This document shows positions 1-64,000 of a stretch of 64,000 nucleotides of DNA, in pieces. The stretch's first letter is position 1. Each line of letters begins with the position of its first letter. Location: contig CAUTNA010000004.1 in NCBI GenBank assembly GCA_963540515.1, positions 585 to 64,584 on the forward strand, read 5' to 3'. The notes beneath the pieces are model-generated. The model was given only the letters and a program-made list of their open reading frames with translations, had not been told where the DNA came from and did not search any database. The DNA is from an uncultured Alphaproteobacteria bacterium (GTDB taxonomy: Bacteria > Pseudomonadota > Alphaproteobacteria > Rs-D84). The translations under genes were made by a program, and so were the position numbers.

Positions 1-6
1 AAATGT

Positions 7-447
7 ATGCAATGGTCGGGAATAGAATGTAAACTCTGGAATACAGAACAATCTCTAACCAATTTATTCAGCAATGTATCAAATAGTGGAGATGAACTAT
101 ATGCTTATTATAAAGTTTCTGGGGCAAAATTAAATGATTTAACTAAATTAGTTTCATCTGCTAAAAAAGAAACCAATACTGTTGATCCTGGGACTGGTTC
201 TTTATTAGCTAAAGTTGAAATATCTGCTTCTTACAGTGGCAATGGAAGATGTGAAATAAAAACAATAACTACAGAATGTAAAAAGAAATCAAGCAAGTAT
301 AAAAAAGAAAATGTTAAAAATACTGAAGTTAACGTATTATGGGGGCTTGTATCATACGAAAAACCTAATATAGAGGATGTATATCAAGGTGAATCTTGTG
401 ATGAATTCGATGATCCTAGAACAAGATATCAAAATTTTCAGATTTAA
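7..447 (+). CDS. Hypothetical protein, probably the C-terminal part of a larger ORF that begins upstream of the window
   Basis: Open frame reaches the window edge and the first Met may not be the true start. No recognisable motifs. Followed by a hairpin plus T-run terminator. Confidence 0.3.
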   Translation: MQWSGIECKLWNTEQSLTNLFSNVSNSGDELYAYYKVSGAKLNDLTKLVSSAKKETNTVDPGTGSLLAKVEISASYSGNGRCEIKTITTECKKKSSKYKKENVKNTEVNVLWGLVSYEKPNIEDVYQGESCDEFDDPRTRYQNFQI

Positions 448-453
448 AATAAT

Positions 454-485
454 AAAGCACCTTTCGGTGCTTTATTATTATTGAT
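454..485 (+). terminator. Rho-independent terminator: 8-bp stem AAAGCACC/GGTGCTTT with a TTTC loop, then a T-rich run
   Basis: Seen directly in the sequence, immediately after the stop of ORF 7..447. Confidence 0.55.
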
Positions 486-543
486 AGTTTTATAAAAAAA
501 ATAATGAAAATTAATTGAAATAAAATATATAAATTCACAAAGG

Positions 544-619
544 TGGCGTACCCGGTAGGACTCGAACCTACAATCTACACTTTAGAAGAGTGTTGCTATA
601 TCCATTAAGCCACGGGTAC
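544..619 (-). tRNA. tRNA-Arg (anticodon UCU)
   Basis: The reverse complement folds as a cloverleaf: acceptor GTACCCG/CGGGTAC, anticodon stem ACACT/AGTGT, loop CTTCTAA (anticodon TCT), T-loop GGTTCGAGTCC, encoded CCA end. Confidence 0.8.
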
Positions 620-787
620 AAGTTAAATTAATACTACTTCTAAATCTATCAAAAATCAATTTAAAATTATAAATTAATACTATGACATCTAAATAATTAT
701 TCTATTTCTTTTCATTATTATAACATCATTTTCTTTGACTAATTTTATTAGCTATTTTTTAATATTTTTAAATAAAAAAGGAAATTT

Positions 788-1384
788 ATGATATATGGAT
801 ATATAAGAGTATCAAGTGATAAACAAACATTGGAAAACCAAAAATTTGAAATAGAGAAGTTTGTAAAAATAAATAATTTAAAAATAGATAAGTGGGTAAA
901 AGAAATAATATCAAGTCGAATAGATCTAAAAAAAAGAAAGCTTGGTAAACTTTTAAATATTGTAAAAACTGGAGATATAATAATTGCTTCAGAACTTTCA
1001 AGATTTGGTAGAAACCTTTTACAAATTATGAGTATATTAAATAAACTTTTAAGCAGAGAAGTCCAAGTTTGGACAATTAAAGATAATTATAGGCTTGGCG
1101 AAGATATATCAAGTAAAGTACTTGCTTTTGCATTTGGGCTTTCTGCAGAAATTGAGAGAAAATTAATATCAGATAGAACAAAAGAAGCGCTTGCCAGAAT
1201 AAAAGCAGAAGGAAAACAAGTAGGAAGACCAAAAGGAAGTAAAAATTTTAAACTAAAATTAACTGGCAAAGAAGAAATTATAAAAACTCTTATATATAGA
1301 GGATTTTCTAAAAGTAAAATTGCCAGAAAACTACATGTTCATAGAATTACATTAAACACTTTTATAGAAAATAGTTTAAGATAA
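788..1384 (+). CDS. Small serine recombinase (resolvase/invertase family)
   Basis: N-terminal YIRVSSDKQ catalytic serine motif, a GD..IASELSRFGR box, a GRPKG hinge and a C-terminal HTH; 198 aa. Confidence 0.8.
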   Translation: MIYGYIRVSSDKQTLENQKFEIEKFVKINNLKIDKWVKEIISSRIDLKKRKLGKLLNIVKTGDIIIASELSRFGRNLLQIMSILNKLLSREVQVWTIKDNYRLGEDISSKVLAFAFGLSAEIERKLISDRTKEALARIKAEGKQVGRPKGSKNFKLKLTGKEEIIKTLIYRGFSKSKIARKLHVHRITLNTFIENSLR

Positions 1385-1441
1385 TTTGAATGATATTTTA
1401 TTATATGATAGAATTTTTTAGCTGAACAAAAAAGGTTTTAT

Positions 1442-3274
1442 ATGTGTGGAATTGTTGGATATGTTGGTAAAAACAATGCTGTATCATATCTTTTAAATGG
1501 ACTTAAAAAACTTGAATATCGTGGATATGATTCAAGTGGAATATTGATAAATAAATTTGATAATAATCTATCTTCTTTTCAGCTTTATAAAAAATCTGGA
1601 AAAATTCAAAATTTGATTTCTATACTTCCTGAAAACCTTTATGGAAACTCAGGAATTGGACATACTCGTTGGGCAACACATGGAACTGTTACAGATTATA
1701 ACGCTCATCCTTTTATAGATATGACAGGAAATATTGCAGTTGTTCATAATGGAATTATTGAAAATTCTGAAATAATAAAAAAAGAACTTATAAAAAATGG
1801 TATAAAATTTCAAAGTGAAACAGACTCTGAAGTTATACCAAATTTAATAGAAAAGTATTATAACGGTGATTTAGCAGAAGCTGTACAAAAAGCTCTAAAA
1901 AAAGTTATTGGAACTTATGCGCTTGCAATTATGCATAAAAATGAGCCTAATAAAATTGTTGTTGCAAAGTTAGGTGGACCTCTTGCTATTGGTATATCAG
2001 ATGAAAATTATTATATCGCAAGTGATGTAAATGCAATTGTTGGTAATACATCAAGAGTTATTTATTTAAATGATGGAGATATAGTAGAACTTTCAAGTAA
2101 TGGAATAAATTTTTTAAATATAAAAGATAATAATTATGAAGACAGAATAGAAGATATTAAAATCAAACTCGAAGATACTGAAAAATCTGGCTTTTCAACA
2201 TATATGGAAAAAGAAATTTTTGAACAAATCTCTTCTATTAAAGATGCTATTGCTGGCAGAATTGATTTTGAAAACTCCACAGCTAAATTAAGTGGTTTTG
2301 AAGATGATATATTTAAAAGGACTGAAAAAATTTGTATGATGTCTGCAGGTACTAGCCTGTATGCAAGTCTTTTTGGAAGTCTTTTATTTGAACAAATATC
2401 AAGAATATTTTCATATGTTGAATATTCCTCAGAACTTCGTTATAAAAATCCAATTGTAAAAAAAGATGATGTTTATATTGCTGTATCTCAATCAGGAGAA
2501 ACGGCTGATACAATTTATGCAATGAAAGAAATAAAAGAAAAAGGTGGCAAAGTATTTAGTATTTGTAATGTTGTTGCTTCAACTATTGCCAGGGAATCAG
2601 AAGGTGGTGCATATATTCATGCGGGACCAGAAATTGCAGTGGCGGCAACTAAATCTTTTTCTAATACTGTAATGATATTTTATTTAATTGCTTTAAAACT
2701 TGCTCGTCAGAGAGGTATGAGTAAAGAAGAAGGTGAAAAATTTATAGAACAAATTTTAAAACAACCTGAAGTAATAGAGCAAGTTTTATTAAAAAAAGAT
2801 CAAATAAACACAATTGCAAAAAAATACTCTAATTATAAAGACTTTTTATTTTTAGGCAGAGGTTTTATGTATCCAATTGCAATGGAAGGTGCTTTAAAAT
2901 TAAAAGAAATTTCTTATATTCATGCCGAAAGTTTTGCAGCAGGAGAAATTAAACACGGTTCAATTTCACTTATTAATGAAAATATGCCAAGTATGTTTTT
3001 AGTACCAAATGATCACTTGCGTGAAAAAGTAATTTCAAATATAAAAGAAATAAAAGCAAGAAAAGGAAAAGTTATAGCGGTTGGTATTGAAGGAGATACA
3101 GAATTAGAAAATATAGTTGATGATTTTATATCAGTTCCTAAACTTGATAATCCAATATTTTATGCTTTACCAATAACCGTTATACTACAACTTTTTGCTT
3201 TATATGTATCACAAAATTTAGATAGAGATATTGATCAACCAAGAAATCTTGCCAAAAGTGTTACAGTTGAATAA
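1442..3274 (+). CDS. glmS: Glutamine--fructose-6-phosphate aminotransferase
   Basis: N-terminal MCGIVGY (Cys2 of the Ntn amidotransferase fold), two SIS domains; 610 aa. Confidence 0.9.
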   Translation: MCGIVGYVGKNNAVSYLLNGLKKLEYRGYDSSGILINKFDNNLSSFQLYKKSGKIQNLISILPENLYGNSGIGHTRWATHGTVTDYNAHPFIDMTGNIAVVHNGIIENSEIIKKELIKNGIKFQSETDSEVIPNLIEKYYNGDLAEAVQKALKKVIGTYALAIMHKNEPNKIVVAKLGGPLAIGISDENYYIASDVNAIVGNTSRVIYLNDGDIVELSSNGINFLNIKDNNYEDRIEDIKIKLEDTEKSGFSTYMEKEIFEQISSIKDAIAGRIDFENSTAKLSGFEDDIFKRTEKICMMSAGTSLYASLFGSLLFEQISRIFSYVEYSSELRYKNPIVKKDDVYIAVSQSGETADTIYAMKEIKEKGGKVFSICNVVASTIARESEGGAYIHAGPEIAVAATKSFSNTVMIFYLIALKLARQRGMSKEEGEKFIEQILKQPEVIEQVLLKKDQINTIAKKYSNYKDFLFLGRGFMYPIAMEGALKLKEISYIHAESFAAGEIKHGSISLINENMPSMFLVPNDHLREKVISNIKEIKARKGKVIAVGIEGDTELENIVDDFISVPKLDNPIFYALPITVILQLFALYVSQNLDRDIDQPRNLAKSVTVE

Positions 3275-3330
3275 TAAATATATATAAGTTTAAACAAATC
3301 TTTATTTTAAATTATTTTTTCATCTTTATT

Positions 3331-3380
3331 CTTTCGACTAATTTAAAGTATAATTTTAAATTAGTCGAAAGTTATTTAGT
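3331..3380 (+). terminator. Hairpin terminator with a 17-bp perfect inverted repeat (CTTTCGACTAATTTAAA / TTTAAATTAGTCGAAAG) between convergent glmS and plsX
   Basis: Perfect inverted repeat seen in the sequence, followed by a T-rich tract on the + strand. Confidence 0.6.
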
Positions 3381-3412
3381 TAATTAAAAAATATTAGAGA
3401 ACTAATAAATAT

Positions 3413-4477
3413 TTAGATATTTTCTGATTTCTTTAATTGTAATTTTAAGCCTGCTACTTTCTTAACATTTTTAGCAATCTGTTTATTAAATTCTATTTCT
3501 GTTAAATCTACTGCATACTTTATTGCATTAGAAAAAGAAAGAGCATCACTGTTTCCATGAGTTTTAATAGCAAAACCATTTAATCCTAAAAAAATAGCCC
3601 CTGCATAAGAACGAGGATCAACTTTATGTTTTAACCTCTTAAATAAATGAACTAAAAAGAAAGCTCCTATAATTGCAAGAATTGATTTTTTTACATTTTC
3701 TATTATTACCCTTTTAATCAATTTTGCAGTACCTTCAACCGTTTTTAAAACTATATTTCCAGTAAAACCATCTGTTACAACAACCTGAACATTACCAGCA
3801 CTAATATCATTACCTTCTACAAAACCAATATATTCATAAGGTAATTTTTTCTTATTTAAATTTAAAAAGTTATTTAAATTTATAAGTGTTTCATTTCCTT
3901 TTGTTTCTTCTTCACCAATATTGAGTATTCCAAGTTTTGGCTTTTTCATCTTACCAATAGTTTCAGCATAACTACTACCTAAAATAGAGAAATCAAAAAG
4001 ATTTTCTTCATCACATTGAACATTTGCACCCAAATCTAAAATAGCAACTCGTCCGTCTCCTCCACCTGATGGCAACATAGTTGTAATAGCAGGTCTTGAA
4101 ATTCCCTCTAAAGTTTTTAATAAGAGTTTGGAAAGTGCCATCAAAACACCTGTATTCCCTGCACTTACAACAGCAGATGAATTACCATTTTTTACATCTT
4201 CAATTGCTTTAAACATTGAAGTATTTTGAGCTCGTCTTACAACATCTCGAACTCTGGCATTTGATTCAATTTTTTCATTACAATGTATAACCTCAGAATT
4301 TCTAGCAACTCTTGGATATTTCACCAAGAGTTTCTTTAAAACTTTTTCATTTCCAAAAATTCTGAAAAATATACCTTCTTCACCATTTTGAAATAGATAT
4401 TGATTGATACCGCCAAAAACACTAAGCGGTGCTTTATCTCCACCCATTGCATCAATAGAAATGACTTTTTTTGTCAT
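3413..4477 (-). CDS. plsX: Phosphate acyltransferase PlsX
   Basis: 354 aa and PlsX-family similarity throughout; immediately downstream of rpmF as in the conserved rpmF-plsX operon. Confidence 0.85.
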   Translation of the reverse strand: MTKKVISIDAMGGDKAPLSVFGGINQYLFQNGEEGIFFRIFGNEKVLKKLLVKYPRVARNSEVIHCNEKIESNARVRDVVRRAQNTSMFKAIEDVKNGNSSAVVSAGNTGVLMALSKLLLKTLEGISRPAITTMLPSGGGDGRVAILDLGANVQCDEENLFDFSILGSSYAETIGKMKKPKLGILNIGEEETKGNETLINLNNFLNLNKKKLPYEYIGFVEGNDISAGNVQVVVTDGFTGNIVLKTVEGTAKLIKRVIIENVKKSILAIIGAFFLVHLFKRLKHKVDPRSYAGAIFLGLNGFAIKTHGNSDALSFSNAIKYAVDLTEIEFNKQIAKNVKKVAGLKLQLKKSENI

Positions 4478-4497
4478 ATCTAAAACTTAATTTAATC

Positions 4498-4647
4498 CTA
4501 TTTAGTTCCACAAGCAGGACAAATATGATGTGGACGCTTTTTTTCACCACACTTTTTACATACGCCAGATGGCATAATACTTAAAGCATCATGAGATCTA
4601 CGTTGCTTTGTACAAGATTTGCTTGTTTTACTTCTTGGTACTGCCAT
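4498..4647 (-). CDS. rpmF: 50S ribosomal protein L32 (49 aa; below the ORF-track length cutoff)
   Basis: Manual translation of the minus strand gives MAVPRSKTSKSCTKQRRSHDALSIMPSGVCKKCGEKKRPHHICPACGTK. It has a conserved L32 N-terminus and a CxxC...CxxC zinc ribbon and lies upstream of plsX. Confidence 0.8.
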   Translation of the reverse strand: MAVPRSKTSKSCTKQRRSHDALSIMPSGVCKKCGEKKRPHHICPACGTK

Positions 4648-4663
4648 TTTATAATCCTTTTTT

Positions 4664-7600
4664 TTATATACTCAATAAATTTTGTTTATTATCTTTTTCG
4701 AGTTTCTCTTCCTCTTCCTTCTTCGCTATATCTCTAATATGGCGAACATATGCACCTGTTCCAACAGGTATAAGTCTACCAACAATTAAGTTTTCATTTA
4801 TACCAGATAATGTATCTGTTTCACCTTTTATAGAAGCATCAACCAAAACTTTTGTTGTTTGTTGGAAGGAAGCATTTGAAATAAATGAACGACTTGTTAA
4901 ACTTGCTTTTGTTAATCCAACAAGAATTTGTGAAGATTTTGCAGGTGTTCCACCTTCACTTAAAATTTGTTCATTTTCTTTTTCAAAGTCAATTCTATCA
5001 ACTGTTTGTCCTGTTAAGAAATCAGTATCACCCGGATCTGTTATATCAACACGTCTTGTCATTTCTCTTACCAGAACCTCAATATGTTTATCATTTATGC
5101 TAACACCTTGAGAACGATATACTTTCTGAACTTCATTAACCATAAATCTTGCAAGTTCTTTTTGACCTAAGATTCTAAGTATATCATGAGGGTTCAGATC
5201 ACCATCAACCAATTTATCAGCTTTCTTTACAATATCTCCATCTCTTACTAATAAATTAGTTCCTTTTGGTACGGAATATTCATAAGTCTCACCTTCTGAT
5301 TCTGGAATTATTTTTATGATAGTTTTAGTTTTTCCATCTTCCAATTCTACTGTACCATCTATATCGGAAATAAGGGCTGGGTTTGCAGGAGTACGTACTT
5401 CTAGTAAGTTATTAACTTGTGGAAGTCCACCTGTAATATCCCCAGTTCTTTTTATCTGAACAGGGGTTCTTGCCAACATATCTCCAGCGTGGATAAAATC
5501 ACCATCAGAAACATTTAATATGGAATTAACAGGTAATGTATAACTTGCAATTCTTTTATCATCAACATGTATAACATTTCCACTTTCATCAACAAGTGAA
5601 ATAGATGGTTTTAATGTCTTCTTAGTTGAATTTCTCCAATTTGCAACCTTTCTTGATACTATACCAGTAAGAGCATTAACCTCTTCTACAAAAGATACAT
5701 TTTCAATCATATCAATGAATGAAACTTTACCATCTTTTTCTGCAATTATAGATATTGAGTAAGGATCTGTTTCTGCAATTTGTGCATCTTTTTCTATTAT
5801 ATCTCCATCTTTTACCATCAAAATAGAAGAATAAGGTAAATTAGTAGAGAATAATTCTTTACCATTATCATCAACAACTTCTACACTAGAATTTCTCGAT
5901 AAAACTATTGTTTTACCAGAAGAATTTTTAATCAAATCAACATCTTTTAATCTAATTTTTCCTTTAACTGGAGTTTCAATAAAATGAGTTTCTGAAGATC
6001 CAGATGCAACTCCACCAGTATGGAAAGTACGAAGTGTTAACTGAGTTCCAGGTTCACCAACAGATTGTCCTGATACAACACCAACAGCTTCACCAACATG
6101 TACAAGTTTACTTCTTGATAAATCCATACCATAACATTTTGCACAAAGTCCATCAGACTTACATGTTAAAACACTTCTTACATCAATAGAAGGTAGACCA
6201 ATTGAATTTATTTTCTTAGCAATATCTTTTGTTACAAGTTCACCTTTCTTTACGATTAGTTCATTTGTATTTGGATCAATAACATCTTGTGCAACAGTTC
6301 TACCAAGTACAGCATCTCCTAAATTAATAACTAATTCTTTACCATTATAAATAGGTTTCACTGTTATAAACTCATCAGTTCCACAATCTTCTTCTGTAAT
6401 AACAGCATTTTGTGCAAGATCTACAAGTCTTCTTGTTAAATAACCAGCGTCAGCAGTTTTTAAAGCAGTATCTGATAAACCTTTTCGGGCACCATGGGTT
6501 GATATAAAATATTCAGCCATAGTTAAACCTTCTTTAAAGTTTGATATAATTGGAAGTTCTATAAGAGAACCATCAGGTTTATACATAACTCCACGCATAG
6601 CAATCAACTGTTTAACCTGATCCTTAGAACCACGAGCACCACTTCTTGCCATCATAGAAATAGAATTTCTTTTATCATCTATAACTTTATTGATATTTTC
6701 GTAAGCTATCTCTCCTAAATCAACAGCAGTCTTCTGCCAAAGTGATGTAATTTTATCACTTCTTTCTTGATCAGTTATAAATCCGTTTTGATATTGTTTT
6801 TCTATATCTAAAACTATGGATCTTGATTCTTTTATTATTTGTTCTTTTTCTTTAGGAATGAGAATATCATCAAAACCAAAAGATATTCCAGATCTAGCCG
6901 CTTCCTCAAATCCCATATCTTTAAGACCATCAGCTAAAACTATCATAGCTTTATCACCAGCTCTTTCATAGGTTTCAGAAAGTAATGTATCAAAATCTTT
7001 CTTTACTAATTCTTTATTTACAAAATCAAATGGAACACTTCCATCCTCTGGTAATAATTTACCTAATTTAACGCGACCTGCTGTTGTATTCCATAATTTT
7101 CCATTCATTCTCACAACAATAGGAGTTTGCAATTTAATAACTTTCTTATCGAGAGCCATCAAAACTTCATCAACATTTGCAAACTTTGGAGATTTATCTG
7201 TATGTTCACCATCTATAAGAGACATATAATGAACACCTAATATCATATCTTGTGATGGAACAATCATAGGTGAACCATTAGCAGGAGATAAAATATTATT
7301 TGAAGACAACATAAGAGTTCTTGCTTCTAATTGAGCTTCTAAAGAAATTGGAACATGAACAGCCATCTGATCCCCGTCAAAGTCAGCATTAAATCCTTTA
7401 CATACAAGTGGATGTAAACGAATTGCCTTACCTTCAATAAGTACAGGTTCAAAAGCCAAAATAGATAAGCGGTGTAAAGTAGGAGCACGATTTAACAAAA
7501 CAGGATGTTGATATATAACTTTTTCTAATATATCAAAAACTATATCTTCCTGATTTTCTAACATCTTTCTTGCTGTTTTCAATGTATTTGCATAGCCACC

Positions 7601-8764
7601 TTCCATAAGACGACTATAAACAAATGGTTTAAATAACTCCAATGCCATCATTTTAGGAAGTCCAACTTGGTGAAGCTTAAGAGTTGGACCAGCAACAATT
7701 ACAGTTCTTCCTGAATAATCAACTCTTTTACCAAGCATATTCATACGGAAACGTCCTTTTTTACCACGAAGAGAATCAGATAATGATTTTAGTGGTCTGC
7801 GGTTTTGTGAAACCATTGGACGAGCCTTATGACTATTATCAAATAAAGAATCTACTGCTTCTTGCAACATTCTTTTTTCATTTCTGATAATAATTTCTGG
7901 AGCATGCATTTCCATAAACTTTTTCAAACGATTATTTCTGATAATAACTCTTCTGTATAAATCATTTAAATCAGATGTCGCAACACCACCAGAATCTAAT
8001 GGAACAAGTGGACGAATATCTGGTGGAATTACAGGTAAAACATCAGGTAACATCCAAGCAGGATTTGTTTTTGATTTTAAGAACGATTCAACAAGCTTCA
8101 GCTGTTTAACTAAACCTTTTCTTTTTGCTTCTGACTTTGTTTCACTAAGTTCATTTTTAAGTCTGATTTTCTCATCTGCCATATCTAATTCAGAAATTAT
8201 AGTTCTGATACCTTCAGCACCTATTCCAACACGAAAACTATCAGCACCAAATTCATCAACGGCAGCTTGATATTCATCCTCATTTATAACATCATAAAGT
8301 TTTAGATTTGTAAGTCCTGGTTCTATAACGATATAAGCATCATAGTAAACAACAAGTTCTAATTTCTTTTGAGGTAAGTTATTTAAAAGAGTTGAAATTT
8401 TACCCTCTTTTAAAAACCAAATATGAGAAACAGGAATTGCAAGTTTAATATGTCCCATACGTTTACGACGAACTGAAGAAGAGCCAACTTCTACTCCACA
8501 TCTTTCACATATAACACCACGAAATTTAATACGTTTATATTTTCCACAATCACATTCGTAATCTTTTACTGGTCCAAAAATCTGTTGACAAAACAATCCT
8601 TCAGGTTTTGGTTTCATAGATTTATAATCTAAGGTATCAGGCTTTTTTACTTCACCATGCGACCAAGAAAGAATTTCTTCTGGGGATGCAATTGTAATAC
8701 GAAGTGAATCAAACTGATCTTTAGATTCAATTTGTCCAAATATTTTCTGTAACATATTTGCCAT
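4664..8764 (-). CDS. rpoC: DNA-directed RNA polymerase subunit beta-prime
   Basis: 1366 aa; zinc-binding CDCGKYKRIKFRGVICERCGVEV, the NADFDGDQMAVH catalytic motif, and no large gamma-type insertion. Confidence 0.95.
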   Translation of the reverse strand: MANMLQKIFGQIESKDQFDSLRITIASPEEILSWSHGEVKKPDTLDYKSMKPKPEGLFCQQIFGPVKDYECDCGKYKRIKFRGVICERCGVEVGSSSVRRKRMGHIKLAIPVSHIWFLKEGKISTLLNNLPQKKLELVVYYDAYIVIEPGLTNLKLYDVINEDEYQAAVDEFGADSFRVGIGAEGIRTIISELDMADEKIRLKNELSETKSEAKRKGLVKQLKLVESFLKSKTNPAWMLPDVLPVIPPDIRPLVPLDSGGVATSDLNDLYRRVIIRNNRLKKFMEMHAPEIIIRNEKRMLQEAVDSLFDNSHKARPMVSQNRRPLKSLSDSLRGKKGRFRMNMLGKRVDYSGRTVIVAGPTLKLHQVGLPKMMALELFKPFVYSRLMEGGYANTLKTARKMLENQEDIVFDILEKVIYQHPVLLNRAPTLHRLSILAFEPVLIEGKAIRLHPLVCKGFNADFDGDQMAVHVPISLEAQLEARTLMLSSNNILSPANGSPMIVPSQDMILGVHYMSLIDGEHTDKSPKFANVDEVLMALDKKVIKLQTPIVVRMNGKLWNTTAGRVKLGKLLPEDGSVPFDFVNKELVKKDFDTLLSETYERAGDKAMIVLADGLKDMGFEEAARSGISFGFDDILIPKEKEQIIKESRSIVLDIEKQYQNGFITDQERSDKITSLWQKTAVDLGEIAYENINKVIDDKRNSISMMARSGARGSKDQVKQLIAMRGVMYKPDGSLIELPIISNFKEGLTMAEYFISTHGARKGLSDTALKTADAGYLTRRLVDLAQNAVITEEDCGTDEFITVKPIYNGKELVINLGDAVLGRTVAQDVIDPNTNELIVKKGELVTKDIAKKINSIGLPSIDVRSVLTCKSDGLCAKCYGMDLSRSKLVHVGEAVGVVSGQSVGEPGTQLTLRTFHTGGVASGSSETHFIETPVKGKIRLKDVDLIKNSSGKTIVLSRNSSVEVVDDNGKELFSTNLPYSSILMVKDGDIIEKDAQIAETDPYSISIIAEKDGKVSFIDMIENVSFVEEVNALTGIVSRKVANWRNSTKKTLKPSISLVDESGNVIHVDDKRIASYTLPVNSILNVSDGDFIHAGDMLARTPVQIKRTGDITGGLPQVNNLLEVRTPANPALISDIDGTVELEDGKTKTIIKIIPESEGETYEYSVPKGTNLLVRDGDIVKKADKLVDGDLNPHDILRILGQKELARFMVNEVQKVYRSQGVSINDKHIEVLVREMTRRVDITDPGDTDFLTGQTVDRIDFEKENEQILSEGGTPAKSSQILVGLTKASLTSRSFISNASFQQTTKVLVDASIKGETDTLSGINENLIVGRLIPVGTGAYVRHIRDIAKKEEEEKLEKDNKQNLLSI

Positions 8765-8796
8765 TTATCTTCTCCTTGTGGTTCTTAAAACCAAAC

Positions 8797-11700
8797 CTAA
8801 TTTTCTGATTTTTTTGGTGTAATAGATAAGCATAATCCTTGCAACTCACGAGTAAGCACATTAAATGCCTCAGGAGTTCCAATCTGAATATCATTATTTC
8901 CAGAAATTATAGAATCATACATCTTATTTCTACCAACTGTATCATCAGATTTAACAGTAAGCATTTCACGCAATAGGTGTGATGCACCATGTGCTTCTAA
9001 TGCCCAAACTTCCATTTCTCCAATTCTCTGTCCACCACCATGTGCTTTTCCAGATAATGGTTGCTGAGTAACTAGAGAATAACTTCCAGTAGATCTTGCA
9101 TGAACTTTTTCATCAACCAAGTGATGCAATTTCATCATATACATAACACCAACAGTTACATCTCTATCCAAAGCTTCACCTGTCATACCATCATATAACT
9201 TAAACTGACCAGAAAGTGGAAGTTTCGCAAGCTTTAACATAGATTTAATATCTTCAGGAGTAGCTCCATCAAATGTTGGAGTCGCCATAGGAACACCATC
9301 TTTTAATAAAGAAGCTTCTGTCCTAACATCTGTATCTGTCATTTTTTCTAATTTATCAGCAGTTTCTTTACCATAAATTTTACCCATAATCGAACGAAGA
9401 TCATCAGTAACTGCCCTTTTTTGCTTCACTTCTTCTAATATTTCACCAATCTGTTTACCAAGTGTCTTAGCAGCCATACCAAGGTGAGTTTCTAATATCT
9501 GTCCTATATTCATACGAGAAGGAACACCAAGTGGATTTAAAACTATATCAACAGGAGTACCATCTTCTAGATATGGCATATCCTCAATTGGTACAACCTT
9601 TGATACAATACCTTTATTTCCATGACGTCCTGCCATTTTATCACCAGGTTGTATTTTCATCTTATGAGCAATATAAACTTTTACTACTTTCAAAATACTT
9701 GCATTTGAAAGAGAACATGTCTCTGTAACCTTAGAAATTTCATTTTCTGCAACTTCTTTAAGTTGATTCAAAGTTAAAACATGTTTTTCATGAAGTTCAT
9801 CTATTTTTGATTGTACAGTTTTATCTTTTACAACCAACTTTTTCATATCTGATGATTTGATTCCTTCAAAAACTTCTGCTGTTAATTTCTTACCAATAAA
9901 AGGTTTTAGAGAACCACTTGCATTATCAATAATATTTCCCTCTGCAATTTGGAAAATTTGATCTGCAAAACTTTTTTCCATTATAGAAATCTTTTCATCA
10001 CGATTACGATTTATAGATTCTATTCTCTGGAGTTCAATCATTTGAGTTCTTTCATCTTTTTTAACACCATGTTTAGTAAGAACATTTACTCCAATTACAG
10101 TTCCCTCTTCATTTGGTCCAACACGAAGAGAAGTATCTTTAACATTTAAAGCTTTCTCACCAAAAATATCACGAAGAAGAGCTTCTTCTGGTGAAAGTAA
10201 TGTTTCAGATTTCGGAGATACTCTACCAACTAAAATATCACCTTGCTTTACTCTTGCACCAATATAAATAATACCCGACTCATCCAAATTCTTTAAAGCA
10301 TCTTCACTTACATTTGGAATATCTCTTGTGAAACTTTCTGGCCCTATTTGAGTATCTCTGATAGTGAACTCTTTTTCTACTATTTTAATAGATGTAAAGA
10401 CATCATCTCTTGATATTCTTTCTGATATTACAATACCGTCTTCATAGTTATAACCACGCCATGGCATAAATGCAACAAGTACATTCTTTCCAATAGCTAG
10501 TTCACCATAATTCATACAAGAACCATCAGCAAGGGTATCTCCAACAGATACTTTATCACCAACTTTAACAAGAGGTTTTTGATGTATTAAAGTATCATGA
10601 TTTGATCTTTCAAATTTCTCTAAATCATAAATATCAACACCAGTTACAACATTTCTGCTGTTCATACATTTAACAACTATTCTACTAGAATCAACAGATT
10701 CTACAACACCACTATGTTTTGCAATTTTTCCAGTTCTACTATCTTTTGCAACTTCACGTTCTATACCCGTTCCAACAAGTGGAGCATCAGAACGAAGAAG
10801 AGGAATAGCCTGACGTTGCATATTTGATCCCATAAGTGCTCTGTTAGAGTCATCATTTTCAACGAATGGAATAAGTCCAGTTGAAATTGAAACGATTTGT
10901 CTTGGTTCAACATCAATCAAATCAATTTCTTCTTTTGAAATTGTTGTAAAATCACCATCTACTCGAGCAGTTACATTATCTTCGATCAACATACCATCTG
11001 AATTAATAGGTGTATTTCCTTGAGCTATTTTATGTCCATATTCCTCGTCAGATGTTAAATACACCATCTTATCTGTAATCTTACCATTTTCTACAACATA
11101 ATAAGGAGTTTCTAAAAATCCGTATTTATTAACACGAGCAAATGTAGACAAGTGGGTAATTAAACCAATATTTGCACCTTCAGGAGTATGAATAGGACAC
11201 AAACGACCATAATGAGTAGGATGTACGTCACGAACTTCAATACCAGCTCTGTCTCTATTTAATCCACCAGGACCTAATGCAGAAATAACTCTTTTATTTT
11301 CAAGTTCTGCCAATGGATTATATGCTTCCATAAATTGAGATAGAGGTGAAATTCTTAAAAATTCTGATAAAACAGACATCAAAGGTTTTGCATCAACAAT
11401 ATCTTGCGGTTGCATATTATTTGCAGAACTTAAAGCTTCTTTTATATTTCTTTCTACTTGTGCCATTCCAGCTTTAAAATTCTGTTCGAATAATTCACCA
11501 ACAGTTCTTATTCTACGATTTGATAAACTATCTATATCATCAATTGTATCATTTCCATCTATTATATTGATTAAAACCTTAAGTATTTTTAAAACATCTT
11601 TCTTAGAAAGTAGTCTTTCTTCATCAGGATCTTTATCAGAATCAAGTTTTAAACGTTTATTCATTTTAAATCTACCAACAGCAGACATATCATAAAATCT

Positions 11701-12930
11701 TGAATCAAAACCTTGACGAGCAAATAAATTTGCAGCAGCCTCTATTGTTGGACGCTCACCAGGTCTTATTATATTATAAATTTCTATTAAAGCTTCTTCT
11801 CTGGAAGAAGAGTTATCAGCAACTAATGTATTTCTGATATGTGAAGAAATTGTTTTATTATCAATAGCAATTATTGATAAATTCTTAATATCCATTTTTA
11901 ATAAACCAGATAATACATCTTCAGTAATTTCTGTACCAGAATTATATATAACTTGTTCATCAACAATAACAGGATCAAATAAGAAACAACCTATTAAAGA
12001 TTCAGACTTTAAAGCAAACTTCTTATCTGAAATTTTAGATAAATTTCTTACATTTAGTCTTTCGCCTTTTGATAAAATAACCTTACCATCTTTTACATTC
12101 AATAAATCATAATTTAAACGATAATTTTTTAAACCATCAAAAGAAGATAAATCACCAGACCATAAATCATTAGATATTAAAGATAGTTCTATCTTATTAT
12201 AAAAATTAGATAATATTTCAGTATCACTCATACCTTTTATTGATAATTTTCTTGGATCTGCAACCCATTTTTTCTCATCATCAATAGATGGAAGACAACG
12301 TAAAAATGTAGTAGCTGTGATTTTACGACGTCTATCAATTCTTACATAAATAACACCTTTTGCTTCTTCAAAGTCTATCCAACTTCCTCTTTCTGGAATT
12401 ATTCTTGCAGTATAAGTTGTTGGATTTCCTGCAATTCTTGATTCTTTTGTTTTAGCGAATATAACACCTTGAGATCTGTGCATCTGAGATATAACAACCT
12501 TCTCAACACCAGATATAATAATACTTCCTCTTTCAGTCATAAGAGGAACTTCGCCCATAAAAACTTCTTGTTCTTTTATTTCACGTAATTCTTTCTTACC
12601 ATCTTCTAAGATATTCCATAAAACTAAACGTAATTTTAACTTTAATTTTCTTGAGTATGTTAAATCTCTTAACATACATTCTTTTACATTGTATAAAGGT
12701 TTATCCAGTTTATATTCAATAAATTCTAAATCTGCAAGACCACCACTATCTTTTATTGGAAAAACAGAAGAAAAAACTTTTTGTAATCCAATATTTTTTC
12801 TTGCAGAAGGTTCAACATCAGCTTGTAAAAAATCTTTATATGAACCATATTGAATATCTACCAAATCAGGAAGAGCTGTTTTAAAAAAACTTTTACCAAA
12901 AGATTTTCTAAGTTTCTGAATAACTGCCAT
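8797..12930 (-). CDS. rpoB: DNA-directed RNA polymerase subunit beta
   Basis: 1377 aa; conserved RpoB blocks throughout, for example GEMEVWALEAHGA. Confidence 0.95.
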   Translation of the reverse strand: MAVIQKLRKSFGKSFFKTALPDLVDIQYGSYKDFLQADVEPSARKNIGLQKVFSSVFPIKDSGGLADLEFIEYKLDKPLYNVKECMLRDLTYSRKLKLKLRLVLWNILEDGKKELREIKEQEVFMGEVPLMTERGSIIISGVEKVVISQMHRSQGVIFAKTKESRIAGNPTTYTARIIPERGSWIDFEEAKGVIYVRIDRRRKITATTFLRCLPSIDDEKKWVADPRKLSIKGMSDTEILSNFYNKIELSLISNDLWSGDLSSFDGLKNYRLNYDLLNVKDGKVILSKGERLNVRNLSKISDKKFALKSESLIGCFLFDPVIVDEQVIYNSGTEITEDVLSGLLKMDIKNLSIIAIDNKTISSHIRNTLVADNSSSREEALIEIYNIIRPGERPTIEAAANLFARQGFDSRFYDMSAVGRFKMNKRLKLDSDKDPDEERLLSKKDVLKILKVLINIIDGNDTIDDIDSLSNRRIRTVGELFEQNFKAGMAQVERNIKEALSSANNMQPQDIVDAKPLMSVLSEFLRISPLSQFMEAYNPLAELENKRVISALGPGGLNRDRAGIEVRDVHPTHYGRLCPIHTPEGANIGLITHLSTFARVNKYGFLETPYYVVENGKITDKMVYLTSDEEYGHKIAQGNTPINSDGMLIEDNVTARVDGDFTTISKEEIDLIDVEPRQIVSISTGLIPFVENDDSNRALMGSNMQRQAIPLLRSDAPLVGTGIEREVAKDSRTGKIAKHSGVVESVDSSRIVVKCMNSRNVVTGVDIYDLEKFERSNHDTLIHQKPLVKVGDKVSVGDTLADGSCMNYGELAIGKNVLVAFMPWRGYNYEDGIVISERISRDDVFTSIKIVEKEFTIRDTQIGPESFTRDIPNVSEDALKNLDESGIIYIGARVKQGDILVGRVSPKSETLLSPEEALLRDIFGEKALNVKDTSLRVGPNEEGTVIGVNVLTKHGVKKDERTQMIELQRIESINRNRDEKISIMEKSFADQIFQIAEGNIIDNASGSLKPFIGKKLTAEVFEGIKSSDMKKLVVKDKTVQSKIDELHEKHVLTLNQLKEVAENEISKVTETCSLSNASILKVVKVYIAHKMKIQPGDKMAGRHGNKGIVSKVVPIEDMPYLEDGTPVDIVLNPLGVPSRMNIGQILETHLGMAAKTLGKQIGEILEEVKQKRAVTDDLRSIMGKIYGKETADKLEKMTDTDVRTEASLLKDGVPMATPTFDGATPEDIKSMLKLAKLPLSGQFKLYDGMTGEALDRDVTVGVMYMMKLHHLVDEKVHARSTGSYSLVTQQPLSGKAHGGGQRIGEMEVWALEAHGASHLLREMLTVKSDDTVGRNKMYDSIISGNNDIQIGTPEAFNVLTRELQGLCLSITPKKSEN

Positions 12931-12945
12931 CCAATAACTCCTTTA

Positions 12946-12982
12946 CACAAAAAAATCATTAGTGCAGTATGAAAACTGCACT
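12946..12982 (-). terminator. rplL-rpoB intergenic attenuator: 8-bp stem AGTGCAGT/ACTGCACT followed, on the minus-strand transcript, by AATGATTTTTTTGTG
   Basis: Hairpin and U-run seen in the sequence, in the same position as the partial terminator known between rplL and rpoB in other bacteria. Confidence 0.45.
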
Positions 12983-12995
12983 AAATTATTTATAA

Positions 12996-13364
12996 TTATT
13001 TCAATTCTACTTTTGCACCAGCTGCTTCTAAAGATGTTTTCAATTTTTCAGCTTCTTCTTTTGCAACTGCTTCTTTAACAGCTTTTGGAGCGGATTCAAC
13101 TAAAGTTTTTGCTTCATTCAAGCCAAGACCTGTGATTTCTTTAACAGCTTTAATAACTGCTAATTTATTAGCACCCATTTCTTTTAAAATAACATCAAAC
13201 TCTGTCTTTTCCTCTACAGCTGCAGCACCTGCACCAGGAGCTGCAACAGCAACAGCTGCCGCTGCTGATACTCCCCAAGTTTCTTCCAAAGCTTTAGATA
13301 ATTCTACAGCTTCTAAAACTGTTAATTTTGATAATTCTTCAACGATTTTTTTAATATCTGCCAT
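12996..13364 (-). CDS. rplL: 50S ribosomal protein L7/L12
   Basis: 122 aa; Ala-rich hinge and a conserved C-terminal domain. Confidence 0.9.
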
Positions 13365-13378
13365 TTTTAAACTCCATA

Positions 13379-13852
13379 TTATTTATTTCCATACTCTGAA
13401 GAAACACGTGCTAATCTTGATGCAGGTTCTACCAATATACGAGCAATTGTACCACGAATTTCTTGTAAAGAAGGAAGTTTTGATAATTCGATAATTTCAT
13501 TAACACCTAAAACATTTGCATCCATTTTACCACCAACAATGCTCAATTTTGGGTGTTCTTTAACAAAATTAGCTAAAATTTTTGTAACCGCTAAACCATC
13601 TGTTGTAATAGCTACAGCAGTTGGCTTTTTCATAAAATCAGAAACAGCTTCAAAACTGGTATCTTTTAAAGCAATCTTCATCAATCTGTTTTTAATAACC
13701 TTAAATAGAGAAACACTATCACGTAAGTCTTTACGCAACTGTTCCATTTCTCTAACAGTCAAACCTTGATTTTCAACTATAAAAACACCGTTTGCAGAAG
13801 CTAATGATGACTTTAACGCAGAAACTAAATTTGATTTCTCATCACGTCTCAT
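13379..13852 (-). CDS. rplJ: 50S ribosomal protein L10 (start moved to the internal Met of MRRDEKSNL; the supplied ORF extends 28 codons further upstream)
   Basis: L10 family similarity. AAGGA lies 10 nt upstream of the chosen ATG. The longer ORF would read through the structured leader. Confidence 0.8.
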
Positions 13853-14012
13853 TTTGCTATTTCCTTTACAAACTAATGCGTATTTTAATACGCGACCAAC
13901 TTTCCAACTTTTCAGTTGGGACTTTTCCTGTCCCAAATTTTATTTGTCTATGATGGAAATTAAGTTTTATTAAACACCATCAGTCTTGGACAGAAATTTC
14001 TTTTATAAAACC
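13853..14012 (-). promoter_or_regulatory. Candidate structured rplJ leader (L10 autoregulatory region) containing several short hairpins (GCGTATT/AATACGC, CCAACT/AGTTGG, GGAC/GTCC)
   Basis: A 160-nt untranslated gap between rplA and rplJ with several inverted repeats. By analogy to the L10(L12)4-binding leader; not verified. Confidence 0.3.
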
Positions 14013-14687
14013 TTATTTTACCTCTACTTTTAATCCTGGTCCCTGAGTACTTGAAATCCAAGCACCTAAAATATATTGACCTTTTGAGGTTGAAGGTTTT
14101 ACTTTTTTTAATTGCTCGACTAAAGCTTTTATATTTTCTACTAAACTTTCTGTTTTAAAAGACATTTTACCAACACCTGCATGAATTAAACCTTTTTTCT
14201 CAGCACGATATTCAATCTGTCCAGCTTTAGCAACTTTTACAGCTTCTTCTATATTATTTGTAACAGTTCCAAGTTTAGGGTTTGGCATCATACCTTTTGG
14301 TCCTAATATTTTTGCAACTTTAGACATTTTTGGCATCATAGATGGAGTTGCAATAACTCTATCAAACTCAATAAAACCGTTTGCAATTTTATCAATTAAT
14401 TCTGTTCCTCCAACAATATCAGCACCCGCTTTCTTAGCCAAATCTTGATCAGATTCAGAGATAACAGCAACTCTTATAGTTTTTCCAGTACCATTAGGAA
14501 GAGATACCATACCACGAACATTTTGATCAGCTTTTGTAACATCTATACCAAGACGAACCACAAAATCTAAAGTTTCATCAAATTTAGAAGAAGAATATTT
14601 TTTTAAAACTTCAACAGCCTCACTTAAAGAATAAACTTTTTCAAAATCTATATCTGCCCAAGTTTTTTGTCTTTTTGTAATTTTCAT
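14013..14687 (-). CDS. rplA: 50S ribosomal protein L1
   Basis: 224 aa, L1 family. Confidence 0.9.
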   Translation of the reverse strand: MKITKRQKTWADIDFEKVYSLSEAVEVLKKYSSSKFDETLDFVVRLGIDVTKADQNVRGMVSLPNGTGKTIRVAVISESDQDLAKKAGADIVGGTELIDKIANGFIEFDRVIATPSMMPKMSKVAKILGPKGMMPNPKLGTVTNNIEEAVKVAKAGQIEYRAEKKGLIHAGVGKMSFKTESLVENIKALVEQLKKVKPSTSKGQYILGAWISSTQGPGLKVEVK

Positions 14688-14691
14688 AATA

Positions 14692-15123
14692 TTAACCCTC
14701 CACCTTTACACCCATGGAACGACATTGACCAGCAACTATATTACAAGCAGATTCAATAGAAGAACAATTCAAATCAGGTAATTTACTTTCTGCTATTTTC
14801 TTTATTTGTTCATTTGTTAGACTTCCAACAAAATCACGACCAGGTTTTTTAGAACCAGATTTTAAATTCAGAGCTTTTTTAATATAATGTGATACAGGTG
14901 GCAACTTTGTTATAAATTCGAAAGAACGATCAGTATAAACTGTAATAATACAAGGTATCGGCATACCTTGCTCTTTATCAGCAGTTCTTTCATTAAACTG
15001 TTTACAAAATTCCATAATATTAACACCAGCAGAACCTAAAGCTGGACCAAGTGGAGGTGTAGGAGTCGCTTGCTTTGCAGGCACAACAACCTTTACCATT
15101 CCTTTAACTTCTTTTTTTGCCAT
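14692..15123 (-). CDS. rplK: 50S ribosomal protein L11
   Basis: 143 aa; the conserved L11 N-terminal PPVGPALG motif is present. Confidence 0.9.
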
Positions 15124-15177
15124 TTTTTACTCCATCTTTATAAATCAGTCGATCGTATTTTACAATCAACAAGAGTT

Positions 15178-15204
15178 GTGGTCCGACTATAGCGAGTCTA
15201 CCAC
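15178..15204 (-). promoter_or_regulatory. Candidate rplK leader hairpin (GTGGT...ACCAC with a nested GACT/AGTC stem), a possible L1 autoregulatory site
   Basis: Inverted repeat in the 92-nt nusG-rplK spacer; function assigned by analogy only. Confidence 0.2.
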
Positions 15205-15215
15205 AAAATCACAGA

Positions 15216-15737
15216 TTAATTTTTCTCAACCTGTGAAAATTCCAAATCAACACTAGTCTCACGACCAAAAACCAAAATATTAACAGTCATTTTTTGTTTT
15301 AAAAGATCAACCTCAGATACCACTCCATTAAAGTTAGCAAAAGGACCATCTATAACTTTAACCTCTTGACCAACTTCATAAATTAAGTCTTCTGCTAAAA
15401 CACTACCTTCTTCAGCCTGTCTTATCAACCTTCTTGCTTCATCTTCTGTTATAGCGACAGGTTTGTTTTTTTGACCAATAAACATAGCAACATTTGGTGT
15501 TAATTTTACCAAAGAAAAACTTTCATCTGTCATTGTCATTTGAATTATAATATAACCTGGAAAAAATTTTTTTTCTGATTTAACACGTTTACCAGCTTTA
15601 ATCTCCATAACCTCACGAGTAGGTACAAGCAATTCACCAAACAAAGCGTTCAAATGATGTTTATCTATTTGTTCACGTAAGTCACGAACAACTTTATCTT
15701 CACAACCTGTACGAACACTAACAACAAACCACTGCAT
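15216..15737 (-). CDS. nusG: Transcription termination/antitermination factor NusG
   Basis: 173 aa; NGN domain plus a C-terminal KOW motif. Confidence 0.9.
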   Translation of the reverse strand: MQWFVVSVRTGCEDKVVRDLREQIDKHHLNALFGELLVPTREVMEIKAGKRVKSEKKFFPGYIIIQMTMTDESFSLVKLTPNVAMFIGQKNKPVAITEDEARRLIRQAEEGSVLAEDLIYEVGQEVKVIDGPFANFNGVVSEVDLLKQKMTVNILVFGRETSVDLEFSQVEKN

Positions 15738-15750
15738 TTTTTCCCCTTAT

Positions 15751-15930
15751 CTAAAAGATCCAAGTCACCAATTTATTTAAAACACTGTCTGTAATAAAGA
15801 AAAATAAAACAGAAAGTCCAGAGAAAGCAAAAACCATAATAACAGTCTTTATAACAGTATTTCTATCTGGCCAAACAATCTTAAACCACTCTCTGCGCAC
15901 AGATTTTACAAATTCAAACAAACGTTTCAT
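15751..15930 (-). CDS. secE: Preprotein translocase subunit SecE (59 aa; start moved to MKRLFEF)
   Basis: Single TM segment followed by the conserved SecE C-terminus. The 123-aa ORF in the track would overlap tRNA-Trp, so the internal start is preferred. Confidence 0.8.
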   Translation of the reverse strand: MKRLFEFVKSVRREWFKIVWPDRNTVIKTVIMVFAFSGLSVLFFFITDSVLNKLVTWIF

Positions 15931-15947
15931 AATACCTTTCCTAAAGG

Positions 15948-16021
15948 TGGCAGGGGCAGAAGGAATCGAACCCTCATCCGCGGTTTTGGAGACCGATATT
16001 CTACCATTGAACCATGCCCCT
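15948..16021 (-). tRNA. tRNA-Trp (anticodon CCA)
   Basis: Cloverleaf on the reverse complement: acceptor AGGGGCA/TGCCCCT, anticodon loop CTCCAAA, T-loop GGTTCGATTCC, encoded CCA. Its position just upstream of secE is the classical one. Confidence 0.85.
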
Positions 16022-16107
16022 AGACAAGCGCCATCCTTAAAAAACAACCTCAACCAGAATTTTAAAGTTGAAATTAGCATAAAAACAGCACAAATCAAGT
16101 AGAAACT

Positions 16108-16136
16108 ATTATAATTTTTCAAAATTCTTTAAGCAA
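16108..16136 (-). promoter_or_regulatory. Near-consensus sigma-70 promoter for tRNA-Trp-secE-nusG: TTGCTT, 17-nt spacer, TATAAT, read on the minus strand
   Basis: Hexamers and spacing seen directly, about 80 nt upstream of the tRNA 5' end. Confidence 0.4.
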
Positions 16137-16237
16137 GTATAAATTTTGAAATAAGGTTTTTAAATGATAACTGTTTTTTACTTGCGCTTTTATGTATATT
16201 TTTTCTAAACTTTCAAGAAGAAGTAAAGAGAGAAATT

Positions 16238-16918
16238 TTGAATAATAACAGTATAGAGCCTTCCAAATTACTTTCAAGAATAATTATTTTTATTCTCGCT
16301 TCTTCTTTTGTATCAATCATTGTTCTTATTCTTGCAATTGTTAATATTTTTCCACTAGAAAAAACTCAATTATTTTTTCTTACAACAGAAACTCCTAAAG
16401 ATATCGAAGTTAACATAACCTCTTTTATGCCAAATAAAGATAATTTAGAGACTTTGAAAGAATCTTTTATTAAAGAGTATATAAAAGTTAGAAATGAAAT
16501 AGTACCGGATGCTAACTTTATGAGAAAAAAATGGTCAGCAACAAATGAAGGATATGTATATTTATGGAGTTCTGAAAATATATTTAAGTCATTTACAAAA
16601 ACATCTATGTGGAACGCATATATGAATGATAAACCAGATATTGAATTTAATTGTCCTGTCGAATTTACGAGCATAAAACCTTGGTCATCTTCTGATAATA
16701 CTTACGCTGTAAGTTTTAGATACTTCTGTTCAGATATTAATAGACAAACACTTAAGAAAGATTATACAATACTTGTAAAAATAGAGATTGAAAATAAGTT
16801 AAAATGGACTGAAAGATTACAAAATCCACTTGGAATAAAAGTTGTAGAATATAAAATAGAGACAGGGGAAAATGATCCTTTAGATTTTGGTTTAAATTAT
16901 GGTTCATCTAAAGAATAA
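16238..16918 (+). CDS. virB8: Type IV secretion system protein VirB8 (TTG start)
   Basis: 226 aa with an N-terminal cytoplasmic segment, one TM, and a periplasmic domain ending in the VirB8 signature NPLGIKVVEYK (NPxG motif). It is followed in an operon by VirB9- and VirB10-like genes. Confidence 0.6.
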   Translation: MNNNSIEPSKLLSRIIIFILASSFVSIIVLILAIVNIFPLEKTQLFFLTTETPKDIEVNITSFMPNKDNLETLKESFIKEYIKVRNEIVPDANFMRKKWSATNEGYVYLWSSENIFKSFTKTSMWNAYMNDKPDIEFNCPVEFTSIKPWSSSDNTYAVSFRYFCSDINRQTLKKDYTILVKIEIENKLKWTERLQNPLGIKVVEYKIETGENDPLDFGLNYGSSKE

Positions 16919-16932
16919 ATTAAAGGAAGAAG

Positions 16933-18402
16933 ATGTTTAGTATTGTTAGATTCTTATTTTTTATAATAATTTTATCAATTACAGAAAATTCAAAAGCTGT
17001 AGGAGAATATGGAGTTCAAGAAGCATGGGACAACCCGACAGCAAATATGACTGCAGGAAGTATTAAACCAGGTTATGCACAACTTTCTTGGTCTCAAGGT
17101 ACGGTTCTTCCTATAAAACTCAGGCATGGTATGGTAACTATGATAACTCTACCAGAAGGTGAAGAAATAGAAGATGGTATTGTTGGAGCAGATGGTTTGT
17201 TTGATCTTAAAGCAAATAAGGGGGCAAGAACTTTTCACTTAAGTCCATCTGGAAGTAATCAAGGAGCAGATACAAATTTAATTATAACTGGTAGATCTGG
17301 TAATAAATATTTATTTTATTTAAGAAGTGAACCTTCTAATTCAAGTGAAATTACTTATTCACAAGTCGATATTGTATTAGAAGGAAATGGAACTATTCAA
17401 AATACATCTGTATCTAATTCATCTTATGCTGGAATGAATTCTATTTTTAAGAAAGAATCAAGAAGTTCTCTTGGAGTTGATGGAGAAGATTATGGTTGGA
17501 TAAAAACTATGAAAATAGATCCTTCAGAATTCAGGTTTGATATAGATATTTTTGTACCAAATCCTGACGATTATGTCATAGCACCCGAGCGAGTTTGGAG
17601 AGATAGAATATTTACCTATATTGATTTTGGGGATAAAGTTATAGCTATGACTCAAAGACCAGTTGTATCTCTGTTAGTTGAAGGTGGTGAAAGCCCTGTT
17701 GGTTTCAGAACAGATGGAGAAAATGGAAGACTTTTAATAATTGAAGCTGTTGGAGATATGGTGCTTCGTAGTGGACAACGAATTGTCTGTATAAAAAGAC
17801 GTTCAAAACCATTCTTAATAACAGATACTTCAAGTGTTATGGCTCTTGCGGAGGCAAATGTCGCAAAATCTATGACTTCTAATCAATCTTTTAATAATGT
17901 TGGTTATAATAATTTTGGTAGTGGTATTAATAATACACCTTTGAACTCTAACATGATGCAGACACCTCAAAATAATTCAATAGGAAATTATAATAATTAT
18001 CAAACTCGAAGCAGTGATACTGTTCACATGTTGCCAACAGAAAGAAATACTGCAGGATCATACTTACCAACTTCTGGTATTCCACTTATATCAAGTAATC
18101 AAAAAGGTGTTGCAATCGAATTACAATCAGACACATCTGTAAAGGCATTGAATGATTATTGGACAGGACTTATTGCTAAGTTCAGTGGAGATGATGGAAA
18201 AGGAATACTCACACCTTATAAAAATATGGTATTCTTTGCAGTTGATGAACAAGGTGTTGGGGAACTAGGATCAGAGTCCGTTGCATCTCGTTTATACAGA
18301 TTAAGAATAGGACCATTAAAAGATATGGATACAGCACAAAGCCTTTGTGATAAACTTTTGAAGTTCTCTGGAACAATATGTAAAATTGTACGTGTTCAAT
18401 AA
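16933..18402 (+). CDS. virB9: VirB9/TrbG-like T4SS protein with an N/Q-rich linker and a C-terminal SPOR-like domain
   Basis: Signal peptide; VirB9 N-domain (TNLIITGRSGNKYLFYL); VirB9 C-domain (TYIDFGDK...PVVSLLVEGGESPVGFRTDGEN...VGDMVLRSGQRIVCI). The C-terminal ~100 aa resemble a SPOR domain (YRLRIGPLKDMDTAQSLCDKL, paired Cys), comparable to the SPOR tail of the DacA homolog in this window. Confidence 0.55.
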   Translation: MFSIVRFLFFIIILSITENSKAVGEYGVQEAWDNPTANMTAGSIKPGYAQLSWSQGTVLPIKLRHGMVTMITLPEGEEIEDGIVGADGLFDLKANKGARTFHLSPSGSNQGADTNLIITGRSGNKYLFYLRSEPSNSSEITYSQVDIVLEGNGTIQNTSVSNSSYAGMNSIFKKESRSSLGVDGEDYGWIKTMKIDPSEFRFDIDIFVPNPDDYVIAPERVWRDRIFTYIDFGDKVIAMTQRPVVSLLVEGGESPVGFRTDGENGRLLIIEAVGDMVLRSGQRIVCIKRRSKPFLITDTSSVMALAEANVAKSMTSNQSFNNVGYNNFGSGINNTPLNSNMMQTPQNNSIGNYNNYQTRSSDTVHMLPTERNTAGSYLPTSGIPLISSNQKGVAIELQSDTSVKALNDYWTGLIAKFSGDDGKGILTPYKNMVFFAVDEQGVGELGSESVASRLYRLRIGPLKDMDTAQSLCDKLLKFSGTICKIVRVQ

Positions 18403-20808
18403 ATGAAAAAGTTAAAAAAACAGTTTTTAGAGATAAGAAAAAATATTCCTAAACAAACACAGTGGTTAATGTTAATTGCTGTGTTTGTAATAGTGCTTAT
18501 ACTGATGACATTGCTTCTTAATAAAAAAAATAATAGAACAAAAATTCCAGATATTAATACAGAATCTCCAGTACTTACAATTTCACCTAAGACAGAATTA
18601 GATTTAACAAATATTGAAGTTGGAGATACAAGAATAGAAGACTTTATTATTTCAGCAAATAAAGATGTAAAAGTATTATCTGTAAAATTTGAAAATGATA
18701 TAGAAGGACTTTCAAAAAAAACAACTTGTGAAAATATAGGAAAAATAAATACAAAAGTAACTTGTAATATAAATATTGAATTTAAACCAAAAAATAAAAT
18801 AGACACAAAAATAACTGCAATTTTAATTGATTGGAGAGGTGCTTTTGAACCTGAAAAAATGAATAAAACAGACAGAATAAATATAACAATTAATTCTAAA
18901 GAAAAAAAAGATGAAAAAATTGAGATAAAAGAAGAATCTGAAAAAGTTAGTTCTGATACTAATAAAGAAGAACAAAAGAAAGAAAATGAAACTATTGATA
19001 CTAAAGAAGAAATTAAAGGAAATATAGAGACAGAAAAAATTGAAGAAAATAAACCAATAATTTCAGAGGAAATTAAAGAAGAGATAAAAAAAGATATAGA
19101 AGATATTTCAAAAGATCCTTTAAAAATGGAAGAAGAATTTGAAAAAACTACAGAAGAAGATACAAATGAAAATAAAAGCGAGAGTTGTTCAGAATTTTCA
19201 TTTCCAGGATATAGTATATCAGGGGATCAAATTGGTTGGATAAAACCTGAAAAAGGATCATATAAATTTTATCCTTTTTCTGATAAAACTTGTACAAATC
19301 CAACAGGTACATACAACCCAGATAATGGAATTATAACTGATATAAAGGATTCATCAAAAAAAATAGGAACTGATGCTGATCATATTGGAGGAGCAACAAA
19401 TATAACAGTATCAAATATACCAAGCCTTTCAAAAGCACCAGATGCAAGACCAGTAAATAAAGCAAAGCAACTAACCGCAGACGAAGTAAAAGATTTTACA
19501 TATGGAGAGGCTAAGCAAGTTGTAGTACAAACAAGCGATTTTAATAAATATAAACCTTCTTCTTTAGGACAAGATAATGGAACTAATAGTAATGTAACAA
19601 TATCTAGTGAACCATATAATAGAACATTTGTACTTCGTCAATATAAACCAATACCTGCTACAATTGTAACAGAAATTAAAGCAGTTAAAGATGGTTCAAA
19701 ATTACCAGTTACTGCAACAGTTGATAGAAATGTTTATTCAGATAATGGAAGAACAATTATACTTCCAACAGGAACTTTAATGCTTGGGTATGTTTCAGAT
19801 GAAAATGTACCTGGTCCATATAAATCAATAGGACGTATGAATTTAGAATGGTATCGATTTGTAAGACCAGATGGTGTTGAATTTAATTTTATTGATAAAA
19901 GACCTTTTGCAGGTGATGCACAAGGAAGATCTGGAGTTCCTGGGCATGGTAGTACCGATTATATAGAAGAATTTTTTATGCCAATGTTAACTGCAATTGT
20001 TCCTGCTGCGGTTAATATGATAGCACCAATTTCAGATAAAATAGTGAATCAAATTAACTTAGACTCAAATGTAGTAACACAAACAGGACAAGTAAGATCC
20101 TCTGAACTTGCAAAAAATGAAATAGTTAAATCTTGGGATAGAATAGCACAAAAATTATTAACAGATTCTATGAATAATACAGTGCCACCATTTTCAATAG
20201 CAGCAGGAACAAGAATTACCGTATACTCACCAACTGATTTAATTGTAACTTGTGGTGAAAATACAGGTAAAAATTGTGCTATAACAGCACCAAGTAGAGA
20301 ATATGCAGAATATAAACCTAAAAACTTGGAACCTGGTGGAGGAGATTATAAAAATTCTTTAGTTGGACAAGTTAGATCTTTTAATTTAGACGGTTTTTGT
20401 ATGACAGATGAAAAAACTCGTAGAATAACCGTTGATGAAAATAAGCTTAAAAATTCTGGTTATGACTATAGAACAGTATTATTCTATTGCCAATCAAAAC
20501 AATATGATGCGATTAATAATGCCAAACAAGATGCTATATTTAAAAATCAACAAGAAATTGGTGGTAAGATAGAGAAAGGATCAAAAGAATATAATGAGAA
20601 AACACTAGGACTGGAATACGAAGGAGATAAAATAAAAAATCCATTTGAACAGAAAAAAGAGGAAGCACCTTCTGGTTTGAAATGTGAGGATGGAACATCA
20701 CCAGATTCAAACGGATGTTGTACTGGTGAAAAATATACAGATATGGGTGAACAAGGATTTAATTGTTGTCCTGAAGCAGGTGGTGACTGCTTCCCACCAT
20801 TAAAATAA
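18403..20808 (+). CDS. virB10: VirB10/TrbI-like T4SS protein with an E/K-rich repeat linker and a Cys-rich C-terminal extension
   Basis: N-terminal cytoplasmic segment plus TM (LMLIAVFVIVLILMTLLL), then a low-complexity E/K/I repeat region. The TrbI/VirB10 beta-barrel motifs DAQGRSGVPGHG and AAGTRITVYSPTDL are present. Beyond the usual C-terminus there are ~190 extra residues with at least 12 cysteines. Confidence 0.65.
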   Translation: MKKLKKQFLEIRKNIPKQTQWLMLIAVFVIVLILMTLLLNKKNNRTKIPDINTESPVLTISPKTELDLTNIEVGDTRIEDFIISANKDVKVLSVKFENDIEGLSKKTTCENIGKINTKVTCNINIEFKPKNKIDTKITAILIDWRGAFEPEKMNKTDRINITINSKEKKDEKIEIKEESEKVSSDTNKEEQKKENETIDTKEEIKGNIETEKIEENKPIISEEIKEEIKKDIEDISKDPLKMEEEFEKTTEEDTNENKSESCSEFSFPGYSISGDQIGWIKPEKGSYKFYPFSDKTCTNPTGTYNPDNGIITDIKDSSKKIGTDADHIGGATNITVSNIPSLSKAPDARPVNKAKQLTADEVKDFTYGEAKQVVVQTSDFNKYKPSSLGQDNGTNSNVTISSEPYNRTFVLRQYKPIPATIVTEIKAVKDGSKLPVTATVDRNVYSDNGRTIILPTGTLMLGYVSDENVPGPYKSIGRMNLEWYRFVRPDGVEFNFIDKRPFAGDAQGRSGVPGHGSTDYIEEFFMPMLTAIVPAAVNMIAPISDKIVNQINLDSNVVTQTGQVRSSELAKNEIVKSWDRIAQKLLTDSMNNTVPPFSIAAGTRITVYSPTDLIVTCGENTGKNCAITAPSREYAEYKPKNLEPGGGDYKNSLVGQVRSFNLDGFCMTDEKTRRITVDENKLKNSGYDYRTVLFYCQSKQYDAINNAKQDAIFKNQQEIGGKIEKGSKEYNEKTLGLEYEGDKIKNPFEQKKEEAPSGLKCEDGTSPDSNGCCTGEKYTDMGEQGFNCCPEAGGDCFPPLK

Positions 20809-20973
20809 TAAAAGTTATTTAATCTTAGACTTGTTTTATCTATAAAATATTTTATATAGATAAGGATAAATATTTTTCTTAAATTAAGAATAAAAACTAG
20901 TTTATAAATATTGAAGAAATAGAAAAAAGAAAAATTAGTAATTTAAAACTAATAAAATAAACTTTTATTTGTT

Positions 20974-21672
20974 TTAATCTCTCCAAGATACAGATTCAAA
21001 TAAACTATTTATTTTATTTTTATATTCAATATCATTAAAAAATTTATTTCTCTCTGTATCTGTAGTTTTGTTATCTTCTTTTTCAAAATGAGGAATATAT
21101 TTTTGAACAGCATATTTTTTAACACCTTTAGATGATAAAAATTTAGCTATTTCTAATAAATCTTCTTTAGAGATAAAACGAGGATCACAAGTTGTTCTTA
21201 CTTCTCCATCTTTGCCTGAATCTAACCAAACTTGTAAACTTTTTAATAAAAAATCATATCCTAAAGAAATTCCTGTTACCCTATCAAAATTATTTTTAGT
21301 TCCTTTAAAATCTAATCCCAACCAATCTACAAACTCTAAAGCCTTTTTCAATTTTTCTGGATAAAAGCCATTTGAATGAAGTCCAATATAAAAACCCATT
21401 TCTTTAACAAGTTTTATATATTCAATTAAATTATCTCCTTGCATTAAAGCTTCACCACCTGAAAAAACAACTGCTTCTAATTTTCCCTTCCTTGTATTTA
21501 ACCATTCTAAAATTTTATCAGGATCATATTCACCAAGACCAACTTCAATAAGATGAGGATTTGAACAGTAAGGACACCTCATAGGGCAGCCTTTTAAAAA
21601 CAAAACGGCGGACAACTTTCCAGGATAATCAATAGTTGTAAAAGGGGTAAAACCGCCGATTTGTATAGTCAT
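20974..21672 (-). CDS. nrdG: Anaerobic ribonucleoside-triphosphate reductase activating protein (radical SAM)
   Basis: CPMRCPYC radical-SAM cluster motif near the N-terminus; 232 aa; adjacent to nrdD. Confidence 0.85.
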   Translation of the reverse strand: MTIQIGGFTPFTTIDYPGKLSAVLFLKGCPMRCPYCSNPHLIEVGLGEYDPDKILEWLNTRKGKLEAVVFSGGEALMQGDNLIEYIKLVKEMGFYIGLHSNGFYPEKLKKALEFVDWLGLDFKGTKNNFDRVTGISLGYDFLLKSLQVWLDSGKDGEVRTTCDPRFISKEDLLEIAKFLSSKGVKKYAVQKYIPHFEKEDNKTTDTERNKFFNDIEYKNKINSLFESVSWRD

Positions 21673-21681
21673 AAAATACCT

Positions 21682-21855
21682 TTAAGCAGCTTTTTTCAAA
21701 AGAGAGTTATGGCGCATTCCTGCAGATATTCCATTTTCTTCTTTAAACATTTTTCTTTCACAAAATTCAGAATACTTACCAATATTAAAATTAGAAACAG
21801 GTCTGATAAAACCCATAGATCTTGAAAATACTTCACATTTTGTTCTTTCTTTCAT
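21682..21855 (-). CDS. Small glycyl-radical-domain protein: a separate C-terminal module of class III RNR (start placed at the ATG preceded by the AGAGGAG Shine-Dalgarno; the track ORF begins 3 codons earlier at GTG)
   Basis: SRSMGFIRPVSNFNIGKYSEFCERK matches the NrdD C-terminal glycyl-radical motif (R-x-x-G-Y/F ... N-x-G-K...E). It has its own RBS and is in a different frame from nrdD. Confidence 0.5.
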   Translation of the reverse strand: MKERTKCEVFSRSMGFIRPVSNFNIGKYSEFCERKMFKEENGISAGMRHNSLLKKAA

Positions 21856-21878
21856 TTTTTTCACTCCTCTGTTTTTTG

Positions 21879-23891
21879 TTAATCAATCTTTGTTTCATTT
21901 GCAACTGAAAGTTCTGCATCACACTTTGGGCAGAATTCATATTTACCAGCCAAATAACCGTGCTTTGGACATATTGAAAATGTTGGTGTCAATGTCATAT
22001 AAGGTATCTTATAATTCTCAAAGATAGTTTTTACTATTTTTTGTGCAGCCTCTCCTGATGATACTGGTTCTCCCATATATAAGTGCAACATAGTTCCGCC
22101 CGTATATTTTCTTTGCAGTTCTTCTTGATGTTCCAAAGCAACAAAAGGATCATCTGTATAGTTAACTGGTAATTGAGATGAATTTGTATAGTAAGGTGCA
22201 TCTTTTGTACCAGCAGTTATTATATCTGGATAATTTTTAATATCAGTTTTAGCAAATCTGTATGAACAACCTTCAGCTGGTGTTGCCTCTAAATTATATA
22301 AATTTCCAGTTTCTTCTTGGTATTTTACCAGATTATCACGAATGTAATCCATAACCTCTAATACCAAATTTTTACCAAAATCTGTCGCAATACTATCTTT
22401 ACCAGAAGTAAAGTTTAAAACCATTTCATTAGAACCATTTATTCCAATTGTTGAAAAATGATTATTCCAAGTATTTAAATAACGTTTTGTAAATGGATAT
22501 AGTCCCCTTTCCATATTTTTAGTTATAACTTTTCTTTTTATCTCTAAAGATTCTCTTGCTAAATCAAGAAGTCTTTGTAATTCTCTGAATAATCCTTCTT
22601 TATTACCTTTATAAATATATCCAAGTCTTGCCAAATTAATAGTTACAACCCCAATAGATCCTGTTTTTTCAGCAGAACCAAATAATCCACCACCACGTTT
22701 TAAAAGTTCTCTTACATCTAAACGTAATCTGCAACACATAGAACGAACATCAGTAGGGTTTAAATCAGAATTTAAAAAATTCTGAAAATTTGGTATTCCA
22801 TATTTTGCAGCTAAATCAAATAAAGGCTTTGTATTTGGATGATCCCAAGGAAAATCATCTGTTATATTGTATGTAGGAATTGGAAAAGTAAATGGTCTGC
22901 CGTGTGCATCACCTTCTGTCATAACTTCAATAAAAGCTTTGTTCAAAATATCCATTTCTTCTTGAAGTTCTCCATAAGTAAAATCAACATATTTTCCACC
23001 AACAAAAGGTTTTTGTTCTCTCAAATCTTTTGGACAAACCCAATCAAAAGTAAAATTGATAAAAGGTGTCTGAGTTCCCCAACGACATGGAACAGCACAA
23101 TTAAAAACAAGAGTTTGCATAGCATTTTTCACATCTTTATAAGATAATTTATCAACTCTTATATATGGGGCAAGATATGTATCAACAGATGAAAAAGCTT
23201 GAGCACCAGCAAATTCATTTTGAAGTGTTCCCAAGAAATTTACCATATGCGATACAGCTGTCACCATATGTTTTGCAGGTGAACATTGTAAAAATCCAGG
23301 AACTCCATTAAATCCTTCATACAACAATTCACGAAGTGACCAACCTGCACAATATCCAGTAAGCCAACCAAGATCATGAATATGAACAGCTGCAGTTTTA
23401 TGAGCCTGCGCTATTTCTTCTGGGTATAAATTTAACCAATATTCTGCAACAACTCTTTCTGATGTTCTTAAAATAAGTCCACCTATTGAATAACCAACAT
23501 TAGCATTCTCTTTAACTCTCCAATCTGCTGCTTTTACATATCCATCAATAATATCAACAGCATCAACCATAGAATTTCTTATTTCAGCTTTCTTTTGTCT
23601 ATAGACTATATAAGCTTCCGCAGTCTTATAAACTTTAAAATTCATTAATTCTTCAACTACTATATCTTGTATTTCTTCAACAGATGGAATTTTATTAGCA
23701 AAGCGATCTTCAAGTCTTTTTATAATACTATCTACTATATCTAAAACCCTAGAATCATTAATTTCTCCAGTAGAATCAGCTGCTTTTTTTATTGCATTAA
23801 ATATATATTTTGAATCAAAAGAAACCTGACTTCCATCCCTTTTTATTACGTAGTTTAAACCAGAATTACAAGAGCAATTATCACAACACAT
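21879..23891 (-). CDS. nrdD: Anaerobic ribonucleoside-triphosphate reductase, class III, catalytic subunit lacking the terminal glycyl-radical segment
   Basis: 670 aa with an N-terminal ATP-cone-like region and a C-terminal Zn ribbon (CPKHGYLAGKYEFCPKC). The ORF ends before the glycyl-radical motif. Confidence 0.85.
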   Translation of the reverse strand: MCCDNCSCNSGLNYVIKRDGSQVSFDSKYIFNAIKKAADSTGEINDSRVLDIVDSIIKRLEDRFANKIPSVEEIQDIVVEELMNFKVYKTAEAYIVYRQKKAEIRNSMVDAVDIIDGYVKAADWRVKENANVGYSIGGLILRTSERVVAEYWLNLYPEEIAQAHKTAAVHIHDLGWLTGYCAGWSLRELLYEGFNGVPGFLQCSPAKHMVTAVSHMVNFLGTLQNEFAGAQAFSSVDTYLAPYIRVDKLSYKDVKNAMQTLVFNCAVPCRWGTQTPFINFTFDWVCPKDLREQKPFVGGKYVDFTYGELQEEMDILNKAFIEVMTEGDAHGRPFTFPIPTYNITDDFPWDHPNTKPLFDLAAKYGIPNFQNFLNSDLNPTDVRSMCCRLRLDVRELLKRGGGLFGSAEKTGSIGVVTINLARLGYIYKGNKEGLFRELQRLLDLARESLEIKRKVITKNMERGLYPFTKRYLNTWNNHFSTIGINGSNEMVLNFTSGKDSIATDFGKNLVLEVMDYIRDNLVKYQEETGNLYNLEATPAEGCSYRFAKTDIKNYPDIITAGTKDAPYYTNSSQLPVNYTDDPFVALEHQEELQRKYTGGTMLHLYMGEPVSSGEAAQKIVKTIFENYKIPYMTLTPTFSICPKHGYLAGKYEFCPKCDAELSVANETKID

Positions 23892-24197
23892 ATTTCTGCC
23901 TCTTTACAAGATATAGTTATATATTTCTAATTAAGATACAATATATAGATAAAATTAAATTAACACAATATACAAAACGAAAAAAAAAATATTTTTTTAC
24001 TGGACAATTTAAAACGGCTGAAAACCTATATTTATATAAAAACGAATCGATCTAAAATATACTTTTATGTACATAAAATATAAATAATCAATAACTTTAC
24101 ATAAAAATAATATGGGATATATCTATAACTAAATATTTTATTAAAATAAATATATTCGAATCTATATATAGATTTATATATTTTTCTCAGATTGACT

Positions 24198-24230
24198 TAA
24201 AAAAACTCCAAATTTATTGGAGTTTTTATT
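24198..24230 (-). terminator. Bidirectional rho-independent terminator: AACTCCAA/TTGGAGTT stem flanked by A- and T-runs, downstream of yidC
   Basis: Seen in the sequence. Confidence 0.55.
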
Positions 24231-24246
24231 ATTTCTAGACAAAAAC

Positions 24247-25779
24247 TTACTTTACTTTCTTTATAAGATAAATCTGTGCAATACCACAAAGATTTGAAAC
24301 AGTCCAATATAATACCAATCCTGCAGGCATCATAGAAAACATAATTGTAAATATAACAGGCATCCATTTAGTAATTCTTTGAGTACTCTTAGCTATATCA
24401 GAAAGAGATGAAGTATTTTGATTTGATTGAACTTTCTGTTGCCACCAAATTGTAAGTCCCATCAAGATTGGCAATATGAAAAATTTATCCATACTTGATA
24501 AATCCATTATCCATAAAAACTCTGCATGACGCATAGGAACTGATATAAGCAAAGCTTTATATAATGCAAAGAAAATAGGTATTTGCAATAACATCGGTAA
24601 ACAACCAGACATAGGTGAAGTCTTATTTGATTGATATAATTTCATCAATTCCATTTGCATACGCATTTTATCACCAGCATAAAGTTTTTGTATTTTTTCC
24701 ATCTCTGGTTGCATCTTCTGCATATTAGCCATAGATTTATATGATTTTCTTGTAAGAGGCGAAATAAGAATTCTCAAAATTATGGTAAATAAAATTATTG
24801 CTATACCATAACTTCCAACTAAATTATTTAATAAATTTAAAATTAATAGCATTGGATAAGATAAAAACCAAAACCAACCATAATCAACTATACTATCTAT
24901 ACCACTTATATTTTTTTCAACCATAGATAAAGTTGAATTATCTCTAGGTCCTGCATAAATATTCGTAATAAATTCCTGTGAATTACCAGCTTTTAAAGAT
25001 TTATTTGGTGAAATAGTATCCACCTTATACTTATCACCAATTTTTTTCATATTAATAGTTTGATCTAAACTATTAGTACTTGTTATAACTCCAAAATATT
25101 GATTAAGAAATCCAATAAATCCTTTTGTTGTGTGATAAACATATTGTTTATCATCTAATTTTTTTAAATTTTTAACTTCCAAATCTTCATTTATATATGC
25201 AATTGCACCAACAGATACATTAGAATTAACAGAATTATTTAGATCTAAATTATCAACTACAGATGAATAATTAGATATTAAAATATCTTTTTTAGTTTTA
25301 TTTATAACTTTATCTTTTATAGTAATTAAATAATTATCACTTGTTATTAATCTTTCAAATAAAACTCCATCTTTATTTTTATAAGAACACAAAATATTAT
25401 TATTTATTTTTTTACAATTCCAAAAAGTATTAATGTCTGGAACTTGAATATTTCCCGTAAATCCAAATTCAACAAAGTTTCCATTTTTAACTAGAATAAC
25501 TTTTTTTTCTGATTTTTTTGACTCTTCATAATCTTTTAAAATTATATTAGATATTTGACCAGAAGAAACTTCAAAAGAAATTTTATCATTTTCAAAATAA
25601 GTTTTTTTAATAGAAGAAACTTCTATTTTTTCAGAACCATTAAAACTTTCACTTTTATTAGTTTTATGAGGAAAAATATAACTAAATACTATCCAAGATA
25701 TTATGAATATTAAAAAATAAATAAAAAAACTAAATTTAGATTCTTTTTTTTCTGAACTACTATCTAAATATCTAACCAT
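24247..25779 (-). CDS. yidC: Membrane protein insertase YidC
   Basis: 510 aa; N-terminal TM, periplasmic domain and conserved YidC/Oxa1 core (…GCLPMLLQIPIFFALY…). Confidence 0.85.
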   Translation of the reverse strand: MVRYLDSSSEKKESKFSFFIYFLIFIISWIVFSYIFPHKTNKSESFNGSEKIEVSSIKKTYFENDKISFEVSSGQISNIILKDYEESKKSEKKVILVKNGNFVEFGFTGNIQVPDINTFWNCKKINNNILCSYKNKDGVLFERLITSDNYLITIKDKVINKTKKDILISNYSSVVDNLDLNNSVNSNVSVGAIAYINEDLEVKNLKKLDDKQYVYHTTKGFIGFLNQYFGVITSTNSLDQTINMKKIGDKYKVDTISPNKSLKAGNSQEFITNIYAGPRDNSTLSMVEKNISGIDSIVDYGWFWFLSYPMLLILNLLNNLVGSYGIAIILFTIILRILISPLTRKSYKSMANMQKMQPEMEKIQKLYAGDKMRMQMELMKLYQSNKTSPMSGCLPMLLQIPIFFALYKALLISVPMRHAEFLWIMDLSSMDKFFILPILMGLTIWWQQKVQSNQNTSSLSDIAKSTQRITKWMPVIFTIMFSMMPAGLVLYWTVSNLCGIAQIYLIKKVK

Positions 25780-25786
25780 CTAAAAC

Positions 25787-26296
25787 CTACTTTTTTCTAT
25801 TAATTATTAAATTTAAAATATATAAAAATATACCAAAAGATATACATATATCTGCAAAATTAAATGCTGGCCAATGTAATCCTCCAAAATGAAAATCGAG
25901 AAAATCTACAACTGCACCAAAACGAATTCTATCTATTAAATTACCAAGTGCTCCTCCTATTATAAACATAAGGGGAACTCTTTCATAAGACTTTGCTTTG
26001 AAAAAGAAGTAATGAAACATAAAACCAATAATAAGTCCAGTTATAAAAATAATTATAAACTGATATGATTCTCCTAAACTTCTAAAAAAAGAAAAAGATG
26101 TTCCAAAATTCCAAGTAAAAACTATATTAAAAAAATTAGTCACTTGATTCATCATATAAGGTACAGGTATCAAATCCCAAGCATTTAAAAAAAGAGGAAC
26201 TTGGTTTGATATCATATAAATCAAAATCCCTTTTGATACTTGATCTAAAACTATTAATAAAAATATAATAGAAAAAAACTTAAATATATTTTTCAT
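25787..26296 (-). CDS. lspA: Lipoprotein signal peptidase (signal peptidase II)
   Basis: 169 aa with four TMs and a FNFAD motif. Confidence 0.8.
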   Translation of the reverse strand: MKNIFKFFSIIFLLIVLDQVSKGILIYMISNQVPLFLNAWDLIPVPYMMNQVTNFFNIVFTWNFGTSFSFFRSLGESYQFIIIFITGLIIGFMFHYFFFKAKSYERVPLMFIIGGALGNLIDRIRFGAVVDFLDFHFGGLHWPAFNFADICISFGIFLYILNLIINRKK

Positions 26297-26350
26297 ACAA
26301 AAACCTTTCTAGCAAAATACAACTTATAAAGTTAAAAGCAAGTTTTATAG

Positions 26351-28054
26351 CTATTTCATATCAGATAAACTATCTAACTTTGCATAATTATTTTTACGAA
26401 GTTCCATTACTAAATCATCTATTTTACCTGATTTTACACCTATACTTTCAAGTAAACCTGAACCCAATAAAAAAGATGACTCAACAGTTTCTGGATATAT
26501 ATCCTTTACCCCTTCTGCTATTAAAACTTTGGATTCTTCCATATTTTTAGCTCTTGCAAAAATTTTAACTTTTTTAGCTATGCTTTTTACTGCTCTTATT
26601 GTACTTTTCGAAACCCAAACATTATCAAGGGCTATGATAAGAGCTTTTGTTTTCTTATTAGAAAGTCCAATCTCTTGTAATACATCAACATTAGTAGAAT
26701 CACCATAACAAGTATTAAATCCATTTTCACGACCACGAATAACCATATCAACATTCATATCAATAGCAACATATGAAATATTTTCGATACTCAACATCTT
26801 TGCAACAATTTGACCAACTCTACCAAAACCACAAATTATAACAGATGGAGATTCAGTCATTTTCTCAGATTTATCTAATATTTTCTTCTTAGATTTTCCT
26901 AATATTTGTTTTCTTTGTAAGCAATCATAAATGGTTATTAGAATTGGTGTCATCATTATAGATAAAACAATTATAGCTATTAAAATTTCACTATGCGCCT
27001 GTGGTATAGACTCTATACCAGAAATTTTCATTGTTTGAATTATAAGTAATCCAAATTCTCCACCTTGTGCCAACACTAAGGCTATTAAAAAAGCATCTCG
27101 AGATTTTATATCACGAACACGTGCAACAATATAAATTGCAAAAAATTTGATTGAAATTAAAGTAAAAAGTCCAATTAATACAATTTCCCAATTATTGAGT
27201 AATACTTTTACATTTAAGCCAAGTCCTAAAGATATAAAGAAAAAAGCTAGGAATAAAATAGAATATGGATTAAGTTCTGCCTTAATTTGATGTCTGTATA
27301 TAGTTTCAGATAAAAGCATACCAGATAAAAAAGCACCAAGTGTTGGAGGTAATCCAATTAATTGTAAAATACTTGCTAGTAATATTATATTTAACAAAAC
27401 AGCCAAAAGTAATGCTTCTTTTGATTTCAATTTAGCAACCATACGCATAAAAGGATTAATTAAAAGTTTTCCAACAATAATTACACAAATTATAAGTCCA
27501 ACAGACATAACAAGTATATCTATTACATTTGCTCCTAAATTTACAGATTTACCAGCAAGTACTGGAAGCATTGCAAGAAGCGGAATCGATAATAAATCCT
27601 GAAAAAGAAGTATAGAAAAAGATTGACGACCAAGATTTGAATGAAGTTCATTTCGTTCTGCTAATATTTGTAAGTCTGATGATGTACTTGACATAGCAAA
27701 TATTAAAGAAACCATTATAATACTCATTATACTCCAACTTGTTAAACCAAACAAAATTGGAAAAAACATAATTACAACCATTAATACTTGAGTTGCACCA
27801 AAACCAAAAATATTTGATTTCATCTGCCAAAGTCTTTTTATATTTATCTCAAGTCCCATATTAAACCATAAAAACATAATTCCAACTTCACCTAAGAAAT
27901 TCCAAAGTTGTGATGCTTTAAAAATATCAAGAATATATGGTCCTGCCAAAACACCGGATAATAAAAATGCAAGCAATACTCCAATTTTAGTAATTTTAAA
28001 GAACAAAACTAAAAAAAATGCAATAACAAGAAATAATAATATAGACTCTGCCAT
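26351..28054 (-). CDS. CPA2-family monovalent cation:proton antiporter with a C-terminal TrkA-N/KTN domain (KefB/KefC-like)
   Basis: Multi-TM exchanger domain followed by a Rossmann motif (ICGFGRVGQ). Confidence 0.7.
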   Translation of the reverse strand: MAESILLFLVIAFFLVLFFKITKIGVLLAFLLSGVLAGPYILDIFKASQLWNFLGEVGIMFLWFNMGLEINIKRLWQMKSNIFGFGATQVLMVVIMFFPILFGLTSWSIMSIIMVSLIFAMSSTSSDLQILAERNELHSNLGRQSFSILLFQDLLSIPLLAMLPVLAGKSVNLGANVIDILVMSVGLIICVIIVGKLLINPFMRMVAKLKSKEALLLAVLLNIILLASILQLIGLPPTLGAFLSGMLLSETIYRHQIKAELNPYSILFLAFFFISLGLGLNVKVLLNNWEIVLIGLFTLISIKFFAIYIVARVRDIKSRDAFLIALVLAQGGEFGLLIIQTMKISGIESIPQAHSEILIAIIVLSIMMTPILITIYDCLQRKQILGKSKKKILDKSEKMTESPSVIICGFGRVGQIVAKMLSIENISYVAIDMNVDMVIRGRENGFNTCYGDSTNVDVLQEIGLSNKKTKALIIALDNVWVSKSTIRAVKSIAKKVKIFARAKNMEESKVLIAEGVKDIYPETVESSFLLGSGLLESIGVKSGKIDDLVMELRKNNYAKLDSLSDMK

Positions 28055-28085
28055 TTTTTCTCTCTCTAAAGTAGAATTTATTATA

Positions 28086-28913
28086 TCACAAACTAATAAA
28101 ATTCGATAATTTTATAAAATCTTCTGGTTCCAAATTTTCTGCCCTTTCTGTTCCTTTAAAACCAATTTTTCCAAAATCAATATCTTTTAAAATAGCTCTT
28201 ATCATTTTTCTTCTCTGTCCAAATAAAATAGATGTTATTTTTTCAATTTTTTCTATTGAATTTATTTTCTTTATTTTATCTAAATTTGGATAAACACTTA
28301 TTACAGAACTTTGTACTTTAGGAATTGGATAAAATGCCGAATTTGGAATATTAAATAGTATTTTTGAATCGGTAAGTAAACTTGATAAGATAGATAATCT
28401 TCCATAACTTTTAGAATTGTTTTTTGAAACAATTCTTTCTGCTACTTCTGTTTGAAACATTAAAACCATAGAGTTAATTAAAGTGGGATTATTATAAACA
28501 ATGTGTAAAAGTTTTATAAAAATCTCTGTTCCAATATTGTATGGTAAATTCGCACAAACAGATATACTTTCCTTAAAAAAATCTTTTTTTTCTAAAACAT
28601 CCATAGCATCAGAAAAAATAATTTCTAATCTATCTCCATAAATACTTTTTATTTTTTCAAGTATTGGTTTAAGAGATGTATCTTTCTCTATTACTATTAA
28701 TTTATTAACCCCCGAGAATAACAAACTTCTTGTAAGTCCACCAGGACCTGGTCCTATTTCTAAAACAGTTTGATTTTTTATATTTGGTATAAAACTTGCT
28801 ATTTTATTAGTTAAATTTAAATCAAATAAAAAATTTTGTCCCATAGACTTTTTAGGAGCAAGATTATTTTCATCAATCATTTGTTTTATAGGTGGTAAAA
28901 TATCAATTGGCAT
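28086..28913 (-). CDS. rsmA: 16S rRNA (adenine1518/1519-N6)-dimethyltransferase
   Basis: GQNFL and LEIGPGPGGLT SAM motifs; 275 aa. Confidence 0.85.
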   Translation of the reverse strand: MPIDILPPIKQMIDENNLAPKKSMGQNFLFDLNLTNKIASFIPNIKNQTVLEIGPGPGGLTRSLLFSGVNKLIVIEKDTSLKPILEKIKSIYGDRLEIIFSDAMDVLEKKDFFKESISVCANLPYNIGTEIFIKLLHIVYNNPTLINSMVLMFQTEVAERIVSKNNSKSYGRLSILSSLLTDSKILFNIPNSAFYPIPKVQSSVISVYPNLDKIKKINSIEKIEKITSILFGQRRKMIRAILKDIDFGKIGFKGTERAENLEPEDFIKLSNFISL

Positions 28914-29513
28914 TTATATAACCTTACGTTCACCAAATGCAAGAGAAAGAGTTCCATCATCAATATAATCTAAATCACCACCAAGTGGCATACCAGAAGC
29001 AAGTTCAGAAAATATAAGATCTTTAAAATCACTTAAAAGTGATATTACATAATGTTGCGTTGTTTTACCTTCTATTGTATTTGGTAGAACAAAAATAATT
29101 TCTTTTATTTTTTCTTTATCTATCCTGTTTATTATCATTGAGATATTTAAGTCATTTGGAGTTATACCATTTATTCCACTAATAAGTCCCCCTAAAATAT
29201 GATATCTACCTTTAAATATACCTGTTTTTTCAATAGTCCAAACATCTCCTAAATCTCTTACAACACATAAACTGCCATTATTTCTAGATTCATCTTCACA
29301 AAAACTACATAAATTACTAGTAGAATCAGTAGCTATTCCACAATTTGGACAAATATGTACACTTTTATAAGTATCTTGCAAGCAATCTGATAGTATTTGC
29401 ATTTTTCCCGTTTTATCTTGTAAAAGAGATAAAACAATTCTACGTGCAGCTCTTCCTCCAACACGGGGAAGTTTAGAAAAAAGTTTGATAAGATTTTCTA
29501 TTTTTGGATTCAT
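28914..29513 (-). CDS. recR: Recombination protein RecR
   Basis: HhH (LPRVGGRAARRI), C4 zinc finger and Toprim domain; 199 aa. Confidence 0.85.
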   Translation of the reverse strand: MNPKIENLIKLFSKLPRVGGRAARRIVLSLLQDKTGKMQILSDCLQDTYKSVHICPNCGIATDSTSNLCSFCEDESRNNGSLCVVRDLGDVWTIEKTGIFKGRYHILGGLISGINGITPNDLNISMIINRIDKEKIKEIIFVLPNTIEGKTTQHYVISLLSDFKDLIFSELASGMPLGGDLDYIDDGTLSLAFGERKVI

Positions 29514-30614
29514 TTAACGAAAAATATAATTATCAATTCCAATTTCTTTAGCACTTTTTTGTATTTTATCTGCTTCTTCTTTAGATAAACTACCAGTACG
29601 AACTCTAAATATTCCAACATTACTTTTATCTATATTTGTTCTAATTCCAAGTTTTTGAAATATTTTTTCCTGTAATTGTTTTGCAGAATTTACATTAGAA
29701 AAAGCACCAAACTGAATACCACCAGAGCTATTATTTGCACTTACAGTATATTCAGGCTTATTAACAACACCAGTATTATTACTAATATTTTTCTGATTAG
29801 AATTATTTTTTAATTTAGAAAAACCAATATCTAACATTTTCATAGAAATATCAGATCTGATTTTTTTATTCTGTGCCCCTAAAATAACACTTATTATATG
29901 TTTATTTCCCCTTTTAGCAGAAGAAACTAAAGAATATTTTGATTTGTTTGTAAAACCTGTTTTCATACCATCACAACCAGAATACTTTTCTAATAGATCA
30001 TTAGTATTTTTATATTTTTTTCCATTATATTCCCAATTTTTTATACCAAAATATTTCCAATATTTAGGAAAATGTTTATAAACTGCCATTGACATCATAG
30101 CAATATCACGAGCTGTTGATAAATGATCATCACTTGGAAGTCCTGAAGAATTTTGAAAATTTGTCTTTGAAAGTCCTATTTCTGTTGCAACATTTGTCAT
30201 AAGAGATGCAAAACTTCCTTCTTTTCCACCCTTTAAATTTTCAGCCAATACCCTTGCAACATCATTTGCACTTCGAACAGCTAAAGCTTTTATTGCGTCT
30301 TCAACTTTTATTTTACTTCCAGCTTTAAGTCCAAGCTTTACAGGTTCAGCCTTAGTTGCTATATCCGACACTATTAAATAGTCATCTAAACTAAGTCTAC
30401 CATGTTCTAAAGCATCAAATGTTAAATATAATGTCATTATTTTTGTTAATGAAGCTGGATAATTCAAATCATTAGAGTTTTCTTGATATAGTATCTCCCC
30501 CGTATCCATATCGGCGACAAGTGCAGCTTTGTAATCTTTAGAAAAAGCAAGACTTACAACAAAAAAATTAACACAAAAACAACTAAATAAAATATTAATA
30601 AAGAATATTCTCAT
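29514..30614 (-). CDS. dacA: D-alanyl-D-alanine carboxypeptidase (PBP5/6-like) with a C-terminal SPOR domain
   Basis: SxxK (ASLTKIM), SxN (RSAND) and KTG (MKTGFT) motifs. C-terminal IQFGAFSN...IFRVRTGSL is SPOR-like. Confidence 0.75.
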   Translation of the reverse strand: MRIFFINILFSCFCVNFFVVSLAFSKDYKAALVADMDTGEILYQENSNDLNYPASLTKIMTLYLTFDALEHGRLSLDDYLIVSDIATKAEPVKLGLKAGSKIKVEDAIKALAVRSANDVARVLAENLKGGKEGSFASLMTNVATEIGLSKTNFQNSSGLPSDDHLSTARDIAMMSMAVYKHFPKYWKYFGIKNWEYNGKKYKNTNDLLEKYSGCDGMKTGFTNKSKYSLVSSAKRGNKHIISVILGAQNKKIRSDISMKMLDIGFSKLKNNSNQKNISNNTGVVNKPEYTVSANNSSGGIQFGAFSNVNSAKQLQEKIFQKLGIRTNIDKSNVGIFRVRTGSLSKEEADKIQKSAKEIGIDNYIFR

Positions 30615-30665
30615 CTCAGAATTATTCTATAAAAATAGCATAAAGAGGTCAAGCAACTTAAAAAC

Positions 30666-32030
30666 TTAAAAAGTTTTTAAGCTAACCTCTTCACCATCAA
30701 CTATAACAATTTTACTATAATTTAAATTCAAGTTTTTTAATGGTTCCAATACATTCTTTTTATCAAAACTTTCTCTATCAAATATTGGAAAAACTGCTCT
30801 TGATAAACAAAGTTGGTTTGCAACTATTTCACTATCACATATTGCAATGATTGGAGTATTAGAACGTCTACAAGAAATTTCAAATACTCTATCAGTAGAA
30901 TTTGCAAATATAACAATAGCATCAGCATTATTCAAAGTTGCAATTGATACAACTGATTTTGACCAACCATTTACTGTATCACAATCTATACACAAACTGT
31001 AAAAACTATTCATCTTATCCATATCTGCATAAGATAATATTTTAGACATAGTTTCTATTACAAGAGGAGGATTCTCACTTACTGTAGTTTCCTCAGATGT
31101 CATAGTTGAATCAACAGGAAGATACGCAGCATTTGCTATATCAGAAATTTCTGAACGAAGTGGAAATTCACTTTTCACCATAGAACCAAGCATTTGAGTT
31201 GCCATTATAACTGGCTTATTTTTCAATCTACACTCTTTAACTATTCTCCTTGAAATAGAAGGTACTTTTTCAAAAGAAACTTCTACAGCTAAATCTCCTC
31301 TTGCAATCATAATACCATCAGAAACATCTATAATTTCTGATATCTTATCAACTGCACTTGGTCTTTCTATTTTTGCTATGATTTTAACAGGATTATTAGT
31401 TCTTTCCTTAATAAAGTTTCTTACTTCTAATACATCCTCTGGAGTCTGAACAAAAGAAATTGCTATATAATCAGGATTTTTTGTAAGTGCATAAGTTAAA
31501 TCTTCTCTATCTTTTTTTGTTAAAACAGATGTATTCACTTTAGTATCAGGAATATTAAAACCGCGTCTCGACCATATTTCGAAACCTCTGATTACTTTTG
31601 TTTTTATAAAATCTTTTAGAATTTCTTCTACTTTAAGTTCTATTTTTCCATCATCAAGTAAGACTCTATCACCAACTTTTAAAGAATGTAAGACATCTAA
31701 ATCAGGCAATTGAACTCTTGTTGAATCACCAGGAATATCTAAATTATCTAAAATAAATTCTTGTCCAATTTCTATTGGATATCTTTCATCTGTTTTAAAA
31801 ACTCCAATTCTGTGTTTAGGTCCTTGTAAATCAATCAAAATCGCTACTGTTTTTCCAAGCTCTCTCGCAACAGACCTTATTGTATCTATTTTATTACCTT
31901 GAACATCTCCTGTATCATGACTGAAATTTAAACGGCAAACATTCATACCATTTAATATCATATTTTTTAAAATTTCTTTGTTTTCACTTTTAGGACCAAT
32001 TGATGCAGTTATCTTTGTATATTTATTCAT
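30666..32030 (-). CDS. pyk: Pyruvate kinase
   Basis: 454 aa; conserved PK N-terminus (ITASIGPKS...NVCRLNFSHD) and barrel/lid domains. Confidence 0.85.
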   Translation of the reverse strand: MNKYTKITASIGPKSENKEILKNMILNGMNVCRLNFSHDTGDVQGNKIDTIRSVARELGKTVAILIDLQGPKHRIGVFKTDERYPIEIGQEFILDNLDIPGDSTRVQLPDLDVLHSLKVGDRVLLDDGKIELKVEEILKDFIKTKVIRGFEIWSRRGFNIPDTKVNTSVLTKKDREDLTYALTKNPDYIAISFVQTPEDVLEVRNFIKERTNNPVKIIAKIERPSAVDKISEIIDVSDGIMIARGDLAVEVSFEKVPSISRRIVKECRLKNKPVIMATQMLGSMVKSEFPLRSEISDIANAAYLPVDSTMTSEETTVSENPPLVIETMSKILSYADMDKMNSFYSLCIDCDTVNGWSKSVVSIATLNNADAIVIFANSTDRVFEISCRRSNTPIIAICDSEIVANQLCLSRAVFPIFDRESFDKKNVLEPLKNLNLNYSKIVIVDGEEVSLKTF

Positions 32031-32100
32031 TTATTCTTTTCCTTGATTTTTAGCTTTTCAAATATACCATATTAATCATATTTAAAACAAGGGGAAAACA

Positions 32101-32352
32101 ATGGTTCGTAAAGCTAATCATAGTGGAATAGATAATGAAGTTTTGAGCTCATTTATAGAAAAAATAGAAAAATTAAATGAAGAATTAGAAGCAATTAATA
32201 CCGATGTTCGTGAATTGTATAAACAAGCAAAAGATTCAGGATATGATCCTAAATATATCCGTCAAATGATAAGATTACGTAAAATGGATCCAGATGAATT
32301 AAGCGAAACAGACGAAACTACAAAAATGTATAGAAATGCTCTTGGACTTTAA
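32101..32352 (+). CDS. gapR: DUF2312 / GapR-like nucleoid-associated protein
   Basis: 83 aa; the LSSFIEKIEKLNEE...YDPKYIRQMIRLRKMDPDE...YRNALGL pattern is typical of the alphaproteobacterial DUF2312 family. Confidence 0.65.
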   Translation: MVRKANHSGIDNEVLSSFIEKIEKLNEELEAINTDVRELYKQAKDSGYDPKYIRQMIRLRKMDPDELSETDETTKMYRNALGL

Positions 32353-32670
32353 ATGAAAAAATTTACACAAAGAAAAGAAGATTTTATTTGTGAAAATTGT
32401 GGGACAAAAGTTAGAGGCAATGGTTATACAAATCATTGCCCAAATTGTTTATATTCAAAGGATGTAGATATAAATCCAGGTGATAGAAAATCCATTTGTA
32501 ATGGAATTATGAAACCAATATCAATAGAAATAGATAAAGATACTTTCATAATAACACATAAGTGTTTAAAATGTGGAAAAATAAGTAAATGCAAAAATTC
32601 TGAAAATGACAATATTGAAGAAATTATAAATATTTCAAAAAATTCAAACTTTATATTTGGTAAAAAATAA
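32353..32670 (+). CDS. RNHCP-domain zinc-ribbon protein
   Basis: CENCG...TNHCPNCLYSKDVD...CLKCG; 105 aa. Confidence 0.5.
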   Translation: MKKFTQRKEDFICENCGTKVRGNGYTNHCPNCLYSKDVDINPGDRKSICNGIMKPISIEIDKDTFIITHKCLKCGKISKCKNSENDNIEEIINISKNSNFIFGKK

Positions 32671-34601
32671 TGAAAGAATTTTTTTATACACAAAAACAAA
32701 ACATTTTAATCTGGATTGCTTTTTTTATTACTATAGGATCTATCTCATATTTTTTATTACCCTTTGAACCTAATATAATAATATTTTCAATAATTTCTTT
32801 TTTAATAAGTTTATTTATAATCTTATTTAAAAGAAATTTTCTTATAATTTTTCTATCCTTTATATTTGGTTTTATATATCCATTGATTTTTGCAAGAACA
32901 ATTAATACATTTAAAATATCCCATAACTATAAAAATATATCTGTTTATGGAGAGATTGAAGATATAAACTATGAAAAAGATAAAACAAAAATTATATTTA
33001 AAGTTATTGAATCTAAAATTTCAAATAAACCTTTCAAAGTAAAACTATCCTCAAATCAAAATCTAGATTTAAAAGTTGGAGATAGACTTATTGCAAAAAT
33101 ATCTTTATTTAAACCAAATTCAAAATCAGATCCTGCATCTTTTGATTATGCTCGTTTTTTATACTTTAATTCTATAACAGCAACCGGATTTTTAGATGAA
33201 TATTTAAAAGAAGAAAATGTAAATTCCGATAATATAATAAAAAAATTACGATTATATATTCATAAAAAAGCAAATTCTTTTTTAACCGATAGCTTATTCT
33301 TAGGATATAAAAATACAATACCTAAAGAAGAAAAAGAAGTTTGGCTAAAATCTGGAATTGGACACATCTGGTCAATCAGTGGACTTCATATAACAATAAT
33401 ATCAATTATTTCTTTCTTTATATTTTTTAATATATTCAGATTAATTTCACCTATAACTAAAAGATTTCCTGCAAGATATCCAACAAGTTTTATAACTATC
33501 TTTTTTATTTTTCTGTATTTATTAATATCAGGTTCTAATGTATCTACTATAAGAGCTGTACTTTCTGCTTTTATTATTTTTGTTGCATTTGTATTAAATA
33601 GATATTCTGTAAGTATAAGAACTATGTCTATAGTATATTTAATTACCTATTTATTTAATCCACATTTTTTAATGCAAGCGTCATTTCAACTTTCTTTTTC
33701 TGCAGTAATTGGAATCATTTTCATAGTAGAAAAAATTAGAAATAATAACAGAAACTTTAAAAATAAATTAAAAGTATTTTTATCAATACCTATCATATCA
33801 AGTATATTTACATTACCTTTTTTAGGAATACATTTTCATTACTTCCCTTTATTTTCATTAATTGGAAACATAATTATTTTACCAATATTTTCTTTTATAA
33901 TAATGCCACTAGTATTTTTAGGAACTATTTTTAGTCTGTTTGATTTTAAATTTATAAATAGATTCACAATAAATATATACAATTATATTTATAATAACTT
34001 AGATTTTATGTTATCTAAAATCTCATATACCGAAATTAAAATTCCATTTATATCAAATACATCTATGCTTTTTATAATTACAGGACTATTTTTTATAATC
34101 GCAATAATAAACATAGATAAAAATAAATTCACCAAAAACGCTAACTTAATTATTGGTTCCTCTTTTATAATATTAGGATTAATATTATCTTTTTTTACAA
34201 AAAAGCCATTATTTTATATAACTCTTGATCATGAACTAATAGCAGTATTAGATAAAAACAACTTAAAATTTAATAAAACAAAAAGTTCAAATCATTTTTT
34301 TGTATTTAATAACTGGAAATATATGAATAATGAGAAATTAAATACTCAAAATTTAAAATATAATTGTAAAAAAGGATTATGTCTGTATAAAACAGATAAA
34401 TGGACAATTGCATATACAAAAAGATTCAAAATACTAGAAAAAAATTTAATAAAATTATGCAAAGATAAAAATATAACTTATATAGCAAGTTATTTTGATA
34501 TAGAGGCAAAAGAGTGTAATAAAAAGATTTTAAAAGATGCCTTTGTTATATATGAAAGTGGAAAAGTAGAATACATAAAACAAAACAGAATCTGGAATTA
34601 A
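32670..34601 (+). CDS. comEC: ComEC/Rec2-family DNA internalization membrane protein (no obvious metallo-beta-lactamase domain)
   Basis: Polytopic protein; the WLKSGIGHIWSISGLHITII segment matches the ComEC competence domain; 643 aa. Confidence 0.6.
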   Translation: MKEFFYTQKQNILIWIAFFITIGSISYFLLPFEPNIIIFSIISFLISLFIILFKRNFLIIFLSFIFGFIYPLIFARTINTFKISHNYKNISVYGEIEDINYEKDKTKIIFKVIESKISNKPFKVKLSSNQNLDLKVGDRLIAKISLFKPNSKSDPASFDYARFLYFNSITATGFLDEYLKEENVNSDNIIKKLRLYIHKKANSFLTDSLFLGYKNTIPKEEKEVWLKSGIGHIWSISGLHITIISIISFFIFFNIFRLISPITKRFPARYPTSFITIFFIFLYLLISGSNVSTIRAVLSAFIIFVAFVLNRYSVSIRTMSIVYLITYLFNPHFLMQASFQLSFSAVIGIIFIVEKIRNNNRNFKNKLKVFLSIPIISSIFTLPFLGIHFHYFPLFSLIGNIIILPIFSFIIMPLVFLGTIFSLFDFKFINRFTINIYNYIYNNLDFMLSKISYTEIKIPFISNTSMLFIITGLFFIIAIINIDKNKFTKNANLIIGSSFIILGLILSFFTKKPLFYITLDHELIAVLDKNNLKFNKTKSSNHFFVFNNWKYMNNEKLNTQNLKYNCKKGLCLYKTDKWTIAYTKRFKILEKNLIKLCKDKNITYIASYFDIEAKECNKKILKDAFVIYESGKVEYIKQNRIWN

Positions 34602-35338
34602 TATTTTGCACTTACAAAATAAAGTCCTGCAGCAGGTGCAGTTGCACCAGCAAACTTTCTGTTTTTTAATTCAAAAATTTCATCTATATCCATTTTTTTA
34701 CCAAGTCCAATTTCTACCAAAGTTCCAACCATATTTCTAACTTGATGATGTAAAAATGATCTTGCAGAAACATCAAAATAAATATATTTATTATAATTTT
34801 CTTCTTTTAAATTAATATCAAAAGTGTCTATTGTCTTAATCGGACTTTTTGCCTGACATTCTACTGCTCTAAAACTTGTAAAATCATGTTTTCCCAAAAA
34901 CTTCACTGATTGCTTTTTCATAATATCTAAATCTAAATCTCTAGCTATCCACCAAACAAAACCTTTATCTAAAATAGTTGGACTTTTTCTATTTAAAACA
35001 ATATATCTATAACTTCTTTGTAAACATGAAAATCTTGCACTAAAATTATCATCAACTTTTTTACAATCTAAAACAGATATATCTTTATTTTTTAAATAAA
35101 AATTCAAAGCACTTTTTATTGTATTTTCTGAATACTCTTTATTTAAATCAAAATGACATGGCATTGCAATTGCATGAACGCCAGAATCTGTTCTGCCTGC
35201 TGCAACAAAATTTGTATTTTCTTGTGATAATTTATAAACAGCTTCTTCTAATGTACTTTGAACAGAGGCACCTTGACAATTTTTTTGCCAACCAATAAAA
35301 TCTTTACCATTATATTCAATGATTATTTTATATCTCAT
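34598..35338 (-). CDS. truA: tRNA pseudouridine(38-40) synthase
   Basis: AAGRTDSGVHA catalytic Asp motif; 246 aa. Confidence 0.85.
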   Translation of the reverse strand: MRYKIIIEYNGKDFIGWQKNCQGASVQSTLEEAVYKLSQENTNFVAAGRTDSGVHAIAMPCHFDLNKEYSENTIKSALNFYLKNKDISVLDCKKVDDNFSARFSCLQRSYRYIVLNRKSPTILDKGFVWWIARDLDLDIMKKQSVKFLGKHDFTSFRAVECQAKSPIKTIDTFDINLKEENYNKYIYFDVSARSFLHHQVRNMVGTLVEIGLGKKMDIDEIFELKNRKFAGATAPAAGLYFVSAKY

Positions 35339-36177
35339 AAAAGTATTTTTTTATTAATAATTTTTGTTCTTTGTCCATTTAAAAAACTTTTAAAATCCAT
35401 TTGTTTTTTTCCACTTGGCTGGATATACAAAATTCTCAATTTATCATCTACCAATTCTGTTTTAATTATTTTTAATTCAAAATCATTTTTCAAAATTTCT
35501 ATTAATTCGCTTGCTAGACATTTACCTCCAATACTTCTAATTTGATTATGAATTTCAAAAGCTGATTTATTCCAATCTATTTTTGTATCTTTTTCAAAAA
35601 ATTTTTTAGTAAAAATTATATCACCTTCTTGTTTTCTTGATTCATAAAGATTTGGATCTTTTAAATACTTATCTAAAATATCAATTGATGTGTTTATTAT
35701 TTTATTTTCTAAATCTTTGCAAGTGTCATTTATACTGATATCTATTTTTTTTATTAGATAAATATTACCAGAATCCACTTCTTTATTTATATCAATCAGA
35801 CAAACACCTGTTTCTTTATCTCCATTTAAAATAGCTGTTTGTATTGGAGAAGCGCCTCTATATTTTGGTAATAAACTTGGATGAATATTTAAACATTTTA
35901 CAGAATTTATGACATTTTCTTTAAGAATTACTCCATAAGATATAATTATACAAAAATCAATATTTGTTATATCTATTTTATTAAAATCAGATATATCTGT
36001 ATAAACTTGTAAACCATTTTTCTCCGCCCAAATATGCACTAAGGACTTTTGTAGGATCATTTTACGTCCTCTCATACTTGGAGCCTTTGTAAAAACTGCA
36101 ACTATATTATGTTGTTTTAATAAAGATTCAAATATAGGAACAGTCCAATCATTTGTTCCCATTAAAATCAAATTCAT
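35335..36177 (-). CDS. fmt: Methionyl-tRNA formyltransferase
   Basis: HPSLLPKYRG motif; def lies upstream with a 4-nt overlap. Confidence 0.85.
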   Translation of the reverse strand: MNLILMGTNDWTVPIFESLLKQHNIVAVFTKAPSMRGRKMILQKSLVHIWAEKNGLQVYTDISDFNKIDITNIDFCIIISYGVILKENVINSVKCLNIHPSLLPKYRGASPIQTAILNGDKETGVCLIDINKEVDSGNIYLIKKIDISINDTCKDLENKIINTSIDILDKYLKDPNLYESRKQEGDIIFTKKFFEKDTKIDWNKSAFEIHNQIRSIGGKCLASELIEILKNDFELKIIKTELVDDKLRILYIQPSGKKQMDFKSFLNGQRTKIINKKILL

Positions 36178-36674
36178 TTTGCTTTTTTTACCTTTTTCAT
36201 AAGCATAGTTCTTCTTATTCCAGATAAATAATCAATAAATAAAATTCCATCTAAATGATCTATTTCATGTTGAGCAATTCGAGCTAAAATTCCATTAAAA
36301 TTATCTTCTTTTTTTTCTCCATTTTCATTTAGATAAGAAACAGATATAAATTCTGGTCTTGAAACATAAGAATAAACAGGCAAACCATCATTTCCAAGTA
36401 TAGATAAACACCCCTCTTCCATTGAACAAAATTTATCAGATTTATAAGTTATTTTTGGGTTTATCATTTTATAAATCTCTCTTGTATCAGGATTCATAAT
36501 TATTATAAACCTTTTAGTAATTCCAACCTGAGGAGCAGCAAGACCAACACCATTTTGATTATTCATAATAATAACCATTTCATCCAAAGATGATTTTATA
36601 TCCTCTGTAATTTCTTTTACTTCTTCACATTTTTCACGTAAAACTAAATCACCACAAAGTTTTATTTGCATCAT
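36174..36674 (-). CDS. def: Peptide deformylase
   Basis: GVGLAAPQVG, EGCLS and QHEIDHLDG motifs. Confidence 0.9.
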   Translation of the reverse strand: MMQIKLCGDLVLREKCEEVKEITEDIKSSLDEMVIIMNNQNGVGLAAPQVGITKRFIIIMNPDTREIYKMINPKITYKSDKFCSMEEGCLSILGNDGLPVYSYVSRPEFISVSYLNENGEKKEDNFNGILARIAQHEIDHLDGILFIDYLSGIRRTMLMKKVKKAK

Positions 36675-36717
36675 ATACTTCCATCATTATAATAATTAAT
36701 ATCAAAGGATGTATTAA

Positions 36718-37593
36718 ATGACAACCTATATTTTAATAATGCTTGCCGTTATTATAATATTACTTATCATAATATTAACAAAAAAAACTAACCTAGATTT
36801 ATCCAGTCTTCATGAAGATAACTACAGACTCCGAGAAAAATTAGCAGAAAGAATTGGAGTACTAATTCAAAATGCAATGGAACTTAAAAACATAAGTTCT
36901 GATATTTCAAGTTTTAAGGATTTATTACTTGGTTCAAAACAGGCAAGAGGACTTTTTGGAGAAAAACAATTAGAAGATCTAATACAAGATATAATGCCTC
37001 CTAAATCTTATAGTTTTCAATATATGTTAGAAAATGGAACAAGACCAGATTGTGTTTTACACCTTCCTTATCCACCAGGGGATTTAATAATAGATAGTAA
37101 ATTTCCACTGGAAGGATATTTAAGATATACAGAAAATAAAACTGATGAAAATCTTAGAAATTTTGAATTAGATATAAAAAGACACATAATAAATATATCT
37201 GAAAAGTATATAATAACAGGCAGAACTGCTGATAGTGCTATGCTTTTTATTGCATCAGAATCTATATTTGAAAGTCTTCATACAGAACTTCCTAATATCA
37301 TAGATTTTGCTGCAAGAAAAAAAGTTTTTCTGGTTTCTCCTGCAACTCTTTGGGCAACTCTTAACACAATAAGAAGTGTTTTATCTGATATAAAAATAAA
37401 AAAAGTCGCAAATAGTATAAAGAAAGAATTAGATTTATTGCTGATGGATTTGTCTAGACTATCTGAAAGAACATCAAAAATAGTAAATCATTTTCAAATT
37501 ACTCAAAAAGCTATTGAAGAACTTCAAACATCAATCAGGAAAATCGAACCTAGAGCTGAGAAAATAAAAGAATTAGATTTTGGAGATAATTAA
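36718..37593 (+). CDS. rmuC: DNA recombination protein RmuC
   Basis: N-terminal TM, coiled coil, conserved RPDCVLHLP...LIIDSKFPLEGY RmuC block. Confidence 0.7.
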   Translation: MTTYILIMLAVIIILLIIILTKKTNLDLSSLHEDNYRLREKLAERIGVLIQNAMELKNISSDISSFKDLLLGSKQARGLFGEKQLEDLIQDIMPPKSYSFQYMLENGTRPDCVLHLPYPPGDLIIDSKFPLEGYLRYTENKTDENLRNFELDIKRHIINISEKYIITGRTADSAMLFIASESIFESLHTELPNIIDFAARKKVFLVSPATLWATLNTIRSVLSDIKIKKVANSIKKELDLLLMDLSRLSERTSKIVNHFQITQKAIEELQTSIRKIEPRAEKIKELDFGDN

Positions 37594-38192
37594 ACTATTT
37601 TTACAATATCTCCAGTTTTTGGATTTATCCAAATCTGTTGTTTTGCCAAAGACATAATTGGTAAATCAGTTATGCTATCAGAATAAGATCTAACAAGATT
37701 AGGTAAGTATTTATTTTTTTTAGCCCAAAGATTAAAAGCAACAACTTTATTATTTGCAAAACAAAAAAATTTATATTTCCATGGACTTATTTTATTCGAA
37801 ACAGAAGTTATAACTGCATCAAAATTTATATCTTTAACTAACTCTTTTATCAAAAAGTCAGGACCTGCTGAGATTAAAATTACAATATTACCTTTCTTTT
37901 TTTCTTCTTTTATTTTTGATTCAACCCAATCAAATCTTTCTTTTTTATAAATTTTTACAAAATCTTTTCTAAATCTTTTAACCATATTTTGACTTATAAA
38001 ACTTCGCATTACCTCACGCCAAAATACAGTTTTAGGATTTATTTTTTTGAAAACTAAAGATAACCATATAACTGGTAAAAAAAACCAAGGACGAATTGAA
38101 TTAGAAAAACAATATTTTGCAAAGGCTAAACTTGAATCATTTGCAGAAATTGTTCCATCAAAATCAAAAACAACTACATTTATTTTTTTCAT
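37590..38192 (-). CDS. HAD-superfamily hydrolase (subfamily IB-like)
   Basis: VVFDFDGTI motif I; 200 aa. Confidence 0.5.
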   Translation of the reverse strand: MKKINVVVFDFDGTISANDSSLAFAKYCFSNSIRPWFFLPVIWLSLVFKKINPKTVFWREVMRSFISQNMVKRFRKDFVKIYKKERFDWVESKIKEEKKKGNIVILISAGPDFLIKELVKDINFDAVITSVSNKISPWKYKFFCFANNKVVAFNLWAKKNKYLPNLVRSYSDSITDLPIMSLAKQQIWINPKTGDIVKIV

Positions 38193-38194
38193 AT

Positions 38195-41191
38195 CTATCT
38201 CTTACTTTTATTTTTAATTCTTTCAAAAGCAAAGAATATAGCAGGTGTTAAGAAAAAAGTAAGCGATAAACTTGCAATCATTCCACCTATCATTACAGCA
38301 GCCATTGATTGTTTTGAACCATCAGAATTAAATAACTGAGGTAACATTCCAGCAATGATAGCAATAGAAGTCATCAAAATCATATTCTTTTTATCTTTAA
38401 ATTCATTTGATAATGCACTATAAGTATCTTCACCATTTCTAATTCTTTGAATTGTTGGTTCTAAAACTATAATATTATTATTTACAACAAGTCCAACCAA
38501 CATAACAACAGCTAAAAGCGCAGCAATATTTATAGATGAACCTGATAAAAACAACATAGCAAAAACACCTATAAAACTTGTAATAATAGAAGAAGCTATT
38601 GTAAATGGATGAAGTAAAGAATTCATAATAGCGGCGAGCAACATAAATGTTAAAACAGTTGCTAATAAGAATGCTGTACCCATTTCAGAATTTGTTTCTG
38701 ATTGAATTTCTGACATACCTGCAAATTTATAACCATAACCTTCTTCAAATTTAATTTTTGATAACCTTCTTTCTATCTTTTTCTGTACAGGTCCTATTGT
38801 AGATTTACCTAAATTTATATCAATTTCTGTAATTCTACTTTTATTTAATCTGTAAATATTTGGAGTTGCTTTTTCTATTTTAATTTCTCCAAGAGAAGAA
38901 AGTGCAACTAAACCTTTATAAGAATTAACATAAACATCATCAAACATATTATAAGATATAAAAGGTTTAGAAAATTCAAAAATTATAGGATATTCTTTTC
39001 CACCCTCTTTATATTTATAAGAGTCATTACCAAAAATAGCAGTCCTTAATGTCATACCAGCATAAGAATTTTTAACTCCCCAAAAACTCATTTTTTTATC
39101 ATCAGATATAAACTTTATCTCATTATTTGCTTCTTGTGCTGCAAAAACAGAACTTTGGATCTCTGAAATAGAATTAATTATATCTAAAATTTCTTTTGCA
39201 TATTTTTCCCTTTTTTCATTATTATCTCCAAAAACATTAAGAACTAAATCAGATGAAATTGCACCACCTTGCATACCCTCCCCTGCTTTACCTCTTATTT
39301 CTACATCTGGAATAGAACTCAAAGATGGAAGAATTTTTTGAACTAATCTTTTATCAGATATACTTCTTTTACTTCTATCTTCAAGCTCAACTTTTATTGA
39401 AATATTTTGTACCCCTCTTTCCCCAATTTTAACAGATGTTGCTTTTACTTCTTTAAAGTTTGATAATTTCTCCTCAATTATTTTTACAACCTTTTCAGAC
39501 TTTTCAAATGTACTTCCTTGTGGGGTTCTGACATTAATAGAAATTTGATTATTATCAATACTTGGAGAAAATTCATTACCAACAAAACCTAATAATCCAA
39601 AAGATAAAACTAAACAAATTACCCAGAAAATTATAGTTTTTTTAGGATTATCATATTGATATTTAAGTGCTTTAAAAGATTCTTTTTTGTCAGCTTTTTC
39701 TTTTATTTTTTTATTTTTATTTGGTTTTAGAAGTAATGCAATCATCATAGGAGTTAAACTAAATGAAAACATCAAAGAAAGTATTGTTAAGTAAACAACA
39801 GTTAAACCAAATTGCAACATAAACTGACCTGCAATTCCACCCATAAATGCAAGAGGCAAGAAAACTACTATATTTGTTCCAACACCTGCTAAAATTGGAA
39901 CGATGACTTTTTTTGTACCATCTATTGAAGCATCTATAGAATTTTTTCCTTTATTCAATTCTTGAAGAGCTGATTCTATTAAAATAATTGCATTTGAAAC
40001 TAAAGTTCCAAGAGCAGAAGAATAAGCAAGTAAGGTCATTGAATTTATTGTAAAACCATTATTATTCATAAAGAAAAAACCAGAAATCAAAGAAACTGGA
40101 ATAACAACCCCAGCAATAATTGTAGATTGTTTGTTTCTTGTAAAGAATAATAAAACTATAACTGTAAATATAACACCTAAGATAATTCCATTAATAGTAC
40201 CCCTTGTATCATTAGAAATTGAAATAGATGAATCTGCTATTATTTTCATGGATGCATCTGGAAATTTTGATTTTAAAATTTCTTCAAAGCTTGAAATTTT
40301 CTTTCTTAAAGCTTTTGATATTTTAACAGCATTTCCATCAGATGCTTTTATAATAGATAGTATTATAACATCTTTTGAATTGTATCTTGCACCAGTTTCT
40401 ATATCTCTTATATCATCTTTTACTTCTGCTATTTCATCTAAAGTAAAATTTTGCCCTTCTGCATTTACTATTCTTAAATGTTTAATATCATCAATTGATT
40501 GAAATTCTCCTATAAATCTTACATTTGATGAACTTATACCTAATTCTATTTTGCCTCCAGGTACATTTAAATTCTTTGTTCCAAGCGCTGAAACTACATC
40601 CATAATTCCAACACCTTTAGAAGTCATTAATTCAGGATTAACATATATTCTTACGGCTCTTTTTTTACCACCAAATATATTCACATTTGCAATTCCATCA
40701 ATTGCAGTTATCTTATTTGATAAGTCATCTTTTATATATTCTTCTAAATCTCTTTGGTTTTTACCATCAATAACAATATCTATAACAGATTGTTGTAAAG
40801 GGTTAACTTTTTCAACGATAGGCTTTTTTAAATCTGTAGGAAATTCAGAAGAAATTGAATCTAATTTCGCTTTTATTTCTGATGCCTTCTCATTTACATC
40901 AACACCAAGTTTGAACTCTGATAAAATAAAACCTCCATTTTCAAAAATTTGGGAAGTTATATTTTTTATTCCAGAAGTCTCAGATATTACATCCTCTGCT
41001 TTTTTTATTACTTGAGACTCTATTTCTTCTGGAGATGCACCAGGATAAACAAAAGTAGAAGTAACATAAGGAAATTCAATTGATGGAGTTCTTTCTATTT
41101 TCATCTTAGGATAAGAAACAACTCCTAAAACAACCCAGAATAAAACAAACATCAATGTAGTTATTGGTCTTCTTACAAAAAAATTAATCAT
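38195..41191 (-). CDS. RND-family multidrug efflux transporter (AcrB-like, HAE1)
   Basis: 998 aa; 12-TM architecture with two large periplasmic loops and AcrB-family similarity. Confidence 0.85.
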   Translation of the reverse strand: MINFFVRRPITTLMFVLFWVVLGVVSYPKMKIERTPSIEFPYVTSTFVYPGASPEEIESQVIKKAEDVISETSGIKNITSQIFENGGFILSEFKLGVDVNEKASEIKAKLDSISSEFPTDLKKPIVEKVNPLQQSVIDIVIDGKNQRDLEEYIKDDLSNKITAIDGIANVNIFGGKKRAVRIYVNPELMTSKGVGIMDVVSALGTKNLNVPGGKIELGISSSNVRFIGEFQSIDDIKHLRIVNAEGQNFTLDEIAEVKDDIRDIETGARYNSKDVIILSIIKASDGNAVKISKALRKKISSFEEILKSKFPDASMKIIADSSISISNDTRGTINGIILGVIFTVIVLLFFTRNKQSTIIAGVVIPVSLISGFFFMNNNGFTINSMTLLAYSSALGTLVSNAIILIESALQELNKGKNSIDASIDGTKKVIVPILAGVGTNIVVFLPLAFMGGIAGQFMLQFGLTVVYLTILSLMFSFSLTPMMIALLLKPNKNKKIKEKADKKESFKALKYQYDNPKKTIIFWVICLVLSFGLLGFVGNEFSPSIDNNQISINVRTPQGSTFEKSEKVVKIIEEKLSNFKEVKATSVKIGERGVQNISIKVELEDRSKRSISDKRLVQKILPSLSSIPDVEIRGKAGEGMQGGAISSDLVLNVFGDNNEKREKYAKEILDIINSISEIQSSVFAAQEANNEIKFISDDKKMSFWGVKNSYAGMTLRTAIFGNDSYKYKEGGKEYPIIFEFSKPFISYNMFDDVYVNSYKGLVALSSLGEIKIEKATPNIYRLNKSRITEIDINLGKSTIGPVQKKIERRLSKIKFEEGYGYKFAGMSEIQSETNSEMGTAFLLATVLTFMLLAAIMNSLLHPFTIASSIITSFIGVFAMLFLSGSSINIAALLAVVMLVGLVVNNNIIVLEPTIQRIRNGEDTYSALSNEFKDKKNMILMTSIAIIAGMLPQLFNSDGSKQSMAAVMIGGMIASLSLTFFLTPAIFFAFERIKNKSKR

Positions 41192-41203
41192 TTGAATTCT
41201 CCA

Positions 41204-41836
41204 TTAAATTTCTGAAATTTTTACTTTTTGATTATTTTCTACTTTAGAAAGAATGACAATATCACCATCATCCAATCCTTTTACAAGAGCATTTGAAGAA
41301 TCTTTATCTATAATATCAACTTTTGTTTCTATTGCCCTGCCATTTTTTAATAAGAATACTTTATTTTTATAAAGTGCATATATTGGGATAAAAAAACCTT
41401 TTCTTTCCATCTCAACATAATTTATACCATCTTCTACATTTTTAGTTTTTATGATACACATTCCTGTATCAAGATTTATATTTCTTGATACAAAAATAAT
41501 TTCACCATTACCTATTTTTTGACCTACTTTAAATTTATATATTCTTTTAATTGATATAAATGTTTTATTATTTTTTATAAATAAAGGTTCCTTCAAATAA
41601 TTAATTTCTTCTTTTATAGCATAAACATTTACAGGAATACCATATTCAATATTATTTCTAGATATATTGAAAACACTTCTAGCTTTTTCTATACTAAAAA
41701 CAATTATTCTAAATAAACTTAGCAAAGATATAAAAATAATAACTCCAAGAATTATATTTTTTTTAGTCAGCTTAACATTTAGAATTTTTTCAATTATTTC
41801 TAATAGTTTATTCTTTAATTTGTTCATTTTGTTCAT
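41204..41836 (-). CDS. Short membrane-fusion (periplasmic adaptor) protein, apparently lacking the alpha-helical hairpin (start uncertain)
   Basis: N-terminal TM plus beta-barrel/lipoyl-like segments only, about 210 aa; located between the tolC-like and RND genes. Confidence 0.45.
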   Translation of the reverse strand: MNKMNKLKNKLLEIIEKILNVKLTKKNIILGVIIFISLLSLFRIIVFSIEKARSVFNISRNNIEYGIPVNVYAIKEEINYLKEPLFIKNNKTFISIKRIYKFKVGQKIGNGEIIFVSRNINLDTGMCIIKTKNVEDGINYVEMERKGFFIPIYALYKNKVFLLKNGRAIETKVDIIDKDSSNALVKGLDDGDIVILSKVENNQKVKISEI

Positions 41837-43160
41837 TATAACCACCAATTTTATTAATAGATTCTTTTGACATTAAAATATTATATTTAGAGACCAAAAG
41901 TGCCAAATCTAATTTTGCAAGCCCAGCCTGAACTTCCGCTAATTCTATCGCAGAAGTTTGACCAGAGATAAATCTATCTCTTGAAATATTATAAGCTTTC
42001 CTTGCTAAATTTCTCGCATTCTCTAAATTAGAAAGATTTTTTCTTAAATGATTATATTTTCTTATTGCTGTTCTATATTCTTCTATTTTCATTTTTTTGG
42101 ATTTATCAAAATTTTGTCTTGCAACCTCTGCATTCATAGATTCGATAGTTGCATTTGCACGTGACAGTCCACCATCAAAAATAGGTACTTGCAGAGACAA
42201 ACCAACATAAGCAGATTGACTTTTATTACCTTCAAATACATTTATATCTGAGTGTGTTGCTGTATAGCTGTATGATCCAATTGCAGCAAGTAGTGGATAA
42301 TGGTTTGACCTTTTAGAAGAAGCATTTGATTCATACATTTGAATTTTTTTATCCATAATTTCTAATTCAGGATTAGATTCCAACTCTTTTTCTTCTATTT
42401 CTTCAAAAGAATTTGGAAAATTATCAACTAAATTAATTTTTTCATCCTTATCTAGTCCAGCAAAAATTTTTAAAGTTCTGTATGCTATATCTCTATTAAA
42501 TATAGCATCAGAAAGTTCTATTTCTTTGCCAGCAATATCAGATTCTATTTTTACTAAGTTTGCCCTACTAACACGTCCTGCAGAAAGTAATTGTCTTTTT
42601 GCAGAAACAGTATCAGATAATAATTTTTCAGATATCTTAACTTGTTCATCAACCATCTTTGCTGTCCAATAAATATTATTAGCAGCATACTTTACCTCTC
42701 TCATAGTAATATCATAACCAAGTTTGGACATTTCAACCGCTTGTCTCAGAGAATCTACAGCATTTCCTATTCTACCAAAAGTATAAATAGGCTGCTTTAA
42801 TTTAACACTTGCAGATAAAATATTATCAGGAAGTTCTTTACCTTTTAAAATTTGATTAAATGGAGGTCTTAACATTCCTAGAACCATATCAGGAATTACC
42901 ATTCCCTTCCCTTCTAATGGTCTTTCTACATCTATCAAATTCATATAATTTACACTTCCATCTATAGAAAACCATCTATTAGCATTTACACTGTCGAGCA
43001 TAGCAGAAGATTTTTTTAAATTAGCCTCTGCACTTTTTAAATCTTGAGATTCAGTTACAATTTTATCTATTGTATCATTTAGAGTTAAGTCTAACCCAAA
43101 AGATTTAAATAAAGGAATAAAAAACAAACTAAATAAAAACAATAATTTTAATTTATACAT
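41808..43160 (-). CDS. TolC-like outer-membrane efflux protein
   Basis: Signal peptide and two OEP repeats; 450 aa. Confidence 0.7.
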   Translation of the reverse strand: MYKLKLLFLFSLFFIPLFKSFGLDLTLNDTIDKIVTESQDLKSAEANLKKSSAMLDSVNANRWFSIDGSVNYMNLIDVERPLEGKGMVIPDMVLGMLRPPFNQILKGKELPDNILSASVKLKQPIYTFGRIGNAVDSLRQAVEMSKLGYDITMREVKYAANNIYWTAKMVDEQVKISEKLLSDTVSAKRQLLSAGRVSRANLVKIESDIAGKEIELSDAIFNRDIAYRTLKIFAGLDKDEKINLVDNFPNSFEEIEEKELESNPELEIMDKKIQMYESNASSKRSNHYPLLAAIGSYSYTATHSDINVFEGNKSQSAYVGLSLQVPIFDGGLSRANATIESMNAEVARQNFDKSKKMKIEEYRTAIRKYNHLRKNLSNLENARNLARKAYNISRDRFISGQTSAIELAEVQAGLAKLDLALLVSKYNILMSKESINKIGGYNEQNEQIKE

Positions 43161-43644
43161 TTAAATTCTCCGTCTTTTTCAAAACATCTCTGATTAATAT
43201 TAATGAATCTGTAAGAGATTTTTCATCTTTCTTATCTAAAGAAGAAAATAAATTTTCAATACGAATTCTTGTTTTATTAATTACATATCTTGCAAACCTG
43301 CTTCCAAGTTCAGTTACGCAATACCAAGTATTTCTTCTATCATTTTCATCAACATATCTTGAAACTAAATTTTCACTTTCTAGTTTTCTGAAAGTCGCAC
43401 ACAGATTAGGAGTTGTAACATACTCACGAAAAGCAATATCTTTTAATTTTGCCTTACCACCAATATGAAGACGACATAAAACAGTTAATTGTTGTCTTGA
43501 ATATTTAGAAGAGCTTATAGAACCAGATAGATTTAATTTGCTAGTTATTCTATCCAAACTTAATAAACATTCTTCTATTAAAAAAACAAATTCTTTTTTT
43601 GACATATAATTATTAAGAGATTTAATAATTATATATTTTAACAA
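43153..43644 (-). CDS. MarR-family transcriptional regulator
   Basis: Winged-helix region with DENDRRNTWYCVTELG; first gene of the efflux operon. Confidence 0.65.
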   Translation of the reverse strand: MLKYIIIKSLNNYMSKKEFVFLIEECLLSLDRITSKLNLSGSISSSKYSRQQLTVLCRLHIGGKAKLKDIAFREYVTTPNLCATFRKLESENLVSRYVDENDRRNTWYCVTELGSRFARYVINKTRIRIENLFSSLDKKDEKSLTDSLILIRDVLKKTENLNV

Positions 43645-43677
43645 ATTAATATCAAGTAATATTTAATATAATCTACT

Positions 43678-44364
43678 TTAATGGTTATCTAACATTTTTT
43701 GCATAAAAGTATTATGTTGCTCTAGTTCTTCATCAGATGCATAAAAATGTCTTTCTGGAAAATTATATGTTCCTTTTGGTATATTTAACAGTGCATTATG
43801 TTGCTCTTCTCTATATTCATCCACTGTTTTTAATGGTTTTATTTTTTTTAATTCTAAAAATACTTTTGCTAAAATTTCAGAGTCAATCAAAGCACCATGG
43901 GCATAAGAACGAGATTCCAAAGATATATTAAACCATTTTGCTAAAGCATCTAAACTATACTTTGTTTCATATAGCTTCTCTTTTGCTAAAATCAGAGAAT
44001 CTATTTGTTGTTCTTTTTCTATTATTGGTAAATTAACATTTTTTAATTCATGATTTATAAAAGGAAAATCAAAATATTTTCCATTGTGTGCAATAATTTT
44101 GGAATCTCCAACAAACTTTAAAAAATTGGGAGCAACATCTTTAAATAAAGGTTTATCTTCAAGAAATTTATTTGATATTTTATGAACTTGATATGAACTG
44201 TCAGGAATTTCCTTTCCTTCTGGATTTACAAAACTGTGAAAAGAATTTTCTGTTATTTCATCGTTTAATATCTCAACTGCTCCAATTTCAATAATTCTAT
44301 GTCCTTCTAAATAATCAAAACTGGTAGTTTCTATATCAAAACAAACTAATCTTTCAATTTTCAT
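43678..44364 (-). CDS. DEDDh 3'-5' exonuclease, DnaQ (Pol III epsilon)-like
   Basis: Exo I CFDIETTS, Exo II HNGKYFDFPFI, Exo III YAHGALIDSEILAKVF. Confidence 0.7.
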   Translation of the reverse strand: MKIERLVCFDIETTSFDYLEGHRIIEIGAVEILNDEITENSFHSFVNPEGKEIPDSSYQVHKISNKFLEDKPLFKDVAPNFLKFVGDSKIIAHNGKYFDFPFINHELKNVNLPIIEKEQQIDSLILAKEKLYETKYSLDALAKWFNISLESRSYAHGALIDSEILAKVFLELKKIKPLKTVDEYREEQHNALLNIPKGTYNFPERHFYASDEELEQHNTFMQKMLDNH

Positions 44365-44390
44365 ACTTTTTATATATCATATTAAAAGAC

Positions 44391-46403
44391 ATGAATCAAT
44401 TGCTAGAAAATCTTAATAATCAACAAATCAAAGCAGTTAAGCAAACAGAAGGATCTTTACTTGTATTATCTGGTGCAGGAACAGGTAAAACAAGAGTTTT
44501 AATCGCAAGAACAAAATATATACTTGATAATAATCTTGCAAAACCATGGCAAATAATGCTTCTTACTTTTACCAATAAAGCAGCAAATGAAATAAAAAAT
44601 AGATTAATAAAAAATATCGATTCAATTATTAATATTTCAGATCTTTGGGTTGGAACATTTCATTCAATTTGTCTTAAAATTTTAAGAGCCAACTTTGAAA
44701 AAGCAGGACTTAATCAAAACTTTATAATTTTAGGAGAGGATGAACAAAAAACAGTAATAAAATCAGCTATATCTAATATGAATTTAGATCCAAAAGGATA
44801 CGATATTTCAGGGTTAATAGATAGTTTTTCTCTAATAAAAGACAAAGGTCTAAACTCTTCTAATAATGAAAAAGATAAAATATTTCAAGAATACAACAAA
44901 GAACTTAAAAGACTAAACGCTATTGATTTTGGTGATATTATTATAAAAGTTATAGATTTATTTAATTTAAATCCAACTATAGCAGAAAAATATCAGAAAC
45001 AGTTTAAATATATAATGGTTGATGAGTTTCAAGATACAAATGTATCTCAATATGAATTTCTAAAAAAAATATCTTCTCTAAATAAAAATATTTGTTGCGT
45101 TGGAGATGATGATCAATCTATTTATTCTTGGAGAGGTGCTGAAATAAAAAACATGCTAGATTTTGGCAAACATTTTGAAAGTACAGAAATAATAAGATTG
45201 GAAACTAATTACAGAAGTACTAAAAATATATTAGGAGTTGCAAATTCTTTAATATCAAATAATAAATCAAGACTTGGAAAAACATTAAATACTTCAAACG
45301 ATGATAATAATGAAAAAGTTTATATTTTTAATATTCCAACTGATAAAGATGAAGCAAAGTTTATATCTAAAACTATTTTAGATAATAAATTTAAATTATC
45401 TGATACTGCTATACTTATCAGAAATGGATCTTTATCAAGAGTTTTTGAAGAAGAATTCACAAGATTAAATATTCCGTATAGATTAATTGGAACTATAAAA
45501 TTTTATGAAAGAGCAGAAATTCGTGATGTAATTGCGTACATTCGTCTTCTAGTATATCCATTTGATGATATATCTTTTACAAGAATAATATCGAAACCAT
45601 CACGTGGATTTGGAGAATCTACTATTTCAAAATTAAGAGAACTTAATTGTAATTACATGCAAGGATTATCAAAACTTAAATTATCAAAAAAACAAATAGA
45701 TTCTAAAGATTCTTTTTTTAAAACTTTTGATTTTGATTGGAAAAGATTAACACCAAAAGAATCAGTTAAAACTTTACTAGAAAGATCTGGATATTTAAAA
45801 TTTTGGGAAAAAAATCCTGATTTATCAGAAAGGCTTAACAATATTAATGATTTAGTTGAAAATGTAATTCCACAATATGAAACTTTAGAATCGTTTCTTG
45901 AAAATGCATCTCTTATGATGATTGAAGAGAGCAACTCTAATAATAAAACAAAAGATTGTTTATCTATAATGTCAATTCACGCTTCAAAGGGACTTGAATT
46001 TGATAATATTTTTTTGCCTGCTTTTGAAGAGGGTATTATTCCAAACGACAAATCTGTAAGAGAAGGAAGTATTGAAGAAGAACGAAGACTTGCCTATGTT
46101 GCTATAACAAGAGCTAAAAAAAGATTAATAATAACAAATTGTTTTTCCAGATTTATGTTTGGAAAAACTCAATATAATAATCAAAGTAGATTTTTAAATG
46201 AAATAGATTATAGCTTTACAAATTTATCTGAAAAAAAATTAAATTCTAATTATCAAAATAATAATATTGTTGGAAGATATATTTTACATAAAGAGATGGG
46301 AAAAGGACTTGTATTAGAAAATAACTCAACTGTTTTAACAGTCTATTTTTCAAAACATGGAATAAAAAAAGTATTGGAAGATTTTGTAAAACTCATAGAT
46401 TAA
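44391..46403 (+). CDS. uvrD: UvrD/Rep-family ATP-dependent DNA helicase
   Basis: Walker A GAGTGKT, DEFQDTN, and motifs IV-VI including VAITRAK. Confidence 0.85.
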   Translation: MNQLLENLNNQQIKAVKQTEGSLLVLSGAGTGKTRVLIARTKYILDNNLAKPWQIMLLTFTNKAANEIKNRLIKNIDSIINISDLWVGTFHSICLKILRANFEKAGLNQNFIILGEDEQKTVIKSAISNMNLDPKGYDISGLIDSFSLIKDKGLNSSNNEKDKIFQEYNKELKRLNAIDFGDIIIKVIDLFNLNPTIAEKYQKQFKYIMVDEFQDTNVSQYEFLKKISSLNKNICCVGDDDQSIYSWRGAEIKNMLDFGKHFESTEIIRLETNYRSTKNILGVANSLISNNKSRLGKTLNTSNDDNNEKVYIFNIPTDKDEAKFISKTILDNKFKLSDTAILIRNGSLSRVFEEEFTRLNIPYRLIGTIKFYERAEIRDVIAYIRLLVYPFDDISFTRIISKPSRGFGESTISKLRELNCNYMQGLSKLKLSKKQIDSKDSFFKTFDFDWKRLTPKESVKTLLERSGYLKFWEKNPDLSERLNNINDLVENVIPQYETLESFLENASLMMIEESNSNNKTKDCLSIMSIHASKGLEFDNIFLPAFEEGIIPNDKSVREGSIEEERRLAYVAITRAKKRLIITNCFSRFMFGKTQYNNQSRFLNEIDYSFTNLSEKKLNSNYQNNNIVGRYILHKEMGKGLVLENNSTVLTVYFSKHGIKKVLEDFVKLID

Positions 46404-46410
46404 TAATTAT

Positions 46411-47721
46411 TTATTTTTTTAAAGCATCTTTTGTAGATTTATAAATTTTTTGTATATCTGAAATTAATTTCTTAACATCACTAACAATTTTATTACCACT
46501 TGAAGTATCTACACTTCCACCAATACTTTTAGCAAAAAATTCTGTTTTAGTTAATAGGTATCCAATAAGTAATCCAGAGATTAAAAGTGTTATAGAGTCA
46601 TAATTTTCTGCATTTGAAACTGATTTAAAATCTATACCAACACCAGCAAAAATAGCAAAACATAGTGATATAATAATAGATAAAGATATAAAATATATTA
46701 TTGCATTTACAAACCTTTGAATTGCTGAATCTAAAGAATTTCCATTAAATATCCCCATAAATTTATTGAAAACAACTCCTGCATACCCATCATAACTTGT
46801 TCTCATACTACCACCAGATACAATAGTATTTGTTACACTTGTAAAAATATTTGAATTTGAATCTTCTTTTCCAGAAAAACAATGTGATATTGCAGTGAAA
46901 GGCAACATTAATATTACTAAAAACAAATCAACAATAACTGAAAAAGACATTAAAGCAAATTTCCATATATTTATTAAAAATATAAAAACTAAAGAAACTC
47001 CTAAAATAAAAGTAAAAGCACTTGTTCCAATACCTAAAAACATTAACTTAAAACCAGAAACTATTGCAGAATAAAAAAAACCAGAAAATCTTGTCGATAA
47101 ACACAGTAGAGAAGATATATCTTCTGATTGAAGAATACTAGTTGTTGAATTACCAACAAAATTTTGTACAGCCGTACAAGTATCTGGTAAATTAGTTCCT
47201 ATAGAACTTGCAACAGAACCCAAAATTGTATCCGAAATTAAAGTACCTAACATAAGTAAAGGTTTTATTATCCACATAAATAATTGTTCTGGGGACTGCT
47301 GTATTATAAATATCCATATAAAGATAAGTATTGCCTTCTTTACAGCACTTTCAAATAATATACTTGGTTTTGATGACTTCTTTATCATTTGATAAATTTC
47401 TAAGGTTAACCAAAAAATTAAAGCAATTGTCATAAATATAGATACAAAATCAACAAATGAATTTTTCAGAATATAACTAATATTTGACATAGCTTTTATA
47501 AGAGCAAATCCAAGCCTTGCTTCAATTGGTACAAAAGTTTTATCTGAAAAGCTTGTCTGAAATGTTCCTTGGAAATTTTCTAAATCTGTTTTTATTGTTG
47601 AATTTATTGATTCTCTATTGTTTTCCGTTGTCCAAGAACCAAAATTTCCGATATCCCCACTATCACCAAAACAATTAGATGAAAATATTAAAGCAATTAA
47701 AAGAATTATTTTTTTTATCAT
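46411..47721 (-). CDS. VirB6/TrbL-like polytopic membrane protein, paralog 1
   Basis: Signal peptide, periplasmic N-domain and at least 5 TMs; tandem with four similar genes. Confidence 0.4.
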   Translation of the reverse strand: MIKKIILLIALIFSSNCFGDSGDIGNFGSWTTENNRESINSTIKTDLENFQGTFQTSFSDKTFVPIEARLGFALIKAMSNISYILKNSFVDFVSIFMTIALIFWLTLEIYQMIKKSSKPSILFESAVKKAILIFIWIFIIQQSPEQLFMWIIKPLLMLGTLISDTILGSVASSIGTNLPDTCTAVQNFVGNSTTSILQSEDISSLLCLSTRFSGFFYSAIVSGFKLMFLGIGTSAFTFILGVSLVFIFLINIWKFALMSFSVIVDLFLVILMLPFTAISHCFSGKEDSNSNIFTSVTNTIVSGGSMRTSYDGYAGVVFNKFMGIFNGNSLDSAIQRFVNAIIYFISLSIIISLCFAIFAGVGIDFKSVSNAENYDSITLLISGLLIGYLLTKTEFFAKSIGGSVDTSSGNKIVSDVKKLISDIQKIYKSTKDALKK

Positions 47722-49145
47722 TTACTTTTATTTACCATTTTTAATATTCTCTCGGGAATACTTTTTACCGTTTTACCAAGAGTTTTTAAATATCCTCCAT
47801 AATCAAATTCTTCTTTTCCAATACTACCTAATATTTCATCTATTTTTGGAGAAACTAAATAAAAATATATAAAAAATATTCCTATCATAAGAATTATAAA
47901 TTCAAAACCATTATCCATAAAATCAAAAGCCCCAGGATATTTTCTTTCTACTTCTGCTTTTTTTGCTGTAAAACAATTCTTAAATTTATCTTTATCTAAC
48001 TTTCCATCTTCAATAGATATTTTTTCACAATTTGAAAAGACAGAAATTATACTATCAGTCTTTGCATCTATATTTTGTTTATTTTCTAATATTGGAGGTA
48101 ATATTGCATTATAACCATCTTGCGGTGCTGGAAAATATTCATCTGCACAAAATGATATAATAGAATATAAAACTAACGTTTTTAAAGTTACAGATACTAT
48201 TTTTACAGAAGAATCTATAATCATATTAAATGCGTTTGGAACAACATTTTTTGCAATAGTCCAAGTTTTTTCAAATGTATAAAAAAATATAATAATAGGA
48301 AAAAAAATAATAATAAATATTAATTTAAATAAAACAGATAATATTTGAAAAAATAGATTAAAACCAATTAACATAAACATAATAATAAGCCCAAAACCAG
48401 CTAACCAAGTGAGTGTTCCGCCACCAAGTCCAAGCCAAGAATAATTCATCAATGCAAAGCCACCAGATACACCTGCAAGACTTATGAAATTTATATTTGA
48501 AATTGTGCACATAAAAGGGCGCATAATTGGATTCAACAAATCATTTGATTCTTTTATCTCCATATTACAACTTGATGAGTATGCAGTTTTTGTTGCAATC
48601 ATAGATATTTCACTACCTATCAACATAACAGGTGATATTACTATACTTGATAAAGACTTTAAGAAAGAAATATTTGAATTATTAGTGTTTGCAAATACTA
48701 AAAAACTTCCAACTATAATTACTCTGATACCTTGGTTTAGTATTTTATCAAATAAAGGTTTAAATTCTAATTTCTTATCCCCTGCATCCAAAACAGCATT
48801 TTTTTTCGATGCTTCATATAAGTGCTCTGCTATTGATACAATTAGAAATATTCCAAACCCTAAGAAAACTAATAAAGATAAAGTTCCAACTATTTTTATC
48901 CAGAAATTTTCTGCAACATTCCCAATCATTGCAAAAAGTCTTTCTATATAACTACACAAAAAACAACTGTTTGATGAAGCTATATCACCATCTTTTACAC
49001 CAATAGCAGATAAAAAATTATCTATACTTGAAAAAGATATTGAAGATCCACCAATTGCAACCGAAACATACCAAACACCTAATCCTATCAATATAAGATT
49101 AATACCAAATTTTATACATAAAGAAACAATTTTTGCTTTTAACAT
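47718..49145 (-). CDS. VirB6/TrbL-like polytopic membrane protein, paralog 2
   Basis: N-terminal CFLCSYIERLF motif shared with paralogs 3 and 5; multi-TM; 4-nt overlap with paralog 1. Confidence 0.4.
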   Translation of the reverse strand: MLKAKIVSLCIKFGINLILIGLGVWYVSVAIGGSSISFSSIDNFLSAIGVKDGDIASSNSCFLCSYIERLFAMIGNVAENFWIKIVGTLSLLVFLGFGIFLIVSIAEHLYEASKKNAVLDAGDKKLEFKPLFDKILNQGIRVIIVGSFLVFANTNNSNISFLKSLSSIVISPVMLIGSEISMIATKTAYSSSCNMEIKESNDLLNPIMRPFMCTISNINFISLAGVSGGFALMNYSWLGLGGGTLTWLAGFGLIIMFMLIGFNLFFQILSVLFKLIFIIIFFPIIIFFYTFEKTWTIAKNVVPNAFNMIIDSSVKIVSVTLKTLVLYSIISFCADEYFPAPQDGYNAILPPILENKQNIDAKTDSIISVFSNCEKISIEDGKLDKDKFKNCFTAKKAEVERKYPGAFDFMDNGFEFIILMIGIFFIYFYLVSPKIDEILGSIGKEEFDYGGYLKTLGKTVKSIPERILKMVNKSK

Positions 49146-49148
49146 TTA

Positions 49149-58883: not shown

Positions 58884-59923
58884 AAATATGGATAGCAACA
58901 GGAGGAACTGGTGGACATGTTTTTCCAGCTTTAAGTGTTGCAAACAAATTAGATAAATTAGGACATAAAGTAATTATATCAAGTGACTTACGAGTTAAAG
59001 ATATGATTTCTAAAAATAAGCCTATAAATTCAAAATTATTTATTATATGGGCATCTGGTATTGGTGGAAAAAATCTTTTATTTAAATTATTTTCGTTATT
59101 TAAAATAGCAATATCTACTGTATATTTATTTTTTATATTTTTAATAAAAAAACCTAATAAAGTTGTTGCATTTGGTGGTTATTCTTCTGTACCTGCTATA
59201 TTTGTTGCACATTTATTAAAAATACCTACCCTACTTCATGAACAAAACGCAGCAATTGGAAGAGCAAATAAATTTGCATTAAAATGGGTAAAAGTGCTTA
59301 TGACTAGTTTTAAAAATGTAGAAGGAGTTAATGATAAGTCTGTAAAAATTGTTTATACAGGTTTACCAGTTAGAGATGAAATATTAAAATTATCAAATAG
59401 CCCTCTTAAAATGAAATCTGAAATTCTAATTACAGGAGGTTCTTTAGGAGCAAAAATTCTTGATGATATAGTACCAATTGCAATAGAAAATATAAAAAAT
59501 AAAAAAGTTTTTATAACCCATCAAACAAGACCAGAAAACACTGATAAATTAAGAAAGTTTTATTCAAAAGCAAAGATAAAAGCAAATGTTGTATCTTTCA
59601 TAAATGATATAGCAACAGTGATAGAAAAATCTGATCTTATTATAAGTAGAGGTGGTGCAAGTACTGTTGTAGAATTACAAACAATAGGAAGACCTGCTAT
59701 AATAGTGCCATTATCAATAAACCCTGATCAAATGGCAAATGCAAAAAGTTTTGAAAAAACAGGTGGAGCTATCGCAATAGAACAATCTAAATTTACTGTA
59801 AAATGGCTAAGTTCAACTATATCAGAGTTATTGAATAATCCAAACCGACTTAAAAAGATGTCTGAAAAAGCATATATAAAAAACAATGCTACGGAATTAA
59901 TTATACAACAAATATTGAAATAG
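58868..59923 (+). CDS. murG: UDP-N-acetylglucosamine--N-acetylmuramyl-(pentapeptide) pyrophosphoryl-undecaprenol N-acetylglucosamine transferase
   Basis: GGTGGHVFPAL N-terminal motif; 351 aa. Confidence 0.85.
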   Translation: MEAIMKIWIATGGTGGHVFPALSVANKLDKLGHKVIISSDLRVKDMISKNKPINSKLFIIWASGIGGKNLLFKLFSLFKIAISTVYLFFIFLIKKPNKVVAFGGYSSVPAIFVAHLLKIPTLLHEQNAAIGRANKFALKWVKVLMTSFKNVEGVNDKSVKIVYTGLPVRDEILKLSNSPLKMKSEILITGGSLGAKILDDIVPIAIENIKNKKVFITHQTRPENTDKLRKFYSKAKIKANVVSFINDIATVIEKSDLIISRGGASTVVELQTIGRPAIIVPLSINPDQMANAKSFEKTGGAIAIEQSKFTVKWLSSTISELLNNPNRLKKMSEKAYIKNNATELIIQQILK

Positions 59924-59987
59924 CTAATTTTATACTTGCTTGCGAATCGTGATTTGTTTTATGATAAGGCAAGATAAGTAGGATATT

Positions 59988-61166
59988 TTGAAGAAAACAA
60001 TTCTTTTTTATTCGTTATTTTATTTCTCTTTTGCTTTTGCAGATGTTCATTTACCAATAGTTGATGTGTCTTCTGGACAAATATCTGCAAGAAAAGCTTT
60101 TGGGGATGAAGATGTTCTTGTAAGCAAAGTTGTAAGCTTGCCTAAGGAAGAAAAATTACAAAAAAAACAACCAACAGTTATAAAGGTTGCAAAACCGAAA
60201 TCTATAAAGAAAGATAATATTCTTTCACCTCAAAAACCAAGTAGTAATTTATGGACAAAGCATTATCCTTCAAAAAAGGAAAATGATATTATTTTAAAAG
60301 ATGAAACCTTGGAGATGGTAAGATCTAAAAATAATACAAAAGATAATAACGATAAAAAAATAAATGATTTAGATTTACAGATATCAAGATTGATTGAACT
60401 TCAAAAGAAAGCTGAAGAGAGTTTAAAGCAAGATTCAGTATTTGTTAAAACTAATGATGATAAAATTTATTCAAATATTGAAAATAATATTAAAAATAAA
60501 AATGATGTACAAATTCGTAAAATTTATGTTCCATCAATAGATTCTGATGAAGAAATAAAAGAAGAACCTAAAAAAAATTTATCAGAAGTAAAACAAGTTC
60601 AGAATTTTAATGAAATGTCTTCTATGTCTCCATCGGAGTTAAAGAAAGCTTTTAAAAGAACTTACCTATCTGAAAACAAACATCTATCCACTTATAAAGT
60701 TGAGGATAAATTTGATGTAGTAAGTGATTTGTCAAAAACAACTGAAGGTTTTTCTTCAACTAAAGATTTATCAGAATCCTCAGGTATAAGACCTCTTGAA
60801 ATCAAAATAGGATTTTTAGGAAATGATTCTTCTCTTTCAAGAGATAATTATAACTTACTTAGTGAGTATGCAAGTATAGTTGTAAGTAATCCTAAAAGGG
60901 CTGTTCAAGTATCTATACCAGAAAAATCAACAAGAACTCTTGATGATAGGAAAATTGCAGCAAAAAGGTTAGTTATTGTTGAACAAGTATTGAAAGATAT
61001 TGGTATTTCTGAACAAAAGATTGTCCCAGTACTTTCTCAAAGAAATGATGATAGTTTCATTTTGAGAGTTATTTCCTCTGATCAGTATGAAACTCTTACA
61101 CAACAAAAAAGAGATATGTTTGGTGATCAGGTTGTTTCAAAGACTTATAAAAGTTTATCTTGGTAG
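59988..61166 (+). CDS. Hypothetical secreted K/E/D-rich protein (TTG start)
   Basis: Signal peptide MKKTILFYSLFYFSFAFA followed by a low-complexity charged region; no recognised domain. Confidence 0.35.
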   Translation: MKKTILFYSLFYFSFAFADVHLPIVDVSSGQISARKAFGDEDVLVSKVVSLPKEEKLQKKQPTVIKVAKPKSIKKDNILSPQKPSSNLWTKHYPSKKENDIILKDETLEMVRSKNNTKDNNDKKINDLDLQISRLIELQKKAEESLKQDSVFVKTNDDKIYSNIENNIKNKNDVQIRKIYVPSIDSDEEIKEEPKKNLSEVKQVQNFNEMSSMSPSELKKAFKRTYLSENKHLSTYKVEDKFDVVSDLSKTTEGFSSTKDLSESSGIRPLEIKIGFLGNDSSLSRDNYNLLSEYASIVVSNPKRAVQVSIPEKSTRTLDDRKIAAKRLVIVEQVLKDIGISEQKIVPVLSQRNDDSFILRVISSDQYETLTQQKRDMFGDQVVSKTYKSLSW

Positions 61167-61890
61167 ATTTAAAATTTTATTTGATAAATTAGTAAATTTT
61201 ATATTTCCTGCAACTTGTCCAATTTGTAAGAATAATGTTTTATCAAATAATGATTTATGTCCAGATTGTTGGAATAAAATTAATTGGATAAGTTCTCCTA
61301 AATGTTATAAATGTGGTTATCCTTTTCCTGCTAATCTTGATAGAGAAAAATTTATGCTATGCCCAGATTGTATAAAAAACAAATCTAATTTAGATATGAT
61401 TCGATCTAGCTGTGAATATGATAGTTTTTCAAGAGAAATTATTCTGGCTTTTAAATACTCTAATACTTTCAGATATAATAAATTAATATCTGGTTCTATG
61501 ATAAGAAATTTAAAAGATATAGATGATAAAATTGATTTAATAGTACCTATGCCTTTATCTTATTTAAGACTTATAAAAAGAGGTTATAATCAGGCAACAC
61601 TAATTGCAAAACCAATTGCTAAATATTTAGGAGTAAAAATAGATATAAATAGTATTAAAAGAAAATATAAAGAAAGTACAAAAGGAAAAAGTTTTAAAGA
61701 AAGAAAAGAAAATGTTAAAAATGTTTTTAAAGTAGTGAACAAAAATAAGATAGAAGGAAAATCAATTTTAATTGTTGATGATGTTATGACATCTAAATCT
61801 TCTTTAGAAGAATTAGCAAAAACTTTAAAGAAGGCAGGAGCAAATAAAATATTTGCTGTAACCTTTGCAAGAACAGTGATAGATATTTAG
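61087..61890 (+). CDS. comF: ComF-family protein (double zinc ribbon plus phosphoribosyltransferase fold); the 5' end overlaps the preceding ORF by 80 nt and the true start is uncertain
   Basis: CPICKN...CPDCW...CYKCG...CPDC zinc ribbons; C-terminal PRTase motif ILIVDDVMTS. Confidence 0.6.
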   Translation: MKLLHNKKEICLVIRLFQRLIKVYLGRFKILFDKLVNFIFPATCPICKNNVLSNNDLCPDCWNKINWISSPKCYKCGYPFPANLDREKFMLCPDCIKNKSNLDMIRSSCEYDSFSREIILAFKYSNTFRYNKLISGSMIRNLKDIDDKIDLIVPMPLSYLRLIKRGYNQATLIAKPIAKYLGVKIDINSIKRKYKESTKGKSFKERKENVKNVFKVVNKNKIEGKSILIVDDVMTSKSSLEELAKTLKKAGANKIFAVTFARTVIDI

Positions 61891-61940
61891 TAAAATTTGA
61901 TTTTAATTATTTTTTTTATTAGTATCTTCTTGAGGTTTTT

Positions 61941-62471
61941 ATGAAATTTATTAAATTGAGTATAGTATCTTTTTTATTAGTATTTTCACCATTTATATCT
62001 TTTGCAAATAATGAAAAAGATAATTTTTCTGGGTTGTATCAAACAATTGATGATGAAACAAATGAACCAAAATCAATTGTATTTATATATAAATATAAAG
62101 ATTCTGATAAAGAGAAATTTGCCGGAAGAATAGTTGCACTGTATGATAAAGATGGAAAAATATCTGAAACTATTAAAAAACCAATAAAAAAAGCATCAAA
62201 GTTAACAGGAAATCCATATTTAGTTGGACTTGATATAATATGGAATATGGAAGAAAAAGATAATGAACTAGTTGGTGGAAAAATTTTAAATCCAAAAAAT
62301 GGTAAAATTTATAATTCTGTAATTTGGAAAGATGAAGATTATAAATTAAATGTCAGAGGAAAAATAGGACCATTTGGTAAAACTCAGATATGGAATACTA
62401 AAATTTCAAATATACCTACTTGTTTAAAAAAATTAAAATCAATTGATTTTAAACCTATAATTTTAGAGTAA
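61941..62471 (+). CDS. DUF2147-family periplasmic protein
   Basis: Signal peptide; the GLYQTIDDETNEPKSIV...GKILNPKNGKIYNSVIWKDEDYKLNVRGKIGPFGKTQIWN pattern fits DUF2147. Confidence 0.5.
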   Translation: MKFIKLSIVSFLLVFSPFISFANNEKDNFSGLYQTIDDETNEPKSIVFIYKYKDSDKEKFAGRIVALYDKDGKISETIKKPIKKASKLTGNPYLVGLDIIWNMEEKDNELVGGKILNPKNGKIYNSVIWKDEDYKLNVRGKIGPFGKTQIWNTKISNIPTCLKKLKSIDFKPIILE

Positions 62472-62483
62472 GGATTTATAAAA

Positions 62484-64000
62484 ATGTCTTATAAAAAGAA
62501 TCTTATTTTAGAAGAAAAATTTAATATCGAGGCAATTGAAAATAATTGTATAAAATTTTGGAAAGAAGATAATACTTATAAATTTGATAAAACAAGAGAC
62601 AGGAATGATACATTTGCAATAGATACTCCACCTCCAACTGTATCTGGTTCTCTTCATATTGGACATATAATGTCATATACTCAAGCAGATATACTTGCAA
62701 GATATCAAAGAATGACAGGAAAAACTGTTTTCTTTCCAATTGGTTGGGATGATAATGGACTTCCAACAGAACGAAGGGTTCAAAATTATTTTAATATAAA
62801 ATGTGATACTGATATCAAATATACAGAAGATTTTACCCCAATTCATAAAGATAAATTTGAAGAACCTCAAAAACATATTTCTAGAAAGAATTTTATAGAA
62901 GCTTGTCAAAATTTAATAGAAAAAGATGAAGTTATTTTTGAATCTATCTTTAGAAAAATGGGATTTTCTTATGATTGGAATTTAAAATATTCAACAATTT
63001 CTAAAACAGCTATTGAAGTTGCACAAAAAAACTTTATAGATTTGTACAAATCAGGAAATGTTTTTATGAAAAACTCCCCTACTATGTGGGATGTAACATT
63101 TGGAACAGCAGTTGCGCAAGCAGAGATAGAAGATAAAACAATAAATGGGTACTTTCATGATATAAAATTTACAACAGAAGAAGGTACTAGTTTTGTTATA
63201 GCAACAACAAGACCTGAATATTTACCAGCATGTATTGCAATCGTAGCAAATCCTAATGATGAAAGATATAAACATTTAATTGGTAAAACTGCAATAACAC
63301 CTCTTTTTAATACAAAAGTAAAAATATTTGGAGATATTCACGCTGATAGTGAAAAAGGTACAGGTATTATGATGGTATGCACCTTTGGAGATAGTGAAGA
63401 TATTAAATTTTGGAAAGCAAATAACCTACCACTTAAACAAATAATTGGAAAAAATGGAAAGATAATCGAAACTGACTTTTTAAAAGATAATAAATATTAT
63501 AATGAACTTATTGGATTACCTATAAAGGTTGCTAGAAAAAAAATCATAGAACAACTTAAAGAAAATGAATATCTAGTATCCGAGCCAAGACCTATTAGCC
63601 ATAGTGTTAAATTTTATGAAAAAGGTGATGAACCAATTGAAATTATTACAAGTCGACAATGGTTTATAAAACTTATGGACAAGAAAGATAAATTGAAAGA
63701 AATGGGAAACAAAGTTAATTGGTTTCCACAACATATGGGATTCAGACTTCAAAATTGGACTGATGGACTAAATCAAGATTGGGCAATATCAAGACAAAGA
63801 TTTTTTGGAGTACCATTTCCTGTTTGGTATAAATTAGATAAAAATAAAAATCCTATTTATGAGGAACCTATATTATCAAATAAATTACCTTGCGATCCCT
63901 CAATTGATTGTCCAGAAGAATTCTCTGAGGATAAAAGAGGTAAAGAAAATGGTTTTATTGCTGAAAGTGATGTTATGGATACTTGGGCGATAAGTAGTTT
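62484..64000 (+). CDS. valS: Valyl-tRNA synthetase, N-terminal ~505 aa (continues beyond the window); divergent archaeal/eukaryal-like type
   Basis: Class I HIGH motif (PPPTVSGSLHIGH), RYQRM, the ATTRPE...NPNDERYKHLIGK ValRS signature, DWAISRQRFFGVPFPVWY. AAGGA Shine-Dalgarno 8 nt upstream of the ATG at 62484. Confidence 0.75.
   Translation, partial: MSYKKNLILEEKFNIEAIENNCIKFWKEDNTYKFDKTRDRNDTFAIDTPPPTVSGSLHIGHIMSYTQADILARYQRMTGKTVFFPIGWDDNGLPTERRVQNYFNIKCDTDIKYTEDFTPIHKDKFEEPQKHISRKNFIEACQNLIEKDEVIFESIFRKMGFSYDWNLKYSTISKTAIEVAQKNFIDLYKSGNVFMKNSPTMWDVTFGTAVAQAEIEDKTINGYFHDIKFTTEEGTSFVIATTRPEYLPACIAIVANPNDERYKHLIGKTAITPLFNTKVKIFGDIHADSEKGTGIMMVCTFGDSEDIKFWKANNLPLKQIIGKNGKIIETDFLKDNKYYNELIGLPIKVARKKIIEQLKENEYLVSEPRPISHSVKFYEKGDEPIEIITSRQWFIKLMDKKDKLKEMGNKVNWFPQHMGFRLQNWTDGLNQDWAISRQRFFGVPFPVWYKLDKNKNPIYEEPILSNKLPCDPSIDCPEEFSEDKRGKENGFIAESDVMDTWAISS

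Follow-up and report, generated by a model that had tools for sequence, protein, structure and literature searches.

A VirB9 homolog of an uncultured gut alphaproteobacterium with a SPOR-like C-terminal domain on a predicted flexible linker

The open reading frame at 16933-18402 of a 64,000-nucleotide stretch of DNA encodes a VirB9 homolog of a type IV secretion system (T4SS), and profile comparisons together with predicted structures support its fusion, through a flexible linker, to a SPOR-like domain at the C-terminus. The stretch analysed, hereafter the window, has a GC content of ~28% and comes from an uncultured gut alphaproteobacterium ("Ca. Enterousia", order Rs-D84). The frame has an ATG start and 489 codons plus a stop codon on the plus strand, matching exactly the description given in a first-pass annotation of the same DNA, and the extension makes the protein ~200 aa longer than VirB9s that lack one, as had also been stated there. 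The features referred to in the text are listed below, with coordinates counted from the first letter of the window.

16238..16918, plus strand: virB8, 226 aa, first gene of a three-gene T4SS islet; Pfam VirB8 PF04335, E 2e-12, 47.9 bits
16933..18402, plus strand: virB9-SPOR fusion gene, 489 aa; homologous over its full length to more than 1800 proteins, with relatives in at least 590 species genomes
16933..16998, plus strand: probable Sec signal peptide, aa 1-22; n-, h- and c-regions MFSIVR, FLFFIIILSI and TENSKA/V, assigned by inspection
17080..17799, plus strand: VirB9/CagX domain, aa 50-289; PF03524, E 1.2e-19, 71.4 bits against a cutoff of 34.2
17818..18084, plus strand: predicted flexible linker, aa ~296-384; a short helix at aa 300-314 precedes an N/S/T-rich coil of low complexity
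18085..18399, plus strand: SPOR-like C-terminal domain, aa 385-489, with a predicted folded core at aa 392-488
18403..20808, plus strand: virB10, 801 aa; Pfam TrbI at aa 411-613, E 1.2e-19; NCBIfam VirB10 4.6e-18, ComB10 4e-16
29514..30614, minus strand: DacA-type D,D-carboxypeptidase, not part of the T4SS; Peptidase_S11 1.5e-56; C-terminal SPOR domain at aa 299-364, 31.1 bits, E 3e-7

The genes virB8, virB9 and virB10 form an operon-like three-gene islet. The gap between virB8 and virB9 is 14 nt, and the stop codon of virB9 directly adjoins the ATG of virB10. The islet is flanked by secE-nusG-rplKAJL-rpoBC on one side and by nrdG and nrdD on the other, both on the opposite strand, and its gene order is kept in the related loci L001 and L082-L087. 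VirB4, VirB11, VirD4, VirB2 and VirB6 were searched for by tblastn with the proteins of L082 and L083, and the 64-kb window gave no match, nor did the DNA up to 10 kb from virB9 in 80 related loci.

The position of virB9 between virB8 and virB10 agrees with its assignment, which was made from the VirB9/CagX profile. The PF03524 match spans profile positions 5-197 of 198 and ends at RIVCIKR (aa 283-289), where the end of the VirB9 C-domain had been placed by eye. With the NCBIfam VirB9 equivalog TIGR02781 the protein scored 43.6 bits, below the threshold of 217.7; it is thus a divergent member of the VirB9 family and not a P-type equivalog. At the N-terminus, the signal peptide region has the lowest conservation of all regions (0.30) and is modelled by AlphaFold2 (AF2) as a helix at aa 2-15. 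A third Cys of the protein, C286 (window 17788-17790), lies in the VirB9 C-terminal domain and is invariant across the deep alignment; in Agrobacterium VirB9, a Cys in this region presumably makes the disulfide link to VirB7.

The VirB9 domain is followed by a low-complexity linker, as had been claimed. Its composition was given as N/Q/S-rich, but it contains N16, S12 and T10 and only 4 Q. Confidence in the full-length AF2 model is low (overall pLDDT 49.9), and the model was used only for the linker and the domain layout. In it, aa 315-389 are without secondary structure, at a pLDDT of ~32. Pairwise column identity across 52 family members averages 0.81 for the VirB9 core and 0.80 for the C-domain but 0.58 for the linker. 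In the same alignment 36 indel columns fall in the linker, compared with 16 for the signal peptide, 15 for the VirB9 core and 0 for the C-domain, and linker length varies between 82 and 109 aa (up to ~290 aa in distant relatives). The alignment thus shows a C-domain under strong purifying selection and a linker that is variable. Taken with the predicted disorder, the conserved C-domain beside the variable linker reads as the signature of two functional domains on a flexible tether.

The C-terminal domain was compared with the Pfam SPOR profile PF05036, for which the gathering score is 21 bits. The window protein itself stays under this score, with 14.6 bits at full length, 16.9 when cut to the last 150 aa and 17.5 when cut to the last 112, and only aa 452-475 match, at profile positions 41-64. 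Its relatives score higher. Seven of ten orthologs, taken at progressively greater distance, pass the gathering score (21.9-31.3 bits), and one of these more distant proteins, P0135, aligns to positions 4-76 of the 76 in the profile. All of 29 diverse C-termini of the family match SPOR at E<=1 (best 3.1e-7), and three homologs carry precomputed annotation of both PF05036 and PF03524. A profile built from the C-domain family was also aligned with a reference set of FtsN (sequence verified against PDB 1UTA), CwlC and DacA SPOR domains; the segment from beta3 to alpha2 aligned at E 3.8e-5. The SPOR call made from the sequence is therefore carried at profile level by the family and not by the window protein, and it rests on the orthologs and on the fold.

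The AF2 model of the C-terminal 112 aa (pLDDT 75.7) has the order beta-alpha-(short alpha)-beta-beta-alpha-beta, in keeping with the SPOR-like fold that had been proposed, and the full-length model shows the SPOR-like module again at aa 392-488. When the predicted C-domain was searched with Foldseek, the top match was the SPOR domain of RlpA (prob 1.0); the SPOR domains of CwlC and DedD were also among the matches, and SPOR domains ranked above all other annotated folds. Neither of the outcomes named beforehand as contrary to the call, absence of a SPOR profile match and an unlike fold, occurred. Comparison of the C-domain family profile with PDB sequences found no solved structure, only chance matches to antibodies at E>=0.06, and the DacA SPOR domain likewise gave only a weak match to CwlC.

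The DacA homolog of the window ends in a SPOR domain, as had been noted; its gene is on the minus strand. This domain keeps the canonical Gln (GGIQFGAF), so that the genome encodes both a classical SPOR domain and an atypical, Glu-type one on VirB9. No direct similarity between the VirB9 C-domain and the DacA SPOR domain of the same window was detected by hhalign (Prob 3.6). Pairwise identity among SPOR domains is below 20% (bioRxiv 10.1101/2022.07.01.498525), and the result is thus expected and is not evidence against the SPOR call.

The key residues of the C-domain are E396, S399, D400, the motif Y455-R-L-R-I-G-P461, C472 in alpha2 and C483 in beta4. According to Alcorlo et al., only one side chain that contacts the glycan is highly conserved in SPOR domains, a Gln of beta1 at HMM position 8 (PMC6895207). 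This residue is Q270 in RlpA, Q251 in FtsN and Q351 in DamX, and it contacts MurNAc/GlcNAc; at position 12 Phe is preferred (PMC6895207). In Pfam coordinates, position 8 is Gln in P0135 (IAVQLGS) and Glu in the relative P0128 (LAVELGA). From this mapping the window protein (VAIELQSD) has E396 at position 8 and D400 at position 12. Position 8 is Glu in 120 of 120 close relatives; in 35 distant rows it is Glu (24), Asp (4), Gln (1) or Val (1), with 5 rows gapped. The C-domain family keeps Ser/Ala at position 11 (FtsN S254, RlpA A273) and the beta3 motif Y/F-R-L-R-I/V-G-P.

A disulfide-forming Cys pair of the FtsN type had also been claimed. The pair itself is real, C472 and C483 both being invariant in 155 of 155 detected members, and C483, at the start of beta4, falls within one residue of the register of FtsN C312; but C472 is in alpha2 and not in beta1. 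In FtsN the disulfide joins C252 of beta1 with C312 at the alpha2-beta4 loop or beta4 start (PMC6895207), and the position of C252 is Leu397 in the window protein, so that its pair is not of the FtsN type. The C-domain is probably stabilised by a candidate C472-C483 disulfide. On these sequence features it is a distinct, VirB9-associated SPOR subfamily and not an FtsN-type domain. Since the canonical glycan-binding Gln corresponds to an invariant acidic residue in this subfamily, the exact ligand is uncertain. The C-domain might bind denuded glycans specifically.

The first-pass annotation had asked whether VirB9 orthologs in related genomes share the extension, and they do. Among 1822 homologs found, the best 120 are 459-528 aa long and cover 92-100% of the query; in GTDB at least 590 species genomes have a relative, and the C-terminal domain is present in 80 of the 80 best loci. 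The nearest relatives are from gut metagenome-assembled genomes (MAGs) of human, mouse, ruminant, horse and chicken origin that bear the label Candidatus Enterousia or uncultured Alphaproteobacteria. Of the 150 nearest representatives at 50% clustering, 63 lack an extension, 21 have one in which the domain is detectable, and 42 have an extension of another kind, at least 80 aa long. The cluster names of distant relatives carried no information. Pfam SPOR gives weak matches in only 3 of the 42 other tails, and HMM iteration recruits 8 of them. A further 24 share a C..C ending and are profile-level homologs of the C-domain (hhalign Prob 90.2, E 1.5e-6, 92 columns); the C..C motif is absent from 10 of the 42.

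The fusion is found in several genetic settings. P0128 belongs to a chromosomal B8-B9-B10-B11 islet, while P0138 and P0162 come from conjugative T4SS loci that are complete, having VirB2/3/4/8/9/10/11, VirD4 and genes of relaxase type; the P0138 locus also has an SLT. In the cultured Sphingosinicella sp. BN140058, the finished plasmid p1 encodes WP_129392748.1 (430 aa), which carries the domain (E 4.3e-14), has MVDLGAGD as its beta1 and is annotated only as TrbG/VirB9. The VirB9-SPOR fusion is thus widespread in Alphaproteobacteria and far from unique to the genome of the window. With this recurrence the reading as an artefact, whether from mis-assembly or frame fusion of an ORF or from a weak SPOR match arising by chance in a generic ferredoxin-like fold, is extremely improbable and effectively refuted: independent assemblies yield the uninterrupted fusion in more than 1800 proteins and at least 590 species genomes, a cultured strain has it on a finished plasmid, orthologs pass the curated Pfam threshold, and SPOR outranks all other annotated folds.

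In known T4SS core complexes, about 14 copies of VirB9 have their C-terminal domains in the O-layer, immediately beneath the outer membrane. The cores of T4ASS have 14-fold symmetry (PMC9302130). The reading we favour, and hold to be reasonably probable from the sequence comparisons and models, is that the C-domain serves as a peptidoglycan tether on the T4SS outer-membrane core, with glycan binding and a role in anchoring or localising the machine. VirB9, exported to the periplasm, would act as an outer-membrane core-complex subunit of the T4SS, and the divergent SPOR-fold domain would hang from its C-terminus on a disordered tether of ~75-90 residues. From the O-layer, a tether of 75-90 residues would be long enough to reach the peptidoglycan layer. 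If copy number and geometry are as in known cores, some 14 SPOR-like modules per machine would dangle to the peptidoglycan, where they would most likely bind glycan strands through the face of the beta-sheet. Through such binding the core complex would be held to the sacculus, and assembly could be biased to sites remodelled by amidases or lytic transglycosylases, for example the septum and new poles. The window encodes PBP1, MraY, FtsW, MurG, GlmS and the DacA-SPOR protein, which indicates that the organism builds septal peptidoglycan.

The substitutions in beta1 raise an alternative in which the fold is that of SPOR and the site has been re-purposed. With Gln changed to Glu/Asp and Phe to Asp, denuded glycans would no longer be recognised, and the domain would bind either another envelope ligand, for example a stem-peptide amine or a glycan that is modified or de-N-acetylated, or a protein, for which the long VirB10 and other T4SS subunits are candidates. 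We regard this as possible but on the doubtful side. The acidic residue at position 8 runs across the VirB9-associated subfamily (Glu in 120/120 close relatives, Glu/Asp in 28 of 30 ungapped distant rows), which points to selection for a different chemistry at that site, and the beta1 Gln is named by Alcorlo et al. as the key conserved contact (PMC6895207). The divergent C..C-type tails, which are without detectable SPOR similarity though homologous to the C-domain, fit the same reading. However, most contacts between SPOR domains and glycan are reported to be mediated by backbone or shape (PMC6895207), and all characterised SPOR domains bind denuded glycans despite identities below 20% (bioRxiv 10.1101/2022.07.01.498525). 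Moreover, Gln is retained in one subfamily member (P0135), the beta3 motif and the Ser/Ala at position 11 are canonical, and a protein partner is indicated by no result.

A related proposal, rather unlikely in our estimate, is that VirB9 SPOR-like domains are a subfamily of distinct function, with the invariant acidic residue at the Gln position and the alpha2-beta4 Cys pair as its marks, and recognise an envelope landmark other than the classical denuded glycan, for example a modified glycan or, in the extreme case of a surface-exposed tail, the cell wall of a partner or recipient. If true, this would directly couple where, or onto what, a T4SS deploys, in reduced-genome, partner-dependent gut Alphaproteobacteria as well as in conjugative plasmids.

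The extra domain of Xanthomonas VirB7 offers an analogy for another explanation, in which the C-domain is a structural add-on without peptidoglycan contact, either self-associating into an extra peripheral ring or substituting for the VirB7 lipoprotein. The C-domain is as conserved as the VirB9 core, and upstream of virB8 no VirB7-like small ORF was found in the window, where L082-L084 have an ORF of 54-63 aa. Both observations are in line with such a part, but conjugative loci with an ORF in the VirB7 slot also carry the domain, which is thus not a simple VirB7 replacement. A long, length-variable linker with predicted disorder also fits a tether that reaches out better than a fixed ring, and the best annotated structural matches are peptidoglycan-binding SPOR domains. 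The add-on explanation is thus quite unlikely.

Canonical SPOR domains (PF05036: FtsN, DamX, DedD and RlpA of E. coli, RlpA of P. aeruginosa, CwlC of B. subtilis) are attached to proteins of division or peptidoglycan remodelling, whereas here the domain is attached to a T4SS core subunit. The window domain further differs from them in Glu/Asp for Gln at position 8, Asp for Phe-12, an insert of ~15 residues with a short extra helix after alpha1, and a long beta2-beta3 hairpin. Its invariant Cys pair joins alpha2 and beta4, in contrast to the beta1 and beta4 pair of the FtsN SPOR domain. With typical VirB9/TraO/TrbG proteins (pKM101 and Agrobacterium type; PF03524) the window protein shares the VirB9/CagX domain, the signal peptide and the virB8-virB9-virB10 order; it differs from them in being divergent and in having ~200 aa of additional C-terminal linker and domain. 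Its gene, unlike theirs, is in a three-gene chromosomal islet among housekeeping genes, with virB4, virB11 and virD4 not nearby.

How T4SS cores cross, attach to and sit relative to the peptidoglycan is poorly understood, and the known peptidoglycan-binding elements of T4SSs are separate accessory subunits, such as DotK and Dis1 of Dot/Icm. The Legionella proteins resemble the present case in that a module of peptidoglycan-binding type is stoichiometrically tied to the T4SS outer-membrane core (PMC9302130). DotK and Dis1 are, however, separate OmpA-like lipoprotein subunits of a type IVB system, whereas here a SPOR fold is covalently fused to VirB9 of a type IVA-like one. Type IVa pili show a similar arrangement in PilQ AMIN and TsaP LysM, where an outer-membrane channel subunit or its partner has a flexibly joined peptidoglycan-binding domain that is proposed to anchor or position it (bioRxiv 10.1101/2020.05.29.123786); there the machine is a secretin, the folds are AMIN and LysM, and AMIN is N-terminal in PilQ. 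A SPOR module on every VirB9 protomer would be a built-in device for anchoring to, or targeting by, the peptidoglycan, with high avidity if present in ~14 copies. The Gln-to-Glu subfamily may widen the known ligand chemistry of SPOR domains.

The first-pass annotation knew of no description of such an extension in VirB9 proteins, and the literature searches agree, although the fusion is widespread and no peculiarity of this genome. Full-text searches returned no paper with both "VirB9" and "SPOR domain". Among the papers listed for "SPOR domain" with "type IV secretion", none looked relevant by its title and the opening of its abstract, and among those listed for "VirB9" with "peptidoglycan-binding", titles and abstract openings described no fused domain. 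These searches are consistent with an unreported, unannotated and widespread domain fusion; it is not a new class of system. Abundant, uncultured gut Alphaproteobacteria with reduced genomes (Rs-D84) conserve the fusion, and homologous fusions in conjugative loci, including the plasmid of the cultured Sphingosinicella strain, make the idea experimentally testable. Ca. Enterousia, in the order Rs-D84, have genomes below 1 Mb and a fermentative metabolism, and obligate symbiosis or parasitism has been proposed for them (PMC12306168). The Rs-D84 genome analysis proposes a partner-dependent lifestyle and nowhere mentions secretion systems (PMC12306168).

Several further observations were made in the window. 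The VirB10 of the islet is unusually long at 801 aa (1507 aa in the relative L082), with an N-terminal region of ~400 aa that includes an E/K-rich low-complexity stretch and, after the TrbI domain, a tail of ~190 aa with a Cys-rich end (GLKCEDGTSPDSNGCCTGEKYTDMGEQGFNCCPEAGGDCFPPLK). A T4SS of the Rickettsiales vir homolog (rvh) type, which combines scattered chromosomal islets with tandem VirB6 paralogs, was considered; the virB islet does lie among housekeeping genes. The interval 46411-52906 holds a run of five ORFs (386-475 aa); four are on the minus strand, the fifth is divergent on the plus strand, and each has ~6-7 hydrophobic TM-like segments. They gave no Pfam match even at E<=5 and show weak paralogy to one another (blastp E 3e-7 and 9e-5; for the families of the ORFs at 49149 and 51599, hhalign Prob 95.7). 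The ORF at 49149-50309 has 726 homologs, and among the matches listed 120 of 120 are without a Pfam domain or informative name, being at most MAG hypotheticals. An identity of these ORFs as tandem VirB6 paralogs of the rvh kind was considered and is not supported, no VirB6/TrbL signal being found.

ComEC (32670-34601) is encoded ~12 kb downstream of the islet, and in L082 it lies two genes after virB11. Some family members bear the JGI name "ComB9 competence protein", and the NCBIfam ComB10 score of the window VirB10 is near its VirB10 score. A ComB-like role of the T4SS islet in DNA uptake, in a nucleotide-auxotrophic lineage, is conceivable. Downstream of the islet, on the minus strand at 20974-23891, an NrdD-like anaerobic ribonucleotide reductase (670 aa) and its activase (232 aa) were identified by reading the sequences; both agree with the strictly fermentative life in the gut that is described for Rs-D84 (PMC12306168).

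Follow-up and report, generated by a model that had tools for sequence, protein, structure and literature searches.

The gene at 18403–20808 of the window, the stretch of 64,000 nucleotides from an uncultured alphaproteobacterium that was analysed here, encodes a VirB10 homologue of 801 residues whose conserved TrbI/VirB10 domain ends at residue ~614, leaving a cysteine-rich tail of 187 residues beyond the canonical end of the family. The last 45 residues form a six-cysteine module, a previously undescribed domain shown to be portable: it also closes Sec-exported and inner-membrane-anchored proteins. No C-terminal extension on VirB10 was found in the passages of full-text type IV secretion literature that were searched, and as far as that literature goes, a folded extension at the C-terminus would be new for VirB10. 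The genes and the regions of the protein are listed in Table 1.

Table 1. Genes of the island and regions of the VirB10 homologue, with positions in the window
Feature	Residues	Nucleotides	Strand	Basis
virB8, first gene of the three-gene island	226 aa	16238..16918	+	Pfam VirB8 PF04335, E 2e-12
virB9	489 aa	16933..18402	+	Pfam CagX, E 1.2e-19
virB10, whole ORF	801 aa	18403..20808	+	Start abuts virB9 stop
Short Lys-rich cytoplasmic N-terminus and single predicted TM helix (aa ~21-39)	1-40	18403..18522	+	Sequence, AF2
Ig-like (PapD/ASH/MSP-type) beta-sandwich, Cys109-Cys121 pair	55-168	18565..18906	+	AF2, Foldseek
E/K-rich disordered linker	169-260	18907..19182	+	AF2 pLDDT ~27-45
Small conserved beta domain, Cys262-Cys297 pair	261-330	19183..19392	+	AF2 pLDDT ~76-86
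Second variable linker	331-405	19393..19617	+	Low pLDDT, low conservation
TrbI/VirB10 C-terminal domain	406-614	19618..20244	+	Pfam, NCBIfam, PDB sequence matches
Tail start, hairpin clamped by Cys617-Cys625	615-625	20245..20277	+	Both Cys invariant in 120 homologues
Hypervariable part of tail: linker 626-652 and loop between Cys666 and Cys696	626-700	20278..20502	+	
Conserved helical rest of the middle domain and short spacer	701-756	20503..20670	+	AF2
Six-Cys module, C-x10-CC-x14-CC-x6-C-FPP	757-801	20671..20805	+	Conservation, other architectures

Domain organisation of the VirB10 homologue

The ORF is uninterrupted and stops with TAA TAA. Pfam TrbI (PF03743) matched residues 411-613 only, covering positions 2-186 of the 188 in the profile with a score of 71.4 bits against a cut-off of 35, and the NCBIfam VirB10 domain spans residues 406-613. 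The closest solved relative by sequence, H. pylori ComB10 (2bhv), aligns with residues 410-614 (E 1.6e-8); the crystallised chain lacks a comparable tail and ends 15 residues after the aligned domain. The VirB10 of an Agrobacterium plasmid has its stop 25 codons past the matched domain. Because the Pfam, NCBIfam and 2bhv matches all stop near residues 613-614 and the Agrobacterium protein ends soon after, the remaining 187 residues lie past the canonical end. The first-pass annotation, made from the sequence alone, had named the gene a VirB10 homologue, placed the end of the conserved domain at this point and described an extension of ~190 residues in the same protein; all three statements hold, with TrbI above its cut-off and virB8 and virB9 upstream, and the motif CCTGEKYTDMGEQGFNCCPEAGGDC that it quoted is present in the protein.

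Besides ComB10, the PDB sequence matches of the TrbI domain were CagY, VirB10 and TrwE. The domain contains no cysteine, and AF2 placed helices at residues 519-548 and 565-591, where the two-helix antenna is expected, at pLDDT below 60. Scores against the NCBIfam equivalogs for VirB10 (NF038091; 65.5 bits, under the cut-off of 220) and ComB10 (NF038092; 59 bits, under the cut-off of 300) make the protein a member of the TrbI/VirB10 family that is an equivalog of neither.

The canonical members of the family (A. tumefaciens VirB10, pKM101 TraF, R388 TrwE and X. citri VirB10) have in common with this protein the N-in transmembrane helix (predicted here), the extended periplasmic linker, the TrbI barrel and the position of the gene directly after virB8 and virB9, and the antenna of their barrel has a putative counterpart in the two helices placed by AF2. 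They are about half as long, and lack the two extra folded domains and the 187-residue cysteine-rich tail. AF2 predicted helices at residues 2-14 and 17-39 of the N-terminus (pLDDT 72-85), and a single transmembrane helix in the predicted N-in orientation would put everything past residue 40 outside the cytoplasm. The Ig-like sandwich of residues 55-168, which canonical VirB10 does not have, was modelled with pLDDT ~86-92; its Foldseek matches in the PDB were the PapD-like HYDIN, CEP192 SPD-2 and OCRL ASH structures (E 6e-5 to 2e-4), and a weak NCBIfam 'choice-of-anchor D' match covers residues 52-130 (E 0.004). The small beta domain is 70-81% identical among homologues over residues 276-325, with a dN/dS of 0.05. 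The four N-terminal cysteines are kept in 90-100% of 120 homologues. To our knowledge, no counterpart of these N-terminal add-ons has been reported for ComB10.

Between the two added domains, residues ~169-260 form a low-complexity linker that is 50% E+K and 2% P, and relatives carry a Pro-rich linker at the equivalent place, bearing out the earlier suggestion that an E/K-rich segment replaces the Pro-rich one in this genome. Across 81 species the proline content of the linker correlates with genome GC (rho +0.66); the GC of the window (0.279) is the lowest among them, and the E/K composition of the linker tracks genome GC. The region aligned to residues 160-262 ranges from 62 to 113 residues in 120 homologues. 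The first-pass annotation had also read the linker as a tandem repeat that could differ in length between strains, and here the data disagreed with it: TRF at a minimum score of 30 returned no tandem repeat, a repeat-pair search found only imperfect pairs (70-78%) that are low-complexity echoes, and eight strains at identities of at least 94% differ in this linker by no indel and only ~6 substitutions. Strain indels occur at residues 389-397, inside the second linker.

Enlarged core subunits have been described elsewhere. CagY of H. pylori is a VirB10 homologue much enlarged by accessory regions (PMC6620104). Its similarity to the present protein is limited to the VirB10 domain (query residues 406-548). 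The accessory regions of CagY contain regularly spaced cysteines and vary between strains; they are true tandem repeats located ahead of the VirB10 domain, and recombination between the repeats makes them vary, whereas the extension here is C-terminal and non-repetitive and varies by allelic substitution and mosaicism. A CagY-like repeat-expanded VirB10 was rejected on the empty TRF output and the constant linker length in the eight strains. [quoted passage not shown] These extensions sit on other subunits and are not cysteine-rich. That of VirB7 is a folded N0 domain.

The cysteine-rich tail and its terminal module

The tail consists of three parts, a Cys-clamped hairpin, a variable middle domain of predicted alpha/beta type and the 45-residue six-Cys module. 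It holds ten of the 14 cysteines of the protein (617, 625, 666, 696, 761, 772, 773, 788, 789 and 796), and all ten, the two CC pairs included, are kept in 99-100% of 120 homologues; in 81 species the tail count is 10 or 12 and never odd. A cysteine-rich tail with CC pairs had thus been recognised correctly by the first-pass annotation, whose figure of at least 12 tail cysteines was too high. AF2 predicted strands at residues 614-617 and 625-628 in the hairpin, at low pLDDT, and helices at 689-698, 704-717 and 728-733 in the middle domain; a model of the tail by itself reached pLDDT 87-90 at residues 666-695. The full-length model had a pTM of 0.26, at which domain placement is unreliable, and the position of the tail was not read from it.

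Nothing in Pfam, in NCBIfam (full-length scan) or in a PDB profile search matched the tail, and none of its fold matches gives a function. Granulin A (2jye) and its N-terminal subdomain (1g26) ranked third and fourth in the Foldseek list, the only small Cys-rich domains near its top, with non-significant E-values of 4-7 over 19-32 columns. Granulin resembles the tail in its CC-containing cysteine spacing and the predicted beta-hairpin, but its cysteine pattern differs; a granulin- or knottin-like mini-domain was rejected on the non-significant fold match and the lack of a Pfam Granulin match.

The six-Cys module is the best-conserved piece of the protein, with 85% identity over residues 776-800 in 120 homologues, and among the eight strains it has a dN of 0 at a dS of 0.144. 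It stops no more than six residues from the C-terminus in 245 of 248 proteins. Its carriers include signal-peptide proteins with two or three modules, small exported proteins, a bitopic membrane protein of ~700 residues with a long linker, and a trypsin-like protease; the window holds a single copy. A role specific to type IV secretion was rejected on genomic context: the double-module protein P0198 closes a MacB/FtsX-type ABC operon, and the bitopic protein P0274 is encoded beside gcrA and divergently from a gene cluster, one member of which codes for a prepilin peptidase, neither being a secretion locus. No Pfam, NCBIfam or PDB sequence match was obtained for the module. A C-terminal sorting signal (PEP-CTERM, GlyGly-CTERM, LPXTG or T9SS CTD) was likewise rejected: the end, ...GGDCFPPLK, has no hydrophobic helix, the curated NCBIfam and Pfam models match nothing in the tail, and multi-module proteins contain internal copies of the module.

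Location and possible role of the tail

The explanation that we prefer, though tentatively, is that the tail is a periplasmic decoration of the secretion core below the outer membrane, with a module that docks to the envelope and a loop that is strain-specific. VirB10 would have been enlarged to double its canonical ~380-450 residues by lineage-specific extracytoplasmic add-ons, the Ig-like sandwich and small beta domain ahead of TrbI and the 187-residue tail behind it. Within the TrbI domain only the two-helix antenna crosses the outer membrane, according to a review (PMC9371333), so the chain leaving the last barrel strand would start in the periplasm. The tail would then lie on the periplasmic side, just under the outer membrane, with one tail per VirB10 protomer ringed around the outer-membrane core. 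Its cysteines probably pair as disulfides, five in the tail of the 801-residue protein, as their always-even number suggests. Through the invariant module the complex may be docked to a conserved component of the envelope or to further proteins that carry the module, in a stabilising and anchoring role like that of the VirB7-type accessory subunits of other systems. The lack of variation in the module (dN = 0), whose carriers live in hosts as different as termites and humans, agrees better with a ligand of the bacteria's own than with one from the host. The variable loop and the linker preceding it would provide a strain-specific contact surface. The putative SPOR-like (peptidoglycan-binding type) C-terminus of VirB9 would fit a core complex that is unusually tied into the envelope.

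Strain comparison placed the sharpest polymorphism peak of an 8.4-kb region in the proximal tail. At 20337-20486 nucleotide diversity rose to 0.164, the background being 0.003-0.024, and residues 615-700 had a dN of 0.129, compared with 0.002-0.036 elsewhere in the protein as far as residue 614 and 0.001-0.002 for VirB8 and VirB9, which the hot spot exceeds roughly 100-fold. For residues 701-756, dN/dS was 0.23. Within the hot spot dS is raised, the haplotypes are mosaic and one allele is deeply divergent, suggesting imported alleles or balancing selection. A sharp, mosaic hot spot is what diversifying pressure on a contact surface would be expected to produce, and a peak with raised dS and mosaic alleles is more typical of an exposed, or phage- or partner-contacted, surface than of a buried periplasmic spacer.

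This polymorphism also lends some weight to display of the tail on the cell surface, as a disulfide-rich adhesin or recognition module in contact with the host or a partner cell, a reading that we regard as unlikely. Its variable loop lies between two invariant cysteines, as do the exposed loops of some pilins, and there are reports of CagY accessory regions that extend to the cell surface. Rs-D84 bacteria are thought to be partner-dependent (PMC12306168). The surface-exposed adhesin proposed by the first-pass annotation is, however, not supported by the topology of VirB10: the tail starts in the periplasm, after the final strand of the barrel, and contains no recognised membrane-spanning or autotransporter-like segment. 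No adhesin-like fold was detected in it by fold search, and the mean dN/dS of the hot spot, at 0.68, is below 1. The terminal module is common to periplasmic and inner-membrane proteins unrelated to secretion and is invariant in bacteria of very different animal hosts.

A related and equally doubtful proposal is that the tails form a crown for recognition of a partner or target, locked to the envelope by the module. The hypervariable, disulfide-bounded loop would be exposed, directly or on channel opening, and in bacteria that are obligately partner-dependent its polymorphism would be maintained by an arms race against partner cells, phages or the immune system of the host. Linked to this, the virB8-10 island might belong to a DNA-uptake machine of the ComB kind, a source of nucleotides for a bacterium that cannot make its own.

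It is quite improbable, in our estimate, that the cysteines are ligands of a metal (Zn, Cu or Fe) and the module a small metal-binding envelope domain of a strict anaerobe. Two invariant CC pairs and two single cysteines within 36 residues would suit such a site, and in a lineage without a respiratory chain the quinone-dependent DsbB route may be missing. No gene of the Dsb type turned up in those window ORFs that were scanned, and the Rs-D84 lineage lives strictly by fermentation, lacking a respiratory chain (PMC12306168). The cysteines are nevertheless even in number both per unit (2, 2, 2, 2, 6) and per species (10 or 12), and even counts are a signature of disulfide-forming exported proteins. 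AF2 predicted a beta-hairpin knot whose only neighbours, themselves non-significant, are the disulfide-stapled granulin hairpin stacks, and no His/Asp/Glu pattern typical of metal sites was noted.

An origin of the tail as an artefact of annotation or assembly (a downstream gene joined by frameshift or fusion, or non-functional read-through) has next to no probability and is refuted. Separate short tail ORFs do occur in some metagenome assemblies, but wherever the upstream region was called they overlap a truncated virB10 or come immediately after it, and tail-only proteins as independent genes were rejected as split virB10 genes at the same locus. The window ORF runs continuously through the junction at which a frameshift or separate ORF had been considered, the homologues are collinear and full-length, and no part of the protein is under stronger purifying selection than the terminal module.

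The virB8-virB9-virB10 island in Rs-D84

Uncultured Alphaproteobacteria of the gut, 'Ca. Enterousia' and its relatives in the order Rs-D84, encode the full-length protein in at least 80 species-representative genomes, and relatives of the protein are encoded in 286 GTDB species genomes. The best 120 of 877 homologue matches are 759-842 residues long; for 118, the alignment takes in 99-100% of the query. For the best 80 of the 286 species the match reaches residue 797-801, and in 78 of these it begins at residue 1-4. The presence of the tail in orthologues, a check that had been proposed by the first-pass annotation, was thereby confirmed for 118 of the 120 best homologues and, among 80 species loci, for at least 78.

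Rs-D84 bacteria occur widely in the guts of humans, livestock, rodents, birds and termites and have genomes below 1 Mb; they are suspected of living off other cells, with no contact mechanism described so far. The main text of a comparative paper on them (PMC12306168) contains neither 'secretion' nor 'VirB', and in a literature search 'Rs-D84' was nowhere paired with 'type IV secretion'. An island fixed in the core genome of such bacteria is therefore a concrete lead to how they interact with their surroundings. Both outer-membrane core subunits appear remodelled, VirB9 by a SPOR-like domain and VirB10 by the Ig-like domain and cysteine-rich tail, and the ligand of the six-Cys module would say something general about envelope organisation in the clade.

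VirB9 is made up of a CagX/VirB9 domain (residues 50-289), an N/Q/S-rich linker and a SPOR-like segment in its last 110 residues (18070-18399), with a mean column identity of 88% in this segment across 30 species. SPOR PF05036 matches the C-terminus in all 30 species at E of 0.1 or below (best 3e-7); the match of the window VirB9 (E 0.0049, 17.6 bits) is under the gathering cut-off of 21, and BLASTP found no similarity between its C-terminus and the SPOR domain of the DacC encoded in the window.

The island always lies among housekeeping genes in at least 80 species-representative genomes. The order nusG-virB8-virB9-virB10-yidC is kept in 65-80 of 80 loci, virB10 has its virB8/virB9 neighbourhood in 76-79 of them and virB8 is upstream of virB9 in 76, and the 80 loci share no conserved extra neighbours. 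In the preferred explanation this VirB10 is a subunit of a type IV secretion machine that is chromosomal and vertically inherited. Unlike at canonical loci, neither virB11 nor virD4 follows virB10, and in 80 species no VirB2-6, VirB11 or VirD4 was found up to 10 kb away from virB10. In H. pylori, too, the comB operon closes with B8-B9-B10 and lacks B11 and D4. There is no room for a virB7-like gene in the island, the start of virB8 being 115 nt from a divergent secE ORF, and the other window ORFs scanned with Pfam gave no T4SS match. Five tandem polytopic membrane paralogues (46411-52906) were rejected as VirB6, with no NCBIfam or PDB match and an hhalign probability of 0.6% against Agrobacterium VirB6. 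A promoter and terminator scan returned no more sites than in shuffled sequence. The window also encodes ComEC and ComF.

The cysteine-rich extension of VirB10

The virB10 gene is a single, uninterrupted open reading frame closed by a TAA TAA stop, and its first codon directly follows the end of the VirB9/CagX gene, which is itself preceded by a VirB8 homologue. The Pfam TrbI match was restricted to residues 411-613 (profile positions 2-186 of 188; 71.4 bits, cut-off 35), the NCBIfam VirB10 domain match covered residues 406-613, and the best solved relative, ComB10 (2bhv), aligned to residues 410-614, its chain ending 15 residues further on. In the canonical VirB10 of the Agrobacterium plasmid the stop lies 25 codons past the matched stretch. 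The long continuation beyond the TrbI domain proposed in the first-pass annotation was thus borne out, with 187 residues past the canonical end. This tail is cysteine-rich, as also proposed, with ten cysteines (617, 625, 666, 696, 761, 772/773, 788/789 and 796) rather than at least 12. The whole protein contains 14, none of them in the TrbI domain or the cytoplasmic and transmembrane segment; in the best 120 of 877 homologues conservation is 99-100% for the ten tail cysteines and 90-100% for the four N-terminal cysteines.

The 877 relatives were returned by a database search with VirB10; the best 120 are 759-842 residues long with 46-94% identity, and in 118 of these the match spans 99-100% of the query. 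When GTDB was scanned with one genome per species, 286 genomes had relatives, and in the best 80 the match reaches residue 797-801, starting at residue 1-4 in 78. Across 81 species the tail is 185-229 residues long and has 10 or 12 cysteines, an even number in every case. An artefactual tail was excluded by the intact reading frame, the collinear homologues and the nature of "tail-only" database proteins, which are fragments of split virB10 genes wherever the upstream region was called. The tail is real and old, and the protein is a VirB10-family member with a conserved composite C-terminal extension. In three metagenome-assembly loci (L094, L095, L096) virB10 is broken into two frames or interrupted by an uncalled gap, the break falling in the TrbI domain or in the tail; the cause would be frameshifts in the assemblies or, in some strains, genuine pseudogenisation.

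The relatives are labelled "Candidatus Enterousia", uncultured Alphaproteobacteria or Rickettsiales (some records, e.g. Muribaculaceae, are evidently mislabelled), come from human, chicken, ruminant, horse, mouse, rabbit and termite guts, and include complete chromosomes of 0.72-0.96 Mb. Enterousia, of the order Rs-D84, is fermentative, has a genome below ~1 Mb, lacks most biosynthesis and is suspected to depend on other cells (PMC12306168).

The full-length AF2 model, from a 50-sequence alignment, was globally poor (pLDDT 58, pTM 0.26) with confident local domains. The tail-only model (pLDDT 68 overall, 87-90 at residues 666-695) predicted a short alpha/beta domain and, at the end of the chain, a beta-hairpin unit. 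Whereas the N-terminal periplasmic part of VirB10 is normally disordered, here it is predicted to hold an Ig-like PapD/ASH-type sandwich and a small beta domain, two folded, conserved, cysteine-paired domains that the first-pass annotation did not mention. Foldseek neighbours of the first were PapD/ASH/MSP-type Ig-like sandwiches (E 6e-5 to 2e-4), and it has a weak NCBIfam match to "choice-of-anchor D".

Features of the window, with AF2 predictions for VirB10 and substitution ratios pooled over eight strains
Feature	Window position (strand)	Residues	AF2 prediction	dN/dS
Unannotated 146-aa ORF	7-447
Serine recombinase (resolvase family)	788-1384
virB8, whole	16238-16918 (+)			0.03 (dN 0.001)
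virB9, whole	16933-18402 (+)	489 aa		0.04 (dN 0.002)
VirB9 110-aa domain	18070-18399
virB10	18403-20808 (+)	801 codons
TM helix (dN/dS: TM/N-terminus)		17-39	TM helix	0.06
Ig-like beta-sandwich	18565-18906	55-168	pLDDT ~86-92	0.13
E/K linker		169-260	disordered	0.10
Small beta domain	19183-19392	261-330	pLDDT ~76-86	0.05
Second linker				0.30
TrbI region		406-614	two long helices at antenna position, low confidence	0.16
Proximal tail		615-700		0.68 (dN 0.129)
Diversity peak	20337-20486	~646-695
Tail piece		660-720	confident
Distal tail		701-756		0.23
Six-Cys module		757-801		0 (dN = 0 at dS 0.144)
Tail piece		765-795	confident
nrdG, small ORF, nrdD	20974-23891 (-)
ComEC	32670-34601
Five membrane-protein genes	46411-52906 (four -, one divergent +)
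Divergent pair	50309-51544 / 51599-52906
ComF	61087-61890

A portable module and a polymorphic loop

A tail-only query and a profile run exhaustively against 1.84 billion representatives (only 261 matches at E <=0.001) returned VirB10 tails together with other proteins sharing only the last ~45 residues, with the pattern C-x10-CC-x14-CC-x6-C-FPP. These include signal-peptide proteins of ~215 residues with two or three module copies (P0198, P0217, P0240), exported proteins of 58-130 residues with one copy (P0228, P0268), a trypsin-like protease (P0354), and a family of ~680-850 residues (P0259, P0274, P0277) in which a cytoplasmic coiled-coil, one TM helix and a long Pro/Ala/Glu-rich periplasmic linker precede the terminal module and the TrbI domain is absent. 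In 245 of the 248 carriers retrieved, no more than 6 residues separate the module from the C-terminus; VirB10 is the only carrier in the window. As all carriers are Sec-exported or N-in bitopic, the module works outside the cytoplasm; the tail ends in this portable, extracytoplasmic unit, on which purifying selection is extreme. Two carriers are inner-membrane proteins with long periplasmic linkers, an arrangement shared with TonB, TolA and VirB10 itself; the module may thus be a docking domain whose target lies at the outer side of the periplasm. A role specific to type IV secretion was rejected: in related gut Alphaproteobacteria, the double-module P0198 (L001-L004) is the last gene of an operon with a MacB/FtsX-type permease, an ABC ATPase and several unknowns, and the ~680-residue bitopic P0274 (L093) lies 3' of gcrA beside a divergent cluster including a prepilin-peptidase gene.

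Strain-level change was followed in a cluster at >=90% identity comprising the window's protein and seven full-length variants (793-804 residues), all with the same synteny; the DNA of all seven was compared and Nei-Gojobori estimates were pooled over 28 pairs. Nucleotide diversity was 0.003-0.024 across 8.4 kb (150-nt windows) save for one peak of 0.164 in the middle of the tail, with shoulders of 0.04-0.08, which exceeds the downstream intergenic region. In this polymorphism hot spot haplotype blocks are shuffled between strains, and two strains carry a deeply divergent allele between the invariant Cys666 and Cys696. Synonymous divergence is also raised there (dS 0.30-0.41, part of which alignment uncertainty around indels may add), so relaxed constraint alone is insufficient and imported or long-maintained alleles are needed.

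The strain-variable part of VirB10 is therefore the proximal tail and not the E/K linker, for which tandem repeats varying in number between strains had been proposed. Neither proposal held: TRF found no tandem repeats in the linker even at a minimum score of 30, a direct-repeat search gave only imperfect pairs of 70-78%, typical of low complexity, and the eight strains (>=94% identity) show no linker indel and about six substitutions. The linker is 50% E+K and 2% P, its equivalent is Pro-rich in the alignment consensus of relatives, and the aligned region (residues 160-262) spans 62-113 residues in the best 120 of 877 homologues. Across 81 species (locus GC 0.28-0.55) linker Pro rises with locus GC (rho +0.66) and E+K falls (rho -0.54); the window locus has the lowest GC, so the E/K character represents compositional drift in a spacer.

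Proposed placement and function of the tail

According to a T4SS review (PMC9371333), VirB10 makes up the central part of the O-layer and traverses the outer membrane with its antenna helices alone; the tail should thus start in the periplasm, beneath the outer membrane, with one copy per protomer. The even cysteine number in every unit argues for disulfides. Binding of metal by these cysteines, which gains from an anaerobic, respiration-free lifestyle (PMC12306168) that leaves the disulfide machinery in doubt, is improbable. Through the six-Cys module the core complex would most likely be docked either to a conserved component of the envelope or to other proteins that carry the module. Taken jointly, a periplasmic, disulfide-bonded tail with module-based envelope docking is tentatively preferred. 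The surface adhesin of the first-pass annotation gains from the polymorphism peak but is unlikely given the topology, the distribution of the module and its invariance across bacteria of very different hosts.

Existing names for these proteins are "TrbI/VirB10 family protein" or "hypothetical", and no domain model exists for the module. In full-text literature searches and in passages of the papers they returned and of PMC9371333, no VirB10 with a C-terminal extension came up, the main text of the Enterousia comparative paper (PMC12306168) contains neither "secretion" nor "VirB", and a literature text search found no publication pairing "Rs-D84" with "type IV secretion". The tail represents an unreported architecture of a well-studied T4SS subunit, in which a new portable cysteine module accompanies a polymorphic loop with sharp boundaries. 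It also gives a first molecular entry point to a gut lineage that is common yet unstudied.

The secretion island and its surroundings

VirB9 of the same operon also carries a conserved C-terminal add-on of ~200 residues, an N/Q/S-rich linker followed by a 110-residue domain whose mean column identity reaches 88% over 30 species and in which two cysteines are invariant. This domain matched Pfam SPOR (peptidoglycan-binding type) in 30/30 orthologues (E <=0.1, best E 3e-7), the window copy falling below the cut-off (E 0.005). A SPOR-like domain on VirB9 is not known from earlier descriptions. No virB7-type gene appears to fit in the island. In the best 80 of 286 species genomes neither virB11 nor virD4 follows virB10, and no virB11, virD4 or virB4 lies within 10 kb of the island; in the Agrobacterium plasmid locus, by contrast, and likewise in Rickettsia, virB11/virD4 follow virB10. 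Because the best structural relative belongs to the H. pylori DNA-uptake system, ComEC and ComF are encoded in the window and the lineage is unable to make nucleotides (PMC12306168), a ComB-like DNA-uptake function is a possible, live alternative to effector or DNA export.

The island is flanked by secE-nusG-rplKA-rplJL-rpoBC and nrdG-nrdD-yidC-lspA and is therefore chromosomal, not plasmid, DNA. The order nusG / virB8-virB9-virB10 / yidC-lspA is kept in 65-80 of 80 loci (best 80 of 286 species genomes; L005-L084), marking the island as vertically inherited core genome. The anaerobic ribonucleotide reductase genes separating virB10 from yidC occur in 8/8 strains of the window's species and in only one other of the 80 loci, and look like a lineage-specific acquisition.

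Elsewhere, five adjacent genes encode polytopic membrane proteins of 385-475 residues, each with 6-9 hydrophobic segments; weak paralogy links three of them. The group is kept across the lineage (481 matches) and gave no Pfam, NCBIfam or PDB match; assignment as VirB6 was unsupported (hhalign probability 0.6%). Cumulative GC skew is lowest at ~50-52 kb, and the genes, mostly on the - strand up to the divergent pair (~51545-51598), lie mostly on the + strand beyond it, as would be expected near a replication origin; no dnaA was found in the vicinity. GC content is 22-33% (2-kb windows). Near the left end, the serine recombinase gene adjoining an unannotated frame may mark a small mobile element.
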